Source: an uncultured Cytophagia bacterium | GTDB taxonomy: Bacteria; Zhuqueibacterota; Zhuqueibacteria; Thermofontimicrobiales; Thermofontimicrobiaceae | Reading direction: 5' to 3' | Length of the DNA: 64,000 nucleotides | Assembly (NCBI GenBank): GCA_964647995.1 | Contig: CAZYNP010000028.1 | Location: 1,151-65,150, forward strand | Part shown: in pieces, positions 1 through 64,000 of the stretch | Layout of the letters: each line of letters starts with the position of its first letter | Numbering within the stretch: position 1 is the first letter of the stretch | The notes under the pieces: model-generated | What the model saw: only the letters and a program-made list of their open reading frames with translations | Databases searched by the model: none | Told to the model about the DNA's origin: nothing | Translations under genes and position numbers: made by a program

Positions 1-397
1 TCAATCGCACTTCGGGCGAACGGGGAGCGAGCGCCACAGCGCTGTCCATGGCGGCAAAGCCCTGTTTCATGTACTTCATTTTCTCCCAGGGCAAAAAGGC
101 CTCCCTGGCCTTCATGGTCAAGACCGAGCCGTAGTACACCAGCGCCACAGCATGTTGCGGTTCGATTTTCAACAGTCTCGATAAATAATTTTCTGCCTGT
201 TCGACAGCCGCCTCATCCTCTTCGACACCTGCCAGATCGTGATAGGCTTTGCCAAGTTTCAACAGCAGTTCGGTATTATTGGTATCCGCTGCAAGTTGTT
301 TTTCCCACTGGGGAATCTGGGCCAACAGATAGCCCGAACCGAGCATTCCGACCAGAACGATGGTTTGAACGAACATATAAATTCTGTTTCGCATCAT
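1..397 (-). CDS. Partial CDS running off the window edge. It encodes a secreted TPR-like protein with an N-terminal signal/TM segment (MMRNRIYMFVQTIVLVGMLGSGYLLAQ...).
   Basis: Manual reverse-complement translation from the ATG at about 395-397 gives a hydrophobic N-terminus followed by TPR-like helical repeats (LLKLGKAYHDLAG, AENYLSRLLKIEP). No in-frame stop occurs before position 1. The ORF track does not list it because it is truncated. Confidence 0.45.
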   Translation of the reverse strand, partial: MMRNRIYMFVQTIVLVGMLGSGYLLAQIPQWEKQLAADTNNTELLLKLGKAYHDLAGVEEDEAAVEQAENYLSRLLKIEPQHAVALVYYGSVLTMKAREAFLPWEKMKYMKQGFAAMDSAVALAPRSPEVRL

Positions 398-672
398 AGC
401 CCTCCGTGTTTTGATTGGAAATGAATTTTGAATTTCGGTGGATAAAGATAATGATTTTGGGAAGAAAAAAAATCAAAAAGCGATGGAGGAAGATTTTAAT
501 AGGATAAAGCAGTGGATTTGAGGGATGAGATAAAAAATTATTTGTTTTAGGATGATCTGCTATGAGTGAAGTGAGCTACAGGTTAACTGATAAGAATGCT
601 TACCAATAATCTCTATCGAGTAAAAAATTGCCAGATGTGTCTTCAAGCTAATGATATTTAAATCTTATTCTG

Positions 673-1077
673 CTAAAGTTCTTCCATTTTTTTTGAACGA
701 GGTTTAATAATATAAGCAAACGGTTTTTTGGTTTTACGTGCCGCCTGCTTAATATCAGACCATGAGATAATAATTTTCTCAACCATTTGCCAGTAGGTGT
801 AGCCTTTTTTTGAAGGAGGTTTCAGAAAGATCACTCCCATTTGGTATTTTCTGTATAATTCTCTTTGATGCCTGGTGCGTTGTATATTCAAGTCCTGGGT
901 AATTACAACACCATTCTCATTCGCTATTTTTACAATCCATGTTTCATCACGAGATCCTCGTCCAAAAACATCGGATAGATTGCTCGCTTCAATATTTTCA
1001 TGAGCAAAGGGGCTTTGTAATATATTAAGGGCATTTGCTATTTGGGGTGGAATGTTTTCATCAAAATAAATTTTCAT
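673..1077 (-). CDS. DUF5615-family PIN-like toxin component (MKIYFDENIP... N-terminus).
   Basis: The N-terminus MKIYFDENIPPQIANAL matches the characteristic MxFLxDENxP start of DUF5615 proteins. It is about 134 aa and its start overlaps the stop of the upstream DUF433 gene by 4 nt (ATGA). Confidence 0.6.
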   Translation of the reverse strand: MKIYFDENIPPQIANALNILQSPFAHENIEASNLSDVFGRGSRDETWIVKIANENGVVITQDLNIQRTRHQRELYRKYQMGVIFLKPPSKKGYTYWQMVEKIIISWSDIKQAARKTKKPFAYIIKPRSKKMEEL

Positions 1078-1754
1078 GCAGCCATCCTTTGTTCATACAT
1101 GACGGCGTCGTCAATGTCACTTATCTTTAAATTATAAATTGAAGCAAGGTACTCTTTTTTTTCTCCCGCTGATAGTAATTTAATCAAAGAATTTGTGGTA
1201 ATATTGGTACCAGAGATTATAGGTTGCCCGAAACAATGATGAGGATCAACCACAACAGCATGATCTTTTCCTAAAGGCCAATAGCGTTCAGCTAATTGGG
1301 TTTCTCCATTAAAATCGATTTTTTTGCAAAATGGCTCAATGATTTTTTTAAAAGACTGTTGTAATGATTTGTTTAAATCAATAAGAATAGAATCATTATA
1401 ATCCCAGAAGATCAGTTTACCATCACTCATTAATCTTGATATGGCGAACGGATAGGCGAAGTTTTGCAATTTGGTTAGTTGGTCATGAGCTATCTTGATT
1501 TTTTTAAATGAGACACCAATTTGTCTTAGAGCATGGACGGTAATAATTTCAATCAGGGTATAAAAATTGAAAGCCTTATTTCGTTGTTCTCCCCAGGTAT
1601 AGGTCATGTCGCTGTTATTGATAAAATCAGATTCCCAATATTTTTTAACCCATCTTCCAATTAAGCTTTTGGGGAGACCTAAAATTATTGAAGCTTCAGG
1701 TATTGTAAATATCCCTTCCCCAATTGAAGGTTCAGCTTTTAAATCAATTAACAT
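1074..1754 (-). CDS. DUF433-domain antitoxin-like protein with an N-terminal extension of about 150 aa.
   Basis: The C-terminal segment DPHHCFGQPIISGTNITTNSLIKLL resembles the DUF433 core (CxGKPxIRGTRI). The gene is translationally coupled to the downstream DUF5615 gene, a classic DUF433/DUF5615 pairing. Confidence 0.55.
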   Translation of the reverse strand: MLIDLKAEPSIGEGIFTIPEASIILGLPKSLIGRWVKKYWESDFINNSDMTYTWGEQRNKAFNFYTLIEIITVHALRQIGVSFKKIKIAHDQLTKLQNFAYPFAISRLMSDGKLIFWDYNDSILIDLNKSLQQSFKKIIEPFCKKIDFNGETQLAERYWPLGKDHAVVVDPHHCFGQPIISGTNITTNSLIKLLSAGEKKEYLASIYNLKISDIDDAVMYEQRMAA

Positions 1755-1892
1755 GCTATCTCCTTAAATTTAGCTTGATGGCTAAAAAAATATATAAAAA
1801 TTTTATTTATTTGTCAAGTAATAAATCAACAGAGTACAATAATATTTAAACATGAAGAATTTATGACAGAGCTATCTGGCGCCCAATGAACA

Positions 1893-2267
1893 ACTAACAA
1901 ATCTGTTGACGCTATTTTTTTCTTATATTAAACTGAACTTATTTCAGTTCAATTATCCAATTATATGAACTCGATTCAATTCACTATGAGGAAAATTGCT
2001 CTCAGGAATTTTACAGGCGCTGGCGGACTGGAATCAATAATGGGAAACGGGAGAGATTTTGTGAGGGTGGAAAAATAGTTTTTCTATGTGCAAAACTGGA
2101 TGATCCCAAAATCAAGCAAAGGGAAATAAATAGCTTGCTCGCCGCCATGGATGAGTTCGATGTAACCGAAGGTCTGATCTTAACCCTGGATGAATCAGGA
2201 TCGGAAAAGATCGGCGACAAAAGGATTCGCTGGCAGTCGATCTGGCAATGGCTATTGGAATAGCTAA
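1893..2267 (+). repeat. Direct repeat copy A, about 375 bp and about 95% identical to 3704..4086. It contains a frame-shifted remnant of an AAA+ ATPase (DUF4143-type) C-terminus.
   Basis: By-eye alignment of 1893-2267 with 3704-4086 shows a shared TTGAC...T-rich leader followed by sequence encoding ...KIVFLCATLDDPKIKQREINSLLAAMDEFDVTEGLILTLDESGSEK.GDKRIRWQ.IW.WLLE. In copy A the reading frame is broken near the start (MRKIALRNFTGAGGLESIMGNGRDFVRVEK*). Confidence 0.8.
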
Positions 2268-2322
2268 TCATCTCGCCAAATATTTGCTTGACAATTTGAG
2301 ATTATTTATGTATTTTACTTTT

Positions 2323-3516
2323 ATGACAAACGAAGAATTAATAAACCTGATCGCCAGCGGCGAGGATAGCAAGACACAATTTAAACTTAAATTTGAGAAC
2401 ATTGATAAATTATCTGCTGAAATCGCTGCCATGGCCAATTCCGAAGGTGGAATAATTGTAGTAGGTGTTGGCGATAATGGCGAGATTGTCGGCGTGGAAG
2501 ACCTTCCTAAATTAAATCAATGGATTTCCAATGCTGCTTCTCAAAAAATTCTGCCACCCATTCAGGTCATTACGGATAATGTGATTTACCAAAATAAACT
2601 GGTAGTTTGTATAAAAGTCCCATTGGGTACCAATAAACCTTATGCGGTGAACCAAACTGACTTTTGGGTGAAAGTTGGTGCCGATAAGCGCCGTGCCACT
2701 CGTGAGGAACTGCAGCGATTGATGCAGGCTGCTGCCATATTGCATGCAGATGAAAAATCTGTCATGGGAACAAGCATCAACGATTTAAACTTAGCGTTAT
2801 TTCAAGATTTTTATTTCGAGGAATATGAGCAAGAATTGCCTGAAAATCCCAATGAGGTAGCAACCATACTATCGAATTTGAAATTATTAAAAGAGGGACA
2901 AGCGACGCTGGCGGGGCTATTATTGTTCGGCAAAAAACCCGAGATAATCCTGCCACAATTTGTAATCAAAGCAGTCTGTTTTGTGGGAGAAGATGAAAGC
3001 GAAAATTCATTTATCGATAAAATTACAATTGGCGATATCCTTTCCTCTCAATTCCTGAACACCATGGCTTTTTTTAAGAGGAATCTGAAATATGTTCAGC
3101 GCAATGATTCGTCATTTAATGTAGCGGGTGAGCTGGAAATCCCCGTACGGGCTTTGGAAGAAGCGGTTACCAATGCCCTGCTCCATCGGGACTATTTGAT
3201 CCAAAGCAGCATCCGCATTTTTATTTTCAGAAATCGTATTGAAATTATAAGCCCAGGTGTACTTCCCAATACTGTGACCATTGAAAACATCAAACAAGGG
3301 ATACAGGTCGCCCGCAATCCAATATTGCTGTCTTTTGCTGCTAAATTAAGCCGACATAGGTATGAGGAATTGGGGCTGAAAATTCCATATAGCGGCATTG
3401 GTACGGGGATCAAACGAATTTTGAAAGAATGCAAAAATGCGGGAATTGCCCCGCCAGAATTCATTGAGGATCGGATCACGGGTCAATTCAAGGTGATTTT
3501 TGCTCGAAAAATATAA
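2323..3516 (+). CDS. ATP-binding protein with a divergent AAA (AlbA_2/Schlafen-like) N-terminal domain and a HATPase_c_4 (RecG C-terminal-like) domain.
   Basis: The N-terminus MTNEELINLIASGEDSKTQFKLKF...MANSEGGIIVVGVGDNGEIVGV is the AlbA_2 hallmark. The C-terminus EEAVTNALLHRDY...ISPGVLPN is HATPase_c_4-like. The start is taken at the ATG at 2323 rather than the upstream in-frame ATG at 2248. Confidence 0.7.
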   Translation: MTNEELINLIASGEDSKTQFKLKFENIDKLSAEIAAMANSEGGIIVVGVGDNGEIVGVEDLPKLNQWISNAASQKILPPIQVITDNVIYQNKLVVCIKVPLGTNKPYAVNQTDFWVKVGADKRRATREELQRLMQAAAILHADEKSVMGTSINDLNLALFQDFYFEEYEQELPENPNEVATILSNLKLLKEGQATLAGLLLFGKKPEIILPQFVIKAVCFVGEDESENSFIDKITIGDILSSQFLNTMAFFKRNLKYVQRNDSSFNVAGELEIPVRALEEAVTNALLHRDYLIQSSIRIFIFRNRIEIISPGVLPNTVTIENIKQGIQVARNPILLSFAAKLSRHRYEELGLKIPYSGIGTGIKRILKECKNAGIAPPEFIEDRITGQFKVIFARKI

Positions 3517-3521
3517 TTATT

Positions 3522-3548
3522 GTAGGACAAGATGCCATCTTGTCCTAC
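3522..3548. terminator. Perfect 13-bp-arm palindrome (gtaggacaagatg c catcttgtcctac) immediately 3' of the AlbA_2 gene; likely a terminator hairpin.
   Basis: The inverted repeat is visible in the sequence. A T-rich run follows on the minus strand and a weaker one on the plus strand. Confidence 0.45.
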
Positions 3549-3703
3549 AAAGCATAGCCCCCCAAAATCTGCCTGGTAATATTATCGGGCGTTATGCGTT
3601 TATGTATTAGGTTATTCGCCATAAGCTTTGCAGCCGACGCCAGCCTCCCTCTCACGTTCATCTTATTTGACTCCCGATTAAAATTATTGAATGGCTACAA
3701 AAA

Positions 3704-4086
3704 ATAACTGACAAATGTGTTGACCAGAAGTTTTTTTTCTTTTATTAAGCTGAACTGATTCCGATTCAATTATTCATGTGTGTAAACTCGATTCAATTCA
3801 CTATGAGAAAAAATTGCACTCAGGAATTTTACAGGCGCTGGCGGACTGGAATCTATAACGGGAAACAGGAGAGATTTTGTGAGGGTGGAAAAATAGTTTT
3901 TCTATGTGCAACACTGGATGATCCCAAAATCAAGCAAAGGGAAATAAATAGCTTGCTCGCCGCCATGGATGAGTTCGATGTAACCGAAGGTCTGATCTTA
4001 ACCCTGGATGAATCAGGATCGGAAAAGCTCGGCGACAAAAGGATTCGCTGGCAGCCGATCTGGAAATGGCTTTTGGAATAGCTAAT
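3704..4086 (+). repeat. Direct repeat copy B, paired with 1893..2267.
   Basis: See copy A. This copy retains an intact 101-aa ORF (3776..4081) encoding the ATPase C-terminal fragment. Confidence 0.8.
3776..4081 (+). pseudogene. C-terminal fragment of an AAA+ ATPase (DUF4143 family). It is a gene remnant lacking the ATPase core.
   Basis: The 101-aa ORF ends ...GLILTLDESGSEKLGDKRIRWQPIWKWLLE, the typical C-terminal tail of DUF4143 ATPases. Compare the intact member at 60077..61417 (...IPIEVKSG...LKIFLDEHP...). There is no Walker A/B upstream. Confidence 0.55.
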
Positions 4087-4152
4087 GGCTTCTTTTGAAT
4101 TCGCGATGATTTTGATCTACCTTAGCATCAAAAAAACCTGAACGGGCTGCAG

Positions 4153-4196
4153 AAAAGAATAAAAACCCTTCCGAAGGTTCCAAACCTTCAGAAGGG
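4153..4196 (-). terminator. Rho-independent terminator for the minus-strand gene ending at 4219.
   Basis: The 12-bp stem cccttccgaagg/ccttcagaaggg (one G-U wobble) has a ttccaaa loop and is followed on the minus strand by a U-tract (plus-strand aaaagaataaaaa). Confidence 0.6.
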
Positions 4197-4218
4197 TCAC
4201 GTAATCATTTGAAACGGA

Positions 4219-5595
4219 TTATTTCTTCAATTTTTCCAGCGCCCTTTTGGCATCTTCATAGCTGGAATCTAACTGCAGTGCTGCCTCATACGCTTGTTGC
4301 GCAGCCGCTTTATCACCCTTGAGCTCATAAAGTGCCCCCAGCCGAAAATGAGCGTTGGCCCAGGTGGGTTGATTCTCCCCTGGCTCATGCTGCAAATACA
4401 ACTTCAGGCATTCGATCCCTCGTTCCAGATTGGCCCCCGAAAAAACCGCTGTGCGACCGATCTGATACAAAGCAGGATAATAGTCGGGGTGATTTTTGAT
4501 GATCATTTCAAAAATTTTGAAGGCATTATCGTATTGCTTCTTTTGCTGATACAAAAAGCCAACCTGCATCTCGATTTCGATGGTTTGCTCATGATTATTT
4601 TTGATGAGTTCCTGGACCAGGTGCTCTACCTTTTGAGTGTCGCCTTTTTCCAGCAAAATATTGGCATAGGATGAGGCAAAATAACGATCAATTTTGCCAA
4701 CATTCCCGTTAATGACGCGATCGGCCAGCTCGACCCCTCGATCATAATTACTTTTTGAACTGAGGCAATACATGAGGTAAGACCTGACGAGCATTTGGCT
4801 CTCAGGAAATTTCGATATTAATTGGTCGAAAACTTTACTTGCTTTTTCCGACTGCTCTTTATTCACCAGGCTGCGATAAAAATCTCCAAAAACCACATCC
4901 AGAAATTGGCTAGTGGGAAATTCAGTGGCAAACTCCAGCACGGCTTCGGGACCTGAATAAGTGGCGGCAAAGCGAGCCAATTCATAAGCGGAAACCTCGG
5001 CGCTATCTTTGCCAAACGGCAACATGACTTGCCTGGCTCGTTCTGGCTGGCTCAATATTTTTTGAGCGAACTCCGCCATCTTTTCAAAGGCAAAATTCGA
5101 GCGGTACTTTTCCACCAGCCGAGCCAGAACTGCCACCTCTGCAGGATCTTTTTCATAAGCCTGCATTAAATTCAAGAAGTTGTTTTCACCGTGGTAGGTT
5201 TTTTCCAATGTATCCTTGAATTTTTCGGGAGGTGGGTCATAGCCTAGCACCCGATCGATTTCCTGGCCGTCGGCGGTAACGACCATCACCGTCGATGTGG
5301 CTCGAACCGAGAATTTTTTATAAATCTCATCTCCGTCAGGTTGACCCCGATGGGCGCGAAATAGCAGAAAATTTTGGGTGAGATAGGGATGAAATTGTTC
5401 ATCCTGGAAGAATTGCTTGTCCAGCAATCGGCAGCCACCTCAGCCAGCCGAGTAAAAATCGATCAGAATCTTCTTGCCGTCCTTCGCCGCCGTCGCCATC
5501 GCCTCATCGAATGATCCTTTGAACCAGAGTTCATTCTGAGCAAATAACGGTAGGGCGAAGACCAGAAGGATCAACAGCATCAACGGTTTTTTCAT
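4219..5595 (-). CDS. Candidate selenoprotein with a signal peptide, a thioredoxin-fold (Thioredoxin_7/DUF255-like) domain and C-terminal TPR repeats. An in-frame UGA at 5440..5442 is read as selenocysteine (FYSAG-U-GGC-R).
   Basis: The track ORF (4219..5427) starts at TTG. Manual translation upstream in the same frame gives MKKPLMLLILLVFALPLFAQNELWFKGSFDEAMATAAKDGKKILIDFYSAG-TGA-GGCRLLDKQFF... from the ATG at 5593-5595. The TGA falls at the first Cys of the expected CxxC motif. A 6-7 bp hairpin with a GGACA apical loop lies 11 nt downstream of the UGA (CGAUUGCU GGACA AGCAAUU), consistent with a bacterial SECIS element. Confidence 0.55.
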
Positions 5596-5907
5596 TCCTC
5601 GCTCCTGATTTTGGTTCATGATTGAATAGCTGGATTCGGTTATTTAATTAATCAGCCAATACCGTGGGCCACTACGCATTGACCTGACCTGGCCTGTTCA
5701 CGCCAGACCCTGGAATCGTTCCCGAAAAAATCGTTATCCGGGAGCTATGGCAACAAAATAACCCTAAATTAATTCAAAAAGCAACCAGAAATTATTGAAA
5801 TTTGGGAGCACATCAAATTTAGAAAAAAATATTCAACCGATGGCCCAAATCGCAGCCCATTCATCCCAGAACCATTCTGGCACCGGGGTGACGGAATTGA
5901 GCTCAAG

Positions 5908-7071
5908 CTATTTGATCACTAAATTGAGTCCCGTAAACCTGGTGCCAGTTAGCGGATGATCGTTCTCAATTTCAAATTTGCTCCATTGGTATTGCAGGTC
6001 GAAATGATCGGTGACCAGGCGGAGGGTTCGACTCTCCGGGAAAAACCGAGACGCCAATTTCAGCCACCCGGCCAGACCCACACCAATGCCTCTGGTGGTA
6101 TAGCGAACCTGGCCATCCAGATCTTCGTATCTCCCCTGTTGCAAATACACTACTTCCAGGAAATTGATCTGCCAGCCTAGCATTTGAATACTACTGAAAT
6201 TATTTATGAGCAAATCTTCTTCCTCAGTCGCCCATTGGAACGAACTGAGCGTCCAATCCAGGTTGCGCTGCCGCAGGATCATGCCCAGATCGAAACTCAA
6301 GCCCACCCGGGCCGTGCGTGGCAGAGGATCGGACTGAGAAGCCTCGATGTAGGTAATTTCGTCTCCGATATTCCTCATGGCATAGGCCAGCTTGGTAGTG
6401 ACAAACGGCTGCAGGATGCCATGTTTGGATAAGGAAATCGCCAGCGGTTGGCGAATTAAATCCAGCACTGGAACCTGCGCTATGGCGCCGATGTCGAAAG
6501 CGGTCGCTTCGGCCTTGATATCTTTCCATTTTTCCTGCGAAAAGGTTTTCCCCAATCGGCTATCGATTAATTTGATGCTCAGCCCGAAACCCGCTGTAAT
6601 TGCGCCTTGCCAGCCCAAACCGATGGTAATGGCCTCCGATTTTTCCCAGACTTTAAAGGGGCCAAATACCTCACCAGCAGCGTTCTCACAACTTTGGCTT
6701 CCGAGGTCCAGGTATGTTCTTTGAAAACCGATGCCAGCGCTCAGCGCTCCCGGCAATTTAAACCCCACGTTAAAAGCTTTGTTATCGTAAAAAATATCAT
6801 TCGTAATGGCAGGCAACCAGCTCACTCGCTGCGGATAAAAGCCCATCGAAAATCGATGGTTCAGAGAAAAGAGGCCCAGGGTGGCAGGATTATAGAATGC
6901 GATCATGGCGTCCGTTTCGGGCAGGCTCAGAAAAGTCTGTCCCAAGCCATTGGCACGAGGGGACGGGGAAATCAGCAAGAACAAGCAGGCGGCATCGGAT
7001 GCGGCGAAACCAGTGCTCGCCAAAAAACAGATCGCAATAAGAGCCATCAGGACGAGTTTTAGGGTTTTCAT
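5908..7071 (-). CDS. Outer-membrane beta-barrel protein of the PorV/PorQ-like (FadL-like) family; T9SS-associated.
   Basis: It has a signal peptide. The N-terminal motif SPRANGLGQTF...DAMIAFYNPATLG resembles the ARAxALGGA...NPAGL signature of PorV/PorQ/PorP-type barrels, and the size is 387 aa. Other T9SS cargo proteins lie in the window. Confidence 0.45.
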   Translation of the reverse strand: MKTLKLVLMALIAICFLASTGFAASDAACLFLLISPSPRANGLGQTFLSLPETDAMIAFYNPATLGLFSLNHRFSMGFYPQRVSWLPAITNDIFYDNKAFNVGFKLPGALSAGIGFQRTYLDLGSQSCENAAGEVFGPFKVWEKSEAITIGLGWQGAITAGFGLSIKLIDSRLGKTFSQEKWKDIKAEATAFDIGAIAQVPVLDLIRQPLAISLSKHGILQPFVTTKLAYAMRNIGDEITYIEASQSDPLPRTARVGLSFDLGMILRQRNLDWTLSSFQWATEEEDLLINNFSSIQMLGWQINFLEVVYLQQGRYEDLDGQVRYTTRGIGVGLAGWLKLASRFFPESRTLRLVTDHFDLQYQWSKFEIENDHPLTGTRFTGLNLVIK

Positions 7072-7528
7072 TTTTCACTCCTTCTGATCGGTTAACTTTG
7101 GACTGCGACGTTTAATTTATTAAACTCTGGACAACTTCCACAGGTTTCCGCAATTATTCAATATTGCCTGAACTCAACCAACCGAATTACCGAAAGACAA
7201 CAGCAGATGAGATCGGTATCCGTTTTCCAGTCCGGTAATTCGATTTTCTGTTCATCACACCTGACGGCCAAAAATTGCTTGACAATCATTGATAAAAATT
7301 GTATCTTTCCAGCCTTTTGAAACCACCGGATGTTAGCGAATTTTGATATAGTTATCGCTATACCGCCTGGAAGTTTTTTTTGGCCACGGATGTTAAATTC
7401 AGAGCGGTTGGGATCGAATTTGGGGGATGGTTCTGGTGTGCATTTAGTTCTTCATTATCTGGGCAATTAGATTCAAGGCGATATCGAATCCGGTGAAACT
7501 ATTCACTTTCTGCTACTGGAGATTTGAA

Positions 7529-8557
7529 ATGAGACGATTAGCGAAACTTTGGCAGCGCGGAAAAGATTTTTTAGGGGTGGAAATACCCATCATGGCCGGC
7601 GCTATGACCTGGATTTCGGATCACCGACTGGTGACAACGGTCTGTAATCATGGCGCATTCGGCTGCATGGCCGGGGGCAATATGCCACCGGAAGCTTTTT
7701 CGCAAGAGATCGATAAAATCAAGCGACTAACCGATAAGCCCTTCGCGGTGAATTTGATCACTATTGCGCCGAATTATCAGGAACATCTACGCATTGCGGC
7801 GACCAAACAGGTGCCGTTCATTATTTTCGCCGGCAGCATTCCCAAGGGGTCTGAAATCAAAATCGCCAAAGACAGCGGCGCCAGAGTTCTGGCCTTTGCC
7901 TCCAACGAAAGCATCGCCGAAAGGATGCTCGCTTCCGGCGTGGATGCGCTGATTCTGGAAGGGAGCGAAGCCGGTGGCCATATTGGGCATGTGTCGCTGA
8001 TTATTTTACTGCAACAGGTGCTTTTCACCATCCAGGATAAGCCGGTTTTCGTAGCGGGAGGCATCGCCACCGGCAAATTGATGGCACATCTGCTGTTGAT
8101 GGGAGCCGCAGGGATTCAGATGGGCACACGCTTTGTGATGACCGAAGAGTGTCAGGTGCATCCCAAATTCAAAGAGGCATTTATCAAAGCCAAAGCCCGA
8201 GACGCCGTGGCCACACCTGCCGTGGGTTCGGAATTGAATGTGGTCGCAGTTCGTGCCATTCGCAATAAAGGGATGGCTGAATTTGCTGATCTCCAGATGG
8301 ATTTGATTCAAAAACATCGTCGAGGAGAAATTACCAAAAAAGATGCTCAGTATCAGGTGGAGAATTATTGGGTCGGTGCACTGCGTCGGGCAGTTCAGGA
8401 CGGTGACGTAGATTATGGGTCATTGATGGCTGGTCAAAGTGTGGGGTTGGTCCATAAAGTCCAACCCATGAAAGAGATGTTTGACGAAATCATCGGCGAA
8501 GCCGAAGCTGAACTCGAAAGCATTTATCAACGGTTAGGGTGCGAAGCTGCAGTTTGA
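7529..8557 (+). CDS. Nitronate monooxygenase / NPD-family (FabK-like) flavin oxidoreductase.
   Basis: LGVEIPIMAGAMTWISDHRLVTTVCNHGAFGCMAGG and GSEAGGHIG motifs are typical of the 2-nitropropane dioxygenase family. A GGAG ribosome-binding site precedes the ATG at 7529; the track ORF begins upstream at 7493. Confidence 0.7.
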   Translation: MRRLAKLWQRGKDFLGVEIPIMAGAMTWISDHRLVTTVCNHGAFGCMAGGNMPPEAFSQEIDKIKRLTDKPFAVNLITIAPNYQEHLRIAATKQVPFIIFAGSIPKGSEIKIAKDSGARVLAFASNESIAERMLASGVDALILEGSEAGGHIGHVSLIILLQQVLFTIQDKPVFVAGGIATGKLMAHLLLMGAAGIQMGTRFVMTEECQVHPKFKEAFIKAKARDAVATPAVGSELNVVAVRAIRNKGMAEFADLQMDLIQKHRRGEITKKDAQYQVENYWVGALRRAVQDGDVDYGSLMAGQSVGLVHKVQPMKEMFDEIIGEAEAELESIYQRLGCEAAV

Positions 8558-8567
8558 TCCAAAAATT

Positions 8568-8600
8568 ACTGACCGGTCGTTTTTAGCGACCGGTCAGTTT
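8568..8600. terminator. Bidirectional terminator hairpin between the convergent NMO and dodecin genes.
   Basis: A 12-bp perfect inverted repeat (actgaccggtcg / cgaccggtcagt) has a tttttag loop and T-rich flanks. Confidence 0.55.
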
Positions 8601-8656
8601 CAATACGATACCAACTGGTGTGACAATACGGGAAAATGCTTGGGCGGTATGAAAAG

Positions 8657-8848
8657 CTACTTCACTTCTGCTGCCACTTTTAATTTCACCTGAAATTCAA
8701 CCTCATTCCCCTTGACCGCGCCTCGCTCTTCCACAATTTCGAACCAATATAGCTTATGGCCACCCTCCAAGAGCTTCTTAACCGCACTTTTTACCGCGTC
8801 TGAAAAACTAACGTTTGATATGCCAACCACTTCCATCATGTGGATCAT
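8657..8848 (-). CDS. Dodecin family flavin-binding protein.
   Basis: It is a 63-aa protein and the tail ...VEFQVKLKVAAEVK matches the dodecin C-terminus. It sits in a redox gene cluster. Confidence 0.55.
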   Translation of the reverse strand: MIHMMEVVGISNVSFSDAVKSAVKKLLEGGHKLYWFEIVEERGAVKGNEVEFQVKLKVAAEVK

Positions 8849-8895
8849 GTTATTTCTCCTTCATTTCATCTTGCTTATTTTGTGTATTACCAGTT

Positions 8896-9519
8896 TTATT
8901 CGGGATAGGCCAGAGCCTGCTCGATTGCTCGAACCACTTCTTCGTCTTCCGGAGCGGTACGAGATCCAAATCGAGCCACGATCTTTCCCTGACGATCAAT
9001 CAAGAATTTATTGAAATTCCAGCTAATATCACCGGCAAATTCAGGATTGGTCTCCTTCTCTGTCAGGTATTTATATAGCGGCGCAATGTCTTTTCCTTTC
9101 ACCGAAATTTTGGAAAACATGGGAAAGGTCACCTGGTAATTGACCGAACAAAACTGTTTGATTTCTTCGTTGCTGCCGGGCTCCTGTCCCAGGAAATTAT
9201 TGGCAGGAAAGCCCAAAATCACCAAGCCTTTATCCTTGTATTGCTGGTAGATTTTCTGCAATCCCGCGTACTGTGGGGTATAGCCACAACGACTGGCCAC
9301 ATTCACAATCATGATTACTTTGCCTTTATACTGCTCCAGCTTCTGATCTTTGCCATCAATATCTTTCATTGTAAAGTCATAGATGGATTTCATTTTTTCG
9401 CCTCCTGTCTGTTCATTTGATCGCACGGCTCGATTAGCAATGCCGAGCCCGAGCAATCCCATCAACATCATCGTCATAATTTTCTTCATGGTAAATTCTC
9501 TCCTGAATTCATTAGTCAT
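8896..9519 (-). CDS. gpx: Glutathione peroxidase (Cys form) with a signal peptide.
   Basis: The VNVASRCGYT active-site motif and the WNFNKFLIDRQGKIVARF C-terminal motif are present. Confidence 0.8.
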   Translation of the reverse strand: MTNEFRREFTMKKIMTMMLMGLLGLGIANRAVRSNEQTGGEKMKSIYDFTMKDIDGKDQKLEQYKGKVIMIVNVASRCGYTPQYAGLQKIYQQYKDKGLVILGFPANNFLGQEPGSNEEIKQFCSVNYQVTFPMFSKISVKGKDIAPLYKYLTEKETNPEFAGDISWNFNKFLIDRQGKIVARFGSRTAPEDEEVVRAIEQALAYPE

Positions 9520-9833
9520 GCCAATTAATTTTTATCCATTAGATGCCCGCGAATCTAAAGAGATTCAGCAAGCCAGATGAAAATTAAACAAGTTGCCAAG
9601 GATTTGGGGACACAATCAACTACTGTCAGCAGGACATCAGCCATATCCCCGCAGCAAACGCCCAACCTTGCCGCGCACTCAAGCCTTTATTCTACTACTC
9701 GATATTCAGCGACCCGCTTAGCTCCACAAACCTTCATGGCCCAATCATCATTTCTATAAAATAAAAAACGGATCCCATTTTGACCAGAACAATGGAATCC
9801 GTTATGACCAAAGCATTTAAGGCAGATTTGCGG

Positions 9834-10340
9834 TTAGAATTTTTTGAATTTGTTGCTTGGGACACCGCATACCGGGCATTTATCCGGCAGATCGCCGTCG
9901 ATCTGCGTATAGCCACACACTGGACAGATGTAAACGGTCTTAAGGGCGAAGTCTTTGCCCTGTTTGACCTTTTCTTTTGCTTCTTGATAGTAGGCAGAAT
10001 GTATTTTTTCGGCTTCCACTGCATAATAAATGGATTTTTCCGCACCCTTTTCATTTTGCAGTTTGGCGATGGCGTCATAGGCCGGGTACATCTCCTCCAC
10101 CTCAAAGTTTTCGCCGTTTATGCCGGTCTGCAAATTTTCCTCGGTTTTGCCGATATAGCCGAGATTCCGAGCATGGTTGGTTGCATGAACCTGTTCGGCA
10201 TAGGCAATGGCTTTGAATAGTTTGGCAATGTTGGGATAACCTTCACTCTCAGCGACATCGCTGAAAACCAGATATTTCATGTGCGCCATGGATTCGCCGG
10301 CGAAAGCTTCGTTCAATGATTTTTCAGTCATCTTTTTCAT
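9834..10340 (-). CDS. rbr: Rubrerythrin with a ferritin-like diiron domain and a C-terminal rubredoxin-like CxxC...CxxC domain.
   Basis: FAGESMAHMKYL...EHATNH and the C-terminal ICPVCGY...KCPVCG are present. Confidence 0.8.
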   Translation of the reverse strand: MKKMTEKSLNEAFAGESMAHMKYLVFSDVAESEGYPNIAKLFKAIAYAEQVHATNHARNLGYIGKTEENLQTGINGENFEVEEMYPAYDAIAKLQNEKGAEKSIYYAVEAEKIHSAYYQEAKEKVKQGKDFALKTVYICPVCGYTQIDGDLPDKCPVCGVPSNKFKKF

Positions 10341-10455
10341 GACTAACCTCTCCAGTTGATAATATGAATCTTAAATTAGGTTAATTATTGTCTATTTCGC
10401 CCAGAAACCAGAGGTGATTGCCAGGACAGATATTGGACATAGCTCGATCGGCACG

Positions 10456-10959
10456 CTAAACCATCGGCCAGAACCGATTGTCATACCATACGCTCTCTTG
10501 CAGCGCCTTATCCAATTCACTTAAAAATTGCAAATGGGTCTTTTCCCAATTGGCCAGCCAATCGAAAAGCTCTTTTTCCAGACCATCGCCGGTGGCCTGG
10601 CCGCGTTGCGAATAGAATCTGACCGCATTCTCCTCCATGCCCATAGCCGCAGCAATGGCCGCAGCCTCGTAGCTCGCAGCGGTAATCTGTTCGCGTATTT
10701 TTTGGGTCAACACCGCGTTGCTAATTCCGGGAGAAGATTGCTCATAACTGATTTCCGATAATTTGCCAGCTCGTACCAGGCTGGCATAGTGCCGCGAGAG
10801 GATGTCGATATGCTTTTCTTCCTCTGCGGCCATGGTCTCGAAGACCTCTCTAACAGCTTCGCTGGCAGTATTGCGGGCTGTTGCTTCGTAGAAGGCTTTG
10901 CCCCTGCGTTCCAGCAAAATCGCGCCTTTGATGATGTCCAATGCTTGCTCGTTTTTCAT
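10456..10959 (-). CDS. Rubrerythrin-family ferritin-like protein (erythrin-type, no rubredoxin domain).
   Basis: Ferritin-like helices with paired ExxH-type motifs (AAEEEKHIDIL; MEENAVRFY) and a size of 167 aa. Confidence 0.55.
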   Translation of the reverse strand: MKNEQALDIIKGAILLERRGKAFYEATARNTASEAVREVFETMAAEEEKHIDILSRHYASLVRAGKLSEISYEQSSPGISNAVLTQKIREQITAASYEAAAIAAAMGMEENAVRFYSQRGQATGDGLEKELFDWLANWEKTHLQFLSELDKALQESVWYDNRFWPMV

Positions 10960-10984
10960 GCCTTGCTCCTTCTATTTTTCAGGA

Positions 10985-11404
10985 TCAGTTAGCGTTCTCT
11001 GCTTTCATGAGGCATTCGCTACAAATACCTTTGAAATATCCATGAATGCTCTCAATCCGATGTCCCTCCACGCACATCTCTTCCTGGTAGACACAGGTGA
11101 CATCCAGATCGATGATTTTGCCGCATTGGCGACAAAAAAAATGATGATGCGGTTGCAGGATGTATTCATAGCGGATTTCGGACTCGGTTATGGTCAACAC
11201 ATCAACCAGGTGGTATTTCCGAAAAATATCCAGAGTGTTGTACACCGTGGTTTTTGATAGCGTGGGGACCTTTTTGTAAAGCGCAGCATAGATCATATCC
11301 ACGGTGGGATGGGAATGATTCTTGTCCAGATATTCCAGGATTTTCAAGCGCTGAAAGGTTGGCTTGATGCCGCGGTCGACCAGGATCTGTTTGTATTTTT
11401 CCAT
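10985..11404 (-). CDS. perR: Fur-family transcriptional regulator, likely the peroxide-responsive PerR.
   Basis: Fur-family features are present: the DNA-binding helix PTFQRLKILEYL, the HHHFFCRQCGKIIDL metal site and a C-terminal CxxC. It is adjacent to the rubrerythrin/peroxidase genes. Confidence 0.7.
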   Translation of the reverse strand: MEKYKQILVDRGIKPTFQRLKILEYLDKNHSHPTVDMIYAALYKKVPTLSKTTVYNTLDIFRKYHLVDVLTITESEIRYEYILQPHHHFFCRQCGKIIDLDVTCVYQEEMCVEGHRIESIHGYFKGICSECLMKAENAN

Positions 11405-11414
11405 TTTGATATTT

Positions 11415-11445
11415 TTCTGATTTGATAATCATCCCTAATTTAGAT
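11415..11445. promoter_or_regulatory. Candidate Fur/PerR box in the perR promoter region (tgatttgataatcatccctaattt).
   Basis: GATAATCAT resembles the Fur-box core GATAATGAT and lies about 10-40 bp upstream of the perR start. Confidence 0.3.
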
Positions 11446-11718
11446 TCAATATAATTTAAAATAAATACAAAGTCAAGTGGTTTTTTCACTGTTCTGAGAA
11501 AAGAAATCTGCCGCGACCAATATCGATGTCGCAATTAGTACTTGAGGTAACGCCATCGTTACTCCAGGCTCTGATTCGATGGGACCAACAATTTTTCAGG
11601 GCAACCTTTGCCCAACCGACTGCCCTGGTTAATGGCCTAAGCTTCGCCAAAACTAACTGCCTCCAGGTGGAAATTTGGAGCGAAATTCTCGGTTTGACGA
11701 AATTCCCAATCGTTGGGA

Positions 11719-11768
11719 CAAAAAAAATCCAACTGCCAAAACGGGAGCATCCGGTTTAGCAGTTGGAT
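11719..11768 (-). terminator. Rho-independent terminator downstream of the BNR-repeat gene (minus strand).
   Basis: A 10-bp stem atccaactgc/gcagttggat with a 22-nt loop is followed on the minus strand by an 8-U tract (plus-strand aaaaaaaa at 11719-11726). Confidence 0.5.
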
Positions 11769-11882
11769 GATTCAGGCCCGGAAAATTGAATTAGGTCATC
11801 AAAGCGTATCTTCCGAAAAACGGGGATAACATTAGCCCCTGATTCTGTGCCTCGAGCAGTATTGCCAATGCAACCGATGCCA

Positions 11883-14339
11883 TTACTTGATGAGTACCAG
11901 CTTCCTGGTCGCCTCAAAATTGCCGGTCTTCAAGCGATAGAAATAAACGCCAGAGTTCAGCGACCAGCCCCGATCATCCGCGCCCAGCCAGATAATCTTA
12001 TGCAGGCCTGCGGTTTTTCGCTCATTCAAAAGCGTCGCCACTTTCTGGCCCAGCAGATTATAGATCTCCAGCGTCACCTGTGCGCTGGACGCCAATTCAA
12101 ATTGGATGGTGGTTTCGGGATTGAACGGATTGGGTGTATTCTGATAGAGCATAAACCGGCCCGGTACAATTACTTCCCGTGTGGGTGAAAATTGAACCGC
12201 CCCATTCGCATCGATTTGCTTGAGCCGATAATTAAACGCCCCACTCCCGACCGGATTATCGATAAAACGATAATGCTGTGCTTCCGTGGTTGTCCCATGG
12301 CCCGGCACGAATCCGATGTTCAACCAGATGGTGGCACCCGGATTTTGACGCTCTACGGCAAAGCCGTAGTTATTTGATTCGCTGGCTGTGGACCAGTTCA
12401 ATTCCACCCGACTGTTGCTCCATTGCGCATCAAACGAGCTGAGCTCCACCGGCACAATCAAGCTCATCGATTTGAGGATGGTACTATAGGTTCCAACGAC
12501 CCAGCCTACATTTTCATCAATGATCGAGATATCAAACAGGCTGTTAACGGTTCCAATATCAACTTTGTACCAGGTGGCGCCGCCATTCATGGTTTTTAGC
12601 AAAGCGCCTTCCAGGCCTTGTTTAACCGCCCAACCCACCAGCGGGTTGAGAAAGTATATTTTCCGAATATAGTCCGGCTGAGCATTGATGAACTGTTCGC
12701 TCCAGGTTTGGCCGCCGTCCGTGGTTTTTAGGAGCGAATTGCCGCCAATCCAGCCGGTGGTATCATCGATGAAAAAGACCGAATAGAATTTTTCCGTGCG
12801 ACCGGTGGTAACCATGGTCCAGTTAGTGCCGGCGTTTTCGGTGAGCAGTACTGCGCCATTTTCGCCGACAGCCCAACCGCGCTTATTGTTGATAAAATAG
12901 ATATCATGCAGCGTGGCCATCACCGGGCAAGCCTGGCGGGTCCAGTTGGTTCCCCCATCGGTCGTATGCAGAATGATGGAAGAATCCGCCGAGACATTGC
13001 CGCCACAAATCCAGCCAGTATCTTTATCTTTGAAGAAACAGGCATTGAGAAAAAATCTGGTGTTGGCATTCTGAGGCAACCAGTTGCTGCCGCCATCAGT
13101 GGTGTGCAAAATCAGACCCCACTCGCCAATGGCCCACCCCATCTGGTCGTCCACGAAGAAAATATCATAAAGCGTCTCTGAGCTTGGCGTGGTTTGGGCA
13201 ATCCAGTGTTCGCCGCCATCCGTACTCTTCATAATAGTCTTATTTGGGCCGACGGCCCAGCCGATGTATTCAGTGACGAAATTCACACCGAAGAAATTCC
13301 AGACTGCGGTCCCCAAGCTCTTTTCTTGCCAAACGGAGCCGTTATCTTCCGAGCGTATGATCACTCCAGCATTGCCCACGGCCATTACCACATTGGAGTT
13401 ACTGAACCGCACCGAATTCAAATTGCGCAACACATTGCTAATCCCCGCGTTCCAGGTTAGGCCACCATCGTCGGTTCGATACACGGCGCCGTCTTTGCCC
13501 ACCGCGCAACCGACATTGGCGTCCCTGAATGTGATAGACCATAAGGGCGTGTTAGGAACAGTTTGCGATCGCTGAACCCAGGTAAGCCCGCCATCGGCAG
13601 TGTAGATGATCATGCCCGGCGCAGTGATGCCATCGCCGACCGCCCAGCCCTGGAATGCATCAACGAACGATATCGAAAATACTTCTTTGGTCAACCGCGT
13701 ATAAATTGGGGTCCACGTTTGCCCCCCATCTTCAGTTCTCAGAATGATGTCTTCGGGATTTTGGGGAGCCAGGACGTATTTGCTGCCAGCAGCCCAGCCG
13801 AGATTAGGATTACAAAACTGAACTGCGTTCAATACGCTGGCCGCGGCATTTTCAAATACCGTCCAATTCTGTCCACCATCGGTCGTTTTTAGCATTACCC
13901 CAATTTTTTCATTGGACTTTATTTTATAGCCCACGGCCCAGCCGTTGAGATTGTCATGAAAGTATAACCCTCGAATTTCAGCGATATCGGGAATGGTTTG
14001 CGCCGACCAGTTGTTGCCGCCATCGCTTGTTTTCAAGAGGATGCCATTGCTGCCACCGGCCCAGCCGTTATCGCGGTCGCTAAAAAAGACCGCCAGCAAA
14101 TTGCTACTGCTGCCGCCACAATAATGAGCCACGCTCCAATTTTGGCCGCCATTGCTGGTGGTGATAACGGTGCTCACGTCGCCAACGGCGATGGCGGATT
14201 GACCATCAAACAGCCAGATATCGTGGAGCGGATTGCCCTGTGGTTTTGGATTTTGCCAGAACCACTGCTCTGCGGTCTGGGCAATGCTGATGGTCGCCCA
14301 AATAACAATAAGCATCAGCGTCGTCAAACATTTTCTCAT
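11883..14339 (-). CDS. Secreted BNR/Asp-box beta-propeller protein (Ycf48/xyloglucanase-like repeats) with a C-terminal T9SS sorting domain.
   Basis: Many S/TxDGGxxW repeats are present (TSNGGQNWS, KTSDGGNNWS, KTTDGGQNWT, RTEDGGQTWT and others). The C-terminus YQNTPNPFNPETTIQFEL...GVYFYRLKTGNF...LVLIK matches the Por_Secre_tail pattern. It has a signal peptide. Confidence 0.75.
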   Translation of the reverse strand: MRKCLTTLMLIVIWATISIAQTAEQWFWQNPKPQGNPLHDIWLFDGQSAIAVGDVSTVITTSNGGQNWSVAHYCGGSSSNLLAVFFSDRDNGWAGGSNGILLKTSDGGNNWSAQTIPDIAEIRGLYFHDNLNGWAVGYKIKSNEKIGVMLKTTDGGQNWTVFENAAASVLNAVQFCNPNLGWAAGSKYVLAPQNPEDIILRTEDGGQTWTPIYTRLTKEVFSISFVDAFQGWAVGDGITAPGMIIYTADGGLTWVQRSQTVPNTPLWSITFRDANVGCAVGKDGAVYRTDDGGLTWNAGISNVLRNLNSVRFSNSNVVMAVGNAGVIIRSEDNGSVWQEKSLGTAVWNFFGVNFVTEYIGWAVGPNKTIMKSTDGGEHWIAQTTPSSETLYDIFFVDDQMGWAIGEWGLILHTTDGGSNWLPQNANTRFFLNACFFKDKDTGWICGGNVSADSSIILHTTDGGTNWTRQACPVMATLHDIYFINNKRGWAVGENGAVLLTENAGTNWTMVTTGRTEKFYSVFFIDDTTGWIGGNSLLKTTDGGQTWSEQFINAQPDYIRKIYFLNPLVGWAVKQGLEGALLKTMNGGATWYKVDIGTVNSLFDISIIDENVGWVVGTYSTILKSMSLIVPVELSSFDAQWSNSRVELNWSTASESNNYGFAVERQNPGATIWLNIGFVPGHGTTTEAQHYRFIDNPVGSGAFNYRLKQIDANGAVQFSPTREVIVPGRFMLYQNTPNPFNPETTIQFELASSAQVTLEIYNLLGQKVATLLNERKTAGLHKIIWLGADDRGWSLNSGVYFYRLKTGNFEATRKLVLIK

Positions 14340-14583
14340 ACATCCACCTCATGTTTGGTTAATGGATTTTGCGAATGCAACAACTACATCGTGGATGCAG
14401 CGCGGGCAGATGGGCAAGATGCAGTACTCTTGTGAACCAGAAGTACAATTTTTAGCTAAACCAAATTAAACAATTGTCACAAAAATAGCAACATATTTTT
14501 CGCTACGCCTAAAAAATGTTTTCTCACCACGGATCGGCATCGAGTTGAGCGCAATCGAGGCCATTGTGCTCCTTCGGTGTCAG

Positions 14584-16041
14584 CTAACCAGCAAACATAT
14601 CGATCTGTAACTGCTGACTGGCCTGTTGCTTCACCTTCTTCTCCCGAACCCGCTTCAATTCATCTTTGATCAGAAACAATTCCCGTCGAAATTGCAGTGG
14701 CGTCTGAATCTCCATTTGTTGGGCCAATTTCAAGGCCGTCTCCAGCAACTCACCAGCTTTTTCCAGTTTCTGGCTTTTCAAATAATAGGTAGCCAGTCCC
14801 CAATATCCCCAAAAGCTTTGGGGACCGATTTCGATGGCGCACTCAAAAAGCTGTTCGGCCGTCTTGAGATGCCGCTGCTTCAGCAATATATGACCATAGT
14901 CAAAATAGTTCTTGGCATCCATCGGGTCCTTCAAAATGGTAAAAAAGAAGAAGCGATCCCGCTGGTTCTCCCAATATTTGCGCATGCTGATTTTGGCAGC
15001 CAGCAGGGTAATGAGAAAGATATTATTGGCCAGGGGGTTTTTGTTCTTTAACGTATGGATGGCCAGATCAAGCTGCTCGGTTCGTTCCCCAGCCGCCGCT
15101 TTGGGCCGCAACTTTTCCAGCCGCTTGATCAAGGTCGGTAGCAGCGATGGGAGGTCTTTTTCGGCACTTTTCAAAATGGCGCCATAAAGCTGGCGGGCCA
15201 GCGCCTCTTGCTGCTGATCGGTAACCATCTCCGACAGAAAATTGGGATCGTTCAAATCCGCCGCAAAAAGTTGGTGTAAATACAAAGGCAGGTGCACCAA
15301 CTCATCGAAATAAATCTCAATCACCACCTCCCCGCGCAGCAGGGCAGACACGATCCCCTCGAAAGGAACGATCTCCTGATGCTCGATCAACAACTTCCAG
15401 AAGATCGGCCACTGGCAAATTTGTCGGGTCTTTTGCAGAATAATCGGGTCACGGGTAAGCAACTCCGGGTCTTTGATTTTTAAACTGTCCATCCCTTCCA
15501 GTAACACCGTGAGGGAATCGATGAAACGCAGGCCATCCTTGAGCGAGAGATTGAAGATAATCTCCCAGAGCGGATTGTCTTCCATGGGCAAGCCCAGGTC
15601 CGTGTGGGATTGCAAAAACACCAGCGCCGTCATCAGCGAGTCCTGCTCGATGCCACCATGGCTGACTTTGAGAAGCTCGTTGAGCAGTTTCTCCTGGGTC
15701 ATCCGAATGAACTCCCGGGTGATAAATTTTGGTAGCACTTTAATGCGAATGGCCCGTCGGAATTCCACTGGATTTTTGATATGCTCGAACTTCTTCGGGT
15801 CGGAATCCACCAGGTCGCGGATTTCGCGCAGCAACTCCAGTTCATCAAACCGCAGTGTTTTTAGTTCAGTTCGCGAGGTGAGCAAATGGGAGATATTTTC
15901 AGAGTTGTAGATCAATCGTTCCAGACTGGATTTGGGTGGCCGGGCGGCTTTTTTGCGATCCACCAGCATTTCATTGATGAATTCGAAACGCAGCGGCGAT
16001 TTTAGGATTTCGGCGTTTGGTTTTAGCTCGTTCACAGTCAT
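14584..16041 (-). CDS. Hypothetical 485-aa protein with C-terminal TPR-like repeats.
   Basis: It is a long ORF with C-terminal TPR-like helices (EQLFECAIEIGPQSFWGYWGLATYYLKSQKLEKAGELLETALKLA). I recognise no catalytic motif. Confidence 0.5.
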   Translation of the reverse strand: MTVNELKPNAEILKSPLRFEFINEMLVDRKKAARPPKSSLERLIYNSENISHLLTSRTELKTLRFDELELLREIRDLVDSDPKKFEHIKNPVEFRRAIRIKVLPKFITREFIRMTQEKLLNELLKVSHGGIEQDSLMTALVFLQSHTDLGLPMEDNPLWEIIFNLSLKDGLRFIDSLTVLLEGMDSLKIKDPELLTRDPIILQKTRQICQWPIFWKLLIEHQEIVPFEGIVSALLRGEVVIEIYFDELVHLPLYLHQLFAADLNDPNFLSEMVTDQQQEALARQLYGAILKSAEKDLPSLLPTLIKRLEKLRPKAAAGERTEQLDLAIHTLKNKNPLANNIFLITLLAAKISMRKYWENQRDRFFFFTILKDPMDAKNYFDYGHILLKQRHLKTAEQLFECAIEIGPQSFWGYWGLATYYLKSQKLEKAGELLETALKLAQQMEIQTPLQFRRELFLIKDELKRVREKKVKQQASQQLQIDMFAG

Positions 16042-16058
16042 CGATCAATGTCCAGGAG

Positions 16059-16655
16059 TTAAACTTTTTGAAATAGCAGTTGCTCTTGCATCATTGTTCG
16101 CATCTGGGCTTGCAATCGAAAATTGTTCTGACGACCAAGCGCGGCAATCTGCGCCGCAGTCCTGGGAAAAAGTCCATGCCCCAATAATCGACGCAAACAG
16201 GTCCAGAGACCTGGCGGAGCAGACGTTATGATCAAGCAACCAGTTGATGACAGGATCCGTTGGGCTTCGTAAAAAATGCCAGCAGCATCGCGCAGATATT
16301 CGGTCAATCCCACAGCCACTACCAGGTCGGCGACGGCTGGCTTTAGCGGCAACCGACCGGCCTCACCTTGCATCAAGCAGGCAGTAGGAACATGCTGTTT
16401 TGCTTGCTGCAACATGATAAAATTGCTGTCAATTCCAATCACCAGTGCGAAGCGGTTCAACCAGCGAAGCACATTTCCATTTCCGGTTCCGACATCGACG
16501 GCAATACCGGCCCCAGCGACAACAACCGACTGCAGCAGGCGTTGCAGGTTCTGGTTTTCCCGCTCCAAAATTCGGTTGAATGGAAAACGAGATCGAAACA
16601 AACAATATAATCTCGCCCGCTGTCGCCAGAGACGCTCTTCAGCCCAAAAATTCAT
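16059..16655 (-). CDS. Class I SAM-dependent methyltransferase.
   Basis: It carries motif I VDVGTGNGNV and motif II-like DLVVAVGLTEYL. Confidence 0.6.
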   Translation of the reverse strand: MNFWAEERLWRQRARLYCLFRSRFPFNRILERENQNLQRLLQSVVVAGAGIAVDVGTGNGNVLRWLNRFALVIGIDSNFIMLQQAKQHVPTACLMQGEAGRLPLKPAVADLVVAVGLTEYLRDAAGIFYEAQRILSSTGCLIITSAPPGLWTCLRRLLGHGLFPRTAAQIAALGRQNNFRLQAQMRTMMQEQLLFQKV

Positions 16656-16765
16656 ACCAATCTATTTTCATTGCATTCAGAAATGAACCCGCCCGGAGAT
16701 CGAAAATCCGTAGCCTCATTTCTGACCACCCAAAATTTCAACAACGACTATTCCGAAAAGTCGCT

Positions 16766-18016
16766 TTATTTATAAAGCAAATATTTTTCGCGCAGCAATC
16801 GAAATGTATCCAGCTTTGCCTGCCAGCTCTGGATTATTTCCTGCGCCGACTTCCCTTCATCGATCGCTCGCGGCGTATCATCATCGCCAAACATCAGCAG
16901 CGGACTACGGGCGGATTTCCAGGCGAATTTATCGGGGTGCAATTTTTTAATCGCACAAATGAGATGCAGTCCAAATGAAACAGCCGGGAATCGATGCGGA
17001 TCAGTAATGGTGAACGACAGACCGTTACAGCGTTGGCCCTCGAATTTCGGATTCATCGCAATGCCCGGCAGGTCGATGGGAATAAACGACGTGGTGTCGC
17101 ATTCGATTCCGGGGATGTTTTCTTTCCGGAGCAACTCGGCCAGGGCAACATGGTCCAGCCAGGGTGCGCCAATGGTTTCGAATGGCCGTAGCGTCCCCCG
17201 GCCCTCCGCGACATTGCAGGCTTCCAACAAACCAATCCCCGGGTACAGCAAGGCAGTGGTCGGTGAAGTCATGTTCGGTGAAGGCTTTATCCAGCGCCAG
17301 CCCAGCTCCGGATACCAGCAGCGACGATCCCAATTCAGCAACGGAATGATGGTCAGGCGACAGCGCACACCATTAGCCAGCCAGCCCTCTTCATTGAACA
17401 ACCGCGCCAGTTCGCCAATCGTCATCCCATGGCGCAGGGCAATGGGATGAATGCCGACAAATGAGGTATATTCCTTTTCTAATACTGGACCTTCCACCAT
17501 CACGCCGGTAATGGGATTGGGGCGATCGAGCACCACAAAATGGATATTGTTTTCGGCCGCGGCCTCCATGCATAGCGACATGGTGCTGATATAGGTGTAG
17601 AATCGGGTACCGACATCCTGAATATCAAAGACCAGCACATCAATATTGGCCAGCATGGCCGGCGTCGGCTTGTTGGTAGCGCCATAAATGCCAAAGATCG
17701 GCACCCCAGTCTGAGGATCTTTCTGGTCATTGATGGTGTCACCGCCTTCCACGTCCCCCCGGATGCCATGCTCCGGGGCAAACAGCGCCACCAATTTCAC
17801 ACCAGGAGCGCGATAGAGCAAATCGATGACATGCGTGCCATTGGCATCCACTCCGGTTTGATTGGTGATCAATCCCACTCGCTGGTTTTGAATGATCTCC
17901 AGTTTGCTATCCAGCAACACATCAATCCCGAATTTGAGCGGTGGCGAAGCAGTTTCCTGAGAACAGGCAATAACGAGGAGCATTGTCCAGAAGATGGTCC
18001 AACCAGATTTTTGCAA
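16766..18016 (-). CDS. DUF1343 family protein (NamZ-like exo-beta-N-acetylmuramidase) with a signal peptide.
   Basis: LKFGIDVLLDS...RVGLITNQTGVD...LFAPEHGIRG is characteristic of DUF1343/NamZ. Confidence 0.65.
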   Translation of the reverse strand: MQKSGWTIFWTMLLVIACSQETASPPLKFGIDVLLDSKLEIIQNQRVGLITNQTGVDANGTHVIDLLYRAPGVKLVALFAPEHGIRGDVEGGDTINDQKDPQTGVPIFGIYGATNKPTPAMLANIDVLVFDIQDVGTRFYTYISTMSLCMEAAAENNIHFVVLDRPNPITGVMVEGPVLEKEYTSFVGIHPIALRHGMTIGELARLFNEEGWLANGVRCRLTIIPLLNWDRRCWYPELGWRWIKPSPNMTSPTTALLYPGIGLLEACNVAEGRGTLRPFETIGAPWLDHVALAELLRKENIPGIECDTTSFIPIDLPGIAMNPKFEGQRCNGLSFTITDPHRFPAVSFGLHLICAIKKLHPDKFAWKSARSPLLMFGDDDTPRAIDEGKSAQEIIQSWQAKLDTFRLLREKYLLYK

Positions 18017-18119
18017 TGAAGTGACTCCCTTTTTAAATTTTAGGCGTTGTCAAAAACAACCTGAGATTTGCCCCCAAATCCGATCCGATAATAACCTCAT
18101 TCACAACGCCTGGCTTTGG

Positions 18120-19973
18120 TTACAATACGATATCGGTCCCGATCAAAATTTTGATATCGAACGAAGCGGCATTGGAAATTTGGACTGGTGTACCCAGGCG
18201 TTTTTTCAACGCCAGGGCCTTTTTGTTTTGCGATGCAGGACACTGGATAAATGTGCTGGGATAGTTCTTTTTATCGGCATTGCGATAATCGACCACTGTG
18301 ATCTTCTCATTTTCCAGCGGCTGACCATCCAGTAGTTGATTCATACGCGCAGCGAGGCCGGTAAGCGGAGAACCATTTAAAATTTCCACGTAGCAATCTT
18401 CCGTGGGAGGCGTTGTCGGAACGATGGCTTTGATTCCGGGCAGCTTAAAATTTGCACCCAGCACCAGCGTCAAATCCAATGGGTGCGTTTCCGGACTTAC
18501 CTGGAAATAACGCGCAAACAAGCGCTGATAGGCTGCGACCCGTTCCTGAATCGCCTGATTCTTTTCGGGCTCCAGGCCGCGCCGCCAGATGATCTTCGAC
18601 TTTTTCAAGCGAATGGTCGATTTTATCTTATTGATCTTATCCGCCGAGGCAAGGCTTTTCATGTCGCTCAGATAACTATCCAGGTTCAATTTTGGCTGGA
18701 ATGTACCGTCCAGCACGGCTACGTGCAGAGCAGTACCAGCGGGAGTGACCATTGATGGCTCTTCGACCGCTGGAGTCGGTTCGTAGCTGGACTCGTCTTC
18801 CAATGGCAAACGCTCCAATTCACTTTCATCGGGAACAGTCGGCGTCTGATCCATTTTCGCCGGTAATGGTGGCGGTTCCTGGCTCTTTTCTTCAATTGAG
18901 GGGGCAGTCAACGAAAACCAAAGTTGTGGGCCATATTGAAAAATCAGAAAAAAGATGAGTAGCGAAAGCAGAATCGTCCCGGCGATTTTCATGATGTTCT
19001 TAAACGGCACGTTAGCTACCGGCCGCCCCCCTTCTTTTCGTTTGATCAGTGGCCGTCGCAGGTCCCGATCCTGGGCAAAGTCGGTTACGGTTTGTGTCTC
19101 CTCCGGCGGCATCTCGCTGATCCGTACCGGTGACCGATAGCGAACGCCTTTGATGGTGATCTGACGCTCGGCTGGTTCTGGTGGCGTTTCGATTTTCGGT
19201 GGCGGCAATTCTTCAGGGGCATCGACACGCTTGATGCTTTTCATTTTCACCATCAGTGCAGTAGCGTCATCTTTGTTTTGCTGATCCGCCGCTTGCTTGA
19301 CAATGCTATCGCAAACACTCTGAGCAGTCGGCAATGAAACCAGCGCTTGCAGCTCCGACTCCGACATCCCGGCATAAGCACCATCGGTGCACAGCAGGAT
19401 CGCATCGCCTATCTGCAGTTTCCGTTCGCTGAGATCAACCTGCACCTGCTCGCTGAGACCCAAAGCCCGCACCAGCGCCAAATCATCTTCTGGTAACATG
19501 GTGCGTTCACTCACCTCGATGGCATGGCACTGCGTCAGCTTTTCCAGGCGACTGCCGCTTAAAAAATAGGCGCAACAAGAACCAACATGAGCCACGTGCA
19601 ACGTGTCCTGATGGATCACCGCGGCAGTAAGGGAACAGGACATTCGATTGGCCGGGCGGGATTCGACATTGGTATCATAGACAGCCAGATTGGCATTGCT
19701 AATCGCCCTGATCAGCATTTCGGGCACCGAACCAACCCAGGGGCTATCAAAGTATTCAGCAATGACAGTTTGCAGCGCCAGTTTGGCCGCCGTGGCTCCG
19801 GCACCCTCCGGGCCGTTCCCATCCGCGATGACCAGCATCTGCCCGCGCAATAGCAGCACCTCGGCTTCCTTCGGGAAATAGTAGCCGATCAAATCTTCAT
19901 TCTGTGCGTGGCCTATCCCCGGAACCGAGCTCTTGCCCAATTCCAGACTGAAAATCATATTGTTATTCGACAA
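18120..19973 (-). CDS. Multidomain protein with a PP2C-type Ser/Thr phosphatase, a Pro-rich linker, one TM helix and a C-terminal LytR_C (cell-envelope-related) domain.
   Basis: PP2C motifs are present (LVIADGNGPEGAGATAAKLA, LLCTDGAYAGMSE). A hydrophobic segment (IMKIAGTILLSLLIFFLIF) is the single TM helix. The C-terminal VEILNGSPLTGLAARMNQLL...ITVVDYRNAD resembles the LytR_C domain. Confidence 0.55.
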   Translation of the reverse strand: MSNNNMIFSLELGKSSVPGIGHAQNEDLIGYYFPKEAEVLLLRGQMLVIADGNGPEGAGATAAKLALQTVIAEYFDSPWVGSVPEMLIRAISNANLAVYDTNVESRPANRMSCSLTAAVIHQDTLHVAHVGSCCAYFLSGSRLEKLTQCHAIEVSERTMLPEDDLALVRALGLSEQVQVDLSERKLQIGDAILLCTDGAYAGMSESELQALVSLPTAQSVCDSIVKQAADQQNKDDATALMVKMKSIKRVDAPEELPPPKIETPPEPAERQITIKGVRYRSPVRISEMPPEETQTVTDFAQDRDLRRPLIKRKEGGRPVANVPFKNIMKIAGTILLSLLIFFLIFQYGPQLWFSLTAPSIEEKSQEPPPLPAKMDQTPTVPDESELERLPLEDESSYEPTPAVEEPSMVTPAGTALHVAVLDGTFQPKLNLDSYLSDMKSLASADKINKIKSTIRLKKSKIIWRRGLEPEKNQAIQERVAAYQRLFARYFQVSPETHPLDLTLVLGANFKLPGIKAIVPTTPPTEDCYVEILNGSPLTGLAARMNQLLDGQPLENEKITVVDYRNADKKNYPSTFIQCPASQNKKALALKKRLGTPVQISNAASFDIKILIGTDIVL

Positions 19974-20537
19974 TTTCCTCTCCCCAATTTTAAATCCATC
20001 CAGCCTGCGATGACAATATAAAAGTTAACAAGTTAAAAATCAAGTAAAAAATAAGTTACCGCGCAAAACCTTACCTGCCAGCAGATGACGAATGCCCATT
20101 GAGGCGGAGGACAAGAACGCGGTGCCAGCAAAATCCGTTTTCACTCATCAAAGTTTCTGGCGGTGAAGGTTCGGTAACCACCAGGTTGGCCATATCACCA
20201 GATCAGAATATGATTTCGGTCATTTCACCAAACTAACCGCAGTTGGTGGCATCTCAGAACCAGCAGCTCTCTATTTCAACTCTCTTTTAACTGCAATAAT
20301 CACAGCAAAGTAATAGTGGCCATTTTTTAAGTTATGATAGCGGTGTTTTTGGCACAAGCTTTGAATGAACGCTAATGGAATTCCATGAATGGAACCCGTA
20401 CCAATTGCAATCAGGCAGTCGGGCACCATTCCCAAGGGTGATGCAACATTGAGTCAGTCTGGCTGCCTGGTCTATTTTTTACACTGGTGATTAGACCCAA
20501 TCTTTCCCAATCATCAATTTAAACCTAAGGAGCAAAC

Positions 20538-21995
20538 ATGCGATCAAAATGTCTACTGGCAGTTTTATTGATGAGCTTATTATTCATCAATTCAGTTTTC
20601 TCCCAGACCTGGGATCAGGCCACAGGTATCGGATTCACTGGCAATGGCATCAAATTTCTTGGCGGCGCAGTAGATCGAGCCGCATTGGGACTTGGCGGCG
20701 GGCTATCACTCAAATATGGCGCTTCACCTTATGTCATGTTCGATCTGAATGCCAATTATGGCAGTTTCAAGCCAACGGTTGACGGCTCGTGGTACAAGAA
20801 AGATGCCAGTGCACCTTTCCGTACCTTCCTTCTGCCGGTGTCGTTGGATATTCGCTTTACACCGGTTTCCGATGGTCGTGTGAAGCCCTACTTTACCTTT
20901 GGCGGTGGGCTGTTGCTCTGGGATTTGCGCAACGTGGCCGGCACCGACAAGAGCTTTTTTGGCGATTATGAACTGCGCTGGGGCGATAGTGTTCATAAGG
21001 GAACTCAGCGTGAATTTGTATTCAAAGGTGGCCTGGGCCTGGAACTCTTTTTCACCCATGCGGTGTCGCTGGATCTGCAGGCGGGAATGCAGTCGTTACT
21101 CAACAACGATCCCAAAGACAATGTTGGCTACGGCGATGCCAACAATTACGCCGCCACCGGCCGGGTTGGACTCAACTTCTACCTGGACTATTACAAGGAC
21201 ACCGATAAAGATGGGATCGAGGATAAAAAGGATGCCGATCCCTTGCGCCCAGAAGATGTCGACGGTTTCAAGGACGATGATGGCGCACCCGATGACGACA
21301 ACGACAATGACGGCGTGCCTGATCTAAGCGACAAAGCGCCCAATCTGGCCGAAGACAAAGATGGCTTCCAGGACGATGATGGCGTGCCCGATCCCGATAA
21401 CGACGGCGATGGCATTCTGGATGTTAACGATAAGGCGCCTAATGAAGCCGAAGACATGGATGGCTTCAAGGATGGTGATGGAATGCCCGATCCCGACAAC
21501 GACGGCGATGAGATCCTGGATGTCAACGATAAGTGCCCTGGAACGGATGCGACCGTTGCTAACGGCGAGAATACCAAAGAAACTTTCAATGGCTATCAGG
21601 ATGACGATGGTTGCCCTGATACCAAGCCAGTACCAGTTCAGTTAGAAAAGACAGGCGCAAAACTGGTACTCAAAGGAGTGAATTTTGAAACCGGCAGCGC
21701 AACGCTAACCAAGGAATCCTATGCGATTCTGGATGAAGTAATTGCTGGTTTGCGCGATAACAAAGATGTCAGCATTGAGATCCGTGGTTATACCGACAGT
21801 CAGGGGGCTGCGGCAGCCAATCAGAAATTATCGGAACGTCGCGCCAATACGGTGCTGCAATATCTGGTTACCAATGGCATCGAGCCCACCCGCTTGAAAG
21901 CGGTAGGCCTGGGCGAGAAGGATCCGATTGCATCCAATAACACACCCGAGGGACGCGCGCAAAATCGACGCATCGAGTTTGTGCGCACTAAGTAA
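20538..21995 (+). CDS. OmpA-family outer-membrane protein with an N-terminal beta-barrel, thrombospondin type-3 (TSP3) calcium-binding repeats and a C-terminal OmpA peptidoglycan-binding domain.
   Basis: It has a signal peptide and a good ribosome-binding site (AAGGAG). The Asp-rich D.D.DG..D..D repeats occur five to six times. The C-terminus IEIRGYTDSQG...LSERRANTV...NRRIEF is the OmpA signature. Confidence 0.8.
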   Translation: MRSKCLLAVLLMSLLFINSVFSQTWDQATGIGFTGNGIKFLGGAVDRAALGLGGGLSLKYGASPYVMFDLNANYGSFKPTVDGSWYKKDASAPFRTFLLPVSLDIRFTPVSDGRVKPYFTFGGGLLLWDLRNVAGTDKSFFGDYELRWGDSVHKGTQREFVFKGGLGLELFFTHAVSLDLQAGMQSLLNNDPKDNVGYGDANNYAATGRVGLNFYLDYYKDTDKDGIEDKKDADPLRPEDVDGFKDDDGAPDDDNDNDGVPDLSDKAPNLAEDKDGFQDDDGVPDPDNDGDGILDVNDKAPNEAEDMDGFKDGDGMPDPDNDGDEILDVNDKCPGTDATVANGENTKETFNGYQDDDGCPDTKPVPVQLEKTGAKLVLKGVNFETGSATLTKESYAILDEVIAGLRDNKDVSIEIRGYTDSQGAAAANQKLSERRANTVLQYLVTNGIEPTRLKAVGLGEKDPIASNNTPEGRAQNRRIEFVRTK

Positions 21996-22031
21996 TCCAA
22001 GCGTAACTTTTTCGCTCCCATTTACGCTGAA

Positions 22032-22064
22032 GGCAACAGTCGCTGTGACTGTTGCCTTTTTTTA
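22032..22064 (+). terminator. Rho-independent terminator of the ompA-like gene.
   Basis: ggcaacagtc gctgt gactgttgcc is followed by ttttttt. Confidence 0.75.
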
Positions 22065-22605
22065 TTTCGATCGCTGCATGCCGTATAAATTCTTTATCCG
22101 CCAGCCACTGATCACGTGCCTTGTTAGAGACCATTCATCGAAGATAGCGGCAAGCAAGCAAAAATAGCCTTGATTTTATCATTGAAAAGTGCTAAACTTC
22201 TATTGGCAATTTCAAACTGATCCTTTTTCACCCTGGTCATAAACCGGATTTCTCGTTCAGCAATTTGGACAGCAAAATACAGCAATAAACTAATAGGGTC
22301 AAATCGGTAGCGGATTCGGCTGGTTACTAAAGTTAATAAGTTTTTATGAATTGGTCTCGCATACCAGTTCGATTAACACCTTAGTAACACCTGAAATTCT
22401 CAGATGGAAATGATTGTCAATAGACGCCCAGCGAAACGCACGATAAAACACAGAACGCACTTTCGATTTTTTGACTTTCATGTCATTCTGGGTATTTTGT
22501 GGTCAGAAAGCTTTAATTTTCCATCGACATGGTTCATTTTAGAAATTCAGGTAACATCTAAAAATCCGTAATAGCAGAAACCTTTAAGTTTGGATCCGAT
22601 TTACC

Positions 22606-24264
22606 ATGGTTGGCAGAATCCAACAACGGCGGGGTCTCCTCAGAGCCATTGCTTTCTGGCTAAGTTATATCGTCTTGCTCGCATCGCTACGCAGCGAGCA
22701 CAACCCGCAGCGACGACCCACCGGGGGCCACATAACCACCCTGCCACCGCTTCAGCCAGACATCATCGTTGCGCCAGGCGCTGCACAACCTCCAGCGTTG
22801 CCAGACAGCTTTATGAGTTCCAGCCATCGTTTCAACATCCACTATACCACCTTCGGCTCTGATGCCCCGCCCGCGGAGGATGCCAATCACAATGCAGTCC
22901 CCGATTACATCGAACAGATCGCCGCCGCCTTCGATGAAAGCTATCGCGTGGAAATAGAACAGCTCCATTATCGCGAGCCGCCGTCCTTCCAAAACGGCAC
23001 TATGCCCTACCACATTTATGTTCTGAATCTGGGCAATACCAGCGGCCTAACCATCACCGAACTGAAGGACTCCAGCGCTGCGGAAGAAAAAAATGTCTCC
23101 AGCCACATTCTGTTTGAAAATGACTTTGTCGGGCCCGATTTTCATGTTCAGGGTGACGAAGCCATTCGGACCACGGCCGCCCATGAATTTTTTCATGCTA
23201 TCCAACTGGGTTATGTATTTCGCAAAAGCGATAGTTTCTTTTATGAGTTGACCGCGGTCTGGATGGCCGATCGGGTGTTTGATGAGATCGACAAGCATTT
23301 CTATTATCTGGATTATTTTTTCGCTGCGCCAGAGATTCCACTGACTGGCGTGTCGTTTACCATTCCCAATGTCTTCAAACACATCTATGGCTCATGCATC
23401 TTTGCCTTTTACCTGGCCGAAAATTTTGGCATCGATGCCATCCGCTGGATCTGGGAACAGATGCCCGAACAATCCGCCTTGTTGGCCGTGGATCAGCTAT
23501 GCCGAAAGCAGGGCAGCCGTCTTGAGGCTGAATTGGTAAAATTCGCCACCTGGAATTTTTTCACTGGCTGCCGGGCTCAGCCTGGCTATTCGTATTCCGA
23601 AAGCTCACTCTTGCCCGAAATCCGCACCGAAATGGATACTTTGATCCAATATTATCACCAACAGGAGGGAACAGGCTATTTTCTCACAGCCGCCTATTTT
23701 ATTTTTCAGCCCATGGCTGATGGCGAGTTCCGGGTGGTGCTTACGACCGAGCACAAGTCCCACTGGCGGTTGGGAGTCGCGGTTTACGATGCCCTTCGTC
23801 TGGAAACTTTTATCGCTGCACCTGACGAAGAAGTTCACTTGAAAGACATCACCACCGAGCAAAAGATAGTTATCATTCCCTGCAATGTCGATTATACTCA
23901 CAATCCGACCCTGATTTATTTCAAGGAACAGCCCGAGAGCTACACTTTCTATCTGCAGCGGGAAACCAGGCTGCAGCCCGATCTGGCCCGGCCATTTCAA
24001 ATCGAAAAAATTTATCCCAATCCGTTTTCCATCGGAGTCACCTTTTGGATCAAAAAATTGGATTCGGCACCACTATCGATCCAGATTTTCAATATCAATG
24101 GCGAGCAGGTGGCTTGTCTGGCCGAGGAATTGACCATGACCGATCTGACACAGATTCACTGGCGTCCCTCGATGCAGGCAAGTCGGTTAGCTGCGGGAAT
24201 TTATCTCTGTCGATGCTCCAGCCGGGAATATTCAGAAACGATCAAGTTGATCCTCTATCGCTAA
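22606..24264 (+). CDS. Secreted zinc metalloprotease (HExxH) with a C-terminal T9SS sorting domain.
   Basis: It has the AAHEFFHAIQ zincin motif. The C-terminus KIYPNPFSIGVTFWI...NINGEQV...GIYLCR matches the Por_Secre_tail pattern. Confidence 0.6.
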   Translation: MVGRIQQRRGLLRAIAFWLSYIVLLASLRSEHNPQRRPTGGHITTLPPLQPDIIVAPGAAQPPALPDSFMSSSHRFNIHYTTFGSDAPPAEDANHNAVPDYIEQIAAAFDESYRVEIEQLHYREPPSFQNGTMPYHIYVLNLGNTSGLTITELKDSSAAEEKNVSSHILFENDFVGPDFHVQGDEAIRTTAAHEFFHAIQLGYVFRKSDSFFYELTAVWMADRVFDEIDKHFYYLDYFFAAPEIPLTGVSFTIPNVFKHIYGSCIFAFYLAENFGIDAIRWIWEQMPEQSALLAVDQLCRKQGSRLEAELVKFATWNFFTGCRAQPGYSYSESSLLPEIRTEMDTLIQYYHQQEGTGYFLTAAYFIFQPMADGEFRVVLTTEHKSHWRLGVAVYDALRLETFIAAPDEEVHLKDITTEQKIVIIPCNVDYTHNPTLIYFKEQPESYTFYLQRETRLQPDLARPFQIEKIYPNPFSIGVTFWIKKLDSAPLSIQIFNINGEQVACLAEELTMTDLTQIHWRPSMQASRLAAGIYLCRCSSREYSETIKLILYR

Positions 24265-24520
24265 AACTGCGCCGGTGCCAGAAATCGTGTGCCCCAAACG
24301 CCATTCGACAGCGGGCGACGCAGCTCATAGCATTGTGTGTCTATTCGAGACCACGCATGACACGCATGAGCGGAGCAAGAAACAATTTTTCCGATCGTGA
24401 AGTTAATTGAGCAATTCATCAGGTCTATTTTCGCGATAGCCATCACCTTCTGAAAACGCGCTAACAGAGATGCTACGTACCGAAGGGCGGCTATCTTTTC
24501 CATCACCAGCGGAGGGAAAA

Positions 24521-25594
24521 ATGCTCTGGGAAGAGCGATGGCATCCTTTACGAGAAGAATGGGTGATCGTAGCCGCCCATCGTCAGGGTCGACCCTGGAG
24601 TGGCGAAACGGTACCCGGGCCCCAGGCAGAGCTGCCGGATTATGTGGCCGACTGCTATTTATGTCCGGGCAATGTGCGCGCCAGCGGAAAGCACAATCCC
24701 AATTATCAGCAAACATTCGTTTTCGACAATGACCATCCTTGTGTCGGCCTCAACGCACCGTTGAATTTAGAGACTCCCACCGGTAGCTATCGCAATCGGC
24801 CAGCCACCGGCATCGCGCGGGTCGTCTGTTACAGCCCCAGGCATAATTTGACGCTGGCAGAATTGGCCATTCCCGACATCGTGAACCTGCTGCACGTGTG
24901 GCAGGAACAGTATTGTGAGCTGGGCAACCTGCCCGAAATCGCCCATGTGTTGATATTTGAAAATAAAGGTGAGGTAGTCGGCGTATCCAATCCGCATCCA
25001 CATTGTCAGATCTATGCCACCAATTTTGTATTTAAATTGATCGAAACCGAGGCCAGGGTATGCCAGCATCATCTGGCCACTACCGGCCGGGTGCTTTTTC
25101 AGGACATCATCCGGGCGGAACAGGATGACGGCCGGCGAATCATCGTCGAGAACGATTCGGCCATCGCCTTTGTGCCGTACTTCGCCCGATACGCCTACGA
25201 AGTCTACCTGGCGCCGAAAGCTACCCATCCCAGCCTGGCCGCACTTTCCGCAGCCGAACTGACCGATCTGGCGCAGGCGCTAAAAACCGTTCTGATCAAA
25301 TTTGATAATCTCTGGCAGATGCCGTTTCCGTATGTCATGCCGTTGCATCAAGCGCCCACCGACGGCGGTGATTATCGTGGCTTTCATTTTCATATTGAAT
25401 TTCATCCTCCACTGCGGAAACCGAATTTATTGAAATACCTGGCCGGGCCGGAAATCGGCGGCGGCAATTTTTTGAGCGACACCTCGCCCGAAGAAAAAGC
25501 CGCCGAACTCCGGGCTCAATCCGCTGTCCATTATAAACAGGCCAGCACCGGTTCAGTCGGCACAGACCCGGTGGCTGACCAATTTTCGAAGTGA
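24521..25594 (+). CDS. galT: Galactose-1-phosphate uridylyltransferase.
   Basis: It has the CYLCPGN zinc site and the HPHCQI HIT-like active site. A GGAGGG ribosome-binding site precedes the ATG at 24521; the track ORF starts upstream at 24470. Confidence 0.8.
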
Positions 25595-25612
25595 CCAAGA
25601 TTTCGAGGCAAT

Positions 25613-27079
25613 ATGTACCAACTCATCCAGGGATCAACTCAGCAATATCACGCGGTTCGTTCGCTCATCGACATACTCAATACACTGCCTCAGCATCCCA
25701 TCGCCGAGGCTCGCACCTTATTCGATCCGGCAGGGGAACTGATCATTGCGCGGGCCCCGGGGCGGCTGGATGTGATGGGTGGTATTGCCGATTATTCAGG
25801 TTCGTTGGTGCTCCAATTGCCGCTGCGCGAAGCGACGATGATTGCGCTCCAGCGACATAGCGAGCGCAGCTTGAAAATTGTGAGCTTGCAGGCCGCTGAA
25901 AATCACCGCCAGGCATATTTTCAAATGCCCCTAACTGAGCTGGAAACCGGCGGGCATCCGATTACTTATGAAGCTGCTCAGGCATATTTCCAGCGACACT
26001 CCGGGCAAGAATGGGCGGCCTACGTCGCGGGTGCTTTTCTGGTGTTGCTGCGGGAGCAGCAGGTCCAGTTTGCAGAAGGGGCAAGCATGCTGATTCATTC
26101 CGAGGTGCCGGAGGGCAAAGGTGTCAGCTCCTCGGCCGCGCTGGAGGTGGCCGCCATGCAGGCTATCGCAGCCGCCTTTGATCTGTCCATCGAGCCCCGG
26201 GAAATGGCATTGCTATGTCAAAAAGTTGAGAATCTGGTCGTCGGTGCCCCCTGTGGCATTATGGATCAGATGACCGCGGCATGCGGTGAGGAGAATCGAC
26301 TCCTGGCCCTGCTGTGCCAGCCGGCAAAGTTGCAGGGCACGCTGGATATTCCCGAAGCGATCGCCATCTGGGGCCTGGACTCTGGCGAACGGCATTCGGT
26401 CTCTGGATCGGATTATACCTCGGTGCGAGTCGGTGCTTTCATCGGCTACCGGCTAATTGCTGCGCTCAGCCAGCTCAACGTGCAGCCACGGAGGAATTCT
26501 CAGACGGTTCAGATTGACGATCCCTTTTGGCATGGCTATCTGGCGAATATCACTCCGTCGCTTTTCGAGCAACAATACGCAGGCCAATTGCCCGAGCAGA
26601 TATCTGGCCGCCTCTTTCTGGCGCAATATGGCGGCACCACCGACCGCATCACCACGGTTCAGCCGGAGCGAGAATACGCCGTGCTGCGGCCGACCGCGCA
26701 TCCGATTTATGAACATTTTCGCGTGCAAACCTTCGCGGAACTACTTGCCAGCAACATCACCGAACGAAAATTGCAATTATTGGGTGAATTGATGTATCAA
26801 TCTCATGCCAGTTACTCTGCCTGCGGATTGGGCTCAGCGGGTACCAACCGGTTAGTGGAATTGGTTCGTCAATTTGGCCCAGCCCACGGCCTTTATGGCG
26901 CCAAAATCACCGGCGGCGGTAGCGGCGGCACCGTAGCGATCCTCGGCCAAAAAGATAGCATTTCCAGCATCCAGGAAATAGCAGCAATCTACGCGGCAGA
27001 AAGGGGATATGAACCCTATATTTTCAAAGAGTCGTCCGGAGGGGCAGAACACTTTGGGGTGCTCAAGGTGAGACAGTGA
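25613..27079 (+). CDS. galK: Galactokinase-family GHMP kinase.
   Basis: It has the GHMP motif PEGKGVSSSAA and the galactokinase-like signature APGRLDVMGGIADYSG. It lies immediately downstream of galT. At 488 aa it is longer than the E. coli GalK. Confidence 0.65.
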   Translation: MYQLIQGSTQQYHAVRSLIDILNTLPQHPIAEARTLFDPAGELIIARAPGRLDVMGGIADYSGSLVLQLPLREATMIALQRHSERSLKIVSLQAAENHRQAYFQMPLTELETGGHPITYEAAQAYFQRHSGQEWAAYVAGAFLVLLREQQVQFAEGASMLIHSEVPEGKGVSSSAALEVAAMQAIAAAFDLSIEPREMALLCQKVENLVVGAPCGIMDQMTAACGEENRLLALLCQPAKLQGTLDIPEAIAIWGLDSGERHSVSGSDYTSVRVGAFIGYRLIAALSQLNVQPRRNSQTVQIDDPFWHGYLANITPSLFEQQYAGQLPEQISGRLFLAQYGGTTDRITTVQPEREYAVLRPTAHPIYEHFRVQTFAELLASNITERKLQLLGELMYQSHASYSACGLGSAGTNRLVELVRQFGPAHGLYGAKITGGGSGGTVAILGQKDSISSIQEIAAIYAAERGYEPYIFKESSGGAEHFGVLKVRQ

Positions 27080-27107
27080 CAGGAAACCCGCTGCATCTCG
27101 CCGATTT

Positions 27108-27542
27108 TTATTCATCGCCTCGAGGGATGTATCGTCGCTGCTGCTTGACCTCGCTACGCTTTCGCTTGAGCTCCAATCGCTGCCATTTCGAATACAGCGA
27201 GGGTTTTCTTTTGCGCCGCGCTTTGGGCTTGTGCGCCGCCTTTCGAATGAGCTCGATCAATCGTTGGAGGGCATCTTCACGATTTTTCAATTGAGATCGG
27301 AACCGACGCGCGGAAATAATCAATTCGCCGTTTTCATTGATGCGGCTGCCTGCCAGTTTCAATAACCGCTCACGCACCTCCTCAGTCAATGATGGCGAAC
27401 GTCGCACATCAAATCGCAACTGCACCGCGGTGGCAACTTTGTTGACATTCTGCCCGCCCGGTCCCGAGGAGCGAATAAATTCTTCTTGAATTTCGTTTTC
27501 GTTGATAAAAATGCTGTCTGTGATTTGAATCATGGCTTGCAA
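27108..27542 (-). CDS. arfB: Alternative ribosome-rescue factor ArfB (peptidyl-tRNA hydrolase, YaeJ family).
   Basis: It has the GGQ motif (SSGPGGQNVNKV) and a basic C-terminal tail (KPKARRKRKP...). Confidence 0.8.
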   Translation of the reverse strand: MQAMIQITDSIFINENEIQEEFIRSSGPGGQNVNKVATAVQLRFDVRRSPSLTEEVRERLLKLAGSRINENGELIISARRFRSQLKNREDALQRLIELIRKAAHKPKARRKRKPSLYSKWQRLELKRKRSEVKQQRRYIPRGDE

Positions 27543-27827
27543 TTGAATAATTCACTATCTAATCTTCCGACCTCGCAGTCGATCCCAATGAATCTGTCAA
27601 CCGTTGACAGCCAGTGCTATGTTTTTCGAGGCTCACGGAGCGTCGGTCATGGCCTGGATGGCTATCGACAATATACCATTTTGCGTGGTAAATGTCAATA
27701 AAATATTCGTGCTGGAAATTTGGGATAGGAATTCTTCTTGACTATTGAACATAAAAATGGTATTATTAGGTAGATTCTACGCAACCATTAACATCACTCT
27801 TTATGAGAGAAAGCAATCGAACCCAAA

Positions 27828-30059
27828 ATGGATATAACCAGGCTACCCGAATCATTAACCACTTTGTTGAAAAACCACTATTCCAATGAGACAATTCATG
27901 TTGCGATTGCCTCCGATGTGACGAGGCGACTGATGTATGGCGAGGAGTGGCTGATTGCCACCGACAAACAAATTGCCATCTTTGTCGCTGACGATGGTGC
28001 TTTTCGCATCATTTCTTCGCATCCGCTGTGCGACATCAACAAAATCGAAGCGGTTAATTTAACGGGCAGCGGTGTGGTCGAGATTTCGGTCAATGGCCAG
28101 CCCCATCGTGTGATTTATTACTCCAATGCTCGGACTCCTGATTTTGCCCATGCCGTGGAGCAAATCAAAGCGCTGCTGGAGGGCCGGCCCACTGATACGG
28201 TACCATTGCATGATCACAACAGAAAAAAATGTGAGCGCTGCGGCTTACCCATACCTGCCGACTTGAAAAAATGTCCGCGCTGCACGGAACGCTGGAAAAC
28301 CCTCCGCCGAATTTTTGCCTTTGTTCGGCCATACCGGGTGCAACTGATCTTCATCTTTTTGTTGCTAATTGCTGGCACCGGTTTTGGTTTGATCACACCC
28401 TATCTGAGCAAGTTGTTCATCGATGTGATTCTCAAACCCAATCCTCAGAGCGGGCTATTTGAACAGGCTCACTGGCTCCCCCTGGCCGCACTGGCCATGT
28501 TGTTGGCCTACGCTGCACAAAGCGTATTCAACAGTCTCCACCTGCGGTTGACTGGTGTGGTAGGAAATAATACAGTCTACGATGTCCGCGCAGCCATTTA
28601 CAAAAAACTTCAAGAACTCTCGTTGGCCTTTTTTGATAAATATCAGACCGGCGCGCTCATGGCACGGGTAAACCAGGATACCCGCGAGCTTCAGCATTTT
28701 TTGGTCGATTTCATTCCCATCACGCTGGAAAGCCTGTTGATACTCATCGGTGTCGGCATTTTGCTGTTCGTTTTGAGCTGGAAGCTTACCCTGTTGGTGC
28801 TAATCCCCATCCTGGCAACCATTCTGTTTTTAAAGAAGATTTATTTCAAAATATATCTGTTTTTCCGACGCTTCTATCATCGCCGTTCCCGCTTGAGCGC
28901 GCTGATCAATGATTCCTTATCTGGAATTCGCGTGATCAAAGCCTTTGGACAGGAAGATGAGGAGATCAAAAAATTCGACGCCAAAAGCCGAGCTTTTCTG
29001 GAAGCGGGGATCGATCTCGAAATCAAATGGAGCCTCTATTCCCCAATCTTTCAATTCCTGATTATGCTGGGATCGATTATTATCTGGTTCATCGGTGGGA
29101 AATATATCGTTGCTGGCTGGATGAGCCTGGGGGATGTGGTGGCTTATGCCGGTTACCTGTGCATGTTCTATCGGCCAGTGTTCTTTCTGATTCGTTTGCT
29201 CCAGCTCATCACCAGTTCGCTCAGTGCGGCGGAACGGGTTTTCGACGTTATCGATACCGAGGTACAGGTAAAAGATGCCCCCAATGCCAGCGCGATGCCG
29301 ACGATCCAGGGAAGGATCGAATTCCAGAATGTCACCTTTGGCTATGATCCCTATAAGCCCGTGATCAAAGACCTGAGTTTTGTCATCAACGCCAATGAAA
29401 TTGTGGGATTGGTGGGCAAAAGTGGCGCAGGGAAAAGCACTATTATCAATCTGGTATGTCGGCTGTACGATGTCGATAAAGGTGCCATTCTGGTGGATGG
29501 CAAGGATGTGCGGACGATAAAATATCACGATCTACGCCAGCAGATTGGGGTGGTGTTGCAGGATACTTTTTTATTTAACGGGACAATCTATGAAAATATT
29601 GCCTACGCCAAACCCAATGCCAGCACCGAGGAAGTCATCGAGGCGGCGATGGCGGCTTACGCCCACGAGTTCATTTTGACCAAGCCAGATGGCTACGATA
29701 CCGAAGTGGGCGAACGCGGCAATAAATTATCTGGTGGCGAAAAGCAGCGCATCGCCATTTCCCGGGCGATTCTGCGCGATCCCCGGATTCTCATCCTGGA
29801 TGAGGCGACTTCGTCGCTGGATACTGAGACCGAGAAGAAGATTCAAGATGCCCTGCGCCGGCTAACCCGAGGTCGCACCACCATTGCCATTGCCCATCGG
29901 CTGTCCACGTTGCGCAACTGCGATCGCCTGTTCGTTATCGATGAAGGCAAGCTGGCAGAGATCGGCACTCATAAAGAGTTGATGGAGAAGAAAGGAATTT
30001 TTTATAATCTCGTCACGGTACAAAAAGAACTTTCAAAAATAGTGGCGGTAAGTGGTTAG
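27828..30059 (+). CDS. ABC exporter (fused permease and ATPase, MsbA-like) with an additional roughly 170-aa N-terminal cytoplasmic domain containing a C4 zinc ribbon.
   Basis: It has Walker A GKSGAGKST, the signature LSGGEKQRIAISRA, Walker B ILILDEATS and six predicted TM helices. The N-terminal domain ends CERCG...CPRC. Confidence 0.75.
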   Translation: MDITRLPESLTTLLKNHYSNETIHVAIASDVTRRLMYGEEWLIATDKQIAIFVADDGAFRIISSHPLCDINKIEAVNLTGSGVVEISVNGQPHRVIYYSNARTPDFAHAVEQIKALLEGRPTDTVPLHDHNRKKCERCGLPIPADLKKCPRCTERWKTLRRIFAFVRPYRVQLIFIFLLLIAGTGFGLITPYLSKLFIDVILKPNPQSGLFEQAHWLPLAALAMLLAYAAQSVFNSLHLRLTGVVGNNTVYDVRAAIYKKLQELSLAFFDKYQTGALMARVNQDTRELQHFLVDFIPITLESLLILIGVGILLFVLSWKLTLLVLIPILATILFLKKIYFKIYLFFRRFYHRRSRLSALINDSLSGIRVIKAFGQEDEEIKKFDAKSRAFLEAGIDLEIKWSLYSPIFQFLIMLGSIIIWFIGGKYIVAGWMSLGDVVAYAGYLCMFYRPVFFLIRLLQLITSSLSAAERVFDVIDTEVQVKDAPNASAMPTIQGRIEFQNVTFGYDPYKPVIKDLSFVINANEIVGLVGKSGAGKSTIINLVCRLYDVDKGAILVDGKDVRTIKYHDLRQQIGVVLQDTFLFNGTIYENIAYAKPNASTEEVIEAAMAAYAHEFILTKPDGYDTEVGERGNKLSGGEKQRIAISRAILRDPRILILDEATSSLDTETEKKIQDALRRLTRGRTTIAIAHRLSTLRNCDRLFVIDEGKLAEIGTHKELMEKKGIFYNLVTVQKELSKIVAVSG

Positions 30060-30557
30060 ATGATAAAATTATTATCTCCCAGCGAATTGACCTTTGACCT
30101 ACAAACCAATGGCCGGCTGCGGCTGACAATGAGCAACGGGAAAACATACGCGCCAATCACCTGTGTGGCGCTATTTCCTCTTTCCCGGCCCCAGGGCTAT
30201 ATTGCTATTTCAGTTCAACAGAATGGTGCTACGGAAGAGATTGGCATTATCCGGGAGCTCAGCGAACTGCCGCTGGAGCAACGAGCGTTGGTCGAGCAAG
30301 AGCTTCAATTGCACTATTTTTGTCCCCGAATTTTGAATATTCATAAAATCACTTCCAAGTATGGCGTGGATCAATGGCAGGTGGCGACTGATCGCGGAGA
30401 AAAGCAGTTCGTGGTGCAGGATGCGAAAGAAAATGTCACCATTCGGGACGATGGTTTGATCGTGATCACCGATTTCGATGGTTGCCGATATCAGATTCGG
30501 GATTATCGCCAACTGCCCTGGCCAGCCCGGATGAGGCTCGAGCAGGCGCTGTTGTAG
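30060..30557 (+). CDS. Small conserved hypothetical protein translationally coupled to the ABC exporter (stop and start overlap as TAGATG); possibly DUF1854-like.
   Basis: It is a 165-aa ORF whose start abuts the ABC gene stop. The DUF1854 assignment is from memory of that family lying beside ABC transporters and is uncertain. Confidence 0.4.
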   Translation: MIKLLSPSELTFDLQTNGRLRLTMSNGKTYAPITCVALFPLSRPQGYIAISVQQNGATEEIGIIRELSELPLEQRALVEQELQLHYFCPRILNIHKITSKYGVDQWQVATDRGEKQFVVQDAKENVTIRDDGLIVITDFDGCRYQIRDYRQLPWPARMRLEQALL

Positions 30558-30760
30558 CTGAAAACGGGAGTGGCAGCGTGCTGGATTTTTGGTATCATGC
30601 CGAAAATTAGCGATTATTTCTGACCGCTTTGATGATTCGACAAAAATAGAATCTTGATAATTTCAAAATTTTGTATTATATTTTATTGCTTGAGCAATTC
30701 GGTAAAACTCGGGGGCAGATCATGATCGATCTGGTTGAATCTTCATATTGAGCCTGGAAA

Positions 30761-32644
30761 TTGGTAGGAGCAGACTTGAGAGAAATTATCGGAACCAGTA
30801 ACCGAATTCTGGAGATCGATCTTGCGAATCGAAAGGTAACTGAATTCCCAATCACCGAACAGGAGCGTCAGCTTTATCTGGGGGGCAAAGGCCTGGGCTT
30901 AAAACTCTTGGCTGAGCGATTACAGCCGGGCATCGATCCTTTGGGAGAAGAAAATATTATCGCCTTGATGCTGGGCGTTTTGATGGGCACCGGTGCGCCC
31001 TGCAGCGGCCGGTTCGTGGCGCTCACCAAATCCCCGCTCACCGGCATCATGGTGTCTTCTTCTTGCGGCGGGCCATTTGGCATGGCGGTCAAAACCGCCG
31101 GGTATGATGGTCTGTTGATCAGGGGCAAATCTGAAGCGCCCATCTATCTGGAGATCGATGCGGACGGGGTAACATTTCACAATGCCGCGGCGTTATGGGG
31201 CAACGACACGGAAGAAACGCAAACGTTATTAAATTTGAATAAGACGGATGGCGCATTGGTCATTGGCCCGGCTGGAGAAAATAGGGTCCGCTTTGCCAAT
31301 GTTCGGTCCGGAAGTCGCTTCTTCGGTCGTGGCGGTATCGGAGCAGTTTTCGGCGCCAAGAATTTGAAAGCCATCGTGGCGCGTGGGGGAAAGTATAAAA
31401 TTGTTCCTCGAGACCCGAAGGCTTTTAAAAAGGTCCAACAAAAAGCGGTTAAACAGATCAATAAGAATTTAATCACCGGCAAGCTGTATCGCAATTATGG
31501 TACAGCGTCGAATTTCAAATTTTGTCAGCGCGGCAATATTGTTCCGGTGGAAAATTTTCGGTACGGCGATCACGACCGGATCGACAACGTGACCGGGGAG
31601 ACGATGCAGGCGAAATATCAAACCCGGCCGTACCCCTGCATCCCCTGTTCCATTTTATGCGGCCATAAGGGTACTTATCCGGACGGCAGCAGGTACAAAA
31701 TTCCCGAATATGAAACCACCGCCATGCTCGGCCCCAACCTGGGCATTTTCGATACCGATATCATCACTCAGTGGAATGAGCAGTGCGGCAAACTGGGGCT
31801 GGATACCATTTCGACAGGTGCGACGTTGGCCTATGCCATGGAAGCCGGGGAACAGGGCCTATTTCCCACCCCATTGAAATTCGGATCGCCCGAGGGAATT
31901 GGAGACACCATCGAAGCGATAGCCTATCGTCGGGGATTTGGCGCCGAGCTGGCCAACGGCACGCGCTGGCTGTCTGAAAAGTATGGCGGCAAAGAATTTG
32001 CCATGCAGGTGAAAGGGATGGAGTTGCCAGCCTACGATCCTCGGGGATCATGGGGGCAGGGGCTTTCGTACGCCGTGGCCAATCGCGGGCCCTGCCATCT
32101 CTCGGCCACAACCTTTGCGCTGGAAGTTTTTTTGAATTATTTAAATCCCTATTCCACCCGCTCCCGTGCCGAGTTCGTCACTCTTTTCGAGGCCATTTAC
32201 AACGGCGTGAATTCGTTGCACATTTGCCTGTTCACCACCTGGGCTTTTTTAATGGAGCCGCCAATCGTGAAATATACGCCCACGCCGCTGTTGAGATTTT
32301 TCATGCAATATTTGCCAAAGCTGGCCCAGAAATTTATGGATTTGAGGGTGTTTTGCCAGCTCTATGAGTCCATCACCGGTATCAAAATGAATCCGAAGCA
32401 ATTGTTGACCATCGGACATCGGATTCATCTGCTGGAGCGCTACCTGAACACCCGCGAAGGCATCTCCCGCAAGGACGATACATTGCCCGATCGGTTCTTG
32501 AAAGAAGGCCGAAAAAATGATCCTGCTAACCGCACCGTACCGCTCGACAAAATGCTGGACCGGTACTACCGGCTGCGGGGTTATGATGAGAATGGTATTC
32601 CCACAACCACGACATTGAAAAAATATGGCATTAATATTGACTAA
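30761..32644 (+). CDS. aor: Aldehyde:ferredoxin oxidoreductase (tungsten-containing AOR family).
   Basis: It has the AOR N-terminal domain (RILEIDL...YLGGKGLGLKLL...GRFVALTKSPLTG) and an internal Cys-rich region (CIPCSILCGH). Its length of about 620 aa is typical. The start is TTG at either 30761 or 30776. Confidence 0.7.
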   Translation: MVGADLREIIGTSNRILEIDLANRKVTEFPITEQERQLYLGGKGLGLKLLAERLQPGIDPLGEENIIALMLGVLMGTGAPCSGRFVALTKSPLTGIMVSSSCGGPFGMAVKTAGYDGLLIRGKSEAPIYLEIDADGVTFHNAAALWGNDTEETQTLLNLNKTDGALVIGPAGENRVRFANVRSGSRFFGRGGIGAVFGAKNLKAIVARGGKYKIVPRDPKAFKKVQQKAVKQINKNLITGKLYRNYGTASNFKFCQRGNIVPVENFRYGDHDRIDNVTGETMQAKYQTRPYPCIPCSILCGHKGTYPDGSRYKIPEYETTAMLGPNLGIFDTDIITQWNEQCGKLGLDTISTGATLAYAMEAGEQGLFPTPLKFGSPEGIGDTIEAIAYRRGFGAELANGTRWLSEKYGGKEFAMQVKGMELPAYDPRGSWGQGLSYAVANRGPCHLSATTFALEVFLNYLNPYSTRSRAEFVTLFEAIYNGVNSLHICLFTTWAFLMEPPIVKYTPTPLLRFFMQYLPKLAQKFMDLRVFCQLYESITGIKMNPKQLLTIGHRIHLLERYLNTREGISRKDDTLPDRFLKEGRKNDPANRTVPLDKMLDRYYRLRGYDENGIPTTTTLKKYGINID

Positions 32645-32708
32645 CGTTCAATCGTAATCATAAATCAGATCACTTATGTTGACCTGAGCACTGAATTTGG
32701 AGGGAGAG

Positions 32709-34508
32709 ATGTTTCAAAGTATTCCGCACCTGTTGTTCAACACTATCGAAAAATATCCTGATAAAGATGCACTGCGATTTCGCCGCGGCGGCAAGCTGCG
32801 ACGATTTACCTATCGCGAATTTGGGGAGCTGATCCAAACCCTGACCCATGGACTGGCGGCCAGGGGCTTGCAGCCCGGTGATAAAATTGCGATCCTCTCG
32901 AACAATCGGCCCGAATGGACGATTGCGGACTTTGCCGGCCTTTCCTTGCGCGGGGTGGTAGTTCCTATTTACCAGACATTACCACCCAATCAGATTGCCT
33001 ACATCTTGAACGATTCCGAAGCAAGGGCTATTTTTGTGGAAGATGAACACCAGTATGAAAAAATTGTCCAGATCCGAAAAAAGCTACCTCGGCTTAAATT
33101 TGTGTTCTCATTTCAGGAAATTCCGGATACCAAAGGACTGGTGCAATCATTTGAAGAACTGCTGGCAGATGGCAAAGAACATCAACGCCAGCAACCGAAC
33201 TTCTACTACGAATCGATCAATCACATCGAACCCAGAAAAATTTGCAGCATGGTGTACACTTCGGGAACCACGGGCGATCCCAAAGGCGTGATGCTGCATC
33301 ACCATGGATTCATCACCGATATTATAAATGCCGACGCCGTTTTGAATATTGTCGCGGCAGATGTCTTCCTGTCATTTCTACCCCTGAGCCATCTCTACGA
33401 ACGCCTGGCGGGCCACTGGACACCGATGTACAAAGGCGCAACCATTCACTATTCCCAGAGCATCGACACGGTCATCGACGATATCGCCGAAGCGAAACCC
33501 AGCGTAATCGTAAGTGTTCCCCGGCTGTATGAAAAAATCGCCGCCCGAGTACTGGAACAGGTAGAAACAGGGTCGGAACTCAAGAAAAAGATCTTCTATT
33601 GGGCACTGGCCGTGGGCCGCAAATATCACGATCAGCGGATCGATGGCAAAATCTCCTTCAAAACGAGACAGCAGCATAAGCTGGCTAATAAGCTGGTATT
33701 CCAAAAAATCAAAGATAAAATGGGCGGGCGACTCAGATTTCCTATTGCCGGGGGAGCGCCGCTGGCCGTGGAAACGCTAAAATTTTTCGAGGCGCTGGAC
33801 ATGCAGATCATCGAGGGCTATGGCATGACCGAAACACATCTGATTATCACGCTGACGCCAGCCGGCAAATCCCGCTATGGTTCCTGCGGCAAGCCCATCA
33901 ATGAGGTTCAAGTAAAAATTGCCAGTGACGGCGAGGTCTTGATCAAAGGGCCGACAGTTATGGCGGGTTATTATAAAAAACCGGAATTGACCAAAGAGGC
34001 GATTGACAACGATGGCTGGCTCCACACCGGCGACATCGGCTATCTGGATAATGAAAACTATTTATATTTGACCGATCGCAAGAAGAACATCCTGATCACT
34101 TCTGGCGGGAAAAATATCGCTTCCGCTCCCATTGAAAATGCTTTGAAGGCCAGCAAGTACATTGATGAAGTCTGCCTGATCGGGAACAATCGCAAGTTCG
34201 TTAGTGCGCTGATTGTGCCAGACTTCGATAATTTGAAAAAATGGGCACAGCAGCACGACCTTGATGTTACCGATAATAACGCGTTGGTGGAGCAGGCTGC
34301 GGTTAAAGATTTCGTATGGCAGGAGGTGGAGCGCCTCCAGACCGATTTCGCCCGTTTTGAGCAGGTAAAAAAAATCGCCCTGCTGCCGACGCCATTTACC
34401 ATTGACAAGGGCGAATTGACACCCAGTCTGAAGGTAAAACGGAATGTGGTCGAGCAAAATTATAAAGACCTGATCGATAAAATTTATCAAAGCGAACATG
34501 TGGTGTGA
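32709..34508 (+). CDS. Long-chain fatty-acid--CoA ligase (AMP-binding enzyme, FadD-like).
   Basis: It has the MVYTSGTTGDPKGV AMP-binding motif and the GYGMTE motif. A GGAGGGAGAG ribosome-binding site precedes the ATG at 32709. Confidence 0.75.
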   Translation: MFQSIPHLLFNTIEKYPDKDALRFRRGGKLRRFTYREFGELIQTLTHGLAARGLQPGDKIAILSNNRPEWTIADFAGLSLRGVVVPIYQTLPPNQIAYILNDSEARAIFVEDEHQYEKIVQIRKKLPRLKFVFSFQEIPDTKGLVQSFEELLADGKEHQRQQPNFYYESINHIEPRKICSMVYTSGTTGDPKGVMLHHHGFITDIINADAVLNIVAADVFLSFLPLSHLYERLAGHWTPMYKGATIHYSQSIDTVIDDIAEAKPSVIVSVPRLYEKIAARVLEQVETGSELKKKIFYWALAVGRKYHDQRIDGKISFKTRQQHKLANKLVFQKIKDKMGGRLRFPIAGGAPLAVETLKFFEALDMQIIEGYGMTETHLIITLTPAGKSRYGSCGKPINEVQVKIASDGEVLIKGPTVMAGYYKKPELTKEAIDNDGWLHTGDIGYLDNENYLYLTDRKKNILITSGGKNIASAPIENALKASKYIDEVCLIGNNRKFVSALIVPDFDNLKKWAQQHDLDVTDNNALVEQAAVKDFVWQEVERLQTDFARFEQVKKIALLPTPFTIDKGELTPSLKVKRNVVEQNYKDLIDKIYQSEHVV

Positions 34509-34659
34509 TTTTAGATTTTACCTGAATTCACTGCTGTCCAAGATAATTTGAATATCTAAATTTGCTCATTGTAAAATCGGCCACTAAAAGTAAATTCATT
34601 CGTTTTTCAAAATGAGGTTCTATTTCCACCTCGCCGCCGGTTGGCGGATGATATTTTGC

Positions 34660-34706
34660 TGTCCCAAATGCTCGATGAGAAATCGTGTTTGGGACAAGAG
34701 TGTTTT
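34660..34706 (+). terminator. Candidate terminator hairpin downstream of the fadD-like gene.
   Basis: A 9-bp stem tgtcccaaa/tttgggaca with a 18-nt loop is followed by gtgttttt. Confidence 0.3.
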
Positions 34707-34710
34707 TCAA

Positions 34711-35290
34711 CAAGGTAATAAGGTTTCTACTACCACGGATTTTGATATGTTACTAAGGTTTTCATCAGCCTGAGACACAAGACCAATTCAGAAGACCCTA
34801 TTAACCTTAGTGCCTGATTTCAAAAATCCGTTTAGGGCTTGAAAGCGTCTGACTATTAAAAATAACATCCCGCTTAGCAGGATCAATTCCTGCTGGCGTT
34901 GACTATTTCTACTTGGCGGGATGGAGTTAGCGTGGTAACCCTAAAATGCTCCCGCATGAAATTATGGAATGATGTACCAAATTCAACAGGGTCCATAGGA
35001 TTTGATCCATTCCCTGGCTGAAAAAAAATGATTAACCTTAGTAACCAGGTCGGCCCAGGACCGCCCGAACCTTATTACCTTATCGGGAATATTCCTTAAA
35101 AGAAAAATAAGCGAATAAGGTTTAGCATCGGTGGATCACCTGATGCTCCTAAGGTTAATAAGGTCTAATGGATTTGGTCTATTAAACCGAGCTTTGGTGA
35201 TTGAAATAAAATCGTGTCAAACGAATTTAATTTTTTCTTACTTTGAGTATTTCAGCAGAATGGGAGTAAGCTGTAAACCTTTTAATAACC
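34711..35290. repeat. Dispersed motif family ((T)AAGGT(T)AATAAGGT / TTACTAAGGTTAA) with about eight copies in both orientations in a 970-bp non-coding region.
   Basis: Copies are at 34711, 34748, 34798(rc), 35030(rc), 35067(rc), 35112, 35148 and 35275(rc). Two (34711 and 35067rc) are the identical 14-mer AAGGTAATAAGGTT. Confidence 0.6.
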
Positions 35291-35477
35291 CATACCGAGT
35301 GCGCTCAGCTTACATCATCAGGCCGGACATAAGTGGCACTTGATGCTTCGCTGGCGTCCTGATTGACGGTTGGATTGCGAAGGGAGGTCTTGTGGTTATT
35401 GGCCTGTTCTGCCGCCAACGATGAAACGGGTGACTGGAGTCCGGTGTGGGCTCTATCAAAATTGAGGAGAAACGTTT

Positions 35478-38456
35478 ATGCCCATTTTGGCGACTGATCT
35501 TCAAGCGAACAGCATCATCCATGGTTTTCAGATCAAAAAAATCAGTCCCCTGTCCGATCTCAACATGATCGCTATCGAACTGGTCCATCTGAAAACCGGC
35601 GCCAGGCTGTTGCATCTTTACACGGATGATGCCGAGAATCTGTTTTCCATCAGCTTTCCAACCCCGCCGCTGGACAATACCGGTATTCCGCATATCCTGG
35701 AGCATTCCGTTCTGGCCGGCTCTCGCAAATTTCCAGTGCGAGAACCCTTTTTCGAGATGGTGAAAATGAGCATGGCCACGTTCATCAATGCCATGACCGG
35801 CTGGGATTGCACATACTACCCCGTCGCCAGCAACGTGAAACAGGATCTGTTCAATCTGGCGGAGGTCTATTTCGATGCGGTCTTCAATCCGCTATTGACC
35901 GAAATAACTTTCAAGCGAGAAGCCCACCACCTGGTCCCGTTGCAGCCAAACAAGCCGCTGGGAAAATTGGCCATCAATGGCATTGTTTACAACGAAATGA
36001 AAGGTGTTTTTTCTGATCCAGAGTCAATTTTGTATCGGACAATGGAGCGTGGTCTATTTCCAGATACGGTTTACGGCAGGGAATCGGGCGGCGATCCTGA
36101 TTTTATCCCCGAATTGACCTACGAACAGTTGCAGCAGTTTCATCGGACCTATTACCATCCCAGCAATAGCTATTTCTTCTTTTACGGCGACATTCCAACG
36201 CGGGATTATCTTCAATTTTTGAAAGATCGGCTGGATGCATTCGAGCGACGACCAGTGCAGCCGGACCTTCGGCCACAGCCTCGCTGGCAACAGCCCCGCA
36301 AAATGATGGAATCCTATCCCATCGGCGAAGCTGAACCCAGCCAGGAAAAAACCTATCTGGCGATCAACTGGTTGGTCGGACGCGGCACCAATCCGCTGGA
36401 CGTGGCCAGCCTCTATATTTTGAGCTTGATCCTGCTGGGCAATGAGGGCTCGCCGCTCAAAAAAGCCATCATTGATTCCCATCTGGGCCAGGACCTTATT
36501 TTCTCCGGCTTTCATTCGGTCGGATTGGAGACGACGTTTCGAGTGGCCCTGAAGGGATCGGAAGCCGATCGCTACGATGCTTTCGAAAAATTGGTGCTGG
36601 ACACGCTGGCGCAAATTGCCGCCAGGACGATTGAACCGGAACGGATCGCGGCTGCCTTTCAGCAAGCCAGCTACCACTACCTGGAGATATTGCCAGAATA
36701 TCCTCTGGACCTGATGGAACGCGTCCTGGAAGGGTGGATCTACGGGATCGAGCCGCTGACCTTTGTGCGAATGAAAGAACATCTGGCCGAGTGCCGGCTG
36801 CGAGCACAGTCGAATCCCCAATTTTTCAATCAACTGATTCGCGATCGACTGCTGGACAATTGCCACCGCCTATCGCTGATTCTATCTCCAGATTCGCAGT
36901 TACAATCCCGGCGTGATGCTCAACTGGCTCAAAAGCTGCAGCAGTTGCGCGAGAGATTTTCTAAGGATGAGATGCATAGAATTGCCGAAGCCGCGGCTGA
37001 AGTCGAGCGGATTTCGGGCGAACCCAATTCACCTGAGGCGCTGGCCACATTGCCCCAGCTCAAGCTGAGCGATCTGCCCCGTCGACCCGCGCACATTCCA
37101 ACCAGCCTGGAGAAACTGGCCGGTGGGGTCGATTTTCTGCACAACGATGTCTTTTCCAACGGGGTCACTTACCTTTATCTGCATTTTGATCTGAAGGGAT
37201 TGCCGCGGCACCTCTGGCCATTTCTACCCCGATATGCGGAGGCCATTCGCAAAATGGGCGCGATGGGACAAAATTATGAGCAGATCGCCAGTCGCATGGC
37301 CGCCAGCACCGGCGGCATCCACTGTTGGCCTTCGTTCACCAAACACGCGGTTGACCCTGAACAGTCGATCTGGGGACTAAAATTCAAGCTCAAAACCCTG
37401 GATGAGCAAGTTGAGCCGTCGCTGCAGTTGTTGCACGATTTGTTGTTCGGCGTGGATCCACGGGACGGTCATCGCTTGCAGGATGTGCTGCGCCAGGCGG
37501 TAACCAGATACCGCACCAGCCTGGTCCATGACGGCGCCGATACGGCTGGTCGCCACGCGGCACGAGGGTTTACGCCCGAAGGCTACCTTTCCGAACTGGT
37601 GAATGGGCTGCCCCAGTTGGAGCTGACCGAAGCGATGAACCGCGAGTTTGAAACCAGGCAACATGAGTTGATGCGCCACATCGAGGAAATTCGCAACTTC
37701 ATTCTCGACCCGGGCCGGCTGACCGTGAGTTTCACCGGTTCCGATCGCAGCGCCATTGCCGTACGACGTCATATTTCAGAGTGGATCCAGCGGATGCCCC
37801 AGGGAGTCATCAAAGAGTCGCCAATCGGCTTTATGCCCTATGAACAACCGCCCGTCGAGGGACTTGCAGGTCCCATGCAGGTGGCCTTTTGTGTGCAGAT
37901 TTTGCCAGCTCCGCATGTGTCACAACCAGAAATGGCCGCCTTAAAATTAGGGACTCGAATCATCTCGGTGGAATATATTCTCAATGAAATCCGTTTCAAA
38001 GGCAATGCTTACGGCGCCTGGTGCAACTACAATGGTCTGGATCAAGAAATCGAATTTTGCTCCTATCGCGATCCGCATATTGTCCGTACCCTGAAAGTCT
38101 TCGACGCGGTCCTGAAATATGTGCGCCAGGCCGACTGGACCTCCGGCGATATCGATCGTGCGATTATCAGCACTGCCAAGCGCTTTTTGGAACCCATTCG
38201 CCCCAAAGAGGCGACTGAGAACGCGCTGCATCGCCATCTGACCGGCCAGACCGCGGCCATCCGGGAACAACACTATGCCCAAATTCTTGCGGCCACCCCA
38301 AACGATGTAAAACGCACCACGCTGGAAGTGCTGGCGGAAAGCCTCAAGCGACGAGCAATCTGCGTTGTTTCCAGTCGCCAGAAGCTGGAGGAAGCCAATC
38401 GTCACCTCCCACGGCGGCCGTTGATCATCGAAGACATTTTGAAATCCGGCGCTTAG
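35478..38456 (+). CDS. M16-family zinc metallopeptidase (PreP/pitrilysin-like, M16C).
   Basis: It has the inverted zinc motif HILEHSVLAGS (HxxEH). The 992-aa length is typical of PreP-type enzymes. A GAGGAG ribosome-binding site is present. Confidence 0.75.
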   Translation: MPILATDLQANSIIHGFQIKKISPLSDLNMIAIELVHLKTGARLLHLYTDDAENLFSISFPTPPLDNTGIPHILEHSVLAGSRKFPVREPFFEMVKMSMATFINAMTGWDCTYYPVASNVKQDLFNLAEVYFDAVFNPLLTEITFKREAHHLVPLQPNKPLGKLAINGIVYNEMKGVFSDPESILYRTMERGLFPDTVYGRESGGDPDFIPELTYEQLQQFHRTYYHPSNSYFFFYGDIPTRDYLQFLKDRLDAFERRPVQPDLRPQPRWQQPRKMMESYPIGEAEPSQEKTYLAINWLVGRGTNPLDVASLYILSLILLGNEGSPLKKAIIDSHLGQDLIFSGFHSVGLETTFRVALKGSEADRYDAFEKLVLDTLAQIAARTIEPERIAAAFQQASYHYLEILPEYPLDLMERVLEGWIYGIEPLTFVRMKEHLAECRLRAQSNPQFFNQLIRDRLLDNCHRLSLILSPDSQLQSRRDAQLAQKLQQLRERFSKDEMHRIAEAAAEVERISGEPNSPEALATLPQLKLSDLPRRPAHIPTSLEKLAGGVDFLHNDVFSNGVTYLYLHFDLKGLPRHLWPFLPRYAEAIRKMGAMGQNYEQIASRMAASTGGIHCWPSFTKHAVDPEQSIWGLKFKLKTLDEQVEPSLQLLHDLLFGVDPRDGHRLQDVLRQAVTRYRTSLVHDGADTAGRHAARGFTPEGYLSELVNGLPQLELTEAMNREFETRQHELMRHIEEIRNFILDPGRLTVSFTGSDRSAIAVRRHISEWIQRMPQGVIKESPIGFMPYEQPPVEGLAGPMQVAFCVQILPAPHVSQPEMAALKLGTRIISVEYILNEIRFKGNAYGAWCNYNGLDQEIEFCSYRDPHIVRTLKVFDAVLKYVRQADWTSGDIDRAIISTAKRFLEPIRPKEATENALHRHLTGQTAAIREQHYAQILAATPNDVKRTTLEVLAESLKRRAICVVSSRQKLEEANRHLPRRPLIIEDILKSGA

Positions 38457-38471
38457 CCGAGGAGCAATGAA

Positions 38472-39110
38472 ATGAGCAGCCTCACGGAAGATATTTTGAA
38501 ATTATTGTTCTCGATTCTGATTGGAGGACTCATTGGCACTGAGCGCGAGTTTCGCGATAAGGCGGCAGGTTTCCGTACCATCATCTTCATTTGTGCGGGC
38601 GCCACGCTATTCACCATGCTTTCGGCCAAATTGGGCGCACCGCAGGACGTGGCACGGATCAGCGCCAATATTGTTACAGGCATTGGCTTCCTCGGTGCGG
38701 GAGCGATTTTGCGCGCCAGCGGCCGCATTGTCGGGCTCACCACCGCCTCCACCATCTGGCTTACGGCAGCGATTGGCATGGCGATTGGCGCCGGGCAATT
38801 TGTTTTGTCTCTGGTGATGACCGGCCTAACGTTGATCGTGCTCTGGCTCTTCCCATATATTGAAGAATGGATTGGCAAAATTCATGATGTTCGAACTTAT
38901 GAAATACGCTGTGCCGTGGGCGCCGATAAAATCGAACATTTCAAGGCGATTTTCGATCATCATCATTTGCGCCTAAAGTTGAGCAAGCATTGCAAGGTCG
39001 AAAACAACCGGATGGTCTGCACTTTTTTGACCACGGGTGCGCCCAAAAATCATGATCAGGCGGTCACCGAGTTGCTGGCTGATGAAAACGTTCACTCGCT
39101 GAACTTTTGA
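38472..39110 (+). CDS. mgtC: MgtC/SapB family membrane protein.
   Basis: The N-terminus LLFSILIGGLIGTEREFRDKAAGFRT is diagnostic of MgtC. Confidence 0.75.
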   Translation: MSSLTEDILKLLFSILIGGLIGTEREFRDKAAGFRTIIFICAGATLFTMLSAKLGAPQDVARISANIVTGIGFLGAGAILRASGRIVGLTTASTIWLTAAIGMAIGAGQFVLSLVMTGLTLIVLWLFPYIEEWIGKIHDVRTYEIRCAVGADKIEHFKAIFDHHHLRLKLSKHCKVENNRMVCTFLTTGAPKNHDQAVTELLADENVHSLNF

Positions 39111-39243
39111 TCCGGCCAATACTACTTTGGTAACCGGCGCCGCTTTGGTTCCCTGGTGAGCGCCAAAGCTTGGACTGGAATTCATCCGCAAGGATGTTAA
39201 ATTTGAGGTCGGAACATTTTGGCACTCCGACCGCCCCTATGAA

Positions 39244-40323
39244 ATGGAGCATTTGGGCATGGAAATGCCGGTTCGAAAGCGAATTTGTCTATTCAGCCTG
39301 TTGATTTTACTTGGCTGCCATTCACGATGGCAGCGGGTGGATCAGCTTTTTGAGATGTACGACCAGCCGAATGCGCCCGGTGCGGCCATGATGGTGATCA
39401 AGGACGGCAAGGCAATTCTAAAGAAAACCTATGGGCTGGCGCATGTTGAAAGAGGCGTGCCTGTAACCAGTAATACCAACTTTCGCCTGGCGTCGGTGAC
39501 CAAACAGTTCACCGCCATGAGCATTCTGATGTTGATCGAAACGCAGCAACTCGCGCTGGAACAAACACTCAAGGATATTTTTCCGGATTTTCCCGATTAT
39601 GGCCGCAAGATTACCGTACGCCATCTGCTGACCCACTCTTCGGGATTGATCGATTATGAAGATTTGATTCCGGATTCCGCCACCAGCCAGGTGCTCGACC
39701 GCGATGTATTACGGTTGATGATGGCGCAGGACTCGACCTACTTCGAGCCGGGCACTCAGTATCGATATAGCAACTCGGGGTATGCGGTGCTGGCAATGAT
39801 TGTCGAAAAAATTACGGGGCAATCCTTTGCGGCATTTTTAAAAAGTCGCATTTTCGATCCTCTGGGCATGAGCGGCACTGTTGCGTTTGAAAACGGCATC
39901 TCCGAGGTGAGCCATCGTGCCTATGGCTATGCCCACGAAAACGGCAGCTTCATATTTCGTGACCAGAGTCCCACCAGCGCCGTGTTGGGCGATGGGGGCA
40001 TTTATTCCTCGATTGAGGACCTCTATAAATGGGACCAGGCCCTTTACACCGATGCGCTGGTGGCTTCACAAACACTGGCCATGGCCTTTACCCCAGCAGT
40101 TCTCGCCGATGGCACGCCATTGGATTATGGCTTCGGCTGGAGGATCGATACCTACCGTGGCCATCAGCGACTGCATCATACGGGACAAACCTGCGGCTTC
40201 ACGACGATCATTCAGCGCTATCCACAGCTTCATTTTTCGATCATTATTTTGACCAATCGCCATGAACCCATGCTCACCGAACTGGCAAATGCCGTGGCCG
40301 ATCTGTACCTGTCGCAACAGTAG
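39244..40323 (+). CDS. Serine hydrolase of the beta-lactamase (class C/PBP-like) family; likely a lipoprotein.
   Basis: It has the S-x-x-K motif LASVTKQFTAM, a Y-x-N motif (RYSNSGY) and a lipobox-like LLGC. Confidence 0.65.
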   Translation: MEHLGMEMPVRKRICLFSLLILLGCHSRWQRVDQLFEMYDQPNAPGAAMMVIKDGKAILKKTYGLAHVERGVPVTSNTNFRLASVTKQFTAMSILMLIETQQLALEQTLKDIFPDFPDYGRKITVRHLLTHSSGLIDYEDLIPDSATSQVLDRDVLRLMMAQDSTYFEPGTQYRYSNSGYAVLAMIVEKITGQSFAAFLKSRIFDPLGMSGTVAFENGISEVSHRAYGYAHENGSFIFRDQSPTSAVLGDGGIYSSIEDLYKWDQALYTDALVASQTLAMAFTPAVLADGTPLDYGFGWRIDTYRGHQRLHHTGQTCGFTTIIQRYPQLHFSIIILTNRHEPMLTELANAVADLYLSQQ

Positions 40324-40399
40324 GAGCGAAACAACCATCATGTTGGAGTCCAAGTTCTTGTTCATATATCTCATTTGAGTCACAACAACGGAGACATCT

Positions 40400-41686
40400 A
40401 TGAACCGCACAATCGCAATCATACTTGGTGGCGGTCGTGGCACGCGACTTTTTCCGCTGACCCTGGAGCGCGCCAAACCGGCCGTTAGTTTCGCAGGCAA
40501 ATATCGACTGATCGACATCCCCATTTCCAACTGCATCAACTCTGGCATCAAGCGGATGTTTGTGCTCACCCAATTCCTTTCCGCCAGCCTCCATCGGCAT
40601 ATCATGCAGACCTACCAGTTCGACGTATTTTCTGATGGATTCATCGATATTCTGGCCGCCGAGCAAACGCCAGAAAGTTCGAGCTGGTTTCAGGGAACCG
40701 CCGATGCGGTACGGGCGACGCTCCGGCATACGCTGTATTATGACGCCGAACAAATTCTGATCCTTTCCGGGGATCATCTTTATCGGATGAACTACGCCGA
40801 ATTGATCGCTTATCATCGCCAACAGAAAGCCGATATTACCGTTGCCGTCTATCCCGTGTCTGTGGAAGACGCGCCTGAATTGGGCCTGTTGAAGGCCAAA
40901 GTCAGCGGCGAAGTCACCCATTTTTATGAAAAACCCCGGGAGCCCGAGATAATTAGCCAATTTCGCGCGCCGCAGGGTCTCTTTAGAGCTCGCGGTTTAG
41001 CAGTAGAGCGAGAAAGCTATTTGGCCTCGATGGGGATTTATGTGTTTCAGCCGAAGGTGCTCAGGAGCACGCTGGCCGATTTTTCGAAGACGGATTTTGG
41101 CAAACATATCATCCCCGGCGCCGTTGGGAATTATCGCGTATTTGCCTATCCTTTTACCGATTACTGGAAGGACATCGGCACGATTCGTACCTTTTTCGAC
41201 GCCAATATCTCGCTAACGCTGCCGGATCCACCCTTCAAGCTGTACTCCCGGCACTGGCCGTTTTATACACGCACTCGCTCGCTGCCGCCGAGCCGCATCA
41301 TGCGCTCCGAGATTCGCGATAGCATTTTGAGTGATGGCTCGGAAATCGTTGGGGCGCGCGTGGTTCATTCCATCATTGGGGTTCGCAGCAATGTGCGTGA
41401 GGGGACCTTGCTGGATGAAGTGGTAATGCTTGGTGCGGATTTTTTTGATAGTGATGACATGATGCGCGATCGTCCACGCAAGGATGATTCGCTGCCGCCG
41501 CTGGGCATTGGCCGCAACTGTGTTATCGAACGCGCCATTATCGACAAAAATGCCCGGATTGGCGATAATGTAATCATCCGCAACAAAGCCGCCGTGCAGA
41601 AGCTGGAAGGCAAAAATTATTGGATTCAAGATAATATCACGGTCATTCCCAAAAATGCCGTCATTCCAGCCGGAACCGAAATCTAA
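40400..41686 (+). CDS. glgC: Glucose-1-phosphate adenylyltransferase.
   Basis: The N-terminus AIILGGGRGTRLFPLT...KPAVSFAGKYRLIDIPISNCINSG matches GlgC. It also has a C-terminal left-handed beta-helix region. Confidence 0.8.
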   Translation: MNRTIAIILGGGRGTRLFPLTLERAKPAVSFAGKYRLIDIPISNCINSGIKRMFVLTQFLSASLHRHIMQTYQFDVFSDGFIDILAAEQTPESSSWFQGTADAVRATLRHTLYYDAEQILILSGDHLYRMNYAELIAYHRQQKADITVAVYPVSVEDAPELGLLKAKVSGEVTHFYEKPREPEIISQFRAPQGLFRARGLAVERESYLASMGIYVFQPKVLRSTLADFSKTDFGKHIIPGAVGNYRVFAYPFTDYWKDIGTIRTFFDANISLTLPDPPFKLYSRHWPFYTRTRSLPPSRIMRSEIRDSILSDGSEIVGARVVHSIIGVRSNVREGTLLDEVVMLGADFFDSDDMMRDRPRKDDSLPPLGIGRNCVIERAIIDKNARIGDNVIIRNKAAVQKLEGKNYWIQDNITVIPKNAVIPAGTEI

Positions 41687-41731
41687 ATTTCGTTCCCTCG
41701 TTTTTTAACTGTGTTTTGATTTGAGGAAGTT

Positions 41732-43387
41732 ATGCAATCAATCAGCCAATTTCTCATCGACAATCCCATCGTGCTGTTGTTTACCATCATCGGCCTGGGA
41801 TATCTGCTGGGTAGCCTCAAAATTGGTGGTCTCAACCTGGGAGTGGCTGCGGTGTTATTTGTGGGCATCGCTTTCGGTGCCATCGACAATCGCCTGGATC
41901 TGCCAGAGTATATTTACATTATTGGCCTGGTGCTATTCGTTTACGCCATCGGTCTTCATGCTGGACCAGGATTCTTCGCCTCGTTCCAGAAACGGGGATT
42001 GCGCATCAATATGATGGTGGTGCTGATGTTGACCTTTGGCGCAGTATTGACCATGATCTTGTGGAAAATCCTTGGCGTTTCGGTTCCCAGCATGGTGGGT
42101 CTCTATTGTGGGGCGCTCACCAATACGCCGGCACTGGCAGCCACAGTAGAAACCATCAAAAATATGGCCAAGGACCTATCGCCAGAAACCCTTCGCTTTT
42201 ATTTGAACAGTCCGGTCGTTACGTATGGCCTGGCGTACCCATTTGGCGTGTTGGGCGTTATCCTCTGGTTTTATCTGTTTGCCCGATATATGAAAGTCGA
42301 TTTCAATCAAGAAGCGCAGGTTTCGGAATCCGATGTGATCTTCACCCGCACCTTTCGCGTGACCAATCCCGGCGTTATTGGGAAAACGGTGAGCGAAGCG
42401 TTGAATTTCTATGAGCGACCGGGATTTGTGCTCAGTCGTATCCAAAAAGGGGATGAAATTTCCATTGTCGCGCCCGATACAGTGCTGGGACAGAATGATC
42501 ACATCGTGGCGGTGGGGAATGCGACGGCCTTGGAGCGAGCCCGGGTGCTGTTCGGCGAGTTGGCCAAAAAGCATCTGGACATTGCCGAGGAACCAGGGCA
42601 ATACAGCTACCGGCGCATTTTTGTGTCCAGCCGGGATGTGGTGGGCAAACGCATCGGCGAGCTGCAGCTCCAGAAAAAGTTCAATGCCACCATCACCCGG
42701 TTGCGCCGCGGCGATGTGGATTTTGTCCCGTCGGCGGATACAATTTTGGAATTGGGCGACCGCATCCGGGTGGTGACGCTACGCCAGAACCTGGATCAGG
42801 TGACCAAATTCTTCGGCGATTCCATTCGTGCTGTCTCCGAAACCGATTTCCTGTCGCTGTCACTGGGAATCGTACTGGGCGTGTTCGTGGGTACCATCCC
42901 GTTTCCGCTGCCCAATGGCATGACCTTCAAATTTGGTTTCGCCGGCGGCCCACTCATCGTCGCCCTGATCCTGGGCCGACTGGAACGTACCGGACCCATC
43001 ACCTGGAGTCTGCCTTACAGCGCCAATCTCCTGCTGCGCCAGATCGGACTCATCTTTTTTCTGGCGGCCATCGGCACCAAAGCCGGCCATGGCTTTGCCG
43101 TCACCTTCAAGACCGGCGGCTGGGGCTTTATCATCGCCGGAGCCATTATTACTTCGGCGGTAACTGTTCTCACCCTGTTGGTTGGATATAAATATTTCAA
43201 ATTACCCATGGCCGCAGTGATGGGCATTATGTCTGGCATCCAAACCCAGCCCGCCTGCCTGGCCTACGCCAACCAGCAGGTGCAGAACGAGCTGCCCAAT
43301 GTTTGGTACGCCACTGTTTACCCCGCGGCGATGGTGGCCAAGATCATTCTGGCTCAGGTGATCATTTCCATGTTTTTGCTATTGTAG
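41732..43387 (+). CDS. YidE/YbjL (AspT-like) duplicated-domain transporter with two TrkA_C (RCK_C) domains.
   Basis: It starts with the characteristic MQSISQFLIDNPIVLLFTIIGLGYLLGSLKIGGLNLG and has two internal cytoplasmic RCK_C-like segments. Confidence 0.7.
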   Translation: MQSISQFLIDNPIVLLFTIIGLGYLLGSLKIGGLNLGVAAVLFVGIAFGAIDNRLDLPEYIYIIGLVLFVYAIGLHAGPGFFASFQKRGLRINMMVVLMLTFGAVLTMILWKILGVSVPSMVGLYCGALTNTPALAATVETIKNMAKDLSPETLRFYLNSPVVTYGLAYPFGVLGVILWFYLFARYMKVDFNQEAQVSESDVIFTRTFRVTNPGVIGKTVSEALNFYERPGFVLSRIQKGDEISIVAPDTVLGQNDHIVAVGNATALERARVLFGELAKKHLDIAEEPGQYSYRRIFVSSRDVVGKRIGELQLQKKFNATITRLRRGDVDFVPSADTILELGDRIRVVTLRQNLDQVTKFFGDSIRAVSETDFLSLSLGIVLGVFVGTIPFPLPNGMTFKFGFAGGPLIVALILGRLERTGPITWSLPYSANLLLRQIGLIFFLAAIGTKAGHGFAVTFKTGGWGFIIAGAIITSAVTVLTLLVGYKYFKLPMAAVMGIMSGIQTQPACLAYANQQVQNELPNVWYATVYPAAMVAKIILAQVIISMFLLL

Positions 43388-43821
43388 AACCGAATGGCCC
43401 CGGGCCATGAATCTGCAACCTGGCTGAGACTGGTCCGATTATCAACGTTGAATATTTGATTGATTTTTGCAAAACAAATTTTTAAATTGATTCCCGGATA
43501 AAGTGATTTATCGAATTCATTCTTGAAAACGCTGAATGCAATGGCCCAGAGTTGCCCCGGCTGAGGCTCTCGTTCAATATGCGGCGTCGCGATTTTCGCT
43601 CAGCTCGGCGGAATTGGTTCAATCGAACCTCAACGCATTTTTGCTGGATCGAGTTCAGCGAAGTTCGATCGAACCGCGAAAACAATCGACCGAGCTTAAC
43701 GTTCCGACGCGCGGGGAATTCGACCCATTGCTCATAACCAATCCTGATCAATAGCGCAAAACGTGACCGTCAGCCGACACTCGTCGGGCAAGGCACATGT
43801 CTCAAATTTCGGAGGAAGGAA

Positions 43822-45006
43822 ATGCCAACATCCAATGCTACTGGAAACGCTATCCAAATTCTCTCTTTCTCGAACCAGACTTCGGAAGACAAAAAGCTGC
43901 TCAAAAAATTCATCGACTTCCACTGGCAACACTATCAAAATGAGCCTCAATTTATTCCGCTGCTGAATTACGAGTACCTCGGCTTCAAGCTGATCGGCAT
44001 CCACGGCTTCTTCGAGCCGGATAATTTGTTTTTCAAACACGCCGAGATGAAATTCTTTCTCGCCATGAAAGGCGCAGAAGTGGTTGGCCGCTGCAATGCC
44101 TTTATCAATTACAATCACAACCAACATTGGAAGGATAAAGTAGGATTCTTTGGCCAGTTTGAATGCATCGAGGATCAAGCAGTCGCGGATCGGCTGTTGC
44201 AGGCCGCAGCGGATTGGCTGAAATCCAAAGGTATGGATACCATTCGCGGGCCGCAGAATTTGCCAGTGAATGAAGCCACGCCCGGCGTGATGACCGAGGG
44301 ATTCAACTCGCGACCGGTAATTTATTACATGTACAACAAACCGTACTATGCAGACCTGCTAAAAAAAGCCGGCTTGACGCCGGTCAAACGCGTGCTCTCC
44401 TGGGAAGTGCCGGTAATGGATCCGCGCTATGAAATGCTCGAAAAGATGGCCAAAGAAGCCATCGCAAAATATGGGGTGACCATCGAAACCTGGGCGGAGC
44501 GACCACTGGCGGTCCGCAAAAAGGAAATGCTGGAAATCTATAACGATGCCTGGAACGACAACTTCGGCTTTGTGCCGTTCACCGAGGAGGAGTTCAATGT
44601 GATTGTCGATGATATGCAGCTTATCATGGACAAGAGTTTGTTTGTGATTGTCTACGTTCAAGGCGAGCCGGCGGGATTTTTTGGCGGTGTGCCCAATATC
44701 AATGAGAAAATGAAACCGCTGGCGTTCTGCAAAAAATGTGAATTGCTGCGTGCGGCCAAAATGCTGCTCACCAAAGGCGGAGCCAGGGGATTTCGATTGG
44801 GCTATCTGGGCGTTAAACGAAAATTCCAGCGCCTGGGTCTGGCAATGGTCATGTTATGGCAACAAAAAGCTTATGCCCAGAAAAAGGGCTACGAATATTG
44901 CGATATCGGCTGGGTGCTGGAGGACAATATGCCCGTCATCAAATTGGTGGAAATGATGCAAGGCTCGTTTTCAAAAGCCTACACGATTTTTCAGAAAGCG
45001 ATCTGA
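43822..45006 (+). CDS. Large GNAT-fold-like hypothetical protein (394 aa) of unknown substrate.
   Basis: The central region RGFRLGYLGVKRKFQRLGLAMVMLWQQKAYAQKKGYEY resembles a GNAT acetyl-CoA binding fold. The assignment is weak. Confidence 0.4.
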   Translation: MPTSNATGNAIQILSFSNQTSEDKKLLKKFIDFHWQHYQNEPQFIPLLNYEYLGFKLIGIHGFFEPDNLFFKHAEMKFFLAMKGAEVVGRCNAFINYNHNQHWKDKVGFFGQFECIEDQAVADRLLQAAADWLKSKGMDTIRGPQNLPVNEATPGVMTEGFNSRPVIYYMYNKPYYADLLKKAGLTPVKRVLSWEVPVMDPRYEMLEKMAKEAIAKYGVTIETWAERPLAVRKKEMLEIYNDAWNDNFGFVPFTEEEFNVIVDDMQLIMDKSLFVIVYVQGEPAGFFGGVPNINEKMKPLAFCKKCELLRAAKMLLTKGGARGFRLGYLGVKRKFQRLGLAMVMLWQQKAYAQKKGYEYCDIGWVLEDNMPVIKLVEMMQGSFSKAYTIFQKAI

Positions 45007-45131
45007 GGCGAATGTTGAATCTGGCATCGCCGGCGAAACCGGCATGGAACTGGTCAATGCTTCGTTTTTAGAATAGGAGCAATTCATTCCGTCCACAACC
45101 AGGTGGGCACTGGCGCCCCAATCACTCAAGA

Positions 45132-45162
45132 AAGCCGCTTATATAATAAGCGGCTTTTTTTT
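45132..45162 (+). terminator. Rho-independent terminator after the GNAT-like gene.
   Basis: aagccgcttat ataa taagcggctt is followed by tttttttt. Confidence 0.75.
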
Positions 45163-45532
45163 GAGTCGGCCGAATCGTTCATCGCTGTCATGAGACGTAT
45201 GTTGCGCCTGGTTACTTCTGCTGTTAGCAATTTGGTTAATGCTAACTGCAATTCTAAAATGGACATGATTATCAATAATTCTCCCATGGAACGCACGCAA
45301 AAGCATTGACAGCATTTCTTATTTTTCGGATTCCGTGTCATTCCGGGTATTCAGTATGCCAAAGGTTATCATCTCCATCGTCACGGTTCGTTTTAGAAAT
45401 TTGGGTGCTATTCAAATCTGACAAAATTTCCTGAGCGAAGGAATAAAATCTGTTGCCTATTCCGCCGCAGTCTATAACAGCAGCTTACCTTGAGCAATAC
45501 GTCAATTGCCCAAATTTACTGCATTGCCCACC

Positions 45533-46150
45533 TCATCTTTTCAAGACCTTGAAGGCTATCCCGCGCCCCTGTTGCTGCATGATCGCCAGATTGATCCAGG
45601 CCAGCGCCAATTGTTCCAGCAAATTGACTTTATCGACGCCGCCAAAATCATAGCATTCGGCAAATCCCAACTCCTTTGACAACCGTTGCGCCACTTCTTT
45701 CGCCCGGGATGAATCACCGGCCACGAACATGTCGATCCCGGTTCCATCATACGTTGGATTTTCCAGATTTTCAAAGCCCGTGGAATTGAAGCATTTCACC
45801 ACATGCTTGCAATTCGTCAATGCCAGCAGGGCTTCCACGCCATTTTGGTAGGGATCGGGTTTGACAAAAACAGCATTGGTCGTATCGATGATCACCTTAT
45901 TTTTCACATCGCCGAACCCCCGGGCCAGGTCAGGAATGGCCGTCGGAGGGGTCGCAATGACAATCACCTCAGCCGCGGCCACTGCGTCGCTGATCGCATG
46001 GGCGGAAATGTGTTGATGATATTGAAGCAATTTGGTCACCTTGCTTTCGGCAACATTTCTAACACCGAGCAAAATTTGATGTCCGGCTCTGGCAAGTCCT
46101 CTGGCCAGGGCGCCGCCAACATTGCCCGAGCCAATCATGGCAATTTTCAT
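45533..46150 (-). CDS. NADPH-dependent F420 reductase-like / pyrroline-5-carboxylate reductase-like NAD(P)-binding protein.
   Basis: It has the Rossmann motif MKIAMIGSGNVGGALARGL and the 205-aa size is typical of Npd-type reductases. Confidence 0.6.
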   Translation of the reverse strand: MKIAMIGSGNVGGALARGLARAGHQILLGVRNVAESKVTKLLQYHQHISAHAISDAVAAAEVIVIATPPTAIPDLARGFGDVKNKVIIDTTNAVFVKPDPYQNGVEALLALTNCKHVVKCFNSTGFENLENPTYDGTGIDMFVAGDSSRAKEVAQRLSKELGFAECYDFGGVDKVNLLEQLALAWINLAIMQQQGRGIAFKVLKR

Positions 46151-46372
46151 TGTTTAACTCCCTCTCATTTTGATTTAATGACTACCGAACCGCATTCTGA
46201 AACTGAAAGACTTGAGCGCAATTTAAATTCACATCCCAATCCATTCGACCGGATGAACCTGTTTTCACAGGAGGATTAGCTTCGATAGCTTTCATCCTGG
46301 TCATCAAGTTCATCCGATCGGGAATTTCCGGCAAAGGTGAAACGCTCTCACCGGGTGGATGGCCATGATCAA

Positions 46373-47266
46373 TTAATTGTTCTGAAATGCATGAGCAAAC
46401 ACCTGAGCGAATTGTTCGATCGTTGTCGGCGTGGTGGTATCTGATGTCCGTCGGGCATCGCTCAACACCCGGCCTTCGTTCATGCTTTCCACAAATTCGT
46501 TCATGGCATTGGCCATGTTTTCGCTTAACCCCCATCCCTGGATCATTCCCAATTTCGCATCTTCATAGCTGGCTTCCATGTATTTGAGGTCAGGCTTGCC
46601 AATGGCCTGGCCCACAACCCGGGCGATTTCAGTATAGGTCACATCTCGAGGGCCGAGAACATAATGCACATTGCCCACACCCTGAAAGTCCAGCTTGAGC
46701 AGTCTCCGGGCCGCCACCTCGGCGATATCTTTGGTGGCCACCATCGGGAATCTCAAATCGGCTTTGACCGGGGAGGACATGAATCCCATCATCTTGATCA
46801 TTCCAATTTGACCAAGAATATTTTCCATAAAATAAGAGGGCCGCAGGTGCAGCACATTCAGCCCTGGGATTCGATTCAATCGTAGCTCGAGGTCGCGCAG
46901 CCCCTGAACCACTCCGGCTTTTTCTGGCAAATGAGCCCCAACACTGCTCAACGTCACTGCATAGCGAACACCATTGCCCTCGATGGCGCTGGCAATGCTT
47001 TCAGCCATCTGATTCTGATAGCTGCGATAATCATTCGTTTTAAAATTGGGGGGAATCATGGCATAAACCGCGGTGGCACCCTCAAAAGCCCCGGTCAAAA
47101 AACTGGCATCGGCAATATCACCGACGGCCGCCTCAGCGCCCAACGCCACCAGCTCGTTCACTTTTGCTTTGTCCCGACTGATAGCCCGAACTTTCTTCCC
47201 TGCCTTGAGCAATGCTTGCACGATCGGTTTGCCTGTATTTCCCGTTGATCCCATAATGACGTACAT
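46373..47266 (-). CDS. NmrA-family NAD(P)H-binding protein (atypical SDR).
   Basis: The N-terminus IMGSTGNTGKPIVQALLKAGKKVRAISRD is diagnostic. The start is taken at the ATG preceded by GGAGAT; the track ORF extends to 47296. Confidence 0.65.
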   Translation of the reverse strand: MYVIMGSTGNTGKPIVQALLKAGKKVRAISRDKAKVNELVALGAEAAVGDIADASFLTGAFEGATAVYAMIPPNFKTNDYRSYQNQMAESIASAIEGNGVRYAVTLSSVGAHLPEKAGVVQGLRDLELRLNRIPGLNVLHLRPSYFMENILGQIGMIKMMGFMSSPVKADLRFPMVATKDIAEVAARRLLKLDFQGVGNVHYVLGPRDVTYTEIARVVGQAIGKPDLKYMEASYEDAKLGMIQGWGLSENMANAMNEFVESMNEGRVLSDARRTSDTTTPTTIEQFAQVFAHAFQNN

Positions 47267-47875
47267 AATTATATCTCCTTGTTGATTTTTTCTCATGAAA
47301 TTTCATCCGACTTTTCAAAAAAGATCGGAGCGAGTTAGAGTTTAAAAAATCCGTTTCCTGTTCCCCAAATACTTCTGATTGCCTGCCCCCATCAAGCTCA
47401 ATGACCCTCTCGCCGTCAGGACAATCGACCAGGCGATGGCAATGGCCAGGCCTTTATTTTGTCCCTGCTGCGCCAAAGAGCAATTTTCGTAACATGCCCG
47501 TTATCGAACCACTCCATCCCCGATGGGATTGGAGCTGAAGCGAGCATTCACTTACCGCATTGATAAAATATGTCCCATTACCGACAGAATTATGGCACAC
47601 ACAAAGAAGAAATATGTCGCCGCCCGCCATCAGGCAGATGAAATGCAATTTTCCGATTTTCAACGTGCCGAGCCCCTGGCCTGACAAAACGCCAGTTACC
47701 CCCACTAAACCCTTTCGCGCCTGCACCGACAAAAATATCCTCCACTGACCAATCGTTGCGGTTGATATTCCCGGTCGAATTTTACCCATTCGGCAGCAGG
47801 GAATTATTTTTCTGTCCACCGAAAACCTGGCTCCTCAGCGAGGATTCCCGCAATTCATCGAAGCCAGGTACTGAA

Positions 47876-48577
47876 TCACCACCGCAAGCCAATGGCGATT
47901 GTCAAAAACTCCATGAATGGACCTGACAACTGGCAGACCCCGGCAAATCGCTCCATAAAATTGATTTCGCAGGCCTGTTGTTCATTGAACTGGCAGAAGA
48001 GATACAGGTCTTTCAACTTTAGAACCTCGATCAGCGGATGGTGCGGATCATACCCTCTGGGCGCGGTCTTGAATTTTTCCCCCTCCAGCGTGAAAGTAGC
48101 GGCAAATTTCTCATCGCCAAAAATCTGCTGCCAGCGATCGGGATGGGCGACGATAGCATCCCGAATTCTTCCCAGCGTTTCGGCATCGGGCTGCCAGACC
48201 CCAATGGCAGTGAACACGTTGTCGGGTTCCAGATGCAGATAAAAGCCCGGGGCATGGGCATCCCTGGCGCTTTCATGTCGGAACTGAATTCCCGCATGGG
48301 TTTTATAAGGACTTTTATCCGGCGAAAAGCGAACGTCCCGATAAATCCGAAACAGCGAGCCACCCATCTTGCGAGCATCAGCCTCGAAATGCGGGCTGAT
48401 TTTTGCCAGATAAGGGGCAAAATCGGCTATAAATCTGAGCAGTGGCTCTCGCACCACTGCCTCGTAGCGATCCTTGTTTTCCTCGAACCAGGCTCGGTCG
48501 TTATTCAGCTTCAACTCTCTCAAAAAATCAAACAGCGCAGGGGTAATGTAAGGTGAAAAATTTTGATGATCGTTCAT
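47876..48577 (-). CDS. DUF2461 (TIGR02453) family protein.
   Basis: The N-terminal FDFLRELKLNNDRAWFEENKDRY motif and the R(I)YRDVRFSPDKSPYK motif are characteristic of this family. Confidence 0.6.
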   Translation of the reverse strand: MNDHQNFSPYITPALFDFLRELKLNNDRAWFEENKDRYEAVVREPLLRFIADFAPYLAKISPHFEADARKMGGSLFRIYRDVRFSPDKSPYKTHAGIQFRHESARDAHAPGFYLHLEPDNVFTAIGVWQPDAETLGRIRDAIVAHPDRWQQIFGDEKFAATFTLEGEKFKTAPRGYDPHHPLIEVLKLKDLYLFCQFNEQQACEINFMERFAGVCQLSGPFMEFLTIAIGLRW

Positions 48578-48747
48578 GGTCTCGTTTCCTTTGGATATTT
48601 TAATTCCATTCAAAATTTCCAATATCCAAAAATCAAAACTCAAATAAATTTCAATCCTCAATGCTCAAAATTCCAAAAAGTGTGCTTTATTGAAATTTTG
48701 GGATTGAATATTATTTGTTGTTTGTTTTTTGTGGTTTGAAATTTCAG

Positions 48748-49713
48748 CTAAAAGCGTTTTGTATAACCATGACAATACGGATGATGCCCCGTCTTCTGAT
48801 AGTAGGATTGGTGGTACCGCTCCGCCTCCCAGAACGTATCCGCCTTCGTTAATTGCGTAGCCACTTTGTAACCTTTGTCCTTCAAAATTTGGATTAGCTT
48901 CTCCGCAATCTGCTTTTGCTCCTCATTCACATAAAAAATCTCGGAGCGATATTGCTGGCCAATATCAGGCCCCTGGCGATTGACCTGAGTGGGATCGTGA
49001 ATTTCAAAAAACAGTCGAGCTAAAGTTTCAAAATCGGTCTGGGACGGATCGAACACGACCTCCATGGTCTCGGCATGGCCTGTATTGCCTTCGCAGACAT
49101 CGTCGTAGGTGGGATTTTTCAGATGTCCACCCATATAGCCCACTCGGGTGGAGAGCACGCCTTTTTCTTTTTGAAAGAAATATTCCACGCCCCAAAAACA
49201 GCCGCCGGCAAAATAGGCTTTTTCAGTTTTCACTTCTGCTTTTGTTTTTTCATCAGCAGGAATGAAATTCATCGAGATCGAATTCACGCAATGTCGGGTA
49301 TTCTTGGCGGTAAATCCTTCTCCCAAAAATACATGCCCGAGGTGACCGCCGCAGTTGGCGCAGACGATTTCGGTGCGAATGCCATCGGCATCGGGAATTC
49401 GCTTTACCGCTCCAGGGATTTCATCATCGAAGCTGGGCCAGCCACAGCCCGAATCGAATTTGTCTTCGGAGCGATACAGCGGCGCCCCACATTGCTTGCA
49501 CGTGTAAGTCCCCTTTTCTTTGTGATTGTAATACTTGCCCGTAAACGGCCTCTCCGTCCCTTTGTGAAGAATCACCCGTTGTTCCTCTGGAGTCAATTGA
49601 TTGTACTTCATACCACTATCCTGCTTTGTTTTATCCTGTGAAATTAAACTGATCGCAGCTATTGATACGACCAAAATCATCATAGAAATGATAATTGTTT
49701 TCATTTTAATCAC
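48748..49713 (-). CDS. msrAB: Bifunctional peptide-methionine sulfoxide reductase (MsrB-MsrA fusion) with a signal peptide.
   Basis: The MsrB zinc site is CKQCGAPLY...CANCGGHLGHVF and its catalytic region is GCGWPSF. The MsrA motif is GGCFWG. Confidence 0.8.
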   Translation of the reverse strand: MIKMKTIIISMMILVVSIAAISLISQDKTKQDSGMKYNQLTPEEQRVILHKGTERPFTGKYYNHKEKGTYTCKQCGAPLYRSEDKFDSGCGWPSFDDEIPGAVKRIPDADGIRTEIVCANCGGHLGHVFLGEGFTAKNTRHCVNSISMNFIPADEKTKAEVKTEKAYFAGGCFWGVEYFFQKEKGVLSTRVGYMGGHLKNPTYDDVCEGNTGHAETMEVVFDPSQTDFETLARLFFEIHDPTQVNRQGPDIGQQYRSEIFYVNEEQKQIAEKLIQILKDKGYKVATQLTKADTFWEAERYHQSYYQKTGHHPYCHGYTKRF

Positions 49714-49998
49714 CTGCCATTAATAACCTTTCAAAGGTTTAAAGCCTTCGACAGGGTTAGTTCAATATTTAATTGCATTGTCGAAAGAAATTCTCCAACG
49801 GATTGAAACAAGCCAACTGATTAGATAACTATTTATAAATCCGTTGGGTTGTTTCTATCCGTTAGTAAAAAGCTTGGCTTGCTTTCAGGATCTCAAAAAA
49901 ACTCCTTATGCAATTTCCATTATCCCAATCCCTTTTTTGCCATTTTTCACATCCTCAAACTATTTCTATCTGCCGTTTCACGATTCACCTAATCCACA

Positions 49999-50850
49999 TC
50001 ACGATTTTATAAACGTCCCATTCCGATATTCCTGGAACGCCACCATCAATTCCTCATCCGTATTCATCACAATCGGCCCGCGCCAGGCGATGGGCTCGTT
50101 CAATGGCTTGCCCGAAACCCATAGAAACCGAACAGGATCCGCCTGGGTCTGAATCTTGACCCTATCCCCCTGGGTGAAAACAATTAGATGATCGGCCTGA
50201 ACGGAGTCAGCGCTATCGGGATCGAAATAACCGCTGCCCTGAAACACAAAAGCAAACGTCTTGTAATCGGGTTTGGTAGCGATTTCTAATTCCGCATGTG
50301 GAGCGATGGCGACATCAAAATATTCGGTATCCACCACCAAATCCTGAACAGGGCCGTTCGTGCCATTCATTTGTCCTGCAATTATTTTAATCTTCACATT
50401 GGGATTGGGCGAAAACTCGGGGATGGTCTCGCTCCTGACATCCCGATACCTGGGTGCCATCATTTTATGCGACTTCGGCAGATTGACCCAGAGCTGAAAT
50501 CCCCGCATCTCTCCCTCAAATCGTTTTGGCATTTCCTGATGAATGATGCCGCTGCCCGCTGTCATCCATTGCACATCGCCCGAGTAGATCACCCCCCTGT
50601 TGCCCAGGCTATCGCCATGTTCCACCTCGCCCGCCAGCATGTAGGTCACCGTCTCGATCCCCCGATGCGGATGCCAGGGAAAGCCAGCGAGATAGTCCTC
50701 GGGATCATCCGATCCGAAATGATCGAGCAAAAGAAACGGATCGAGCAACGGCTTTTCATAATAGCCGAACACCCGCTTCAATTTCACCCCTGCTCCTTCG
50801 AGGGTCGGCTTGCTTTTTAGAATCTGATTAATTTTTCGGAATCCATTCAT
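49999..50850 (-). CDS. Pirin family cupin protein.
   Basis: It has the HPHRGIETVTYMLAG...H motif. Confidence 0.75.
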   Translation of the reverse strand: MNGFRKINQILKSKPTLEGAGVKLKRVFGYYEKPLLDPFLLLDHFGSDDPEDYLAGFPWHPHRGIETVTYMLAGEVEHGDSLGNRGVIYSGDVQWMTAGSGIIHQEMPKRFEGEMRGFQLWVNLPKSHKMMAPRYRDVRSETIPEFSPNPNVKIKIIAGQMNGTNGPVQDLVVDTEYFDVAIAPHAELEIATKPDYKTFAFVFQGSGYFDPDSADSVQADHLIVFTQGDRVKIQTQADPVRFLWVSGKPLNEPIAWRGPIVMNTDEELMVAFQEYRNGTFIKS

Positions 50851-50933
50851 GGTCTATTTCCTTTGACATTTTTAATTTCAGTTTAGGCGTCACCTGATCG
50901 AAAGAGTCGTAGCCGATAACAAGATGAAAACGG

Positions 50934-51488
50934 TTATTTAAACACCACTCTGGCCGTCGCATCTTCTTTGTAAAAAATCTCATGTCCATCCACCCATTGG
51001 CCGTTCTGAAGATATTGTGATTTACTATGCATTCTGCCATCGGGCAGCAACTCCCCAATGGCCTTCACTTCGGTGATGCCATTCGGATTGCCCGTCACCA
51101 GTTCGTGGCTGATCAATTTTTCCCCATCCACGGTAAATGTGCCGGTCGTGTAGAATCCTGCTGTGGTAAAATAAAAAAACAACAGTTGCTGTTTGTCCCT
51201 GTCCCAATAAATAATGGTCTCGCCACCATAGCTTCCATCATTGACCGAATGCATTATCCTGATGGCCTGACCATTCAGAATCAGTTCCCAGCGAGAGACA
51301 TCTACCATCGGTTTTTCGGCGGTGGCGTTGGCAAATTCACCCCGCCAGGTCTTGCCCACGAACGGCAGAAAAGGCTTCAGATGCTCATTGACCACAGGTT
51401 GATCGCTGGCAGGCTGGGCTTGTTGACCGTAAGCCGAAGCCGATATGAGCATTCCCAGCATCAGACTAACAAAAAAATGCTTATTCAT
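50934..51488 (-). CDS. Secreted hypothetical protein (184 aa).
   Basis: It has a signal peptide (MNKHFFVSLMLGMLISASAYG) and is beta-rich. I recognise no motifs. Confidence 0.45.
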   Translation of the reverse strand: MNKHFFVSLMLGMLISASAYGQQAQPASDQPVVNEHLKPFLPFVGKTWRGEFANATAEKPMVDVSRWELILNGQAIRIMHSVNDGSYGGETIIYWDRDKQQLLFFYFTTAGFYTTGTFTVDGEKLISHELVTGNPNGITEVKAIGELLPDGRMHSKSQYLQNGQWVDGHEIFYKEDATARVVFK

Positions 51489-52007
51489 CCATTCCTCCCT
51501 CAGTTAATATTGCTTAACGCCACCTGGCATAAGTTAAACGATCCAGGTTCGCACTTGCTCCCACCGAACTGAACTCCCATCGAAAAATTTTGTTTTAAAG
51601 TCCCCATACCTTGCCAGGTATTTCATCACAACTCAATTTCTCACCCACATATTTTCACCAGGTGCCATGCCATATCCCCCAAACTCCTTGCGCTATCACT
51701 TCCGCTTGCCTCGCTCGAAGTCGGAGTTTTGGAGCAATGGAGTGCTGCGGATTTCTAACTGTCATTCATTACTCCATCACTCCAATGCTTCATCACTACA
51801 TCATTTCAAAACCATGCATCTAAATTTTCAAATCAAAATGACAGGGTCGACTCCAGATAGCAACAGGCAGCCGACCCTGTCTGTGCGGAGGGTAGTTCTT
51901 CTATTTGCAACTCGATTTCGAGCCAGCACTATCCGAGTAAATCAGCTTTGCCCGCTCATTTCAGGAATTATGCCAATTGCTCCAATTTCTCGATTGGCCA
52001 ATTAGCG

Positions 52008-52138
52008 AAATTCGTTTCGTTAGTGCAATTAGCGGTCTCATCGAGTCTACCACCGATGTCACCACTAACCCGAGTCACACACTCCGCCTCATCAGAAAAT
52101 TAGCGGAATTCGTTTAATTGGCGTCATTAGCGGTCCAC
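52008..52138. repeat. Two copies (A1 at 52008-52049, A2 at 52096-52138) of an AATTAGCG-rich short repeat family; orientation is inverted relative to the B copies at 55184-55470.
   Basis: A1 is ccaattagcgaaattcgtttcgttagtgcaattagcggtctc. A2 is aaaattagcggaattcgtttaattggcgtcattagcggtccac. Both share AATTAGCGRAATTCG and ATTAGCGGTC with the B elements. Confidence 0.7.
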
Positions 52139-52159
52139 TTTGGCCGTCGCTTCCCCTTA

Positions 52160-52768
52160 TCACTTCATCGCCGCATGAAATTTCTCCGCCACGGCCTTCC
52201 AATTGACCACATTCCACCAGGCCTCGATGTAATCGGGACGTCGGTTCTGGTATTTCAAATAGTAGGCGTGTTCCCAGACATCGATGCCCAGGATCGGCGT
52301 CATCCCCTCGCTGATCGGGCTATCCTGATTGGCCGTGCTGCTCACCATCAAGCGACCAGCTTTGACGCTCAGCCAGGCCCAGCCGCTGCCAAAGCGGGTG
52401 GCTGCGGCATTGGAAAATTTTTCTCTAAACGCCTTAAAATCGCCAAACTCTTTTTTGATCGCCGCTGCTAGATCGCCTGTCGGTTCACCGCCTGCGTTTT
52501 TCGCCATAATTTCCCAGAATAATATATGGTTCACATGGCCGCCGCCGTTGTTCCGAACCGCCGTGCGTATGGCCTCGGGCACAGCGTTCAAATCTGCCAA
52601 TAATTTTTCCACGCTATCAGCTTGAAAATTGGCCGATTCCAGCGCTTTATTCAAATTGGTGGTATAAGCCACATGATGCTTGTCATGATGAATCTCCATG
52701 GTGCGCGCATCGATATAGGGTTCTAAGGCATCATAAGCATAATGTAAATTCGGTGTCTTGAAATTCAT
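52160..52768 (-). CDS. sod: Fe/Mn superoxide dismutase.
   Basis: [25 protein letters not shown], the metal-ligand motifs and the C-terminal DVWEHAYY are present. Confidence 0.85.
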
Positions 52769-53007
52769 AATTTGCTCCTTCTATGTTTTGATTCATGTTT
52801 TCATCTTAAAAATTTTTTCCAACGGATTGATGAAGCCAACGGATAATTTTATTAATATCATTTTCTCAGATTTAGCATCAACATCCACATCCAATTAGCC
52901 GATCCACCTGTCATCGTCCCCCTTTTGGAGGATGCCAGTGGGATGTTATTCATCTTGAAACAGGGGAATTAACATCTATGAGTGCAATTTAACTCAATAT
53001 CATTGAA

Positions 53008-53032
53008 ATACCAGACCAAATTGGTCTTATTT
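53008..53032. promoter_or_regulatory. Operator-like palindrome ATACCAGACCAAATTGGTCTTATTT (core AGACCAA-A-TTGGTCT) in the sod upstream region; a near-copy lies at 55911..55935.
   Basis: It is a 15-bp perfect inverted repeat, and 21 of 25 positions match the site directly upstream of the Rrf2 regulator gene. Confidence 0.45.
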
Positions 53033-53064
53033 GTGTAGAAAAAAATTTCTCAATCACGATTAAA

Positions 53065-53159
53065 AACGATTACTAAACCTGAAAAGTTTAGTAATCGTTG
53101 TCCCCTGTTATTTGGAGGTACAATTACCAAACTTGAAAAGTTTGGTAATTGTACCTCCC
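53065..53159. other. Two adjacent perfect hairpins (14-bp and 19-bp stems) with near-identical 7-nt loops (cTGAAAA / tTGAAAA), lying 3' of the RNA ligase gene.
   Basis: The first is aacgattactaaac ctgaaaa gtttagtaatcgtt. The second is ggaggtacaattaccaaac ttgaaaa gtttggtaattgtacctcc. On the minus strand the first is followed by a T-rich run, so it may act as a terminator. Confidence 0.6.
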
Positions 53160-53208
53160 CACTTGTTTCTCCCCAATTACCCAGTTACCCAATTACCTAA
53201 TCACCCAA

Positions 53209-54219
53209 CTACTCTTCATATTTCAACAAAAACTCAGGATTCACGACCTTGAAGCTCAGCCTTCCCAATTCAGGATCTTGCGCCTCGACAACGGGTCGGA
53301 TGACAATGCCTTCCCTGGGAATATCGGGATTGAGCACGCTTTTGTCATTGGACAGCGCCACCAGACCATCCACATCGTGCGTACCCAGGATGTAATCGTC
53401 GCGAATAATGGGCACGGTCTCGAATCCTGCCTCTCTGGCCAGGGCCACAAATTCCTCATAATTCAAATAGACAAAGCGATCGATGTCGAAGATGCTATAG
53501 ATCAGCACCTGGTGGCCAGGCAGTTTATATTTATTGCCCTGAATTTTCGGTCCCAGTATCTCCCCCTGAAAGGCGATGTTGCGATGGAGCTTTCGCAGTT
53601 TGCCCTCGATGTCGTGCAAGCGAGCGACCATCCAGTGGATATTGGTCTCGGTCTCCAGCAACTCCAGATTGCGAGAGCAAACGCCAAACTCACTATCCCG
53701 AATGTAATAGGTGGCGCTGGTGCCATCCACCTTTTCGGTAATATAGCAACGCTGGCCCACGTTTTCAGGTCGGGTGAGCACATCGGGCACGGATTGGATG
53801 CGCATCTCGTCGGTTTTGGGGATGAACCCAGGGAAACTGCCTTTTACCTGGCCGCTGGTCATCACGGCTGGCGGCGGCTCATATTTTTTAATTCCCAGCA
53901 GCTCGGTGACATCCATTCCCTCGCTGATCGGAACGTTTTCCAGCTCTTTGATCTGATGAATAGGAAAAGCAATGCCCTGCGAAATCTGTCCCCGCAGCTT
54001 CACGGTCTTGATCCTGAACTTCCGTGGCCGCAAAAATTCATATTCGGGCTTTTCGGGCAACATGCTGTCGATCTCACAATAGACGCAATAGTCACCCACT
54101 TTGAAATCTCCCTTCTTGACCACCAGTTGCCAGCCCAGCACGGTGGCCTTTTCAATCTTGTCCGCCTCGGGAATTGGCTCCAGACTTTTGATCCGCTGGA
54201 TCGTAGCTAATTTTCTCAT
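53209..54219 (-). CDS. ATP-dependent RNA ligase of the Rnl5 family (DraRnl/NgrRnl-type; TIGR02306-like).
   Basis: It has the N-terminal OB-like domain MRKLATIQRI...ADKIEKATVLGWQLVVKKGDFKVGDYCVYCEIDS and the nucleotidyltransferase motif I ITEKVDGTS with Lys at about residue 163. At 336 aa both the size and the lysine position match DraRnl (342 aa, Lys165) as I recall it. Confidence 0.7.
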   Translation of the reverse strand: MRKLATIQRIKSLEPIPEADKIEKATVLGWQLVVKKGDFKVGDYCVYCEIDSMLPEKPEYEFLRPRKFRIKTVKLRGQISQGIAFPIHQIKELENVPISEGMDVTELLGIKKYEPPPAVMTSGQVKGSFPGFIPKTDEMRIQSVPDVLTRPENVGQRCYITEKVDGTSATYYIRDSEFGVCSRNLELLETETNIHWMVARLHDIEGKLRKLHRNIAFQGEILGPKIQGNKYKLPGHQVLIYSIFDIDRFVYLNYEEFVALAREAGFETVPIIRDDYILGTHDVDGLVALSNDKSVLNPDIPREGIVIRPVVEAQDPELGRLSFKVVNPEFLLKYEE

Positions 54220-54254
54220 TTTTAGACTCCTTTTTCGTCTTGAGTGCCTTTTTT

Positions 54255-54598
54255 AAATATTTTCTCTCCCAGAAACGATATCCCACCGAAATGAATTTTT
54301 AGAATTTTTATTATCAGGGAAGCGGCTTCCTATTACCCTCTATTACCGAATTGCCCAATTATTTTAAAATATTTTTTCCCACAGAAATGAAATCCCACCG
54401 AAATGGATTTTTAGAATTTTTATTATCAGGGAAGTGGCTTCCTATTACCCTATTACCGAATTGCCCAATTATCTTAAAGTATTTTTTCCCACAGAAATTA
54501 AATCCCACCGAAATGAATTTTTAGAATTTTTATTATCAGGGAACGGGCTTCCTATTAACTTATTACCCTATTACCCAATTACCTAATTGCCCAATCCC
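54255..54598. repeat. Tandem array of three units of about 114 bp, each containing TTTTCCCACAGAAATGAAATCCCACCGAAATG, TTTTTAGAATTTTTATTATCAGGGAAGYGGCTTCC and CCTATTACCGAATTGCCCAATTA.
   Basis: The units are at 54255-54370, 54371-54480 and 54481-54598 and are more than 90% identical. The array lies between the trx-like stop (54599) and the RNA ligase start (54219). Confidence 0.8.
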
Positions 54599-55228
54599 CT
54601 AACGACCCGATTTCCACTTGATATTACACCCAATACTTGGTTTTTGATCCTGGCTCACGGGCTTGCCAGCGATGATGGCCTCCAGCGCCGCCCGAAGGTC
54701 TTCGCCCGTTACAGGAATATCATTACTGGGCCGAGAGTCATCCATCTGGCCCCGATAGACCAATTTCAAATCTTTATCGAAAACATAAAAATCAGGCGTA
54801 CAGGCGGCCAGATAGGCACGGGCGACCTCCTGGGATTCGTCGTAAAGATAAGGGAACGGATAACCGAACTGCTTCGCCACTTTTTTCATCTCTGCTGGAG
54901 AATCTTCGGGGTAGCCCTGCACATCGTTGGAGCTAATGGCAATGAATGAAATTCCTTTCGACAGGTAATCCTTTGCCAATTGCACCAACCCTGTTCGAAC
55001 GTGCTTAACAAACGGGCAATGATTGCAAATAAACATCACTACTGTCGCCGTATCCGATTTTAGCTCTTGCAACGATAGTACTTTTCCAGAAATGGTATCG
55101 GGCAATTTGAAATCAGGCGCCGATGTTCCCAACGGCATCATGTTCGATGGCGTGACTGCCATTTGTTCCTCCGCTTTATTTGTGACCGCTAATTTCGCGA
55201 ACGAGACGAATTTCGCTAATTGGCGCAA
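54599..55228 (-). CDS. Thioredoxin-fold protein (AhpC/TSA-redoxin/TlpA-like) with a CxxC motif (CNHCPF).
   Basis: APDFKL...VVMFICNHCPFV is a redoxin-type motif. The start may be the internal Met (MAVTPSNMMPLG). Confidence 0.6.
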   Translation of the reverse strand: MRQLAKFVSFAKLAVTNKAEEQMAVTPSNMMPLGTSAPDFKLPDTISGKVLSLQELKSDTATVVMFICNHCPFVKHVRTGLVQLAKDYLSKGISFIAISSNDVQGYPEDSPAEMKKVAKQFGYPFPYLYDESQEVARAYLAACTPDFYVFDKDLKLVYRGQMDDSRPSNDIPVTGEDLRAALEAIIAGKPVSQDQKPSIGCNIKWKSGR

Positions 55229-55470
55229 TTAGATTAATTCGCGAAATTAGCGGTCAACTGTATTCGTCCAAAGCAATTGCTGTCGACAGAGCAAAAGATT
55301 TCTGACCGCTAATTTCGCTAATTGATAAGAATTTCGCCAATTGATGATTGGCCTGCATTTCGATTCGTAAATCTATGAAGCCATGCATTTTTGTTTGTAC
55401 CCCAATCACTTCAAACTCAAAAATTAATAATTCGCGCAATTAGATTAATTCGCGAAATTAGCGGTCAACC
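55184..55470. repeat. MITE-like palindromic elements with 18-bp terminal inverted repeats GACCGCTAATTTCGCGAA / TTCGCGAAATTAGCGGTC. B1 (55184-55258) is a 75-bp complete element. B2 (55304-55351) and B3 (55429-55470) may be the two ends of a 167-bp element.
   Basis: The terminal inverted repeats are perfect. The right half of B1 and B3 are identical over 37 nt. The family is shared with the A copies at 52008-52138. Confidence 0.7.
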
Positions 55471-55476
55471 CAGAAT

Positions 55477-55902
55477 TCAATAGCTTGTGGAAAATTTCTT
55501 CTCAAAATCTTTGAGCGTAATTTCATCCAATAAATTGACCAATTTCGATTGAATGTCCTCCATGGATTTTCGGATCAGGCAATTGCGCTCCCGCTCGCAG
55601 ACCGTTTCCTCGTCAGCATCCAGGCAATCGGCGATAGCAATTGGGCCGTCAATAGCCGTGATCACCGAGGAAATATTGATGCGATCGATGGGCTGGGCTA
55701 AGTAATAGCCCCCTTTTACACCTTGCACAGAGATCACCATTCCACTTTTCACCAGGCTCTGCAGAATTTTTCCCATCAGCTCCAGCGAAATGTTATATTT
55801 ATCCGATAGCTCCCGTGCAGTTGTCAACTCATCAGGCGATTTCTTTGCCATGTGCAGGAGGGCGATCAAAGCGTATTCCACTTTTTTGCTGAATTTCATC
55901 AT
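55477..55902 (-). CDS. Rrf2-family transcriptional regulator (IscR/NsrR-like) with three candidate Fe-S ligand cysteines.
   Basis: The N-terminal HTH is KKVEYALIALLHMAK...LTTARELS and a GG(Y)YLA-like region is present. Cysteines lie in ...ADCLDADEETVCERERNCLI. Confidence 0.7.
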   Translation of the reverse strand: MMKFSKKVEYALIALLHMAKKSPDELTTARELSDKYNISLELMGKILQSLVKSGMVISVQGVKGGYYLAQPIDRINISSVITAIDGPIAIADCLDADEETVCERERNCLIRKSMEDIQSKLVNLLDEITLKDFEKKFSTSY

Positions 55903-55910
55903 CAGAAGTT

Positions 55911-55935
55911 ATACCAGACTGAATTGGTCTTACTT
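55911..55935. promoter_or_regulatory. Operator-like motif ATACCAGACTGAATTGGTCTTACTT, 9-33 bp upstream of the Rrf2 start codon; paired with 53008..53032.
   Basis: It is similar to the sod-upstream palindrome, and its position is consistent with an autoregulatory operator. Confidence 0.4.
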
Positions 55936-55952
55936 TAGCTCAAAATAAAAAT

Positions 55953-56200
55953 CATTTTTTTCCAATGATTTCACCCACTGAAACGCCTGGCGAAAAAATT
56001 TGTTCCAAAATAGGACTATGGAGGTCGGATTTAAAATTGGAATTCTATTTTTAAATTTCGTTAGCGAAAAGGAATGATTTTTCTCCCACAGAAATGGAAT
56101 CCCACAGAAAAGAAAACTTAGGTTTTATTGATAGATGCTCTGTTTTCTGATTTTAAAAAAAGACTTTCTCTCCCACCGAAATGGAATCCCACAAAAATAG
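55953..56200. repeat. Three dispersed copies of the TTTYTCCCACMGAAATGGAATCCCAC motif (also present in the 54255-54598 array) in the Rrf2/sigma divergent intergenic region.
   Basis: Copies lie at 55953-55985, 56075-56110 and 56163-56200. Confidence 0.6.
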
Positions 56201-56388
56201 AGTTTGATCCTTAATTCTGGGCGCTTTTATTTTGCCAAATGGTGGATCGCCTCCTGGCGGTTTTGAAGGCTAAAAACATGTTCATTGAGCCAGGAATGAA
56301 TTATCTCGATCTTGATGTAAGGCCCTCTTTTTTATTTCAAAGAAAAAAAATATCAAATAATTTTCATTTGAATTTGTTATATTAGTGT

Positions 56389-56979
56389 ATGGAGCTGGAG
56401 AACATGAAGGCGACGGAAGCTTTGGTCGAACGCTATCGCCAGGGCGATCATGCTGCTTTTGACCAGTTAATACAAGAGCATGGCAGGCCGCTATACAATT
56501 TCATACTTTCTATGACCAAAAGCAAGTCGCTGGCCGACGATGTCTATCAAGAAACCTGGAGTCGGGTCCTTCACCACCTCGATGACTATCGAGAGCAGGG
56601 GCAATTTAAATGCTGGCTGTTCCAGATCGCCAACCATCAATGCCTGAATCACCTGCGATTGCTCAGACGAGTCTTTGTGCCATTGACCGAGATAGTCAAT
56701 GTCGAGAGCGAAGCGAACCTAATCATCAGCGGTTCCAATCCTGATCCCGGGCCTGATGAAAAATTGGAGCGCAACGAACGCCTCAAATGGGTTTGTGCGT
56801 GCGCTCAACAATTGCCCATCAAGCAGCGTCAGGTTTTTCTCTTGAAAATGAACAGCGATCTGACATTCAAAGAGATTTCAATGATTTTGAACCGACCGTT
56901 GAATACTGTGCTCACGCAGATGCGAACGGCACTTTTGACCATGAGGAAAAAACTAAAGGCCATTTATGATGAAGTGTAA
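56389..56979 (+). CDS. ECF-type RNA polymerase sigma-70 family factor.
   Basis: Region 2 (DVYQETWSRV...FKCWLFQIANHQCLNHLR) and a region 4 HTH (FKEISMILNRPLNTV) are present. Confidence 0.75.
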   Translation: MELENMKATEALVERYRQGDHAAFDQLIQEHGRPLYNFILSMTKSKSLADDVYQETWSRVLHHLDDYREQGQFKCWLFQIANHQCLNHLRLLRRVFVPLTEIVNVESEANLIISGSNPDPGPDEKLERNERLKWVCACAQQLPIKQRQVFLLKMNSDLTFKEISMILNRPLNTVLTQMRTALLTMRKKLKAIYDEV

Positions 56980-57409
56980 ATTTGACAGGTCAAAATTAAT
57001 TTTATACCTATTCAATGAAGTTACCTCAGCCGAAAGAGAGGAAATTTCCGCTCACATCGAATCCTGCGAGGTGTGCGCCTTAGAACTTGAACAGCTAAGT
57101 TCCGTTCGGAGTCGCTGGCCCAACCAGCCCATCGCCGATCCGCCCTCTCTTCATATTGTCAAAACGCCAGCGCGGCAGAAACTGGTTCGCCAGCCTCGCC
57201 GAGCCAGGAGAGTTCGGCGGCTGATACCTGCTCTGGGCTTTGCCATTGTGCTGGCTATCATTGCATTTTCACTGATCTGGCGGTTGGCGATCAATAAGCG
57301 ATCCAATTATTGGAGCATCGAAAATAGCTGGGAAGGACCCTATCGGTATCAGTTCGAAAGAATAGATCGTACCATTGAGATGATCAAGAATGATGAATTT
57401 TTTAACTAA
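56966..57409 (+). CDS. Anti-sigma factor (zf-HC2 type) with one TM helix.
   Basis: It has the HxxxCxxC motif AHIESCEVCALEL and a TM segment (LIPALGFAIVLAIIAFSLIW). Its start overlaps the end of the sigma gene. Confidence 0.6.
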   Translation: MMKCKFDRSKLILYLFNEVTSAEREEISAHIESCEVCALELEQLSSVRSRWPNQPIADPPSLHIVKTPARQKLVRQPRRARRVRRLIPALGFAIVLAIIAFSLIWRLAINKRSNYWSIENSWEGPYRYQFERIDRTIEMIKNDEFFN

Positions 57410-57459
57410 TGACGGCAGGATAAGATAGCATCTTGTCCCGCAATTAATGGAGGTGTAAC

Positions 57460-58635
57460 ATGAACAATCTACAAAAAACATTATTGAGCTTTGTTTTTGT
57501 ATTGCTATTCTGTTTTAAAACGCTGGCGCAAGAGATGGGCGCTATCGAAGGAACTGTAACATCCACAGATGGAAAGCCGATTCCTGGCGCAACAGTGATT
57601 TTTAAAAATACCACCAAAAAGTTGTCGACAGATTTTGATGGGAAATTCATAGCCGAAAAAATGTATCCAGCCAAATATACTGCTTTCGTCTTCAAATACG
57701 GCTACAAAACCTTCTTAAGAGATGATGTGAAAGTGGGAGCGGGACTGACGACTGCGCTTGAAATCACTCTCGAACGTGACCCGAACAACCAGGGCTGCGG
57801 CACAATTGCAGGGCGAATTATTGATAAAAATGATAAACCGATTGCTGATGCCAAAATAATCATCGCCGAATCTTTTGTCCCTAAATCAGATGATATTGTT
57901 ACCATCGAAGATTTTATTCTCAAGGGGGCGCAGATCGAAGCCAGCTCTGACCGAGATGGTAATTTCATCATTAAAAATGTTCCTCCAGGCAGGTTCACTG
58001 CCTTTGCGATGAAAGATGGCTACCAATCATTTATGTATTTTTCGATCTATGTTGAAACTGGGCAGACAAAAACAATCGAAGCGAAATTATCTGAGCAAAA
58101 ATATTCATTCATATACGGCAAAGTCAAATCAACCGATGGAGAGGCAATTCCAGGCGCCAATATCACTTTAACAGGGACTCGGCTGGGCGCTGCTTCAGAT
58201 CCACTTGGCAATTTTATCATTAAGGAAGTTCCACCTGGCAAATATATTTTAAAGGTTGCGATGTTGGGATTTAACCCCTATCAACAATCAATTGCTGTCG
58301 AGAAAAACAAGCACCAGAAATTAGCAGTTACAATCGAACCTGATATTTCATTTAAATTGGAGAAGAAATCAGATCTGCAAGCTTACGAAGATCGGTTAGA
58401 AGAATTGCGCCAGGCGTATTTCCTTGCTGAATCAGAAACGGATCGGGATGAGACTAGAAAACAAATCCGAGCACTCCTCGAAACCATGTTCGATTTAAAA
58501 GAAAAAGAATACGCCAAGAATATCGAAGCGAAGAAGCGCAACATTCAATCGCTGGAACAGTTACAAAAATATCGTGCCGAAAATAAAGACGATATAATAG
58601 AGCGCCGACTAAAAGAATTGCTGACGGTTTATTAA
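57460..58635 (+). CDS. Secreted protein with three carboxypeptidase-regulatory-like (CarboxypepD_reg) beta-sandwich domains and a C-terminal coiled coil.
   Basis: It has a signal peptide and a GGAGG ribosome-binding site. The repeated pattern is G.V.S.DG.PIPGA.V.....R....D.G.F.I..VPPG.Y. Confidence 0.6.
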   Translation: MNNLQKTLLSFVFVLLFCFKTLAQEMGAIEGTVTSTDGKPIPGATVIFKNTTKKLSTDFDGKFIAEKMYPAKYTAFVFKYGYKTFLRDDVKVGAGLTTALEITLERDPNNQGCGTIAGRIIDKNDKPIADAKIIIAESFVPKSDDIVTIEDFILKGAQIEASSDRDGNFIIKNVPPGRFTAFAMKDGYQSFMYFSIYVETGQTKTIEAKLSEQKYSFIYGKVKSTDGEAIPGANITLTGTRLGAASDPLGNFIIKEVPPGKYILKVAMLGFNPYQQSIAVEKNKHQKLAVTIEPDISFKLEKKSDLQAYEDRLEELRQAYFLAESETDRDETRKQIRALLETMFDLKEKEYAKNIEAKKRNIQSLEQLQKYRAENKDDIIERRLKELLTVY

Positions 58636-58720
58636 TTTCCACAAACCAGGGAGTTAAGGCGTAAGCCTTACATATTAACTCCTTAGTCTAATGACATTTT
58701 TTTGGTGGAGGATTTTGAAA

Positions 58721-59902
58721 ATGCAATCAATAAAAATATACTCCTATATTTTGATCTCCTCACTTTTTTTCTTTACGTATTTGCATGGGCAACCATCAGG
58801 TTGGCAAGGGAAAACAGAAATCAAAAAGAATATTCACTATATTTACAATCCAAAACAAGGTTTATGGGACGATGATCCTTCAAAACAAATTACGTTAGAA
58901 AAACGATTCAGCATCGGGTATTACGAAGGACCAGAGGATTATCTTTTTGCATTAGTTAGAGAAGTCATCGTTGATAGCAATGGCAGGATAATCGTGCTTG
59001 ATAAGGATTGCGTGCGAATTTTTGATCAATCGGGTAAGCATGTCCTGACTTTCGGCAGCGAAGGCGAAGGGCCTGGCGAATTTAAAATTCCTCGAGGAAT
59101 GGCATTGGATGATAATGGCAATATTTATATCTATGATTCCATTTTGCAGCGAGTGTCAGTTTTTGATTCGGTTGGCAAATTTATCAGAAGCATTCGGTTG
59201 AATGACAGAATGTTTGGCAAGATTGGATTAAAGTCAAATCATGATATCGTTCTATCGAGAATGATTCTGTTCGATCCTCGAATGCCCGATCAGTTTAAGG
59301 ATCATAAGCTCATTCGATTATACAATCAAAAAGGGAAAAAGCTTGCCTCGTTTTTCGAAGCTGAATTAATTGTCAACAATGGACCTTTTGGTCGGGAACA
59401 ATTTTCCTGGTGCTATTTCCAATTATTGAAAGGGGATACTTTGATCGGTGGCTATAATTACCCTTACAAAATTCATCTTTTTGATCCGAACAATAAGCTC
59501 TTCAAAGTCATTCAGCGGGAGTCACCCATTTTTTCGAAACCGAGTCTGCTATCATCTCAAATGAAAATGATGGATGGCAATATCTTTGAAACAAAAGCCC
59601 TGGCGTTACGGGCATCGATCTGGGATATTTTTGTTTTGCCAGATGGAAAATTTTTCGTTTATATTAAAGACAATGGTCCCGATTATAAAGAGCACTTCTC
59701 AAAAAATGCACTCGGCTCCCAGGAGGGAACCATGGTGCTTGATCTATACGATAAAAACGGCTATTTTTTGAAAAGCTATCCTTATGTGAACGAGAAATAT
59801 GGCAAGATAATATTTGTCGATGCCGAGGGATATTTGTACACGGCGATTGGTCCCAGTGAGCTTATTCCTGGCGTGACGAAATGGCGGATATCTTTTGAAT
59901 AA
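58721..59902 (+). CDS. Secreted beta-propeller protein (NHL / 6-bladed TolB-like repeats).
   Basis: It has a signal peptide (MQSIKIYSYILISSLFFFTYLHG) and repeated D.NG.IYV.D segments (DSNGRIIVLD, DDNGNIYIYD). A GGAGG ribosome-binding site lies 10 nt upstream of the ATG at 58721. Confidence 0.5.
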   Translation: MQSIKIYSYILISSLFFFTYLHGQPSGWQGKTEIKKNIHYIYNPKQGLWDDDPSKQITLEKRFSIGYYEGPEDYLFALVREVIVDSNGRIIVLDKDCVRIFDQSGKHVLTFGSEGEGPGEFKIPRGMALDDNGNIYIYDSILQRVSVFDSVGKFIRSIRLNDRMFGKIGLKSNHDIVLSRMILFDPRMPDQFKDHKLIRLYNQKGKKLASFFEAELIVNNGPFGREQFSWCYFQLLKGDTLIGGYNYPYKIHLFDPNNKLFKVIQRESPIFSKPSLLSSQMKMMDGNIFETKALALRASIWDIFVLPDGKFFVYIKDNGPDYKEHFSKNALGSQEGTMVLDLYDKNGYFLKSYPYVNEKYGKIIFVDAEGYLYTAIGPSELIPGVTKWRISFE

Positions 59903-59910
59903 TTAGAACA

Positions 59911-60043
59911 ACCTTGATTTTTGACCATCCCCGCTCCCATTTTACCTTGATTTTTGACCATAACTGCTCTCATTTTACCTTTCTTTTTAACCATAATTAT
60001 ACAAAAATATCCTTGATTTTTAGCCATAATCTTTGTATTATTT
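59911..60043. repeat. Four tandem copies of a roughly 33-bp unit (ACCTTGATTTTTGACCATNNCNGCTCNCATTTT), degenerating towards 3', upstream of the DUF4143 ATPase gene.
   Basis: The units are at 59911-59943, 59944-59976, 59977-60010 and 60011-60043. The first two are about 85% identical. Confidence 0.7.
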
Positions 60044-60076
60044 ATCCAGTTGGCTCATTAAATCAAAGGTGCGGGT

Positions 60077-61417
60077 TTGAAAAGAATCGTTTTTGAAGCA
60101 TTAAAACGCTGGAAGGATAGCCCCCAGCGCAAGCCGATTTTGCTTCGCGGAGCTCGACAGGTCGGGAAGACTTACATTGTGCGGGAACTGGGGAAATTGT
60201 TCCCCGATTTCGTGGAGATCAATTTTGAGTTGTTGCCCGACGCCAGCAAAATTTTTGAGCGTGATCTACTGCCCGAGCGGATTATTCGAGATCTATCGCT
60301 TTTTATTGGCCGAAAAATTGAACCTGGACAGTCACTATTATTTTTGGATGAAATCCAGGCAGCGCCGAAAGCCATCCAGGCCCTGCGCTATTTCTATGAA
60401 CTGCTCCCGCAGCAGCATATTATCAGCGCTGGCTCACTGCTTGATTTTGAGCTGGAAAAAATCGGAATGCCTGTCGGCAGGGTAACTTCGATTTATATGC
60501 ACCCCATGTCCTTTTTGGAGTTTCTGGCCGCTAAAAATGAGCCTTTGCTGATCGAAATGATCCTGGAACATGATGTCCCGTCAAAGGTGTCTGAAGTCGT
60601 TCATCATAAATTGCTCCATCTGTTAGGCGAATATTTGGCCATTGGTGGGATGCCAGAAGCAATGCAGAGCTGGCTCGATAGCGAGGATTTGAACAAATGC
60701 GGGGCGATCCATCGGACCATTATCGATTCATTTCGCCAGGATTTCAATAAATATGCGACCAGGTTTCAGATCAAATACCTTGATGTGCTGTTTGATGCCA
60801 TTCCCGCCTTGTTAGGACAAAAATTCAAGTTCAGCAATATCCCTGGTGAATATCGAAAGCGGGATCTGCTGCCTGCCCTGGACCTATTAATCAAAGCAGG
60901 TATAGCTCATAAAATCCTCCATAGCTCAGGCACAGGTATTCCGCTGGGGGCGACTGTCAATGGCGACAAATTTAAGCTGCTATTTGTTGACATCGCACTG
61001 GCACAGACGATTTTGGGACTGGACACCACCTCCTGGCTGCTCGATCCCGAACTCAACTTGATCAACAAAGGCGCTATTACCGAGGCATTTGTAGGACAGG
61101 AGTTACTGGCTTATTCGCTGTTTGATGTGAAAGGCCAACTGTATTATTGGCATCGAGAAGCCAGAGCCAGCAACGCCGAGATCGATTATCTAATTCAAAA
61201 ACAGAACCTGGTGATTCCCATTGAAGTGAAAAGCGGCGCTCCTGGCAAATTAAAGAGCCTGAAAATTTTTCTTGACGAGCACCCAAATTCAACTCAAGGC
61301 ATCCGCTTTTCCAGCCAAAATTACGATGCAACCAATGGCATTCAGAATCTGCCGCTCTATGCGGTGGCCAGAATCATGGAAGCGCAGCAATCCCATTTCC
61401 TGTCGCTGATTCATTAG
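60077..61417 (+). CDS. AAA+ ATPase with a C-terminal DUF4143 domain (ATP-binding protein, AAA_14-like).
   Basis: It has Walker A GARQVGKTY, Walker B LLFLDEIQ and the C-terminal DYLIQKQNLVIPIEVKSG. The ORF can only start at the TTG at 60077 because an in-frame stop lies at 60059-60061. Confidence 0.7.
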   Translation: MKRIVFEALKRWKDSPQRKPILLRGARQVGKTYIVRELGKLFPDFVEINFELLPDASKIFERDLLPERIIRDLSLFIGRKIEPGQSLLFLDEIQAAPKAIQALRYFYELLPQQHIISAGSLLDFELEKIGMPVGRVTSIYMHPMSFLEFLAAKNEPLLIEMILEHDVPSKVSEVVHHKLLHLLGEYLAIGGMPEAMQSWLDSEDLNKCGAIHRTIIDSFRQDFNKYATRFQIKYLDVLFDAIPALLGQKFKFSNIPGEYRKRDLLPALDLLIKAGIAHKILHSSGTGIPLGATVNGDKFKLLFVDIALAQTILGLDTTSWLLDPELNLINKGAITEAFVGQELLAYSLFDVKGQLYYWHREARASNAEIDYLIQKQNLVIPIEVKSGAPGKLKSLKIFLDEHPNSTQGIRFSSQNYDATNGIQNLPLYAVARIMEAQQSHFLSLIH

Positions 61418-61453
61418 GTGGGGTTGGTGGAGGGGTTAAGTAGGTTGAGTGAG

Positions 61454-62659
61454 TTAAGTAAGTTGAGTGAGCGGGGCTGACTGCATGGTGGGGATTGTTT
61501 CGCCATTGAGCGTCAGGTAGCTCCGCAAGAGATGAACCGTCAGGCAGGAGTGAACAGGCAGGATGGTCAGCAGATCTCCAATGTGCACCTGATTAAAAAA
61601 TTGCGGATCGGTTTTGATGATCCCATGCTCCTGGGATAGCGCCGAGACATAGGCATGGGAGATGACGGCACCCCAGCCTCGTTCCTCGAAGGGCGCCACG
61701 TAGCCGAAAATTTTATTGCTCTGGTTATCAACAATGAATTCTTTCGAGAGATGAACCGCTCCCCCGTAAATCACGATCTCGTTCCGCTCCCGATGTTTTG
61801 CCACCACAGGACAGGCCACGGCCACAGCAATATCTTGCTCCGCACAGGAGCCAATGGTCAATTGCATGACATCATAAAAAACAAAATTGCCCGGCCGAAT
61901 CTCATCCACACCGCTGAAATCATCCCTAACGCTGCAGCAAGGTGTATCGCCAATAGAAAGTTGAGTCCCCGAGAACCCCTTTTCGATCAGCTTCTGCTGG
62001 AGTTGCTGCAGTTTTTCAACCATGTCGTGATAAATTTTCCTGACCTCAGCCGCGGAACGGGCTTGATAGGCATGTCCTGCATGAGTTAATAATCCTGTGA
62101 ACGCCATCTTTTTTGATCGGCCAATCAGGCGAGCCAGGGCGATCACTTCATCGAATTGATCCCAAGAAACTCCCGTGCGATGATAGCCGACATCGATCTT
62201 CAGCCATACCCCAACCTGATATTGGAGATTTCGATCCAAAAAAGCAGCCGTCTGCTCCGATTCTACCAGTAGACTTAGATGAATCGACGCAGCGAGCTTA
62301 TTGATCGCTTCGATCTCCAGAATATTCACAGGAAAGGCAATGGTAATATCATCCCAGCCATGCTGGGCAAAATACTGCGCCATCTCCACCGATGACACGG
62401 TGATGGAAGCAACGCCGCACTCCCGAAACCATTCTCCGATCCGGGCGGATTGATGGGTTTTGAAATGGGGGCGAAAACGCACCCGGCTGTTCGCTGCCTT
62501 AGCTGCCATGCGGTGGATATTGGCGAGGGCTCGTTTTGCATGCAAAATAAGGGTTGGCCGCGAAATCGGCAGGTTATCAACGATACTATTTTTTGGATCA
62601 GAAATATCGGAAGCCGCGCTCATTATGTTCTCTCCCAAGGGACTCAATTGGTCTACCAT
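61454..62659 (-). CDS. PLP-dependent enzyme of the alanine-racemase-N / D-serine dehydratase-like (DSD1 / D-threonine aldolase) family.
   Basis: The PLP-lysine context is RVRFRPHFKTHQSARIG and a C-terminal D-Ser-dehydratase-like domain is present. Confidence 0.6.
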   Translation of the reverse strand: MVDQLSPLGENIMSAASDISDPKNSIVDNLPISRPTLILHAKRALANIHRMAAKAANSRVRFRPHFKTHQSARIGEWFRECGVASITVSSVEMAQYFAQHGWDDITIAFPVNILEIEAINKLAASIHLSLLVESEQTAAFLDRNLQYQVGVWLKIDVGYHRTGVSWDQFDEVIALARLIGRSKKMAFTGLLTHAGHAYQARSAAEVRKIYHDMVEKLQQLQQKLIEKGFSGTQLSIGDTPCCSVRDDFSGVDEIRPGNFVFYDVMQLTIGSCAEQDIAVAVACPVVAKHRERNEIVIYGGAVHLSKEFIVDNQSNKIFGYVAPFEERGWGAVISHAYVSALSQEHGIIKTDPQFFNQVHIGDLLTILPVHSCLTVHLLRSYLTLNGETIPTMQSAPLTQLT

Positions 62660-62845
62660 ACTACTTCATTCAACTCGACGCAATTATCTCCAGGTCATGA
62701 TGGCGTGCCTTGGATCAACATGCCACGCTATAAAATACAATATTCCGCGACAGTTGCAACCAAATTTTTGCAAATCTAATTTTATTTTTGGACTCGATCA
62801 TTCCGATCCACCTGCGGCTATTTTGGAAGATCGGCAAATTTTAGG

Positions 62846-62874
62846 TTGACAAAGGCAATGAGTTTTGTTAAATT
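62846..62874 (+). promoter_or_regulatory. Sigma-70-like promoter: TTGACA, a 17-nt spacer, then TAAATT.
   Basis: The hexamers are seen directly in the sequence, and it lies upstream of a 400-nt leader preceding the DASS transporter gene. Confidence 0.4.
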
Positions 62875-63282
62875 AGTGTGGCGATCTAAACATCATTGCT
62901 CGGAGCAACTGCCACAGCTATTCGGAAAGTCCTGTCGATTTGCGCTCGGAGAAACCGTGGGACTTTCGGCTGCGCGCTCCACTACCGGAATCTCCCAGCC
63001 AAAGATCAATGCCTGGCGCCGGTTCGTTCAGAGGCGAGGGCAGATCATGGCTCAGATGGCCATGGCCGCGGTGCTTTGAGAGAGGCCAATCACAGTTGCG
63101 CACATCGGAGTCGGGTGTTTCGCATGGTTGCCGGAGAATTTATTAGCCTTAACAACTTCGCTTCCCAGCGGATAAGTTAACCATACTAAATCCGATTTTG
63201 GAAAAATACGCCGAAATCAGAGCTTGATAAAACCAGAACTCTGTTCATTTTTCCCGTACCTGAACACAGAAAGACACGCGAA

Positions 63283-64000
63283 ATGATTGAAGATGAACCT
63301 GGCCTTGCTACCCCTGAGATCAACGAAGCGATCTCATCCGGCGAAAAGCAATTCGATCGGATGCGCCGCACCATTAGCCTCTTTCTCGGTCCGTTGGTTT
63401 TCATTATCTTGCTGATACTGCCGCTACCGGCCCTGACCCCATCCGCCCATCGACTGGCTGCTGTTTTCGGGTGGGTGCTGATTTATTGGGTTGGCGAAGC
63501 TTTGCCGATTCCGGTAACTTCGCTGCTGGGGCCGGTCCTCTGCGTTATTTTGGGAATTGCGCCGGCCAGTACCATTTTTGCTCCATTTGCCAATCCCATT
63601 ATTTTTCTGTTCATTGGCAGCTTCATGTTAGCCCGGGGCATGATGGAACAGCAGCTCGATCAACGCATTGCACTCAGCATCCTCTCGCTGCGCTGGGTTG
63701 GCAACAGCCCTGCCCGCCTTGTGATTGTTGTTGCAGCGATACCCATTCTGCTATCAATGTGGATCAGCGACAGCGCCACCACGGCCATGATGTATCCGAT
63801 TCTGATGGGAATCGTTACATCGTTGAGCGCGCTATCGAAATCCGCGACCAAACAGCTTGTTTCAACCCGGTTTAGTACCGCGCTGCTCTTAGCCATCGCG
63901 TATGCCGCGCTTATCGGTGGTACCGGCACACCCGTGGGGACACCGCCCAATCTGATTGGTATCGCCATGATCGACCGGCTCTTGCACGTGAAAATCTATT
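63283..64000 (+). CDS. Partial CDS running off the window end: DASS/SLC13 (divalent anion:Na+ symporter, CitT-like) family transporter.
   Basis: Manual translation from the ATG at 63283 gives MIEDEPGLA...LFLGPLVFIILLILPLP...VFGWVLIYWVGEALPIPVTSLLGPVL...IGGTGTPVGTPPNLIG. No stop occurs before the window ends. The ORF track omits it because it is truncated. Confidence 0.65.
   Translation, partial: MIEDEPGLATPEINEAISSGEKQFDRMRRTISLFLGPLVFIILLILPLPALTPSAHRLAAVFGWVLIYWVGEALPIPVTSLLGPVLCVILGIAPASTIFAPFANPIIFLFIGSFMLARGMMEQQLDQRIALSILSLRWVGNSPARLVIVVAAIPILLSMWISDSATTAMMYPILMGIVTSLSALSKSATKQLVSTRFSTALLLAIAYAALIGGTGTPVGTPPNLIGIAMIDRLLHVKIY

Follow-up and report, generated by a model that had tools for sequence, protein, structure and literature searches.

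The region described here is most probably an oxidative-stress gene cluster that a bacterium of candidate division KSB1 has inherited vertically, and not an insertion. Its core is rrf2-redoxin-rnl5, and repeats have invaded spacers between the genes of the cluster. The cluster lies in a window of 64 kb (the whole stretch of DNA analysed, to which all coordinates refer), where an M16C peptidase 85% identical to a KSB1 protein provides evidence for the taxon. The genes concerned are as follows.

47876-48661, minus strand: DUF2461/TIGR02453 gene
48748-49713, minus strand: msrBA, MsrB-MsrA fusion
49999-50850, minus strand: pirin gene
50934-51488, minus strand: secreted 184-aa protein of no recognised family
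52160-52768, minus strand: sod, Fe/Mn superoxide dismutase, 202 aa (Pfam Sod_Fe_N and Sod_Fe_C)
53209-54219, minus strand: rnl, Rnl5-type ATP-dependent RNA ligase, 336 aa
54599-55162, minus strand: PRX-like CxxC redoxin, AhpC/TSA fold, 187 aa (Pfam AhpC-TSA/Redoxin)
55477-55902, minus strand: rrf2, Rrf2-family regulator, 141 aa (Pfam Rrf2, PF02082, E = 4e-36)
56389-56979, plus strand (divergent): ECF sigma factor gene (Pfam Sigma70_r2/r4_2)
56966-57409, plus strand: membrane anti-sigma factor (Pfam zf-HC2, H-x3-C-x2-C zinc motif)

Pfam, TIGR and structure alignment bear out the identities and positions that a preliminary description of this DNA had given for the Fe/Mn-SOD, the Rnl5 ligase, the CxxC redoxin and the Rrf2 regulator. 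The rnl product scores 194.8 bits against TIGR02306 (RNA_lig_DRB0094; cutoff 151.15, given also as 151) and aligns end to end with NgrRnl (5COT, E = 1.3e-65). PF21189 spans residues 4-87 and PF09414 residues 158-326, giving an N-terminal OB-like module and a C-terminal nucleotidyltransferase domain; as in the Rnl5 architecture, no further C-terminal domain follows. Residues K163, D165, E220, E303 and K324 align with K170, D172, E227, E312 and K326 of NgrRnl, for which the KxDG lysine nucleophile and the metal and phosphate ligands were taken from PMC9931718. On sequence grounds, the window ligase is a member of the Rnl5 family, with Mn-dependent sealing of 3'-OH(RNA)/5'-PO4 nicks as its predicted activity. 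It shares with DraRnl and NgrRnl the enzyme family, the OB module plus nucleotidyltransferase domain and the catalytic residues. In D. radiodurans, the DraRnl operon is damage-induced and cells become more sensitive to ionising radiation when it is deleted, and the partner gene of DraRnl (DR_B0094) encodes a DEDDh-like exonuclease, DR_B0095 (PMC5397189). The window ligase, by contrast, is accompanied by a regulator of redox-sensor type, a thiol redoxin and SOD.

The Rrf2 protein is well above the cutoff of TIGR00738 (120.7 vs 73.3), whereas it falls below the curated equivalog cutoffs for IscR (90 vs 207) and NsrR (64 vs 182); it belongs to no named orthologous group, as IscR, NsrR, RirA, SUF regulator and CymR all remain below cutoff. 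The cysteines (Cys93-x8-Cys102-x5-Cys108) are of the number found in Fe-S Rrf2 regulators and would ligate a putative cluster. Like IscR, NsrR, RsrR and RirA, the window protein has a winged-helix fold, three C-terminal cysteines at the cluster-ligand position and predicted autoregulation via palindromic operators. Unlike them, it has a C-x8-C-x5-C instead of a C-x5-C-x5-C spacing, and it is predicted to control sod and the genes for a PRX-like redoxin and an RNA ligase rather than isc, suf or hmp genes. The CxxC motif of the redoxin reads CNHC (C47-N-H-C50); among solved structures, the nearest to this protein is 2YWI, itself uncharacterised (E = 2e-88).

Comparison with relatives confirms that sod, rnl and the redoxin gene travel together beside an Rrf2 regulator. 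The order rrf2-redoxin-rnl-sod-pirin-msrBA is found at L007, L008/L009 and L095, and L010 keeps rrf2-redoxin-rnl; DUF2461 follows msrBA at L007 and L008/L009, with an ERCC4-domain gene in its place at L095. In these four independent relatives the rrf2-redoxin-rnl order is identical and the spacers are short and free of the repeat element: 12-99 nt between rrf2 and redoxin vs ~314 nt in the window, and 69-163 nt between redoxin and rnl vs ~379 nt. In one relative sod lies directly downstream, after a spacer of 52 nt. On the far side of sod, the order secreted protein-pirin-msrBA-DUF2461 recurs at L001, L007, L008 and L098. On the other side, L007 and the window have ECF sigma, anti-sigma and CarboxypepD_reg genes upstream in common; the sigma/anti-sigma pair is also present at L098, and it adjoins the cluster only there, at L007 and in the window.

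Candidate control signals were located at the following positions.

56009-56032, minus strand: distal Rrf2-type putative operator, AAATCCGAC-N7-GTCCTAT, immediately next to the -35 box
55982-56007, minus strand: putative ECF-type promoter of rrf2, TGGAAC-N16-CGTT
55911-55932, minus strand: proximal Rrf2-type putative operator, TAAGACCAATTCAGTCTGGTAT, separated from the rrf2 ATG by 8 nt
53065-53216, minus strand: rnl 3' region, comprising an octamer array (53168-53216) and a pair of related hairpins (53114-53158 and 53065-53099)
53008-53029, minus strand: second proximal-type putative operator, TAAGACCAATTTGGTCTGGTAT, ~240 nt upstream of sod
51829-51881, minus strand: intrinsic-terminator-like hairpin of sod, GACAGGGTCG...CGACCCTGTC then AUUUUGAUUUG

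The promoter pattern TGGAAC-N16-CGTT has its sole match in the 64 kb here (0.09 expected). The form TTTGGAAC-N16-CGTT stands at the same place at L007, L008, L009, L010 and L098-L100, and L095 carries the variant CGGAAC-N16-CGTA. We call the promoter ECF-type by its resemblance to the published consensus, GGAAC...CGT. The distal operator, ~96 nt from the proximal site, is aligned and conserved in the window, L007, L008, L010 and L095; the operator pair and promoter are conserved across five loci; in every operon-carrying relative two Rrf2-type operators flank the GGAAC-N16-CGT promoter upstream of rrf2. The proximal operator, the 3' end of which (TGGTATAAC) resembles an extended -10 box, is kept in all operon-carrying relatives. 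Its type has just two matches in the window (0.08 expected), upstream of rrf2 and of sod, and L007 has the same site upstream of sod; none was found upstream of pirin or msrBA. The operator pattern AAATAGGAC-N7-GTCTAGTAT resembles the IscR type-1 site. These common candidate operators tie rrf2 and sod to one regulator. The operators and ECF-type promoter before rrf2 and the operator copy before sod, candidate sites assigned by conservation and consensus resemblance, suggest that Rnl5 is part of a redox-stress regulon. As for transcript ends, the hairpin at 53065-53099, followed by UUUUUAAU, is likely the terminator of rnl. A homologous hairpin occurs at L007, and L098 has one hairpin unit fewer. 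The sod hairpin (-27.4 kcal/mol, z = -4.05) has homologues ~20 nt past the sod stop codon at L007 and L008.

From this arrangement we propose the following model. The rrf2, PRX-like CxxC redoxin and rnl5 genes would form a core operon, read from the ECF-type promoter between the two Rrf2-type operators and ending at the hairpin and U-run after rnl. The sod gene would come next, either co-transcribed, as the 52-nt spacer suggests, or, in the window, behind its own operator copy, with pirin, msrBA and DUF2461 downstream. We infer that the three-cysteine Rrf2 carries an Fe-S cluster and keeps its own operon and sod repressed until oxidants damage the cluster, while the drive would come from an ECF sigma factor, perhaps the one encoded next to the operon together with the zinc anti-sigma. 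Derepression combined with ECF drive would mean that Rnl5 is made together with SOD and the thiol reductase, and it could then act on RNA strands in duplex nucleic acid, resealing the 3'-OH/5'-PO4 nicks that arise under oxidative damage. The claim that Rnl5 serves a bacterial oxidative-stress regulon as a regulated effector, switched on with SOD and redoxin by an Fe-S Rrf2 and an ECF sigma factor, is put forward tentatively; we consider it possible rather than probable.

The proposed control has a parallel in SigR-RsrA thiol-stress control: in the window, an ECF sigma and an H-x3-C-x2-C anti-sigma (AHIESCEVC in the translation) adjoin antioxidant genes, namely redoxin, msr and sod, and an ECF-like -35/-10 pair precedes the operon. 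Unlike RsrA, the window anti-sigma has a transmembrane segment, and reading of the promoter by the neighbouring sigma is conjectural.

The gene order might, on the other hand, carry no functional meaning, the ligase having lodged downstream of rrf2-redoxin in one KSB1 clade and being passively co-transcribed. Seven Rnl5 homologues of 57-76% identity indeed occupy other gene contexts. At L105 (76% identity) rnl stands alone, and the rrf2/redoxin/sod association is absent at six of six more distant homologues examined, among them that of Xanthocytophaga, which lies in a classical RNA-repair cluster with Ro60, an Rnl1-type ligase, Macro, Thg1 and RtcB. Because of these cases, the link between Rnl5 and antioxidant genes is clade-specific, confined to one KSB1 clade, and possibly neutral. 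Against neutrality, however, the rrf2-redoxin-rnl order persists although Rnl has diverged to 77% identity among the relatives and the flanks are reshuffled; no promoter-like conserved block is seen between redoxin and rnl in relatives with spacers of 69-129 nt; and independent reports link the ligase fold to oxidative or radiation damage (PMC5397189, PMC9931718). We therefore regard a meaningless neighbourhood as unlikely.

Having argued for a conserved cluster, we turn to the repeats in its spacers.

51952-52135: repeat array A, downstream of the sod stop codon and upstream of the sod terminator
54253-54581: tandem 110-nt unit, three copies, redoxin-rnl spacer (TRF score 510)
55184-55255: repeat copy B1, complete, 72 bp, ending 21 nt upstream of the redoxin ATG
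55304-55466: repeat copy B2+B3, 163 bp, rrf2-redoxin spacer; its ends (55304-55362 and 55400-55466) enclose unrelated sequence

Motif counts and a profile HMM substantiate two oppositely oriented groups of AATTAGCG-rich repeats: nine of ten occurrences of AATTAGCG in the 64-kb window (2.8 expected) and six of seven of AATTAGCGGTC (at most one mismatch; 1.27 expected) fall at 52027-52135 and 55184-55466. The HMM was built solely from copies in other metagenomes and then run on the window. It matches B1 with E = 1.6e-17 over model positions 1-79 and the two ends of B2+B3, also an inverted repeat, with E = 6.6e-08 and 2.3e-10; array A comprises a half copy (52096-52135) and a near-full copy with a decayed left end (51952-52037). 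No further copy was found in the 64 kb. All copies thus lie inside one cluster, more clumped than random scatter predicts, and local arrays are typical of the family. B1 had been described as a complete 75-bp element with perfect 18-bp ends. The ends, GACCGCTAATTTCGCGAA and TTCGCGAAATTAGCGGTC, are indeed perfectly complementary, forming terminal inverted repeats of 18-20 bp as expected of a MITE, but the length is 72 bp, or 74 bp with the T/A extension; the element folds into a 20-bp stem (-38 kcal/mol, z = -7.2). In each 110-nt unit of the redoxin-rnl spacer, an octamer array is combined with a small GC hairpin and a pair of TCCCACNGAAATG boxes; short-read contigs break at these tandem copies. 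L098, 98.9% identical over 4.7 kb, differs solely by repeat-unit indels: it has one copy of the 110-nt unit and an additional 92 nt, a third repeat copy, in the array A region. Since copy number varies between near-identical strains, the earlier term ‘recombination-prone’ applies to the repeat arrays alone, not to the gene module.

Elsewhere, the family appears as a non-coding palindrome of modal length 79 nt, with AATT every 9 nt and GACCGC/GCGGTC ends. Five real copies occur in four MAGs, including a KSB1 MAG, and 71 loci were collected from metagenomes, of which 57, holding 83 copies, were confirmed by the profile HMM, with local arrays at 16 loci. In keeping with the earlier label ‘MITE-like’, the family is a dispersed one of MITE/REP type, occupying at least 57 unrelated, mostly intergenic sites in KSB1-type contigs (39 of 42 copies intergenic). 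It is also present on other contigs of assemblies JABAOC, JABAOH and JAEAME, whose rnl operons are repeat-free. The 65 proteins flanking repeat copies match 91 Pfam families (E <= 1e-5); among the 25 most frequent families listed, none matched more than three times and none was a transposase, and no RAYT (IS200/IS605-like Y1 transposase) was seen among the most frequent ones. At L043, two copies flank an AbiEi/AbiEii-like pair, not a transposase.

As with REP/REPIN elements (BIME-type clusters), the repeat is short, non-coding, imperfectly palindromic and extragenic, has many dispersed copies and local arrays, and is frequent in transcribed spacers and 3' UTRs; its 79-nt unit consists of two inverted ~38-nt halves that also occur singly, comparable to a REPIN and a REP singlet. 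Unlike them, it lacks sequence similarity to that class, its host is KSB1 and not one of the Proteobacteria, and many copies share longer conserved flanks, being embedded in a ~160-nt unit flanked by GGTAATTG octamer arrays. With bacterial MITEs (Correia elements of Neisseria, RUP, Nezha) it shares multiple dispersed copies at unrelated loci, the size range (70-250 bp), terminal inverted repeats, a variable interior (163-bp and 251-bp versions with the same ends), and insertion close to genes with co-transcription. It departs from them in that the 12-nt flanks of 78 copies show no direct target-site duplication and that the most frequent families among the 65 flanking proteins pointed to no autonomous element sharing its ends, and its tandem arrays with fixed periods of 114-163 nt are unlike cut-and-paste MITEs. 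To our knowledge, the AATT-every-9-nt architecture with GACCGC termini has no counterpart.

Some REP elements set the stability or translation of mRNA segments. The repeats could accordingly be functional cis-elements of the operon, recruited to this site or selected there, acting as AATT-box protein-binding arrays or as RNA hairpins that tune how stable the rrf2, redoxin and sod segments of the mRNA are relative to each other, or how they are translated: all window copies lie within transcribed spacers, the B1 hairpin ends shortly upstream of the redoxin ATG, array A separates the sod stop codon from its terminator, and the AATT boxes and GACCGC/GCGGTC termini are invariant across 23 copies. 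This reading is nevertheless improbable, given that four relatives have the operon without repeats, that copy number differs between 98.9% identical strains, that the family adjoins 91 unrelated Pfam families, and that stem covariation does not exceed shuffled controls. The preliminary description had gone further and seen the copies as brackets of a mobile or inserted unit, while naming occurrence at unrelated intergenic sites as evidence to the contrary; dozens of such sites are essentially what was found. That the copies form the termini of a composite 3.3-kb sod-rnl-redoxin island, either mobilisable or inserted recently, can be dismissed as highly improbable, for although they are oppositely oriented on the two sides (the 44-nt arm 51997-52040 is 89% complementary to 55181-55224) and every copy in the 64 kb lies at this cluster, the same genes with the same neighbours on both sides stand repeat-free at L007, L008, L009 and L095, the conserved cluster outruns both ‘brackets’ (rrf2 and its promoter; pirin-msrBA-DUF2461), L098 shows changes in repeat number only, target-site duplications are not visible, and the borders show neither GC deviation nor tRNA, with no transposase or integrase among the ORFs of 47.8-58.6 kb.

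Rather, the AATTAGCG repeats would be copies or fragments of a lineage-wide palindrome that, in the lineage of this strain, landed in the rrf2-redoxin junction and the sod 3' UTR, both transcribed spacers. Like other local repeats, they would expand and contract via recombination or slippage and bracket nothing. The family that invades the operon spacers is common, palindromic and harmless-looking.

The gene context thus gives a hint at what the uncharted Rnl5 family does, and the repeats add a new family of REP/MITE-like type. Possibly, the AATT-phased palindrome is mobile or self-propagating in a way not seen in other repeats, with the GGTAATTG octamer arrays as landing sites. Should the proposed role of Rnl5 prove true, breaks caused by ROS in structured RNA or in ribonucleotide-containing DNA would be lesions of physiological importance, for which the cell has a dedicated repair enzyme under common regulation, and the Rnl5 family would gain a testable function.

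The segment at 51.9–55.5 kb contains the genes and repeats listed in the preliminary description, and its genes belong to an antioxidant operon, specific to one clade, that has a conserved control region and encodes an Rnl5 RNA ligase. The central genes are the following.

52160-52768, minus strand: Fe/Mn superoxide dismutase (sod)
53209-54219, minus strand: Rnl5 RNA ligase (rnl), 336 aa
54599-55162, minus strand: redoxin of the AhpC/TSA fold, with a CNHC motif
55477-55902, minus strand: Rrf2 regulator

Judged by its sequence, the ligase is a true Rnl5 enzyme, as had been proposed. It scores 194.8 bits against TIGR02306 (cutoff 151), can be aligned over its whole length with Naegleria NgrRnl (E = 1.3e-65, 44% identity), and keeps all five of the NgrRnl catalytic residues (residue list from PMC9931718). 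The Rrf2 protein has cysteines 93, 102 and 108 at the positions where IscR and NsrR bind their cluster, and it falls under every curated orthologue cutoff tested. The cluster extends beyond the genes previously noted. Past sod, on its 3' side, lie genes for a secreted 184-aa protein, a pirin, an MsrB-MsrA fusion and a DUF2461 protein, and 5' of rrf2, on the opposite strand, those for an ECF sigma factor and a zinc-finger anti-sigma factor. The latter pair (56389-57409, with the sigma factor at 56389-56979) adjoins the antioxidant cluster, and its membrane anti-sigma factor has an H-x3-C-x2-C motif (AHIESCEVC). The host is assigned to candidate division KSB1 on the strength of a neighbouring M16C peptidase, which shares 85% identity with a protein from a KSB1 bacterium.

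The spacers of this 5-kb stretch are all unusually long and packed with several unrelated kinds of repeat. One kind is a palindromic element, whose motif AATTAGCGGTC (at most one mismatch) has seven matches in 64 kb where about 1.3 would be expected, and whose motif AATTAGCG occurs 10 times against 2.8 expected; six of the seven and nine of the ten lie at 52027-52135 and 55184-55466. The copy B1 (55184-55255) is the complete palindrome with perfectly complementary 18-nt ends that had been reported, although it measures 72 bp rather than 75; as a single strand it folds into a 20-bp stem (−38 kcal/mol, z = −7.2). The other repeats of the spacers are as follows.

54253-54581, redoxin-rnl spacer: three tandem copies of a 110-nt unit, each with two TCCCACNGAAATG boxes 16 nt apart
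after the stop codons of redoxin and rnl: ATTACCCA-type octamer arrays
after rnl: two related 54-nt hairpin units

Several further repeats were seen in the window. Direct repeats of TCCCAC(A/C)GAAATG(A/G)A (gene sense TTTC(G/T)GTGGGA; nine matches against 0.2 expected) lie at 51559-51590, 54281-54517 and 56084-56185, that is, 5' of the 184-aa gene, 5' of rnl and in the rrf2-ECF sigma interval; a similar box stands 5' of rrf2 in the related locus L008, and the repeats may be a binding site for some factor. A second octamer family, GGAGTGAT/GGAGTAAT, forms an inverted pair just past the sod terminator (51767-51803), which is conserved in the sod-downstream spacers of two relatives, L007 and L008. 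Farther away, an OmpA-family gene (20538-21995) contains a 99-nt tandem repeat (2.7 copies, 79% matches, 21267-21533) encoding aspartate-rich, calcium-binding-like repeats, and a 33-nt tandem repeat (2.6 copies, 59911-59996) occupies the spacer past a gene ending at 59902. Neither tRNA genes nor a compositional anomaly was found in the window, and no Rfam family reached its gathering score there.

The preliminary description read the palindromic repeats as the borders of a mobile island carrying sod, rnl and the redoxin gene, a reading that the relatives rule out. Contigs encoding Rnl proteins 77–85% identical to that of the window keep the same gene order. The succession rrf2-redoxin-rnl-sod-pirin-msrBA is found in L007, L008/L009 and L095, followed by DUF2461 in L007 and L008/L009 and by an ERCC4-domain gene in L095, while L010 shows rrf2-redoxin-rnl. 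On the far side of rrf2, L007 has the ECF sigma, anti-sigma and CarboxypepD_reg genes in common with the window. The relatives' rrf2-redoxin spacers measure 12–99 nt and their redoxin-rnl spacers 69–163 nt, and neither the exact motif nor a profile HMM detected the palindromic repeat in the spacers of their operons. Therefore, the supposed island occupies the same site, between the same neighbours, without its borders. The repeat is present on other contigs of the assemblies JABAOC, JABAOH and JAEAME, whose rnl operons are free of it. In addition, the supposed borders leave out the regulator and half of the conserved cluster, the repeat recurs at unrelated intergenic sites, and no target-site duplication is visible beside its copies. 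The genes do travel together in related genomes, one of the points proposed for checking, whereas the repeats fail as insertion borders, and the island reading is refuted by a criterion that the preliminary description had itself set; the repeats do not make the operon a mobile element.

What, then, are these repeats? An 18-mer scan of one genome per species, in which the source genome is not among the representatives, returned 13 hits, close to the number expected by chance (about 17 on a rough estimate). Five hits were complete palindromes that share both ends of the element; they came from four MAGs, one labelled KSB1. Scanning metagenome contigs for both 11-nt ends 48–78 nt apart gave 71 loci with 78 copies, most often 79 nt long (30 copies) and next 88 nt (10 copies). 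About fourteen of the 71 loci are unrelated palindromes that merely fit the pattern, and a profile HMM confirmed 57 loci with 83 copies. L045, L052/L069, L057/L077/L080 and L038/L058 hold long perfect palindromes of other organisms, starting with GACCGC(G/T)AATT and ending with AATT(A/C)GCGGTC. They are probably chance hits, since a palindrome meets both ends at once; a common recognition sequence is conceivable.

The canonical unit reads GACCGCG-(AATT+5 nt)x3-AATTAATAATT-(5 nt+AATT)x3-AGCGGTC. Neither the AATT boxes nor the two termini differ in any of 23 copies; the 5-nt fillers do. The two halves pair at 78%, all of it from the invariant blocks, and a covariation test found no compensatory changes beyond shuffled controls, so there is no ground for calling the hairpin a selected structure. 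Of 42 copies, 39 are intergenic. Their surroundings are diverse: 65 flanking proteins match 91 Pfam families (E ≤ 1e-5), and among the 25 most frequent families listed each occurs at most three times and none is a transposase family. The flanking proteins show no enrichment for oxidative-stress genes or transposases; one copy adjoins what reads in translation as a glutathione-peroxidase-like ORF, which we treat as chance. Viral contigs gave a single hit, hence no link to phages. Rfam searches with canonical copies (E ≤ 1) returned only spurious miRNA-type hairpin matches.

Arrays of two to four copies, with periods of 114–163 nt, occur at 16 of the 57 loci, and many copies sit within a longer conserved unit (about 160 nt) flanked by arrays of the octamer GGTAATTG. 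These octamer arrays, reminiscent of cyanobacterial short tandem repeats, also lie in the window (gene sense, 53168-53216 and 54436-54610), directly past the rnl and redoxin stop codons, and in L007, L008, L010, L019, L035, L042, L056 and L074. In related genomes too they begin right after the redoxin and rnl stops; elsewhere they flank the composite form of the palindrome, and they may be its landing sites. Two further neighbourhoods were recorded. In L043, copies at 2038-2125, 2151-2238 and 4409-4496 surround a two-gene cassette (ORFs 2823-3446 and 3443-4279) that looks like an AbiEi/AbiEii-type antitoxin-toxin pair, and in L059 about 60 nt separate a copy from a group II intron 3' domain (RF00029, 7-91, 46.4 bits, above the gathering score).

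An element HMM built without any window sequence recognised all of B1, the two ends of one 163-bp copy (55304-55362 and 55400-55466), a half copy at 52096-52135 and, at 51952-52037, a copy that is decayed but nearly complete; it had no further matches in the 64 kb. Given this recognition and the dispersal described, the window repeats belong to a dispersed, REP/MITE-like KSB1 family. Literature searches on the terminal sequences and on KSB1 repeats returned nothing relevant and no paper describing the repeat; the family is previously undescribed and adds one more case of REP/MITE-like DNA, from a little-known phylum. The copies at 51952-52135 lie between the sod stop codon and a conserved sod terminator hairpin (51829-51881, −27.4 kcal/mol), which in L007 and L008 stands within about 20 nt of the stop codon, and the remaining ones in the rrf2-redoxin spacer; both groups are inside transcription units. 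In one strain lineage the repeats have entered the operon spacers and multiplied there locally.

A near-identical strain shows how these spacers vary. The contig L098, from a different sample, matches the window at 98.9% identity along 4.7 kb, the differences being whole repeat units only. The window has two more 110-nt units (L098 has one), one extra 54-nt hairpin unit, and 92 nt fewer in the array behind sod, where L098 has a third copy. Conceptually, the weight of the repeats lies in this variation among near-identical strains; practically, it lies in the fragmentation of short-read assemblies exactly at the cluster genes. Assemblies of the same population break precisely at the repeats, leaving rnl alone on contigs of about 1.1 kb. 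In L001 and L002-L006 the break falls within the 110-nt repeats, 90 nt ahead of rnl.

The control region is conserved. The 22-nt palindrome TAAGACCAATT(C/T)(A/G)GTCTGGTAT, a putative Rrf2-type operator, has exactly two matches in the window, where 0.08 would be expected. The proximal one, at 55911-55932, ends 8 nt ahead of the start of rrf2; the second, at 53008-53029, precedes sod by about 240 nt, and L007 has the same site upstream of its sod. None was found upstream of pirin, msrBA or other genes. All five aligned loci have a common architecture upstream of rrf2: a putative distal operator, AAATAGGAC-N7-GTCTTAT, at 56009-56032 in the window; directly after it TT(T/C)GGAAC, 16 nt and GCGT(T/A); and, about 35 nt on, the proximal operator followed by the start codon. 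The window's one and only TGGAAC-N16-CGTT is that upstream of rrf2. The GGAAC...CGT pair is the hallmark of ECF-sigma promoters and marks a putative promoter of that type; the putative operator resembles the IscR type-1 site. This promoter makes the ECF sigma factor encoded next to the cluster a candidate driver of the operon. Scans for sigma-70 promoters and terminators gave counts not above shuffled controls, the scanner's GC rule missing AT-rich hairpins. A hairpin followed by UUUUUAAU stands after rnl (53065-53099) and has a counterpart in L007, which suggests that rrf2, redoxin and rnl form one transcript here; in L095 the rnl-sod spacer is only 52 nt. The operon would thus be ECF-driven and Rrf2-gated, the thiol redoxin and the Rnl5 ligase would be made together, and sod would be under the same repressor. 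Signal sensing, repression and sigma dependence are what we infer from this arrangement.

The association of rnl with antioxidant genes is clade-specific. In L105 (76% Rnl identity) rnl is alone, and homologues of 57–70% identity in Anaerolineales, Poribacteria and others are solitary. In Xanthocytophaga agilis (L103, 2591-12990) the gene lies in a large RNA-repair cluster of the classical kind, with Ro60/TROVE, an Rnl1-type ligase, Macro, Thg1, RtcB and ADP-ribosylglycohydrolase. The partner of the D. radiodurans enzyme is a DEDDh-like exonuclease, and the physiological roles of the Rnl5 family have been called uncharted (PMC5397189). Lack of C12orf29, a distantly related ligase with an NgrRnl-like nucleotidyltransferase domain, makes human cells hypersensitive to menadione and leads to loss of 28S rRNA (PMC9931718). 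Earlier leads on the role of Rnl5 comprised only the radiation sensitivity of Deinococcus and the oxidant sensitivity of these human cells (PMC9931718), and we found no literature linking the Rnl5 ligase to an Rrf2 regulon. A conserved operon in which rnl5 stands behind a redox-sensor-type regulator, in the company of redoxin and sod genes, gives an independent hint from genomics that the substrate is oxidative RNA breakage. As a concrete hint to Rnl5 function, the operon also supplies defined putative operators and a putative promoter that can be tested in vitro.

Follow-up and report, generated by a model that had tools for sequence, protein, structure and literature searches.

Three copies of one palindromic dyad, found in the 64-kb stretch of DNA analysed here (hereafter the window), are best read as operators of the adjacent Rrf2-family regulator, a RisR-like Fe-S protein that in its cluster-loaded form would repress both its own operon and the superoxide dismutase gene sod; we put the probability of this reading at about three in four. 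What we find appears to be an ordinary type of switch on unusual genes. We infer that the window Rrf2 itself is the binding protein and that its holo form is the one that binds: a cluster-loaded dimer would sit on the AAATAnGAC-N7-GTCnkATTT dyad and block RNA polymerase at each of the three sites. The distal operator would do so just 3' of a sigma-70-type -10 and abutting the -35 of an ECF-type promoter, the proximal operator by overlapping an extended -10 located 5 nt before the rrf2 ATG, and the third copy by overlapping a putative sod promoter module that two terminator hairpins would isolate from the operon before it. The cluster would be destroyed, or kept from forming, by superoxide and other oxidants or by a lack of iron, upon which Rrf2 would come off the DNA, leading to expression of rrf2, sod and probably the downstream redoxin and RNA ligase genes. 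The sequences themselves establish the sites, how well they are kept, their tie to this Rrf2 family and the gene contexts. Within this KSB1 lineage, antioxidant and repair genes would have replaced the departed suf genes at this locus.

The dyad in the window and in related loci

The family alignment of sites gives a dyad of 25-27 bp, in which GAC/GTC and the A/T positions at the outside change little or not at all and the 7-nt spacer is variable. Scored with the family matrix, the window holds exactly three matches above 8 bits (Table 1), all well above the 12.8 bits that is the most the same matrix reaches on shuffled windows; the distal rrf2 operator had been left out of matrix training. 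It lies upstream of the proximal one, at a centre-to-centre distance of 97 bp, and is absent from the initial annotation. The two 25-mers which that annotation did describe are in the sequence as read, and so is the 15-bp palindrome AGACCAA-A-TTGGTCT with its 7-bp arms (53013-53027); the second 25-mer indeed takes up positions -9 to -33 relative to the rrf2 start codon (55902). They had been said to share 21 of 25 positions, where a recount gives 22. Their resemblance is beyond chance: the 22-nt pattern ATACCAGACNNAATTGGTCTTA occurs in the 64 kb only at these two places, and not once in 100 shuffled sequences. Allowing three mismatches at most, the 15-mer by itself has 5 matches in the window against 2.1 expected, which is not above chance, and a match at 62640-62654, at the start of a D-Ser-dehydratase-like gene, was dismissed because it scores below 8 bits by the family matrix.

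Table 1. Positions of genes, predicted operators and candidate regulatory elements in the window
Feature	Position	Strand	Remarks
Mn/Fe superoxide dismutase (sod)	52160..52768	-	Pfam Sod_Fe_N, Sod_Fe_C
Extended -10-like TGGTATTTC	53005..53013	-	candidate; overlaps right flank of sod operator
sod operator	53007..53033	.	27.3 bits; sod-sense sequence CAAATAAGACCAATTTGGTCTGGTATT; core GAC-N7-GTC 53014-53026
Two strong hairpins 3' of RNA ligase	53062..53158	-	second followed by U-run; -53.5 kcal/mol, z -9.5
Rnl5/DraRnl-type ATP-dependent RNA ligase	53209..54219	-	TIGR02306 194.8 bits (cut-off 151.15)
AhpC/TSA-redoxin family thiol oxidoreductase	54599..55162	-	CNHC motif; Pfam AhpC-TSA 1.7e-19
Rrf2-family regulator, predicted RisR/IS6-like	55477..55902	-	141 aa; C93-X8-C102-X5-C108 motif; Pfam Rrf2 4e-36
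Extended -10-like TGGTATAAC	55908..55916	-	candidate; over right flank of proximal operator, 5 nt before ATG
Proximal rrf2 operator	55910..55936	.	24.6 bits; rrf2-sense sequence AAAGTAAGACCAATTCAGTCTGGTATA; ends 8 nt from ATG
Candidate ECF-sigma-type promoter GGAAC-N16-(G)CGTT	55982..56006	-	between the rrf2 operators, abutting the distal one
Distal rrf2 operator	56007..56033	.	26.1 bits; + strand sequence AAAATAGGACTATGGAGGTCGGATTTA
Candidate -10 hexamer TAGAAT	56042..56047	-	15 nt before GAC of distal operator

For comparison we used about 160 loci from KSB1, Calditrichota, Verrucomicrobiota, Lentisphaeria, the Chlorobi group, Ignavibacteria and Bacteroidota. The genome scan was one of homologous loci; a general DNA pattern in 596 Gb would yield hundreds to thousands of chance matches. 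About 190 of the 207 strong matches at these loci lie immediately 5' of the Rrf2 gene, and the remaining 14 are mostly at promoters of linked genes (sod, redoxin, the suf operon head). Of the 98 matches of at least 15 bits in the metagenome loci (436 kb), 93 fall within 150 nt upstream of rrf2, and 842 kb of independent named genomes have a site upstream of rrf2 in 71 of 79 loci, with 101 sites near rrf2 and 9 elsewhere. The dyad tracks Rrf2 homologs over several phyla, almost always immediately ahead of the rrf2 start codon or, in operons that end with rrf2, at their head, as would be expected from the autoregulatory operator that had been proposed.

Closer to the window, the distal site is found at -113 to -118 in all nine KSB1-clade loci examined, and the position of the proximal site is likewise kept in this clade. 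A homolog search of GTDB representatives, among which the source species is not included, gave a best match of 75% identity. The outlying sites are informative: sod has one ahead of it not only in the window but also in L001, L002, L005 and L009, which speaks for sod as an Rrf2 target, and others lie after the RNA ligase (L088), at the rrf2/redoxin junction (L095) and at the redoxin/suf junction (L091). Furthermore, four Lentisphaeria loci end with rrf2, and there the site is at the suf operon head, some 5.4 kb upstream. The sites of L086 are degenerate, and the 413-bp gap before sod in L012 holds no site.

The regulator and its Fe-S counterparts

Membership of the Rrf2 superfamily is clear (PF02082, 4.2e-36, residues 5-133; TIGR00738, 120.7 bits, cut-off 73.3), and the protein stays under the NCBIfam cut-offs of IscR, SufR-Xantho, CymR, NsrR and RirA. 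For the IscR equivalog it scores 90.2 bits where 207.55 are needed (TIGR02010; PRK10857, 63.7 against 275), and for the Xanthomonas-type SUF regulator 86.3 against 110.65 (TIGR02944). Among 35 homologs C93 and C102 are invariant and C108 is at least 90% conserved; E9 is invariant as well, and aligns with Asp8, which is a cluster ligand in Streptomyces NsrR (PMC5411485).

The closest counterpart is RisR (MXAN_1152) of Myxococcus xanthus, of Rrf2 group IS6. With a [4Fe-4S] cluster on C92, C102 and C108 it represses isc and suf, and footprinting gave its motif as TkGAC-N7-GTCCw, set in AT-rich DNA (Sourice et al. 2023, PMC9973013). Oxidants or a lack of iron lift the repression exerted by this holo form; RisR is known only as a repressor, and isc and suf are the only targets reported so far (PMC9973013). 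The three cysteines of the window protein (C93/C102/C108) match this set, the first spacing being one residue off, and its operators have the same GAC-N7-GTC core with AT-rich flanks, the distal site reading CCGAC-N7-GTCCT. The operators here adjoin or overlie putative -10 elements, as RisR sites also overlap promoter elements, and holo-repression fits their positions. RisR is encoded at the head of a suf operon, and so are most homologs of the window protein, though not that protein itself. Its probable placement in the RisR group is indirect, by way of Caldithrix abyssi: the Rrf2 gene product linked to suf in that species, EHO42795.1, is assigned to IS6 (PMC9973013), and a C. abyssi locus (L146; two sites, the same gene order, 43% identity) belongs to our homolog set. 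On the best explanation the window protein is a winged-helix dimer of RisR-like type (group IS6), predicted to bind an Fe-S cluster and descended from a suf-operon repressor of FCB/PVC bacteria; its ancestral role is the control of suf, that is, of Fe-S assembly. A redox- or Fe-S-responsive Rrf2 protein had been predicted from the start, and the conserved cysteines, the RisR-grouped homolog set and the common operator core give this comparative support. Unlike those of RisR, however, the operators of the window lineage would serve rrf2-redoxin(-RNA ligase) and sod, with suf no longer adjacent, the KSB1 sites carry an asymmetric GTCTGGTAT flank, and two rrf2 operators stand 97 bp apart with an ECF-type promoter candidate in between.

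The resemblance to IscR is one of sites more than of protein. The IscR type-1 consensus of E. coli and Pseudomonas aeruginosa, ATASYYGACTRWWWYAGTCRRSTAT (PMC6599224), has the GAC-N7-GTC spacing and the 25-bp length of our dyad, and the right half AGTCTGGTAT agrees with its AGTCRRSTAT at 9 of 10 positions, while the outer flanks differ (AAATA here, ATAsyy in IscR). Both systems show autoregulation, dual sites at their own operon, single sites at other targets, and antioxidant genes among these (tpx in Pseudomonas; PMC6599224), with IscR having dual sites at Fe-S operons and single ones at tpx-like targets and binding as holo form alone. Superoxide destroys the IscR cluster, and cluster loss is the signal (PMC12594620). 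No IscR type-2 motif was seen here, and Gly44 stands where IscR has Glu43, a residue of its specificity. The ligands of E. coli IscR are C92, C98, C104 and H107. With CX8CX5C in place of CX5CX5C, and Arg111 at the position of His107, the window protein presumably does not share this ligand set. NsrR and RsrR, which take a carboxylate ligand from the partner subunit, invite comparison through the three cysteines and the invariant acidic residue 9, and RisR is reported to be nearer to NsrR than to IscR; similarity to the window Rrf2 is weak (E 4e-6 for NsrR and 2e-9 for RsrR, PDB), and their operators and target genes are unlike those found here.

Could some or all of the sites be bound by another Rrf2 paralog, for example a separate suf-linked RisR, with the adjacent Rrf2 having another specificity or a subset of the sites? 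We consider this unlikely, if the best surviving of the alternatives. The GTCTGGTAT right flank, common to the proximal and sod sites where the distal one has canonical, symmetric flanks, might reflect two binding proteins instead of an overlapping -10. Moreover, the search for SufB homologs turned up suf operons with a 148-aa Rrf2 of their own in other assemblies, from uncultured bacteria with a SufB that shares 84% identity with the Zhuqueibacterota SufB. However, the flank classes are not cleanly separate, given that L085 and L087 carry a TGGTAT-type flank on distal and proximal sites alike, and the conserved flanking genes make the window rrf2 the positional ortholog of the suf-linked gene. 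No genome holding both paralogs was found by the SufB-homolog search, which led to no suf operon in the assemblies carrying L001 or L002.

Candidate promoter elements at rrf2 and sod

Returning to the adjacent Rrf2 as the binding protein, its three sites each lie against a candidate promoter. Between the rrf2 operators, all 10 loci from the subclade of the window keep the GGAAC, the 16-nt spacing and the CGT unchanged, with a spacer just 40-70% conserved, and GGAAC-N16-CGT has no other match in the window; an ECF-type function may be assigned to this element. Its spacing is wrong for a sigma-54 reading of TGGAAC...CGC. A divergent ECF sigma/zf-HC2 pair (56389-57409) was dismissed as the source of the cognate sigma, being part of a 5.5-kb insertion absent in relatives; this sigma is 26-29% identical to the ECF sigmas adjoining rrf2-sod in L086, and the region upstream of the pair holds no GGAAC-N16-CGT. 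We also rejected an attenuator or terminator in the stretch that separates the proximal operator from the ECF-type promoter, as the AT 'hairpin' with its T-run is unstable (z -0.3), and we reinterpret it as an A/T tract. Further upstream, TAGAAT takes the position of the clear TTGAC(T/A)-17-TAT(A/T)TT promoters of L085, L087, L008 and L170-L173, with a poor -35 in the window; L170-L173 have it in textbook form, TTGACA-17-TATATT, with 16 nt from there to the GAC and the ATG beyond the site. The -10-like TGGTATAAC just before the start codon suggests that the rrf2 mRNA is leaderless: TATAAn, 4-5 nt and ATG without a Shine-Dalgarno sequence are found in 8 of 12 aligned rrf2 loci, and AGGAG-type ribosome sites at sod, redoxin and ligase.

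The sod product has SodA [Mn] as its best NCBIfam match, under the cut-off of that family. Its operator comes right after the ligase-side hairpins, which likely form a terminator insulating sod, and a homologous hairpin 3' of the ligase is present in L009 and L088. Upstream of the operator is a T-run, AAATTTTTTT (53039-53048), and the module of T-run, 8-10 nt, operator and TGGTATnnn recurs in L001, L002, L005, L009 and L088. Its spacing is constant where the distance to the start codon ranges from 66 to 268 nt, which fits a promoter travelling with the operator. The placement of this site in the sod promoter region thus stands as far as the layout in relatives goes, and is weakened by the long distance to the ATG at 52768, about 240-245 nt. 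Searched against Rfam, the long leader of sod and the remaining gaps gave just two eukaryotic chance matches, both sub-threshold.

So what would Rrf2 do at sod? From position alone we infer repression, as opposed to activation. With 245 nt to the start codon, there may be another promoter closer to sod, and the site could have a different mode of action; a candidate TTGATG-18-TATTAA, preceded by a TG, is located some 85 nt from the ATG, adjoining two ATCCGTTGG repeats. Giel et al. are said to have found in 2006 that E. coli IscR activates some targets, sodA included. That Rrf2 is an activator at sod, or acts from a distance and not as a steric repressor, is nevertheless improbable in our view, for the fixed spacing of the module goes against it, as does RisR being known as a repressor only. 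Far less credible is a mere duplicated promoter module of A/T tract and extended -10 that has no dedicated transcription factor. The common TGGTAT(A/T) flank does resemble TGnTATAAT, and a T-run precedes both sites described originally, but the GAC-N7-GTC dyad is invariant across phyla whose flanks are not -10-like, the distal site has no TGGTAT(A/T) flank, and the motif tracks Rrf2 genes and not promoters generally, with three matches in 64 kb. A dispersed REP- or MITE-like repeat or a terminator hairpin can practically be set aside: a simple scan flagged 53013-53027 as terminator-like on the + strand and the nearby intergenic DNA is rich in other repeats, but as RNA the palindrome forms only a weak hairpin (-6.8 kcal/mol, z -1.9), it does not follow the end of any + strand gene, and its position relative to rrf2 is kept over deep divergence. 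It has only three copies in the window, none within the other repeat families of these intergenic regions, which goes against the widespread repeat that the initial annotation had named as its refutation.

Departure of suf and the genes in its place

Suf genes follow rrf2 in about 55 of 80 named loci. A Zhuqueibacterota relative still has the order rrf2-redoxin-suf, and in L085, from the sister lineage, the locus runs Dser-dehydratase-like, rrf2, redoxin, sufT-C-B-D, Rieske, sufS-U, unk187, pirin. The genes flanking this locus are retained in the window, and there are no suf genes in its 64 kb: in the window lineage suf has left the locus, and an Rnl5 RNA ligase and sod are in its place. The redoxin gene comes next after rrf2 in all KSB1-clade loci and in the Zhuqueibacterota locus. 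The ligase, whose Rnl5/DraRnl membership is further indicated by PF21189 (2.2e-37, N-terminal OB module) and PF09414 (2.2e-25, adenylyltransferase), lies between redoxin and sod in the window, L008, L009 and L012; in L007 and L088 it is directly 3' of redoxin, with no sod after it within the locus sequence. The ligase and the redoxin (trx) operon had also been proposed as Rrf2 targets, and both genes are downstream of the rrf2 operators; neither has an operator of its own in the window, so that control could come only by read-through from the rrf2 promoter. Such read-through is likely in relatives with gaps of 12-160 nt, and uncertain in the window, whose gaps of 314 and 380 nt are taken up by repeat insertions.

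It is possible, and we offer it only tentatively, that an Fe-S-sensing suf repressor has here been rewired into a regulator of oxidative damage, acting with an ECF sigma factor that would use the promoter between the two rrf2 operators, and that its operon includes an Rnl5 nick-sealing RNA ligase. If true, RNA repair would be a programmed branch of the bacterial superoxide and Fe-S stress response, and the Rnl5 family, whose physiological role has been described as uncharted, would gain a testable function. The locus would be an example of a regulator that keeps its operator and sensor and swaps its targets, from suf to sod, redoxin and RNA ligase. The same operator at about 160 loci would extend the RisR-type Fe-S repressor beyond the one organism studied, and the matrix and three defined sites are ready for EMSA in a phylum that has no cultured model. 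A ligase between redoxin and sod, 3' of the regulator, adds genomic-context evidence for bacterial nick-sealing RNA ligases in the repair of oxidative damage. The radiation sensitivity of a Deinococcus ligase knockout agrees with this role, and so does the oxidative-stress role of human RLIG1.

A putative operator motif of the Rrf2 family

The initial annotation had proposed that the upstream regions of sod and of the Rrf2 regulator gene (rrf2) share a palindrome. Both 25-mers lie exactly where it placed them in the window (53008-53032 and 55911-55935), and the core of the former (53013-53027) is a palindrome with arms of 7 bp. Their similarity is real as well, but extends to 22 of the 25 positions instead of the 21 that were claimed. 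The 22-nt pattern common to the two has no further copy in the 64 kb and was absent from 100 shuffles; the bare 15-mer, with three mismatches allowed, is not found above chance in the same 64-kb window. In a comparison of repeats, the motif fell outside the remaining repeat families, of which these intergenic regions contain many.

The shared sequence recurs in the first three orthologous loci immediately 5' of the rrf2 start, with a near-identical copy 5' of sod. Among 80 metagenome loci encoding Rrf2 homologs that are 94 to 37% identical, about 60 carry GAC-N7-GTC at most 70 nt from the start codon, mostly 19-27 nt upstream. The consensus from 53 distinct sites is a dyad of 25-27 bp, AAATAnGAC-N7-GTCnkATTT, of which the spacer is variable and GAC, GTC and the outer A/T bases show little or no variation. 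A 27-nt matrix trained on these 53 sites finds exactly three places above 8 bits in the window, one of which, the distal rrf2 site, had previously been overlooked; the highest score in 20 shuffled windows was 12.8 bits.

The metagenome loci (436 kb) yielded 98 matches scoring 15 bits or more: 93 are found no more than 150 nt upstream of rrf2, and four of the remaining five lie 5' of sod. For an independent test set of 80 loci from named genomes, a site was found upstream of rrf2 in 71 out of 79 loci, and their 842 kb hold 101 sites near rrf2 and nine elsewhere. One of these exceptions lies behind the RNA ligase gene of L088, others are found at the junctions of rrf2 and redoxin (L095) and of redoxin and suf (L091), and six come from four Lentisphaeria loci whose suf operon ends with rrf2; these six are found some 5.4 kb upstream, where the operon begins. 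The positions of the exceptions indicate that the motif tracks the promoters serving this Rrf2 family, and the Lentisphaeria loci (L147, L148, L152 and L166) form a natural control, showing that it is tied to the promoter and not to the rrf2 start codon as such. The reading of the palindromes as putative Rrf2 operators at rrf2 and sod is backed by strong comparative evidence.

Genes, putative operators and conserved blocks in the window (all relevant genes are on the minus strand)
Feature	Position	Strand	Support or remark
MsrB-MsrA fusion	48748-49713	-	SelR, PMSR
Pirin	49999-50850	-	Pirin, Pirin_C
Conserved protein, 184 aa	50934-51488	-	no Pfam match
Mn/Fe superoxide dismutase (sod)	52160-52768	-	Sod_Fe_N, Sod_Fe_C
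sod site	53007-53033		27.3 bits
Rnl5/DraRnl-type RNA ligase	53209-54219	-	TIGR02306 over cut-off
AhpC/TSA-redoxin thiol oxidoreductase	54599-55162	-	Pfam 1.7e-19
Rrf2 regulator, 141 aa	55477-55902	-	Pfam 4e-36
Proximal rrf2 site (block 4)	55910-55936		24.6 bits; right flank TGGTATAAC, then 5 nt and ATG
A/T tract (block 3)
GGAAC-N16-(G)CGTT (block 2)	55982-56006	-	directly after distal operator
Distal rrf2 site (block 1)	56007-56033		26.1 bits; TAGAAT before

Arrangement of sites at rrf2 and sod

Alignment of related loci reveals four conserved blocks 5' of rrf2 in the window subclade. The elements and spacing of GGAAC-N16-CGTT, which is located between the two rrf2 operators, are invariant in 10 out of 10 related loci while its spacer varies, and it looks like a candidate ECF-sigma promoter. 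In the suf-linked relatives, a textbook TTGACA-17-TATATT promoter precedes GAC by 16 nt and the site in turn precedes the start codon, which means that the operator covers the transcript start there; the distal sites of L085 and L087, both from Zhuqueibacterota relatives, are placed likewise. Since rrf2 has no ribosome-binding site, where neighbouring genes carry AGGAG, a leaderless rrf2 mRNA produced from an extended -10 promoter would be a reasonable guess. The flanks of the proximal and sod sites are asymmetric and those of the distal site symmetric; this asymmetry may reflect either an overlapping -10 element or a second binding protein.

The sod site is part of a module consisting of a T-run, the operator and TGGTATnnn, which is present in six loci at 66-268 nt from the start codon. 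It lies directly behind two hairpins, very stable by folding, that probably terminate the ligase transcript; this would explain why sod needs a separate operator. In L008, sod follows the ligase gene after 53 bp with no operator there, and in L012 it sits behind a long gap with no site. In L088, a 75% identical relative, the module (4923-5011) lies 3' of the RNA ligase gene and is followed not by sod, but by a signal-peptide protein of more than 390 aa, a possible further regulon member. The sod leader of the window also contains two direct copies of ATCCGTTGG (52819-52844), 17 bp apart and some 50-75 nt before the start codon, with copies 5' of sod in the homologous locus L002 as well (about 9470-9500); a second regulator may bind at this pair.

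A probable RisR-like regulator of suf ancestry

The window Rrf2 retains three cysteines (C93, C102 and C108). It does not reach any of the curated cut-offs for IscR, the Xanthomonas-type SUF regulator, CymR, NsrR and RirA, and no solved structure is closely related, the best match being CymR (3e-12). Among characterised systems it comes closest to RisR of Myxococcus xanthus, a member of Rrf2 group IS6 whose gene precedes sufBCDSUT. RisR probably holds its [4Fe-4S] cluster on C92, C102 and C108, acts as a holo-repressor of isc and suf, and has the footprint motif TkGAC-N7-GTCCw within AT-rich DNA (Sourice et al. 2023, PMC9973013). The suf-linked Rrf2 of Caldithrix abyssi has been classed as IS6 as well (Table S3 of PMC9973013); a C. 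abyssi locus, L146, belongs to our homolog set, shares this gene order and has two sites by the matrix. The GAC-N7-GTC spacing is identical to that of the E. coli IscR type-1 consensus, and Pseudomonas IscR, of which only the holo form binds, shows the pattern seen here, with paired sites at the operon that encodes it and lone sites at further targets, tpx among them (PMC6599224). The IscR cluster is destroyed by superoxide (PMC12594620). We consider the element to be a putative new RisR-type Fe-S repressor together with its operators, the type itself being already known. A cluster-loaded Rrf2 dimer bound at the operators would repress sterically, and loss of the cluster would release it; the arrangement of the predicted sites fits such a mechanism.

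In distant homologs, sufB, sufC, sufD, sufS, sufU, a DUF59/SufT gene and a small Rieske protein gene are located downstream of rrf2. This arrangement is shared by about 55 of 80 named genomes, which cover Calditrichota, Verrucomicrobiota, Lentisphaeria, the Chlorobi group, Ignavibacteria and Bacteroidota. For the window itself, the names carried by homologs put the source organism in candidate division KSB1 / Zhuqueibacterota. The order in L085 (58% identity) is D-Ser-dehydratase-like, rrf2, redoxin, sufT-C-B-D, Rieske, sufS-U, an unknown gene and pirin, and the window has retained the flanking genes, which makes its regulator the positional ortholog of the suf-operon regulator. The 64 kb of the window contain no suf genes, and L087 has only a NifU remnant left. 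The cluster of the window lineage reads rrf2-redoxin-(RNA ligase)-sod-unknown-pirin-msrBA and recurs in nine or ten loci of at least 67% identity. The regulon would have moved from Fe-S assembly to superoxide defence, with the Rnl5 RNA ligase as an intriguing passenger.

Redoxin, RNA ligase and neighbouring elements

By matrix scan, the redoxin and ligase genes have no operator of their own in the window. The short gaps of 12-160 nt between these genes in relatives make an operon likely there; in the window, the gaps are filled with a 20-bp-stem palindromic element and three 110-bp tandem repeats, which renders read-through to redoxin and ligase uncertain. A Rnl5/DraRnl-type ligase follows redoxin in six KSB1-clade loci (the window, L007, L008, L009, L012 and L088), and sod comes next in four of these (the window, L008, L009 and L012). 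The family's physiological role has been described as "uncharted" (PMC5397189). The gene context points to possible repair of oxidative RNA damage.

The tandem 110-bp units between redoxin and ligase (54253-54581) each contain TCCCAC(A/C)GAAATG, which is found elsewhere in the window at 51559, 56084-56116 and 56171-56187; similar units lie upstream of rrf2 in L002. Palindromic elements based on GACCGCTAATTTCGC, with stems of 20 bp and -38 kcal/mol, are located between rrf2 and redoxin (55184-55255 and 55304-55466) and downstream of sod (52023-52135). They may be REP- or MITE-like, and L001 and L002 have related elements in the corresponding gap. Short runs of CCCAATTA- or GGTAATTG-like octamers are found immediately past the stop codons of ligase (53172-53212) and redoxin (54560-54600), and at the same place in L008, L009, L012 and L088.

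The three genes 3' of sod (48748-51488), encoding the conserved 184-aa protein, pirin and the MsrB-MsrA fusion, form a conserved oxidative-stress neighbourhood; the matrix scan found no operator of their own in the window. In L085 and L087 they are located after the suf operon or redoxin. On the other side, an insertion of approximately 5.5 kb on the plus strand (56389-61417), comprising an ECF sigma gene, a zf-HC2 anti-sigma gene and three more genes, separates rrf2 from the D-Ser-dehydratase-like gene (61454-62659) to which it is adjacent in relatives.

What the first reader, a model, noticed from the sequence alone, without database searches (positions are those of the whole stretch)
53209..54219. 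Rnl5-family RNA ligase (KxDG at about K163) embedded in a redox-defence context
The 336-aa product has the distinctive N-terminal OB-like domain (MRKLATIQRI...GDYCVYCEIDS) and a nucleotidyltransferase motif I (EKVDGTS). Its size and lysine position match DraRnl as I recall it. These ligases seal 3'-OH/5'-PO4 nicks where the 3'-OH strand is RNA. Their physiological role is unresolved, so the tight linkage here to sod, trx-like and Rrf2 genes is an informative context.
Basis: partly seen in the sequence, partly recalled or inferred. Interest (0 to 1): 0.6.

Follow-up and report, generated by a model that had tools for sequence, protein, structure and literature searches.

The report
Rnl5 RNA ligase in redox operon

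Summary
Window 53209-54219 (minus strand) encodes a 336-aa protein with the quoted N-terminal sequence and motif I K163-V-D-G. It is a true Rnl5 ligase. It scores above the TIGR02306 equivalog cutoff, has the PF21189 OB plus PF09414 NTase domain order, and is 45% identical over its full length to the crystallised Naegleria NgrRnl. Every NgrRnl active-site residue is kept, and the predicted fold matches at TM 0.80.

The redox context is real but lineage-specific. In relatives at 77-86% identity (KSB1-like), Rrf2 -> Prx-like -> Rnl is kept in seven distinct arrangements with 11-163 bp gaps. None of about 90 usable loci at <=72% identity has these neighbours.

A 25-bp palindrome (GACT-N5-AGTC core) occurs only three times in the 64-kb window: twice upstream of Rrf2, beside a conserved ECF-type promoter, and once after the ligase gene ahead of SOD. 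This supports, but does not prove, co-regulation with oxidative-stress genes.

Caveats: in this genome the gaps are 317-440 bp and full of repeats, and the nearest relative lacks the ligase gene entirely. The result is a new member of a known family, with a modestly informative regulatory context.

The parts
53209..54219 (-). [quoted passage not shown]
   Evidence: ORF and translation. TIGR02306 equivalog scores 194.8 bits against a cutoff of 151.15. NgrRnl 5cot matches at E 1.3e-65 over the full length. The AF2 model matches 5cou at TM 0.80.
53959..54210 (-). N-terminal OB domain (residues 4-87), the signature module of Rnl5
   Evidence: PF21189 matches at E 2.2e-37 and covers the whole profile. 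The residues that contact the ATP gamma-phosphate and second metal in NgrRnl are kept: R2 = Arg4, D51 = Asp53, and K112 = Lys121, which lies just beyond this domain.
53242..53748 (-). Nucleotidyltransferase (adenylyltransferase) domain, residues 158-326
   Evidence: PF09414 matches at E 2.2e-25 over profile positions 3-171 of 171. Motifs III (E220), IV (E303) and V (K324), plus R140 and R183, align to NgrRnl E227, E312, K326, R149 and R190.
53722..53733 (-). Motif I K163-V-D165-G166; K163 is the predicted AMP-accepting lysine
   Evidence: Aligns to NgrRnl K170-L-D172-G173 and DraRnl K165-x-H167-G168. K and G are invariant in 14 aligned sequences.
54227..54232 (-). AAGGAG ribosome-binding site, 7 nt upstream of the rnl ATG
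   Evidence: Read directly from the sequence.
54253..54581 (.). Three tandem copies of a 110-bp repeat filling the Prx-rnl intergenic gap (379 bp here, 50-163 bp in relatives)
   Evidence: TRF reports period 110, 3.0 copies, 90% matches. Family D2. Gap sizes.
53168..53216 (.). GGTAATTG-type octamer array immediately after the rnl stop codon; a second array lies at 54554-54610 immediately after the Prx stop codon
   Evidence: TRF reports period 8. The pattern gives 11 matches in the window, all in these two gaps, against 1.2 expected. Family D1.
53065..53158 (-). Two related stem-loops downstream of rnl (53114-53158 with a 21-bp stem; 53065-53099 with a 14-16-bp stem followed by a T-rich tail), a likely transcript end
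   Evidence: I5, I11, D9; dG -33.5 and -17.2. The same palindrome, AACGATTACCAAACTT...AAGTTTGGTAATCGTT, follows rnl in L007, L012 and L014.
53008..53032 (.). Operator-like palindrome 3 (AAATAAGACCAATTTGGTCTGGTAT on the gene strand), located after rnl and 240 bp upstream of the SOD start
   Evidence: PWM score 25.9. This site was not in the training set. It is one of only three hits >=13 in 64 kb, against a shuffle maximum of 15.4. Equivalent sites occur in L007, L101, L012, L014, L173 and L174.
52160..52768 (-). Fe/Mn superoxide dismutase gene, the next transcription unit
   Evidence: PF00081 plus PF02777.
54599..55159 (-). Prx-like / thioredoxin-fold protein with a C-N-H-C motif (186 aa counted from the conserved ATG; the ORF list extends it to a TTG at 55228)
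   Evidence: PF00578 and PF08534. Homologs are 185-188 aa. The best PDB match is 2ywi, 'hypothetical conserved protein', at E 3.7e-88.
55477..55902 (-). Rrf2-family transcription regulator with three invariant cysteines (C93, C102, C108), first gene of the string
   Evidence: PF02082. TIGR00738 scores 120.7 against a cutoff of 73.3, while IscR, NsrR and the other specific models score below their cutoffs. Cysteine conservation in 9 orthologs.
55911..55935 (.). Operator-like palindrome 2, 8 bp upstream of the Rrf2 ATG
   Evidence: Conserved block in the alignment of 7 loci. PWM score 24.3.
56008..56032 (.). Operator-like palindrome 1, about 105 bp upstream of the Rrf2 ATG, abutting the -35-like GGAAC
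   Evidence: PWM score 22.8.
55983..56006 (-). ECF-sigma-type promoter-like motif GGAAC-N16-CGT, 80 bp upstream of the Rrf2 ATG
   Evidence: The only match in the 64-kb window. It holds the same position (76-80 bp upstream) in L007, L008, L010, L012 and L096. The stricter form gives 0 matches in 100 shuffles.
56389..57409 (+). Divergent ECF sigma factor (56389-56979) and zf-HC2 (HxxxCxxC) anti-sigma factor (56966-57409), candidate drivers of the ECF-type promoter
   Evidence: PF04542, PF08281 and PF13490. The pair is also adjacent in L007, L012, L174 and L178, but not in L008, L010, L095 or L096.
47876..51488 (-). Downstream co-directional genes: a 184-aa secreted protein with no Pfam match (50934-51488), pirin (49999-50850), MsrB-MsrA fusion (48748-49713) and DUF2461/TIGR02453 (47876-48661)
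   Evidence: These genes are syntenic in L001, L007, L008, L096, L101 and L173.

Best explanation
The gene encodes a functional Rnl5-family ATP-dependent polynucleotide ligase of the NgrRnl type.

Inferred mechanism, from the solved NgrRnl structures and DraRnl biochemistry:
1. K163 attacks the alpha-phosphate of ATP, assisted by two Mn2+ ions. D165, E220 and E303 hold the catalytic metal. K324, R140, R2 and K112 orient the triphosphate. The N-terminal OB domain is needed for this step.
2. AMP is passed to the 5'-phosphate at a nick.
3. The 3'-OH of an RNA-ended strand attacks and seals the nick.

In this KSB1-like lineage the gene is the third cistron of an Rrf2 / Prx-like / rnl string. The string is read from an ECF-sigma-type promoter and is guarded by two operators for the cysteine-bearing (probably Fe-S) Rrf2 repressor. 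The same operator guards the next unit, which starts with superoxide dismutase. The ligase is therefore most likely induced together with antioxidant enzymes. Its probable job is to seal ribonucleotide-ended nicks left in DNA or duplex RNA after oxidative damage and gap filling.

Shown here: family membership, intact catalytic residues, fold, lineage-wide gene order, and the position and specificity of the motifs. Inferred: enzymatic activity, co-transcription, repressor binding, the inducing signal and the physiological substrate.
For: Identity of the protein:
- TIGR02306 equivalog scores above its cutoff.
- PF21189 plus PF09414 occur in the family's domain order.
- 44.7% identity to NgrRnl over 320 aligned residues, with R4, D53, K121, T145, D146, R149, K170, D172, G173, R190, E227, E312 and K326 all conserved and F248 replaced by Y.
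- Residues essential in DraRnl and shared across the family are kept: Q31, R79, T163, K165, G168, E230, E305 and K326 (PMC1807946).
- The AF2 model (pLDDT 80) matches NgrRnl structures at E 1e-33 and TM 0.80, while other ligases match only the NTase domain at TM <=0.5.

Operon evidence:
- Rrf2-Prx-Rnl stays co-directional with 11-154 bp and 50-163 bp gaps in seven distinct arrangements (L007, L008, L010, L012, L095, L096, L097), although the flanks differ on both sides.
- There are no strong hairpins in the Prx-rnl gaps, but a conserved hairpin follows rnl.

Regulon evidence:
- The 25-bp palindrome occurs only 3 times in 64 kb, all in this cluster, scoring 22.8-25.9 against a shuffle maximum of 15.4.
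- It recurs at the same three positions in relatives.
- In L096 SOD follows rnl after only 52 bp with no third site, so SOD has joined the operon there.
- GGAAC-N16-CGT is unique in the window and positionally conserved.
- Three cysteines are invariant in the regulator.
- The operator core GACT-N5-AGTC equals that of the published IscR type-1 motif.

Physiology:
- Deleting DraRnl sensitises D. radiodurans to ionising radiation, which is an oxidative insult. The rnl operon there is induced by radiation, and ligase activity is required (PMC5397189).
Against: - In this very genome the gaps are large: 317 bp (Rrf2-Prx), 379 bp (Prx-rnl) and 440 bp (rnl-SOD). They are filled with repeats, so co-transcription may be broken here.
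- No operator or ECF-type motif lies directly upstream of rnl.
- The nearest relative, L173 (SOD DNA 94% identical), keeps all three operators but has no rnl. L175 has Rrf2-Prx without rnl, and L011 has rnl without them.
- Among distant loci, 0 of 93 (upstream side) and 0 of 88 (downstream side) have Prx or SOD neighbours, and no neighbour recurs family-wide.
- In other lineages the gene sits in quite different contexts, for example tRNA-array/Ro60 islands.
- No expression or biochemical data exist for this protein. The lineage is uncultured.
Confidence: 0.6

Rival explanations
1. The protein is a genuine Rnl5 ligase, but its place among redox genes is only inherited gene order in one young lineage. 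It has its own promoter, and there is no regulatory or functional tie to Rrf2, Prx or SOD.
For: - The linkage is absent in all 143 distant loci.
- rnl is missing from the nearest relative L173 and from L175, and sits elsewhere in L011.
- The gaps in the window are 317-440 bp.
- No operator lies directly upstream of rnl.
- The operators can be fully explained as controlling only Rrf2-Prx and SOD, as they do in L173.
Against: - The trio survives in seven arrangements whose upstream and downstream flanks have been rearranged.
- The Prx-rnl gaps are as short as 50-69 bp and contain no hairpin, while a conserved hairpin follows rnl.
- In L096 SOD follows rnl by 52 bp, so a transcript that reaches SOD from the Rrf2 promoter must pass through rnl.
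Confidence: 0.3
2. The gene is a horizontally acquired, phage-type RNA-repair gene, for example a counter to tRNA- or RNA-cleaving toxins. On this view it landed in a repeat-rich intergenic hotspot and is unrelated to oxidative stress.
For: - The family is common in phages, with 345 phage records including jumbo phages, and it occurs on plasmids.
- Pfam's name for the N domain (PHA02142) is phage-derived.
- The gene is bracketed by the same octamer arrays and shows presence/absence polymorphism.
- Its closest outgroup homologs are in another phylum, Chloroflexota, at 67-70% identity.
- In Bacteroidota it sits in tRNA-array/Ro60/Rnl1-like islands.
Against: - There are no phage or mobile-element genes in the neighbourhood.
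- GC is 0.514 and GC3 is 0.647, only slightly above the neighbours at GC3 0.52-0.60.
- The position is stable across relatives down to 77% identity.
- No clean insertion junction appears when the locus is compared with the rnl-less L173.
Confidence: 0.08
3. The protein is not an RNA ligase but an ATP-dependent DNA ligase or an mRNA-capping-type nucleotidyltransferase.
For: The only support is shared covalent nucleotidyltransferase chemistry. Foldseek lists DNA ligases far down the ranking, at E 1e-4 and TM about 0.3-0.4.
Against: - No Pfam DNA-ligase or capping-enzyme model matches at E <= 1.
- The OB domain is N-terminal rather than C-terminal.
- The TIGR02306 equivalog is passed.
- The NgrRnl match covers the full length at E 1e-65.
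Confidence: 0.01

Closest known systems
NgrRnl, Naegleria gruberi RNA ligase (Rnl5; PDB 5cot, 5cou, 6vt0-6vtg)
   Same: - 44.7% identity over the full length, and the same two-domain order of N-terminal OB plus NTase.
- Every residue that contacts ATP and the two Mn2+ ions is conserved.
- The predicted fold superposes at TM 0.80.
- At the positions where DraRnl differs, such as Asp rather than His in motif I, the window protein sides with NgrRnl.
   Different: - It is bacterial rather than eukaryal.
- The adenine-stacking Phe248 is Tyr241.
- It has shorter loops in the OB domain, including a 9-residue deletion after residue 57.
- There are no biochemical data for this protein.
DraRnl, Deinococcus radiodurans DR_B0094 (founding Rnl5 member)
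   Same: - Same family model (TIGR02306 is named RNA_lig_DRB0094), similar size (342 against 336 aa) and similar lysine position (K165 against K163).
- T163, K165, G168, E230, E305, K326, Q31 and R79 are conserved.
- Both genes lie in stress-linked settings. DraRnl is radiation-induced and radioprotective (PMC5397189), and a Dps gene lies two genes away on MP1.
   Different: - Only 27% identity.
- DraRnl has His in motif I, and its essential K26, S185, K186 and F281 are not conserved here or in NgrRnl.
- DraRnl is the first gene of a two-gene operon with DR_B0095, not the third gene behind an Rrf2 regulator.
T4 Rnl2 and kinetoplastid RNA-editing ligases (Rnl2 family)
   Same: Same in-vitro substrate logic, namely nicks with a 3'-OH RNA strand. 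They share the PF09414 NTase domain and motifs I, III, IV and V (PMC5397189, TM about 0.49 on the NTase domain).
   Different: Rnl2 carries a C-terminal helical domain and lacks the N-terminal OB module. Sequence identity is only 14-17%. The window protein is not a member.
IscR/NsrR/RsrR-type Fe-S Rrf2 regulators and their palindromic operators
   Same: - The adjacent regulator passes the Rrf2 superfamily model and has three invariant cysteines in the cluster-binding region.
- Its presumed operator has the GACT-N5-AGTC core and 25-bp length of the IscR type-1 motif ATASYYGACTRwwwYAGTCRRSTAT.
- It appears to be autoregulated through two sites.
   Different: - It scores below the IscR, SUF-regulator, NsrR, CymR and RirA equivalog cutoffs.
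- The cysteine spacing is C-x8-C-x5-C rather than IscR's C-x5-C-x5-C (the IscR spacing is from my own knowledge).
- The target genes are prx-like, rnl and sod, not isc or suf.
SigR-RsrA-type ECF sigma / zinc anti-sigma thiol-stress regulons (comparison from my own knowledge)
   Same: An ECF sigma and an HxxxCxxC anti-sigma are encoded next door. A GGAAC-N16-CGT promoter precedes an operon of thiol/redox genes, and msrBA lies nearby.
   Different: There is no evidence that this sigma factor reads this promoter. The pair is not adjacent in four of the relatives, and the motif is absent upstream of the sigma gene itself.

Membership tests
Rnl5 (DraRnl/NgrRnl) nick-sealing RNA ligases | Passes the curated family HMM (NCBIfam TIGR02306, equivalog) | tested here: met
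   Scores 194.8 bits against a cutoff of 151.15. Residues 4-333 match profile positions 2-341 of 341.
Rnl5 (DraRnl/NgrRnl) nick-sealing RNA ligases | Signature domain order: N-terminal OB module followed by a C-terminal adenylyltransferase domain, with no further domain | tested here: met
   PF21189 covers residues 4-87 and PF09414 covers 158-326. The predicted structure matches full-length NgrRnl at TM 0.80.
Rnl5 (DraRnl/NgrRnl) nick-sealing RNA ligases | Motif I lysine nucleophile in KxDG(S/T) | tested here: met
   K163-V-D-G-T aligns with NgrRnl K170-L-D-G-S and DraRnl K165. K and G are invariant in the homolog alignment.
Rnl5 (DraRnl/NgrRnl) nick-sealing RNA ligases | Catalytic-metal carboxylates and phosphate-binding residues of motifs I, III, IV and V, plus Arg149 (essential in NgrRnl: E227, E312, K326) | tested here: met
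   D165, E220, E303, K324 and R140 are all aligned and identical. Residue roles are taken from PMC7261155.
Rnl5 (DraRnl/NgrRnl) nick-sealing RNA ligases | OB-domain residues that orient the ATP gamma-phosphate and second metal (NgrRnl R4, D53, K121; DraRnl Q31, R79) | tested here: met
   R2, D51, K112, Q31 and R69 are conserved. DraRnl K26 is Thr here and His in NgrRnl, so it does not define the family.
Rnl5 (DraRnl/NgrRnl) nick-sealing RNA ligases | Activity: Mn2+-dependent self-adenylylation and sealing of 3'-OH(RNA)/5'-PO4 nicks | not testable with these tools
   Needs recombinant protein. This feature is inferred only from the conservation of all the catalytic residues.
ATP-dependent DNA ligases / mRNA capping enzymes | Match to the DNA-ligase or capping NTase models, with a C-terminal OB domain | tested here: not met
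   No such Pfam family matches at E <= 1. The OB domain is N-terminal. DNA ligases appear only at E about 1e-4 and TM 0.3-0.4 in Foldseek.
Rnl2 (T4 Rnl2 / REL1) | NTase domain plus a C-terminal all-helical domain, with no N-terminal OB | tested here: not met
   Only the NTase domain aligns (TM 0.48-0.49, 14-17% identity). The protein ends 10 residues after motif V.
IscR (Fe-S cluster assembly regulator), for the neighbouring Rrf2 gene | Passes the IscR equivalog model | tested here: not met
   TIGR02010 scores 90.2 against 207.55, and NF008110 scores 63.7 against 275. Only the Rrf2 superfamily model is passed, at 120.7 against 73.3.
Fe-S-binding Rrf2 regulators (general), for the neighbouring Rrf2 gene | Three conserved cysteine ligands in the region after the dimerisation helix | tested here: inconclusive
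   C93, C102 and C108 are invariant in 9 orthologs. The spacing differs from IscR and NsrR, and cluster binding cannot be tested here.
Operon / regulon membership of rnl with Rrf2, Prx-like and SOD | Conserved co-directional order with short gaps, and a shared operator | tested here: inconclusive
   - Met in relatives, where gaps are 11-163 bp across seven arrangements and the operator flanks the unit.
- Not met for gap size in this window, where gaps are 317-440 bp.
- rnl is absent in L173 and L175.
- There are no transcript data.

The most novel reading that the evidence does not exclude
In this KSB1-like lineage, a nick-sealing RNA ligase is a regulated member of an oxidative-stress regulon. 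The regulon would be driven by an ECF-type promoter and gated by a cysteine/Fe-S Rrf2 repressor whose operator also controls superoxide dismutase. This would be the first regulatory link, rather than only a knockout-phenotype link, between Rnl5 ligases and reactive-oxygen damage. It would imply that sealing ribonucleotide-ended nicks is a routine arm of oxidative-damage defence, including in sediment bacteria.
Probability: 0.4. Interest if true: 0.55.

Novelty: new member of a known kind. Interest (0 to 1): 0.4.

Why it matters
The function of Rnl5 ligases in cells is known from a single organism: deleting DraRnl makes D. radiodurans radiation-sensitive. An independent lineage has placed the gene behind a redox-sensing regulator, beside a thiol-redox protein, and upstream of an SOD that carries the same operator. 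That gives a second, orthogonal hint that these enzymes deal with the consequences of oxidative damage.

It also yields concrete, cheap tests: binding of Rrf2 to a defined 25-bp site, and co-transcription across a 50-70 bp gap.

The broad survey tempers this. The association is not a family-wide rule, and in other phyla Rnl5 is recruited into quite different modules, such as tRNA-array/Ro60 islands. The protein itself is a routine, already auto-annotated family member.

Tried and rejected
1. Rfam and tRNA scans of the window found nothing, so no RNA gene accounts for the long gaps.
2. The sigma-70 promoter and terminator scan of 51400-56500 gave no more sites than shuffled sequence. The large hairpin it flagged on the plus strand is better read as a palindrome downstream of rnl.
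3. Family-wide clustering of 1,019 neighbour ORFs within 4 kb of rnl in 160 loci found no neighbour shared between lineages. The largest clusters all come from the KSB1-like clade.
4. I looked for a clean insertion/deletion junction by aligning the rnl-less L173 against the window. Only the genes and the operator align, there is no rnl remnant, and the octamer arrays are not at a recognisable junction. The direct-repeat excision idea is therefore unsupported.
5. I searched for the ECF-like motif or the operator directly upstream of rnl, SOD's start, pirin, msrBA or the sigma gene. None was found beyond the three sites.
6. The DraRnl-specific essential residues K26, S185, K186 and F281 are not conserved here. 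I rejected this as evidence against membership because NgrRnl lacks them too and the local alignment is unreliable.
7. Composition gave no clear sign of recent transfer.
8. A literature search for an Rrf2/RNA-ligase/SOD operon found no paper.
9. The taxonomic label rests only on one MAG titled candidate division KSB1 at 86% identity (L014) and on unnamed 'bacterium' MAGs. I did not verify it with marker genes.
Full report
**Observation.** The ORF is real. Window 53209-54219 on the minus strand encodes 336 residues starting MRKLATIQRI. GDYCVYCEIDS lies at residues 42-52 and EKVDGTS at 162-168. An AAGGAG ribosome-binding site lies 7 nt upstream of the ATG. The longer plus-strand ORF that overlaps it is only its antisense shadow.

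**Identity.**
- Pfam finds PF21189 (PHA02142 OB-fold; residues 4-87; E 2e-37) followed by PF09414 (RNA_ligase; residues 158-326; E 2e-25). Nothing from the DNA-ligase or capping families appears at E <= 1.
- NCBIfam's equivalog model TIGR02306 (RNA_lig_DRB0094) scores 194.8 bits against a curated cutoff of 151.15, end to end.
- Against solved structures, the only strong hits are the Naegleria gruberi Rnl5 ligase NgrRnl and its mutants, at E 1.3e-65 over the full length.

From that alignment the protein is 44.7% identical to NgrRnl. It keeps every residue that the NgrRnl-ATP-(Mn2+)2 structure and mutagenesis identify (PMC7261155). The window residues R2, D51, K112, T136, D137, R140, K163, D165, G166, R183, E220, E303 and K324 correspond to NgrRnl Arg4, Asp53, Lys121, Thr145, Asp146, Arg149, Lys170, Asp172, Gly173, Arg190, Glu227, Glu312 and Lys326. 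The adenine-stacking Phe248 is conservatively replaced by Tyr241.

I fetched DraRnl from the D. radiodurans megaplasmid MP1. Identity to it is only 27%. The family-wide essential positions are conserved: T163, K165, G168, E230, E305, K326, Q31 and R79. DraRnl's His167, K26, S185, K186 and F281 are not conserved, but they also differ in NgrRnl (PMC1807946). An AlphaFold model built on a 12-sequence alignment (mean pLDDT 80.3) matches NgrRnl structures at Foldseek E 1e-33 and TM 0.80. T4 Rnl1, T4 Rnl2, archaeal Rnl3 and the DNA ligases match only the NTase domain, at TM <= 0.5. Membership in Rnl5 is therefore established as far as sequence can establish it; activity is inferred.

**How common the family is.** More than 7,400 database proteins match at E <= 1e-10, and JGI already labels the identical protein 'RNA ligase (TIGR02306 family)'. 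Homologs occur in 345 phage records and 39 plasmids. The protein as such is therefore ordinary.

**Context in the window.** Eight genes run co-directionally on the minus strand: Rrf2 (55477-55902), a Prx-like thioredoxin-fold protein with a CNHC motif (54599-55159), rnl, Fe/Mn SOD (52160-52768), a 184-aa secreted protein, pirin, an MsrB-MsrA fusion and DUF2461. An ECF sigma / zf-HC2 anti-sigma pair is transcribed divergently upstream.

The linkage is not tight here. With the Prx start corrected to the conserved ATG, the gaps are 317, 379 and 440 bp. The Prx-rnl gap is filled by three 110-bp tandem repeats. GGTAATTG-type octamer arrays follow both the Prx and the rnl stop codons and occur nowhere else in the window. 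Two related long hairpins follow rnl.

**Is the context conserved?** I collected 171 loci around homologs from genomes and metagenomes, plus contigs carrying close relatives. I then searched them with the window's neighbour proteins.

The answer is sharply bimodal. Relatives at 77-87% identity keep the neighbourhood; the one with a taxon name is a candidate division KSB1 MAG. Everything at <= 72% identity does not: this covers Chloroflexota, Bacteroidota, Omnitrophota, Asgard archaea and others, 143 unique loci in all. Of these, 93 have >= 1.5 kb upstream and 88 have >= 1.5 kb downstream. None has a Prx-like or SOD gene, and only one has a remote Rrf2 hit, 4.4 kb away. Unsupervised clustering of all neighbour ORFs found no family-wide partner.

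Within the lineage, the conserved core is Rrf2-Prx-Rnl. It is retained in seven distinct arrangements with gaps of 11-154 and 50-163 bp, while both flanks vary. SOD is replaced by the 184-aa protein in L010. Convergent genes follow rnl in L095. The upstream genes differ in L008. In L096, SOD follows rnl by only 52 bp.

**Regulatory signals.** Aligning the Rrf2-upstream regions of seven loci revealed two conserved 25-bp palindromes with consensus AAATAGGACT-N5-AGTCCTATTT, about 105 and 8 bp before the ATG. A GGAAC-N16-CGT motif abuts the first.

A matrix built only from those sites finds three hits >= 13 bits in the whole 64-kb window. Two are the training sites. The third, at 53008-53032, scores 25.9 and lies between the rnl hairpins and SOD. 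Forty Markov shuffles peaked at 15.4. The equivalent third site occurs after rnl in L007, L174, L101, L012 and L014, where it sits about 65 bp ahead of an extra secreted-protein gene placed before SOD, and also in L173.

The palindrome's core and spacing (GACT-N5-AGTC, 25 bp) are those of the published IscR type-1 motif. The regulator has three invariant cysteines but does not reach the IscR, NsrR, SUF-regulator, CymR or RirA cutoffs.

GGAAC-N16-CGT occurs once in the window and at the same offset in five relatives. From general knowledge, this is the shape of ECF-sigma promoters.

No strong hairpin lies in the Prx-rnl gaps of relatives. A conserved 16-bp-stem palindrome follows rnl in four loci.

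The simplest reading is two units under one Rrf2 repressor: [ECF-type promoter + 2 operators] Rrf2-Prx-rnl | hairpin | [operator] SOD...

**Counter-evidence.** The nearest relative by DNA, L173 (SOD 94%, Rrf2 region 91% identical), has Rrf2-Prx-[operator]-SOD-184aa-pirin-MsrBA-DUF2461 with no rnl and no remnant of it. L175 has Rrf2-Prx alone. L011 has rnl (76% identity) in an unrelated setting. Outside the lineage, the highly conserved Prx-like protein occurs without Rrf2 or rnl. So rnl is a dispensable passenger of an Rrf2-Prx module, and the operators would exist without it. In the window itself, the repeat-expanded gaps leave co-transcription open.

**Link to known physiology.** DraRnl is the first gene of a radiation-induced two-gene operon. 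Its deletion sensitises D. radiodurans to >= 9 kGy and delays genome reassembly, and a K165M mutant does not complement. The authors propose sealing of ribonucleotide-ended nicks after gap filling, without excluding RNA repair (PMC5397189). The KSB1 arrangement fits that picture and adds a regulatory angle. No paper describing an Rrf2/RNA-ligase/SOD operon was found.

**Verdict.** The redox context is real, lineage-specific and probably regulatory, but it is less tight in this genome than stated and is not general for the family. I rate it a new member of a known kind, with interest 0.4.

Noticed in passing
L029 3300-15100; L025 4200-12200; L086 1900-10990; L085 5500-14000 (rnl at about 10001-10990 in each): In four Bacteroidota genomes (a Sphingobacteriales MAG, Xanthocytophaga flavus, Raineya and Ferruginibacter), the Rnl5 homolog lies in an island that looks like an RNA-repair or tRNA-backup module. 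The island holds arrays of about 10-20 tRNA genes, a TROVE/Ro60-like protein (PF05731, E 1e-33), a second T4 Rnl1-type ligase (PF09511), a metallo-beta-lactamase-fold protein and a RimK-like ATP-grasp protein. This differs completely from the redox context of the window.
   Followed up: partly
window 54253-54581, 56079-56126 and 56166-56213: The 110-bp repeat (three tandem copies) between Prx and rnl contains a 48-nt module (...ATTTCGGTGGGATTTCATTTCTGTGGGAAAAAA). Two further copies, 73-79% identical, lie just upstream of the Rrf2 promoter/operator region. A similar TTTCTGTGGGAGA also precedes Rrf2 in L008. The motif TTCTGTGGGARAAAA gives 6 matches in the window against 0.4 expected. Its function is unknown; it could be an upstream activator site or a spreading intergenic repeat.
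   Followed up: partly
window 53168-53216 and 54554-54610: Arrays of an 8-nt unit (GGTAATTG / GGTAATAG on the gene strand) start directly after the stop codons of both rnl and the Prx-like gene. They occur nowhere else in 64 kb: 11 matches, all in the Prx-rnl gap (54343-54591, so some sit inside the 110-bp repeat units) or just after the rnl stop (53169-53205), against 1.2 expected. They bracket the rnl segment like direct repeats, but comparison with the rnl-less relative L173 gave no clean junction.
   Followed up: partly
window 55178-55469: The Rrf2-Prx gap is 317 bp here against 11-154 bp in relatives. It is also built from local direct and inverted repeats, namely 39-42-nt units of the form TGACCGCTAATTTCGCGAA.../...TTCGCGAAATTAGCGGTCA. 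All three intergenic spaces of this operon are therefore repeat-expanded in this genome only.
   Followed up: no
L002-L006 (1.1-1.2 kb contigs): Five independent assemblies of related samples (the SRR100953xx series) yield contigs that hold just this gene. Each starts exactly 90 bp upstream and ends 3-109 bp downstream of it. This fits flanking repeats that are multi-copy or variable enough to break short-read assembly.
   Followed up: no
L173 4229-10564: The nearest relative (SOD DNA 94% identical) carries the whole Rrf2-Prx-SOD-184aa-pirin-MsrBA-DUF2461 string with all three operators but lacks rnl. The ligase gene therefore shows presence/absence polymorphism among close relatives.
   Followed up: yes
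L172 (D. radiodurans MP1, 111492-118127): DraRnl's own neighbourhood includes a Dps-family (oxidative-stress DNA-protection) gene two genes upstream, as well as the RadS sensor kinase. This is a loose echo of a stress context around the founding family member.
   Followed up: no
L012 5009-6189; L014 986-2212: In two lineage members, a roughly 400-aa secreted protein with no Pfam match is inserted between rnl and SOD, directly behind the third operator. It would then be a further member of the presumed Rrf2 regulon.
   Followed up: partly
phage records H31/H32 (LR756501, LR756503; 735 kb): The best phage homolog (52% identity, full length) is in a 735-kb uncultured megaphage. Of the 345 phage records with a homolog, 219 are Pseudomonas phages.
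   Followed up: no
window 21267-21533 and 59911-59996: Two other tandem repeats lie in the window. One is a 99-bp unit (2.7 copies) inside the 485-aa ORF at 20538-21995, encoding Asp-rich (DxDxDG-like) repeats. The other is a 33-bp unit (2.6 copies) just after the gene that ends at 59902.
   Followed up: no
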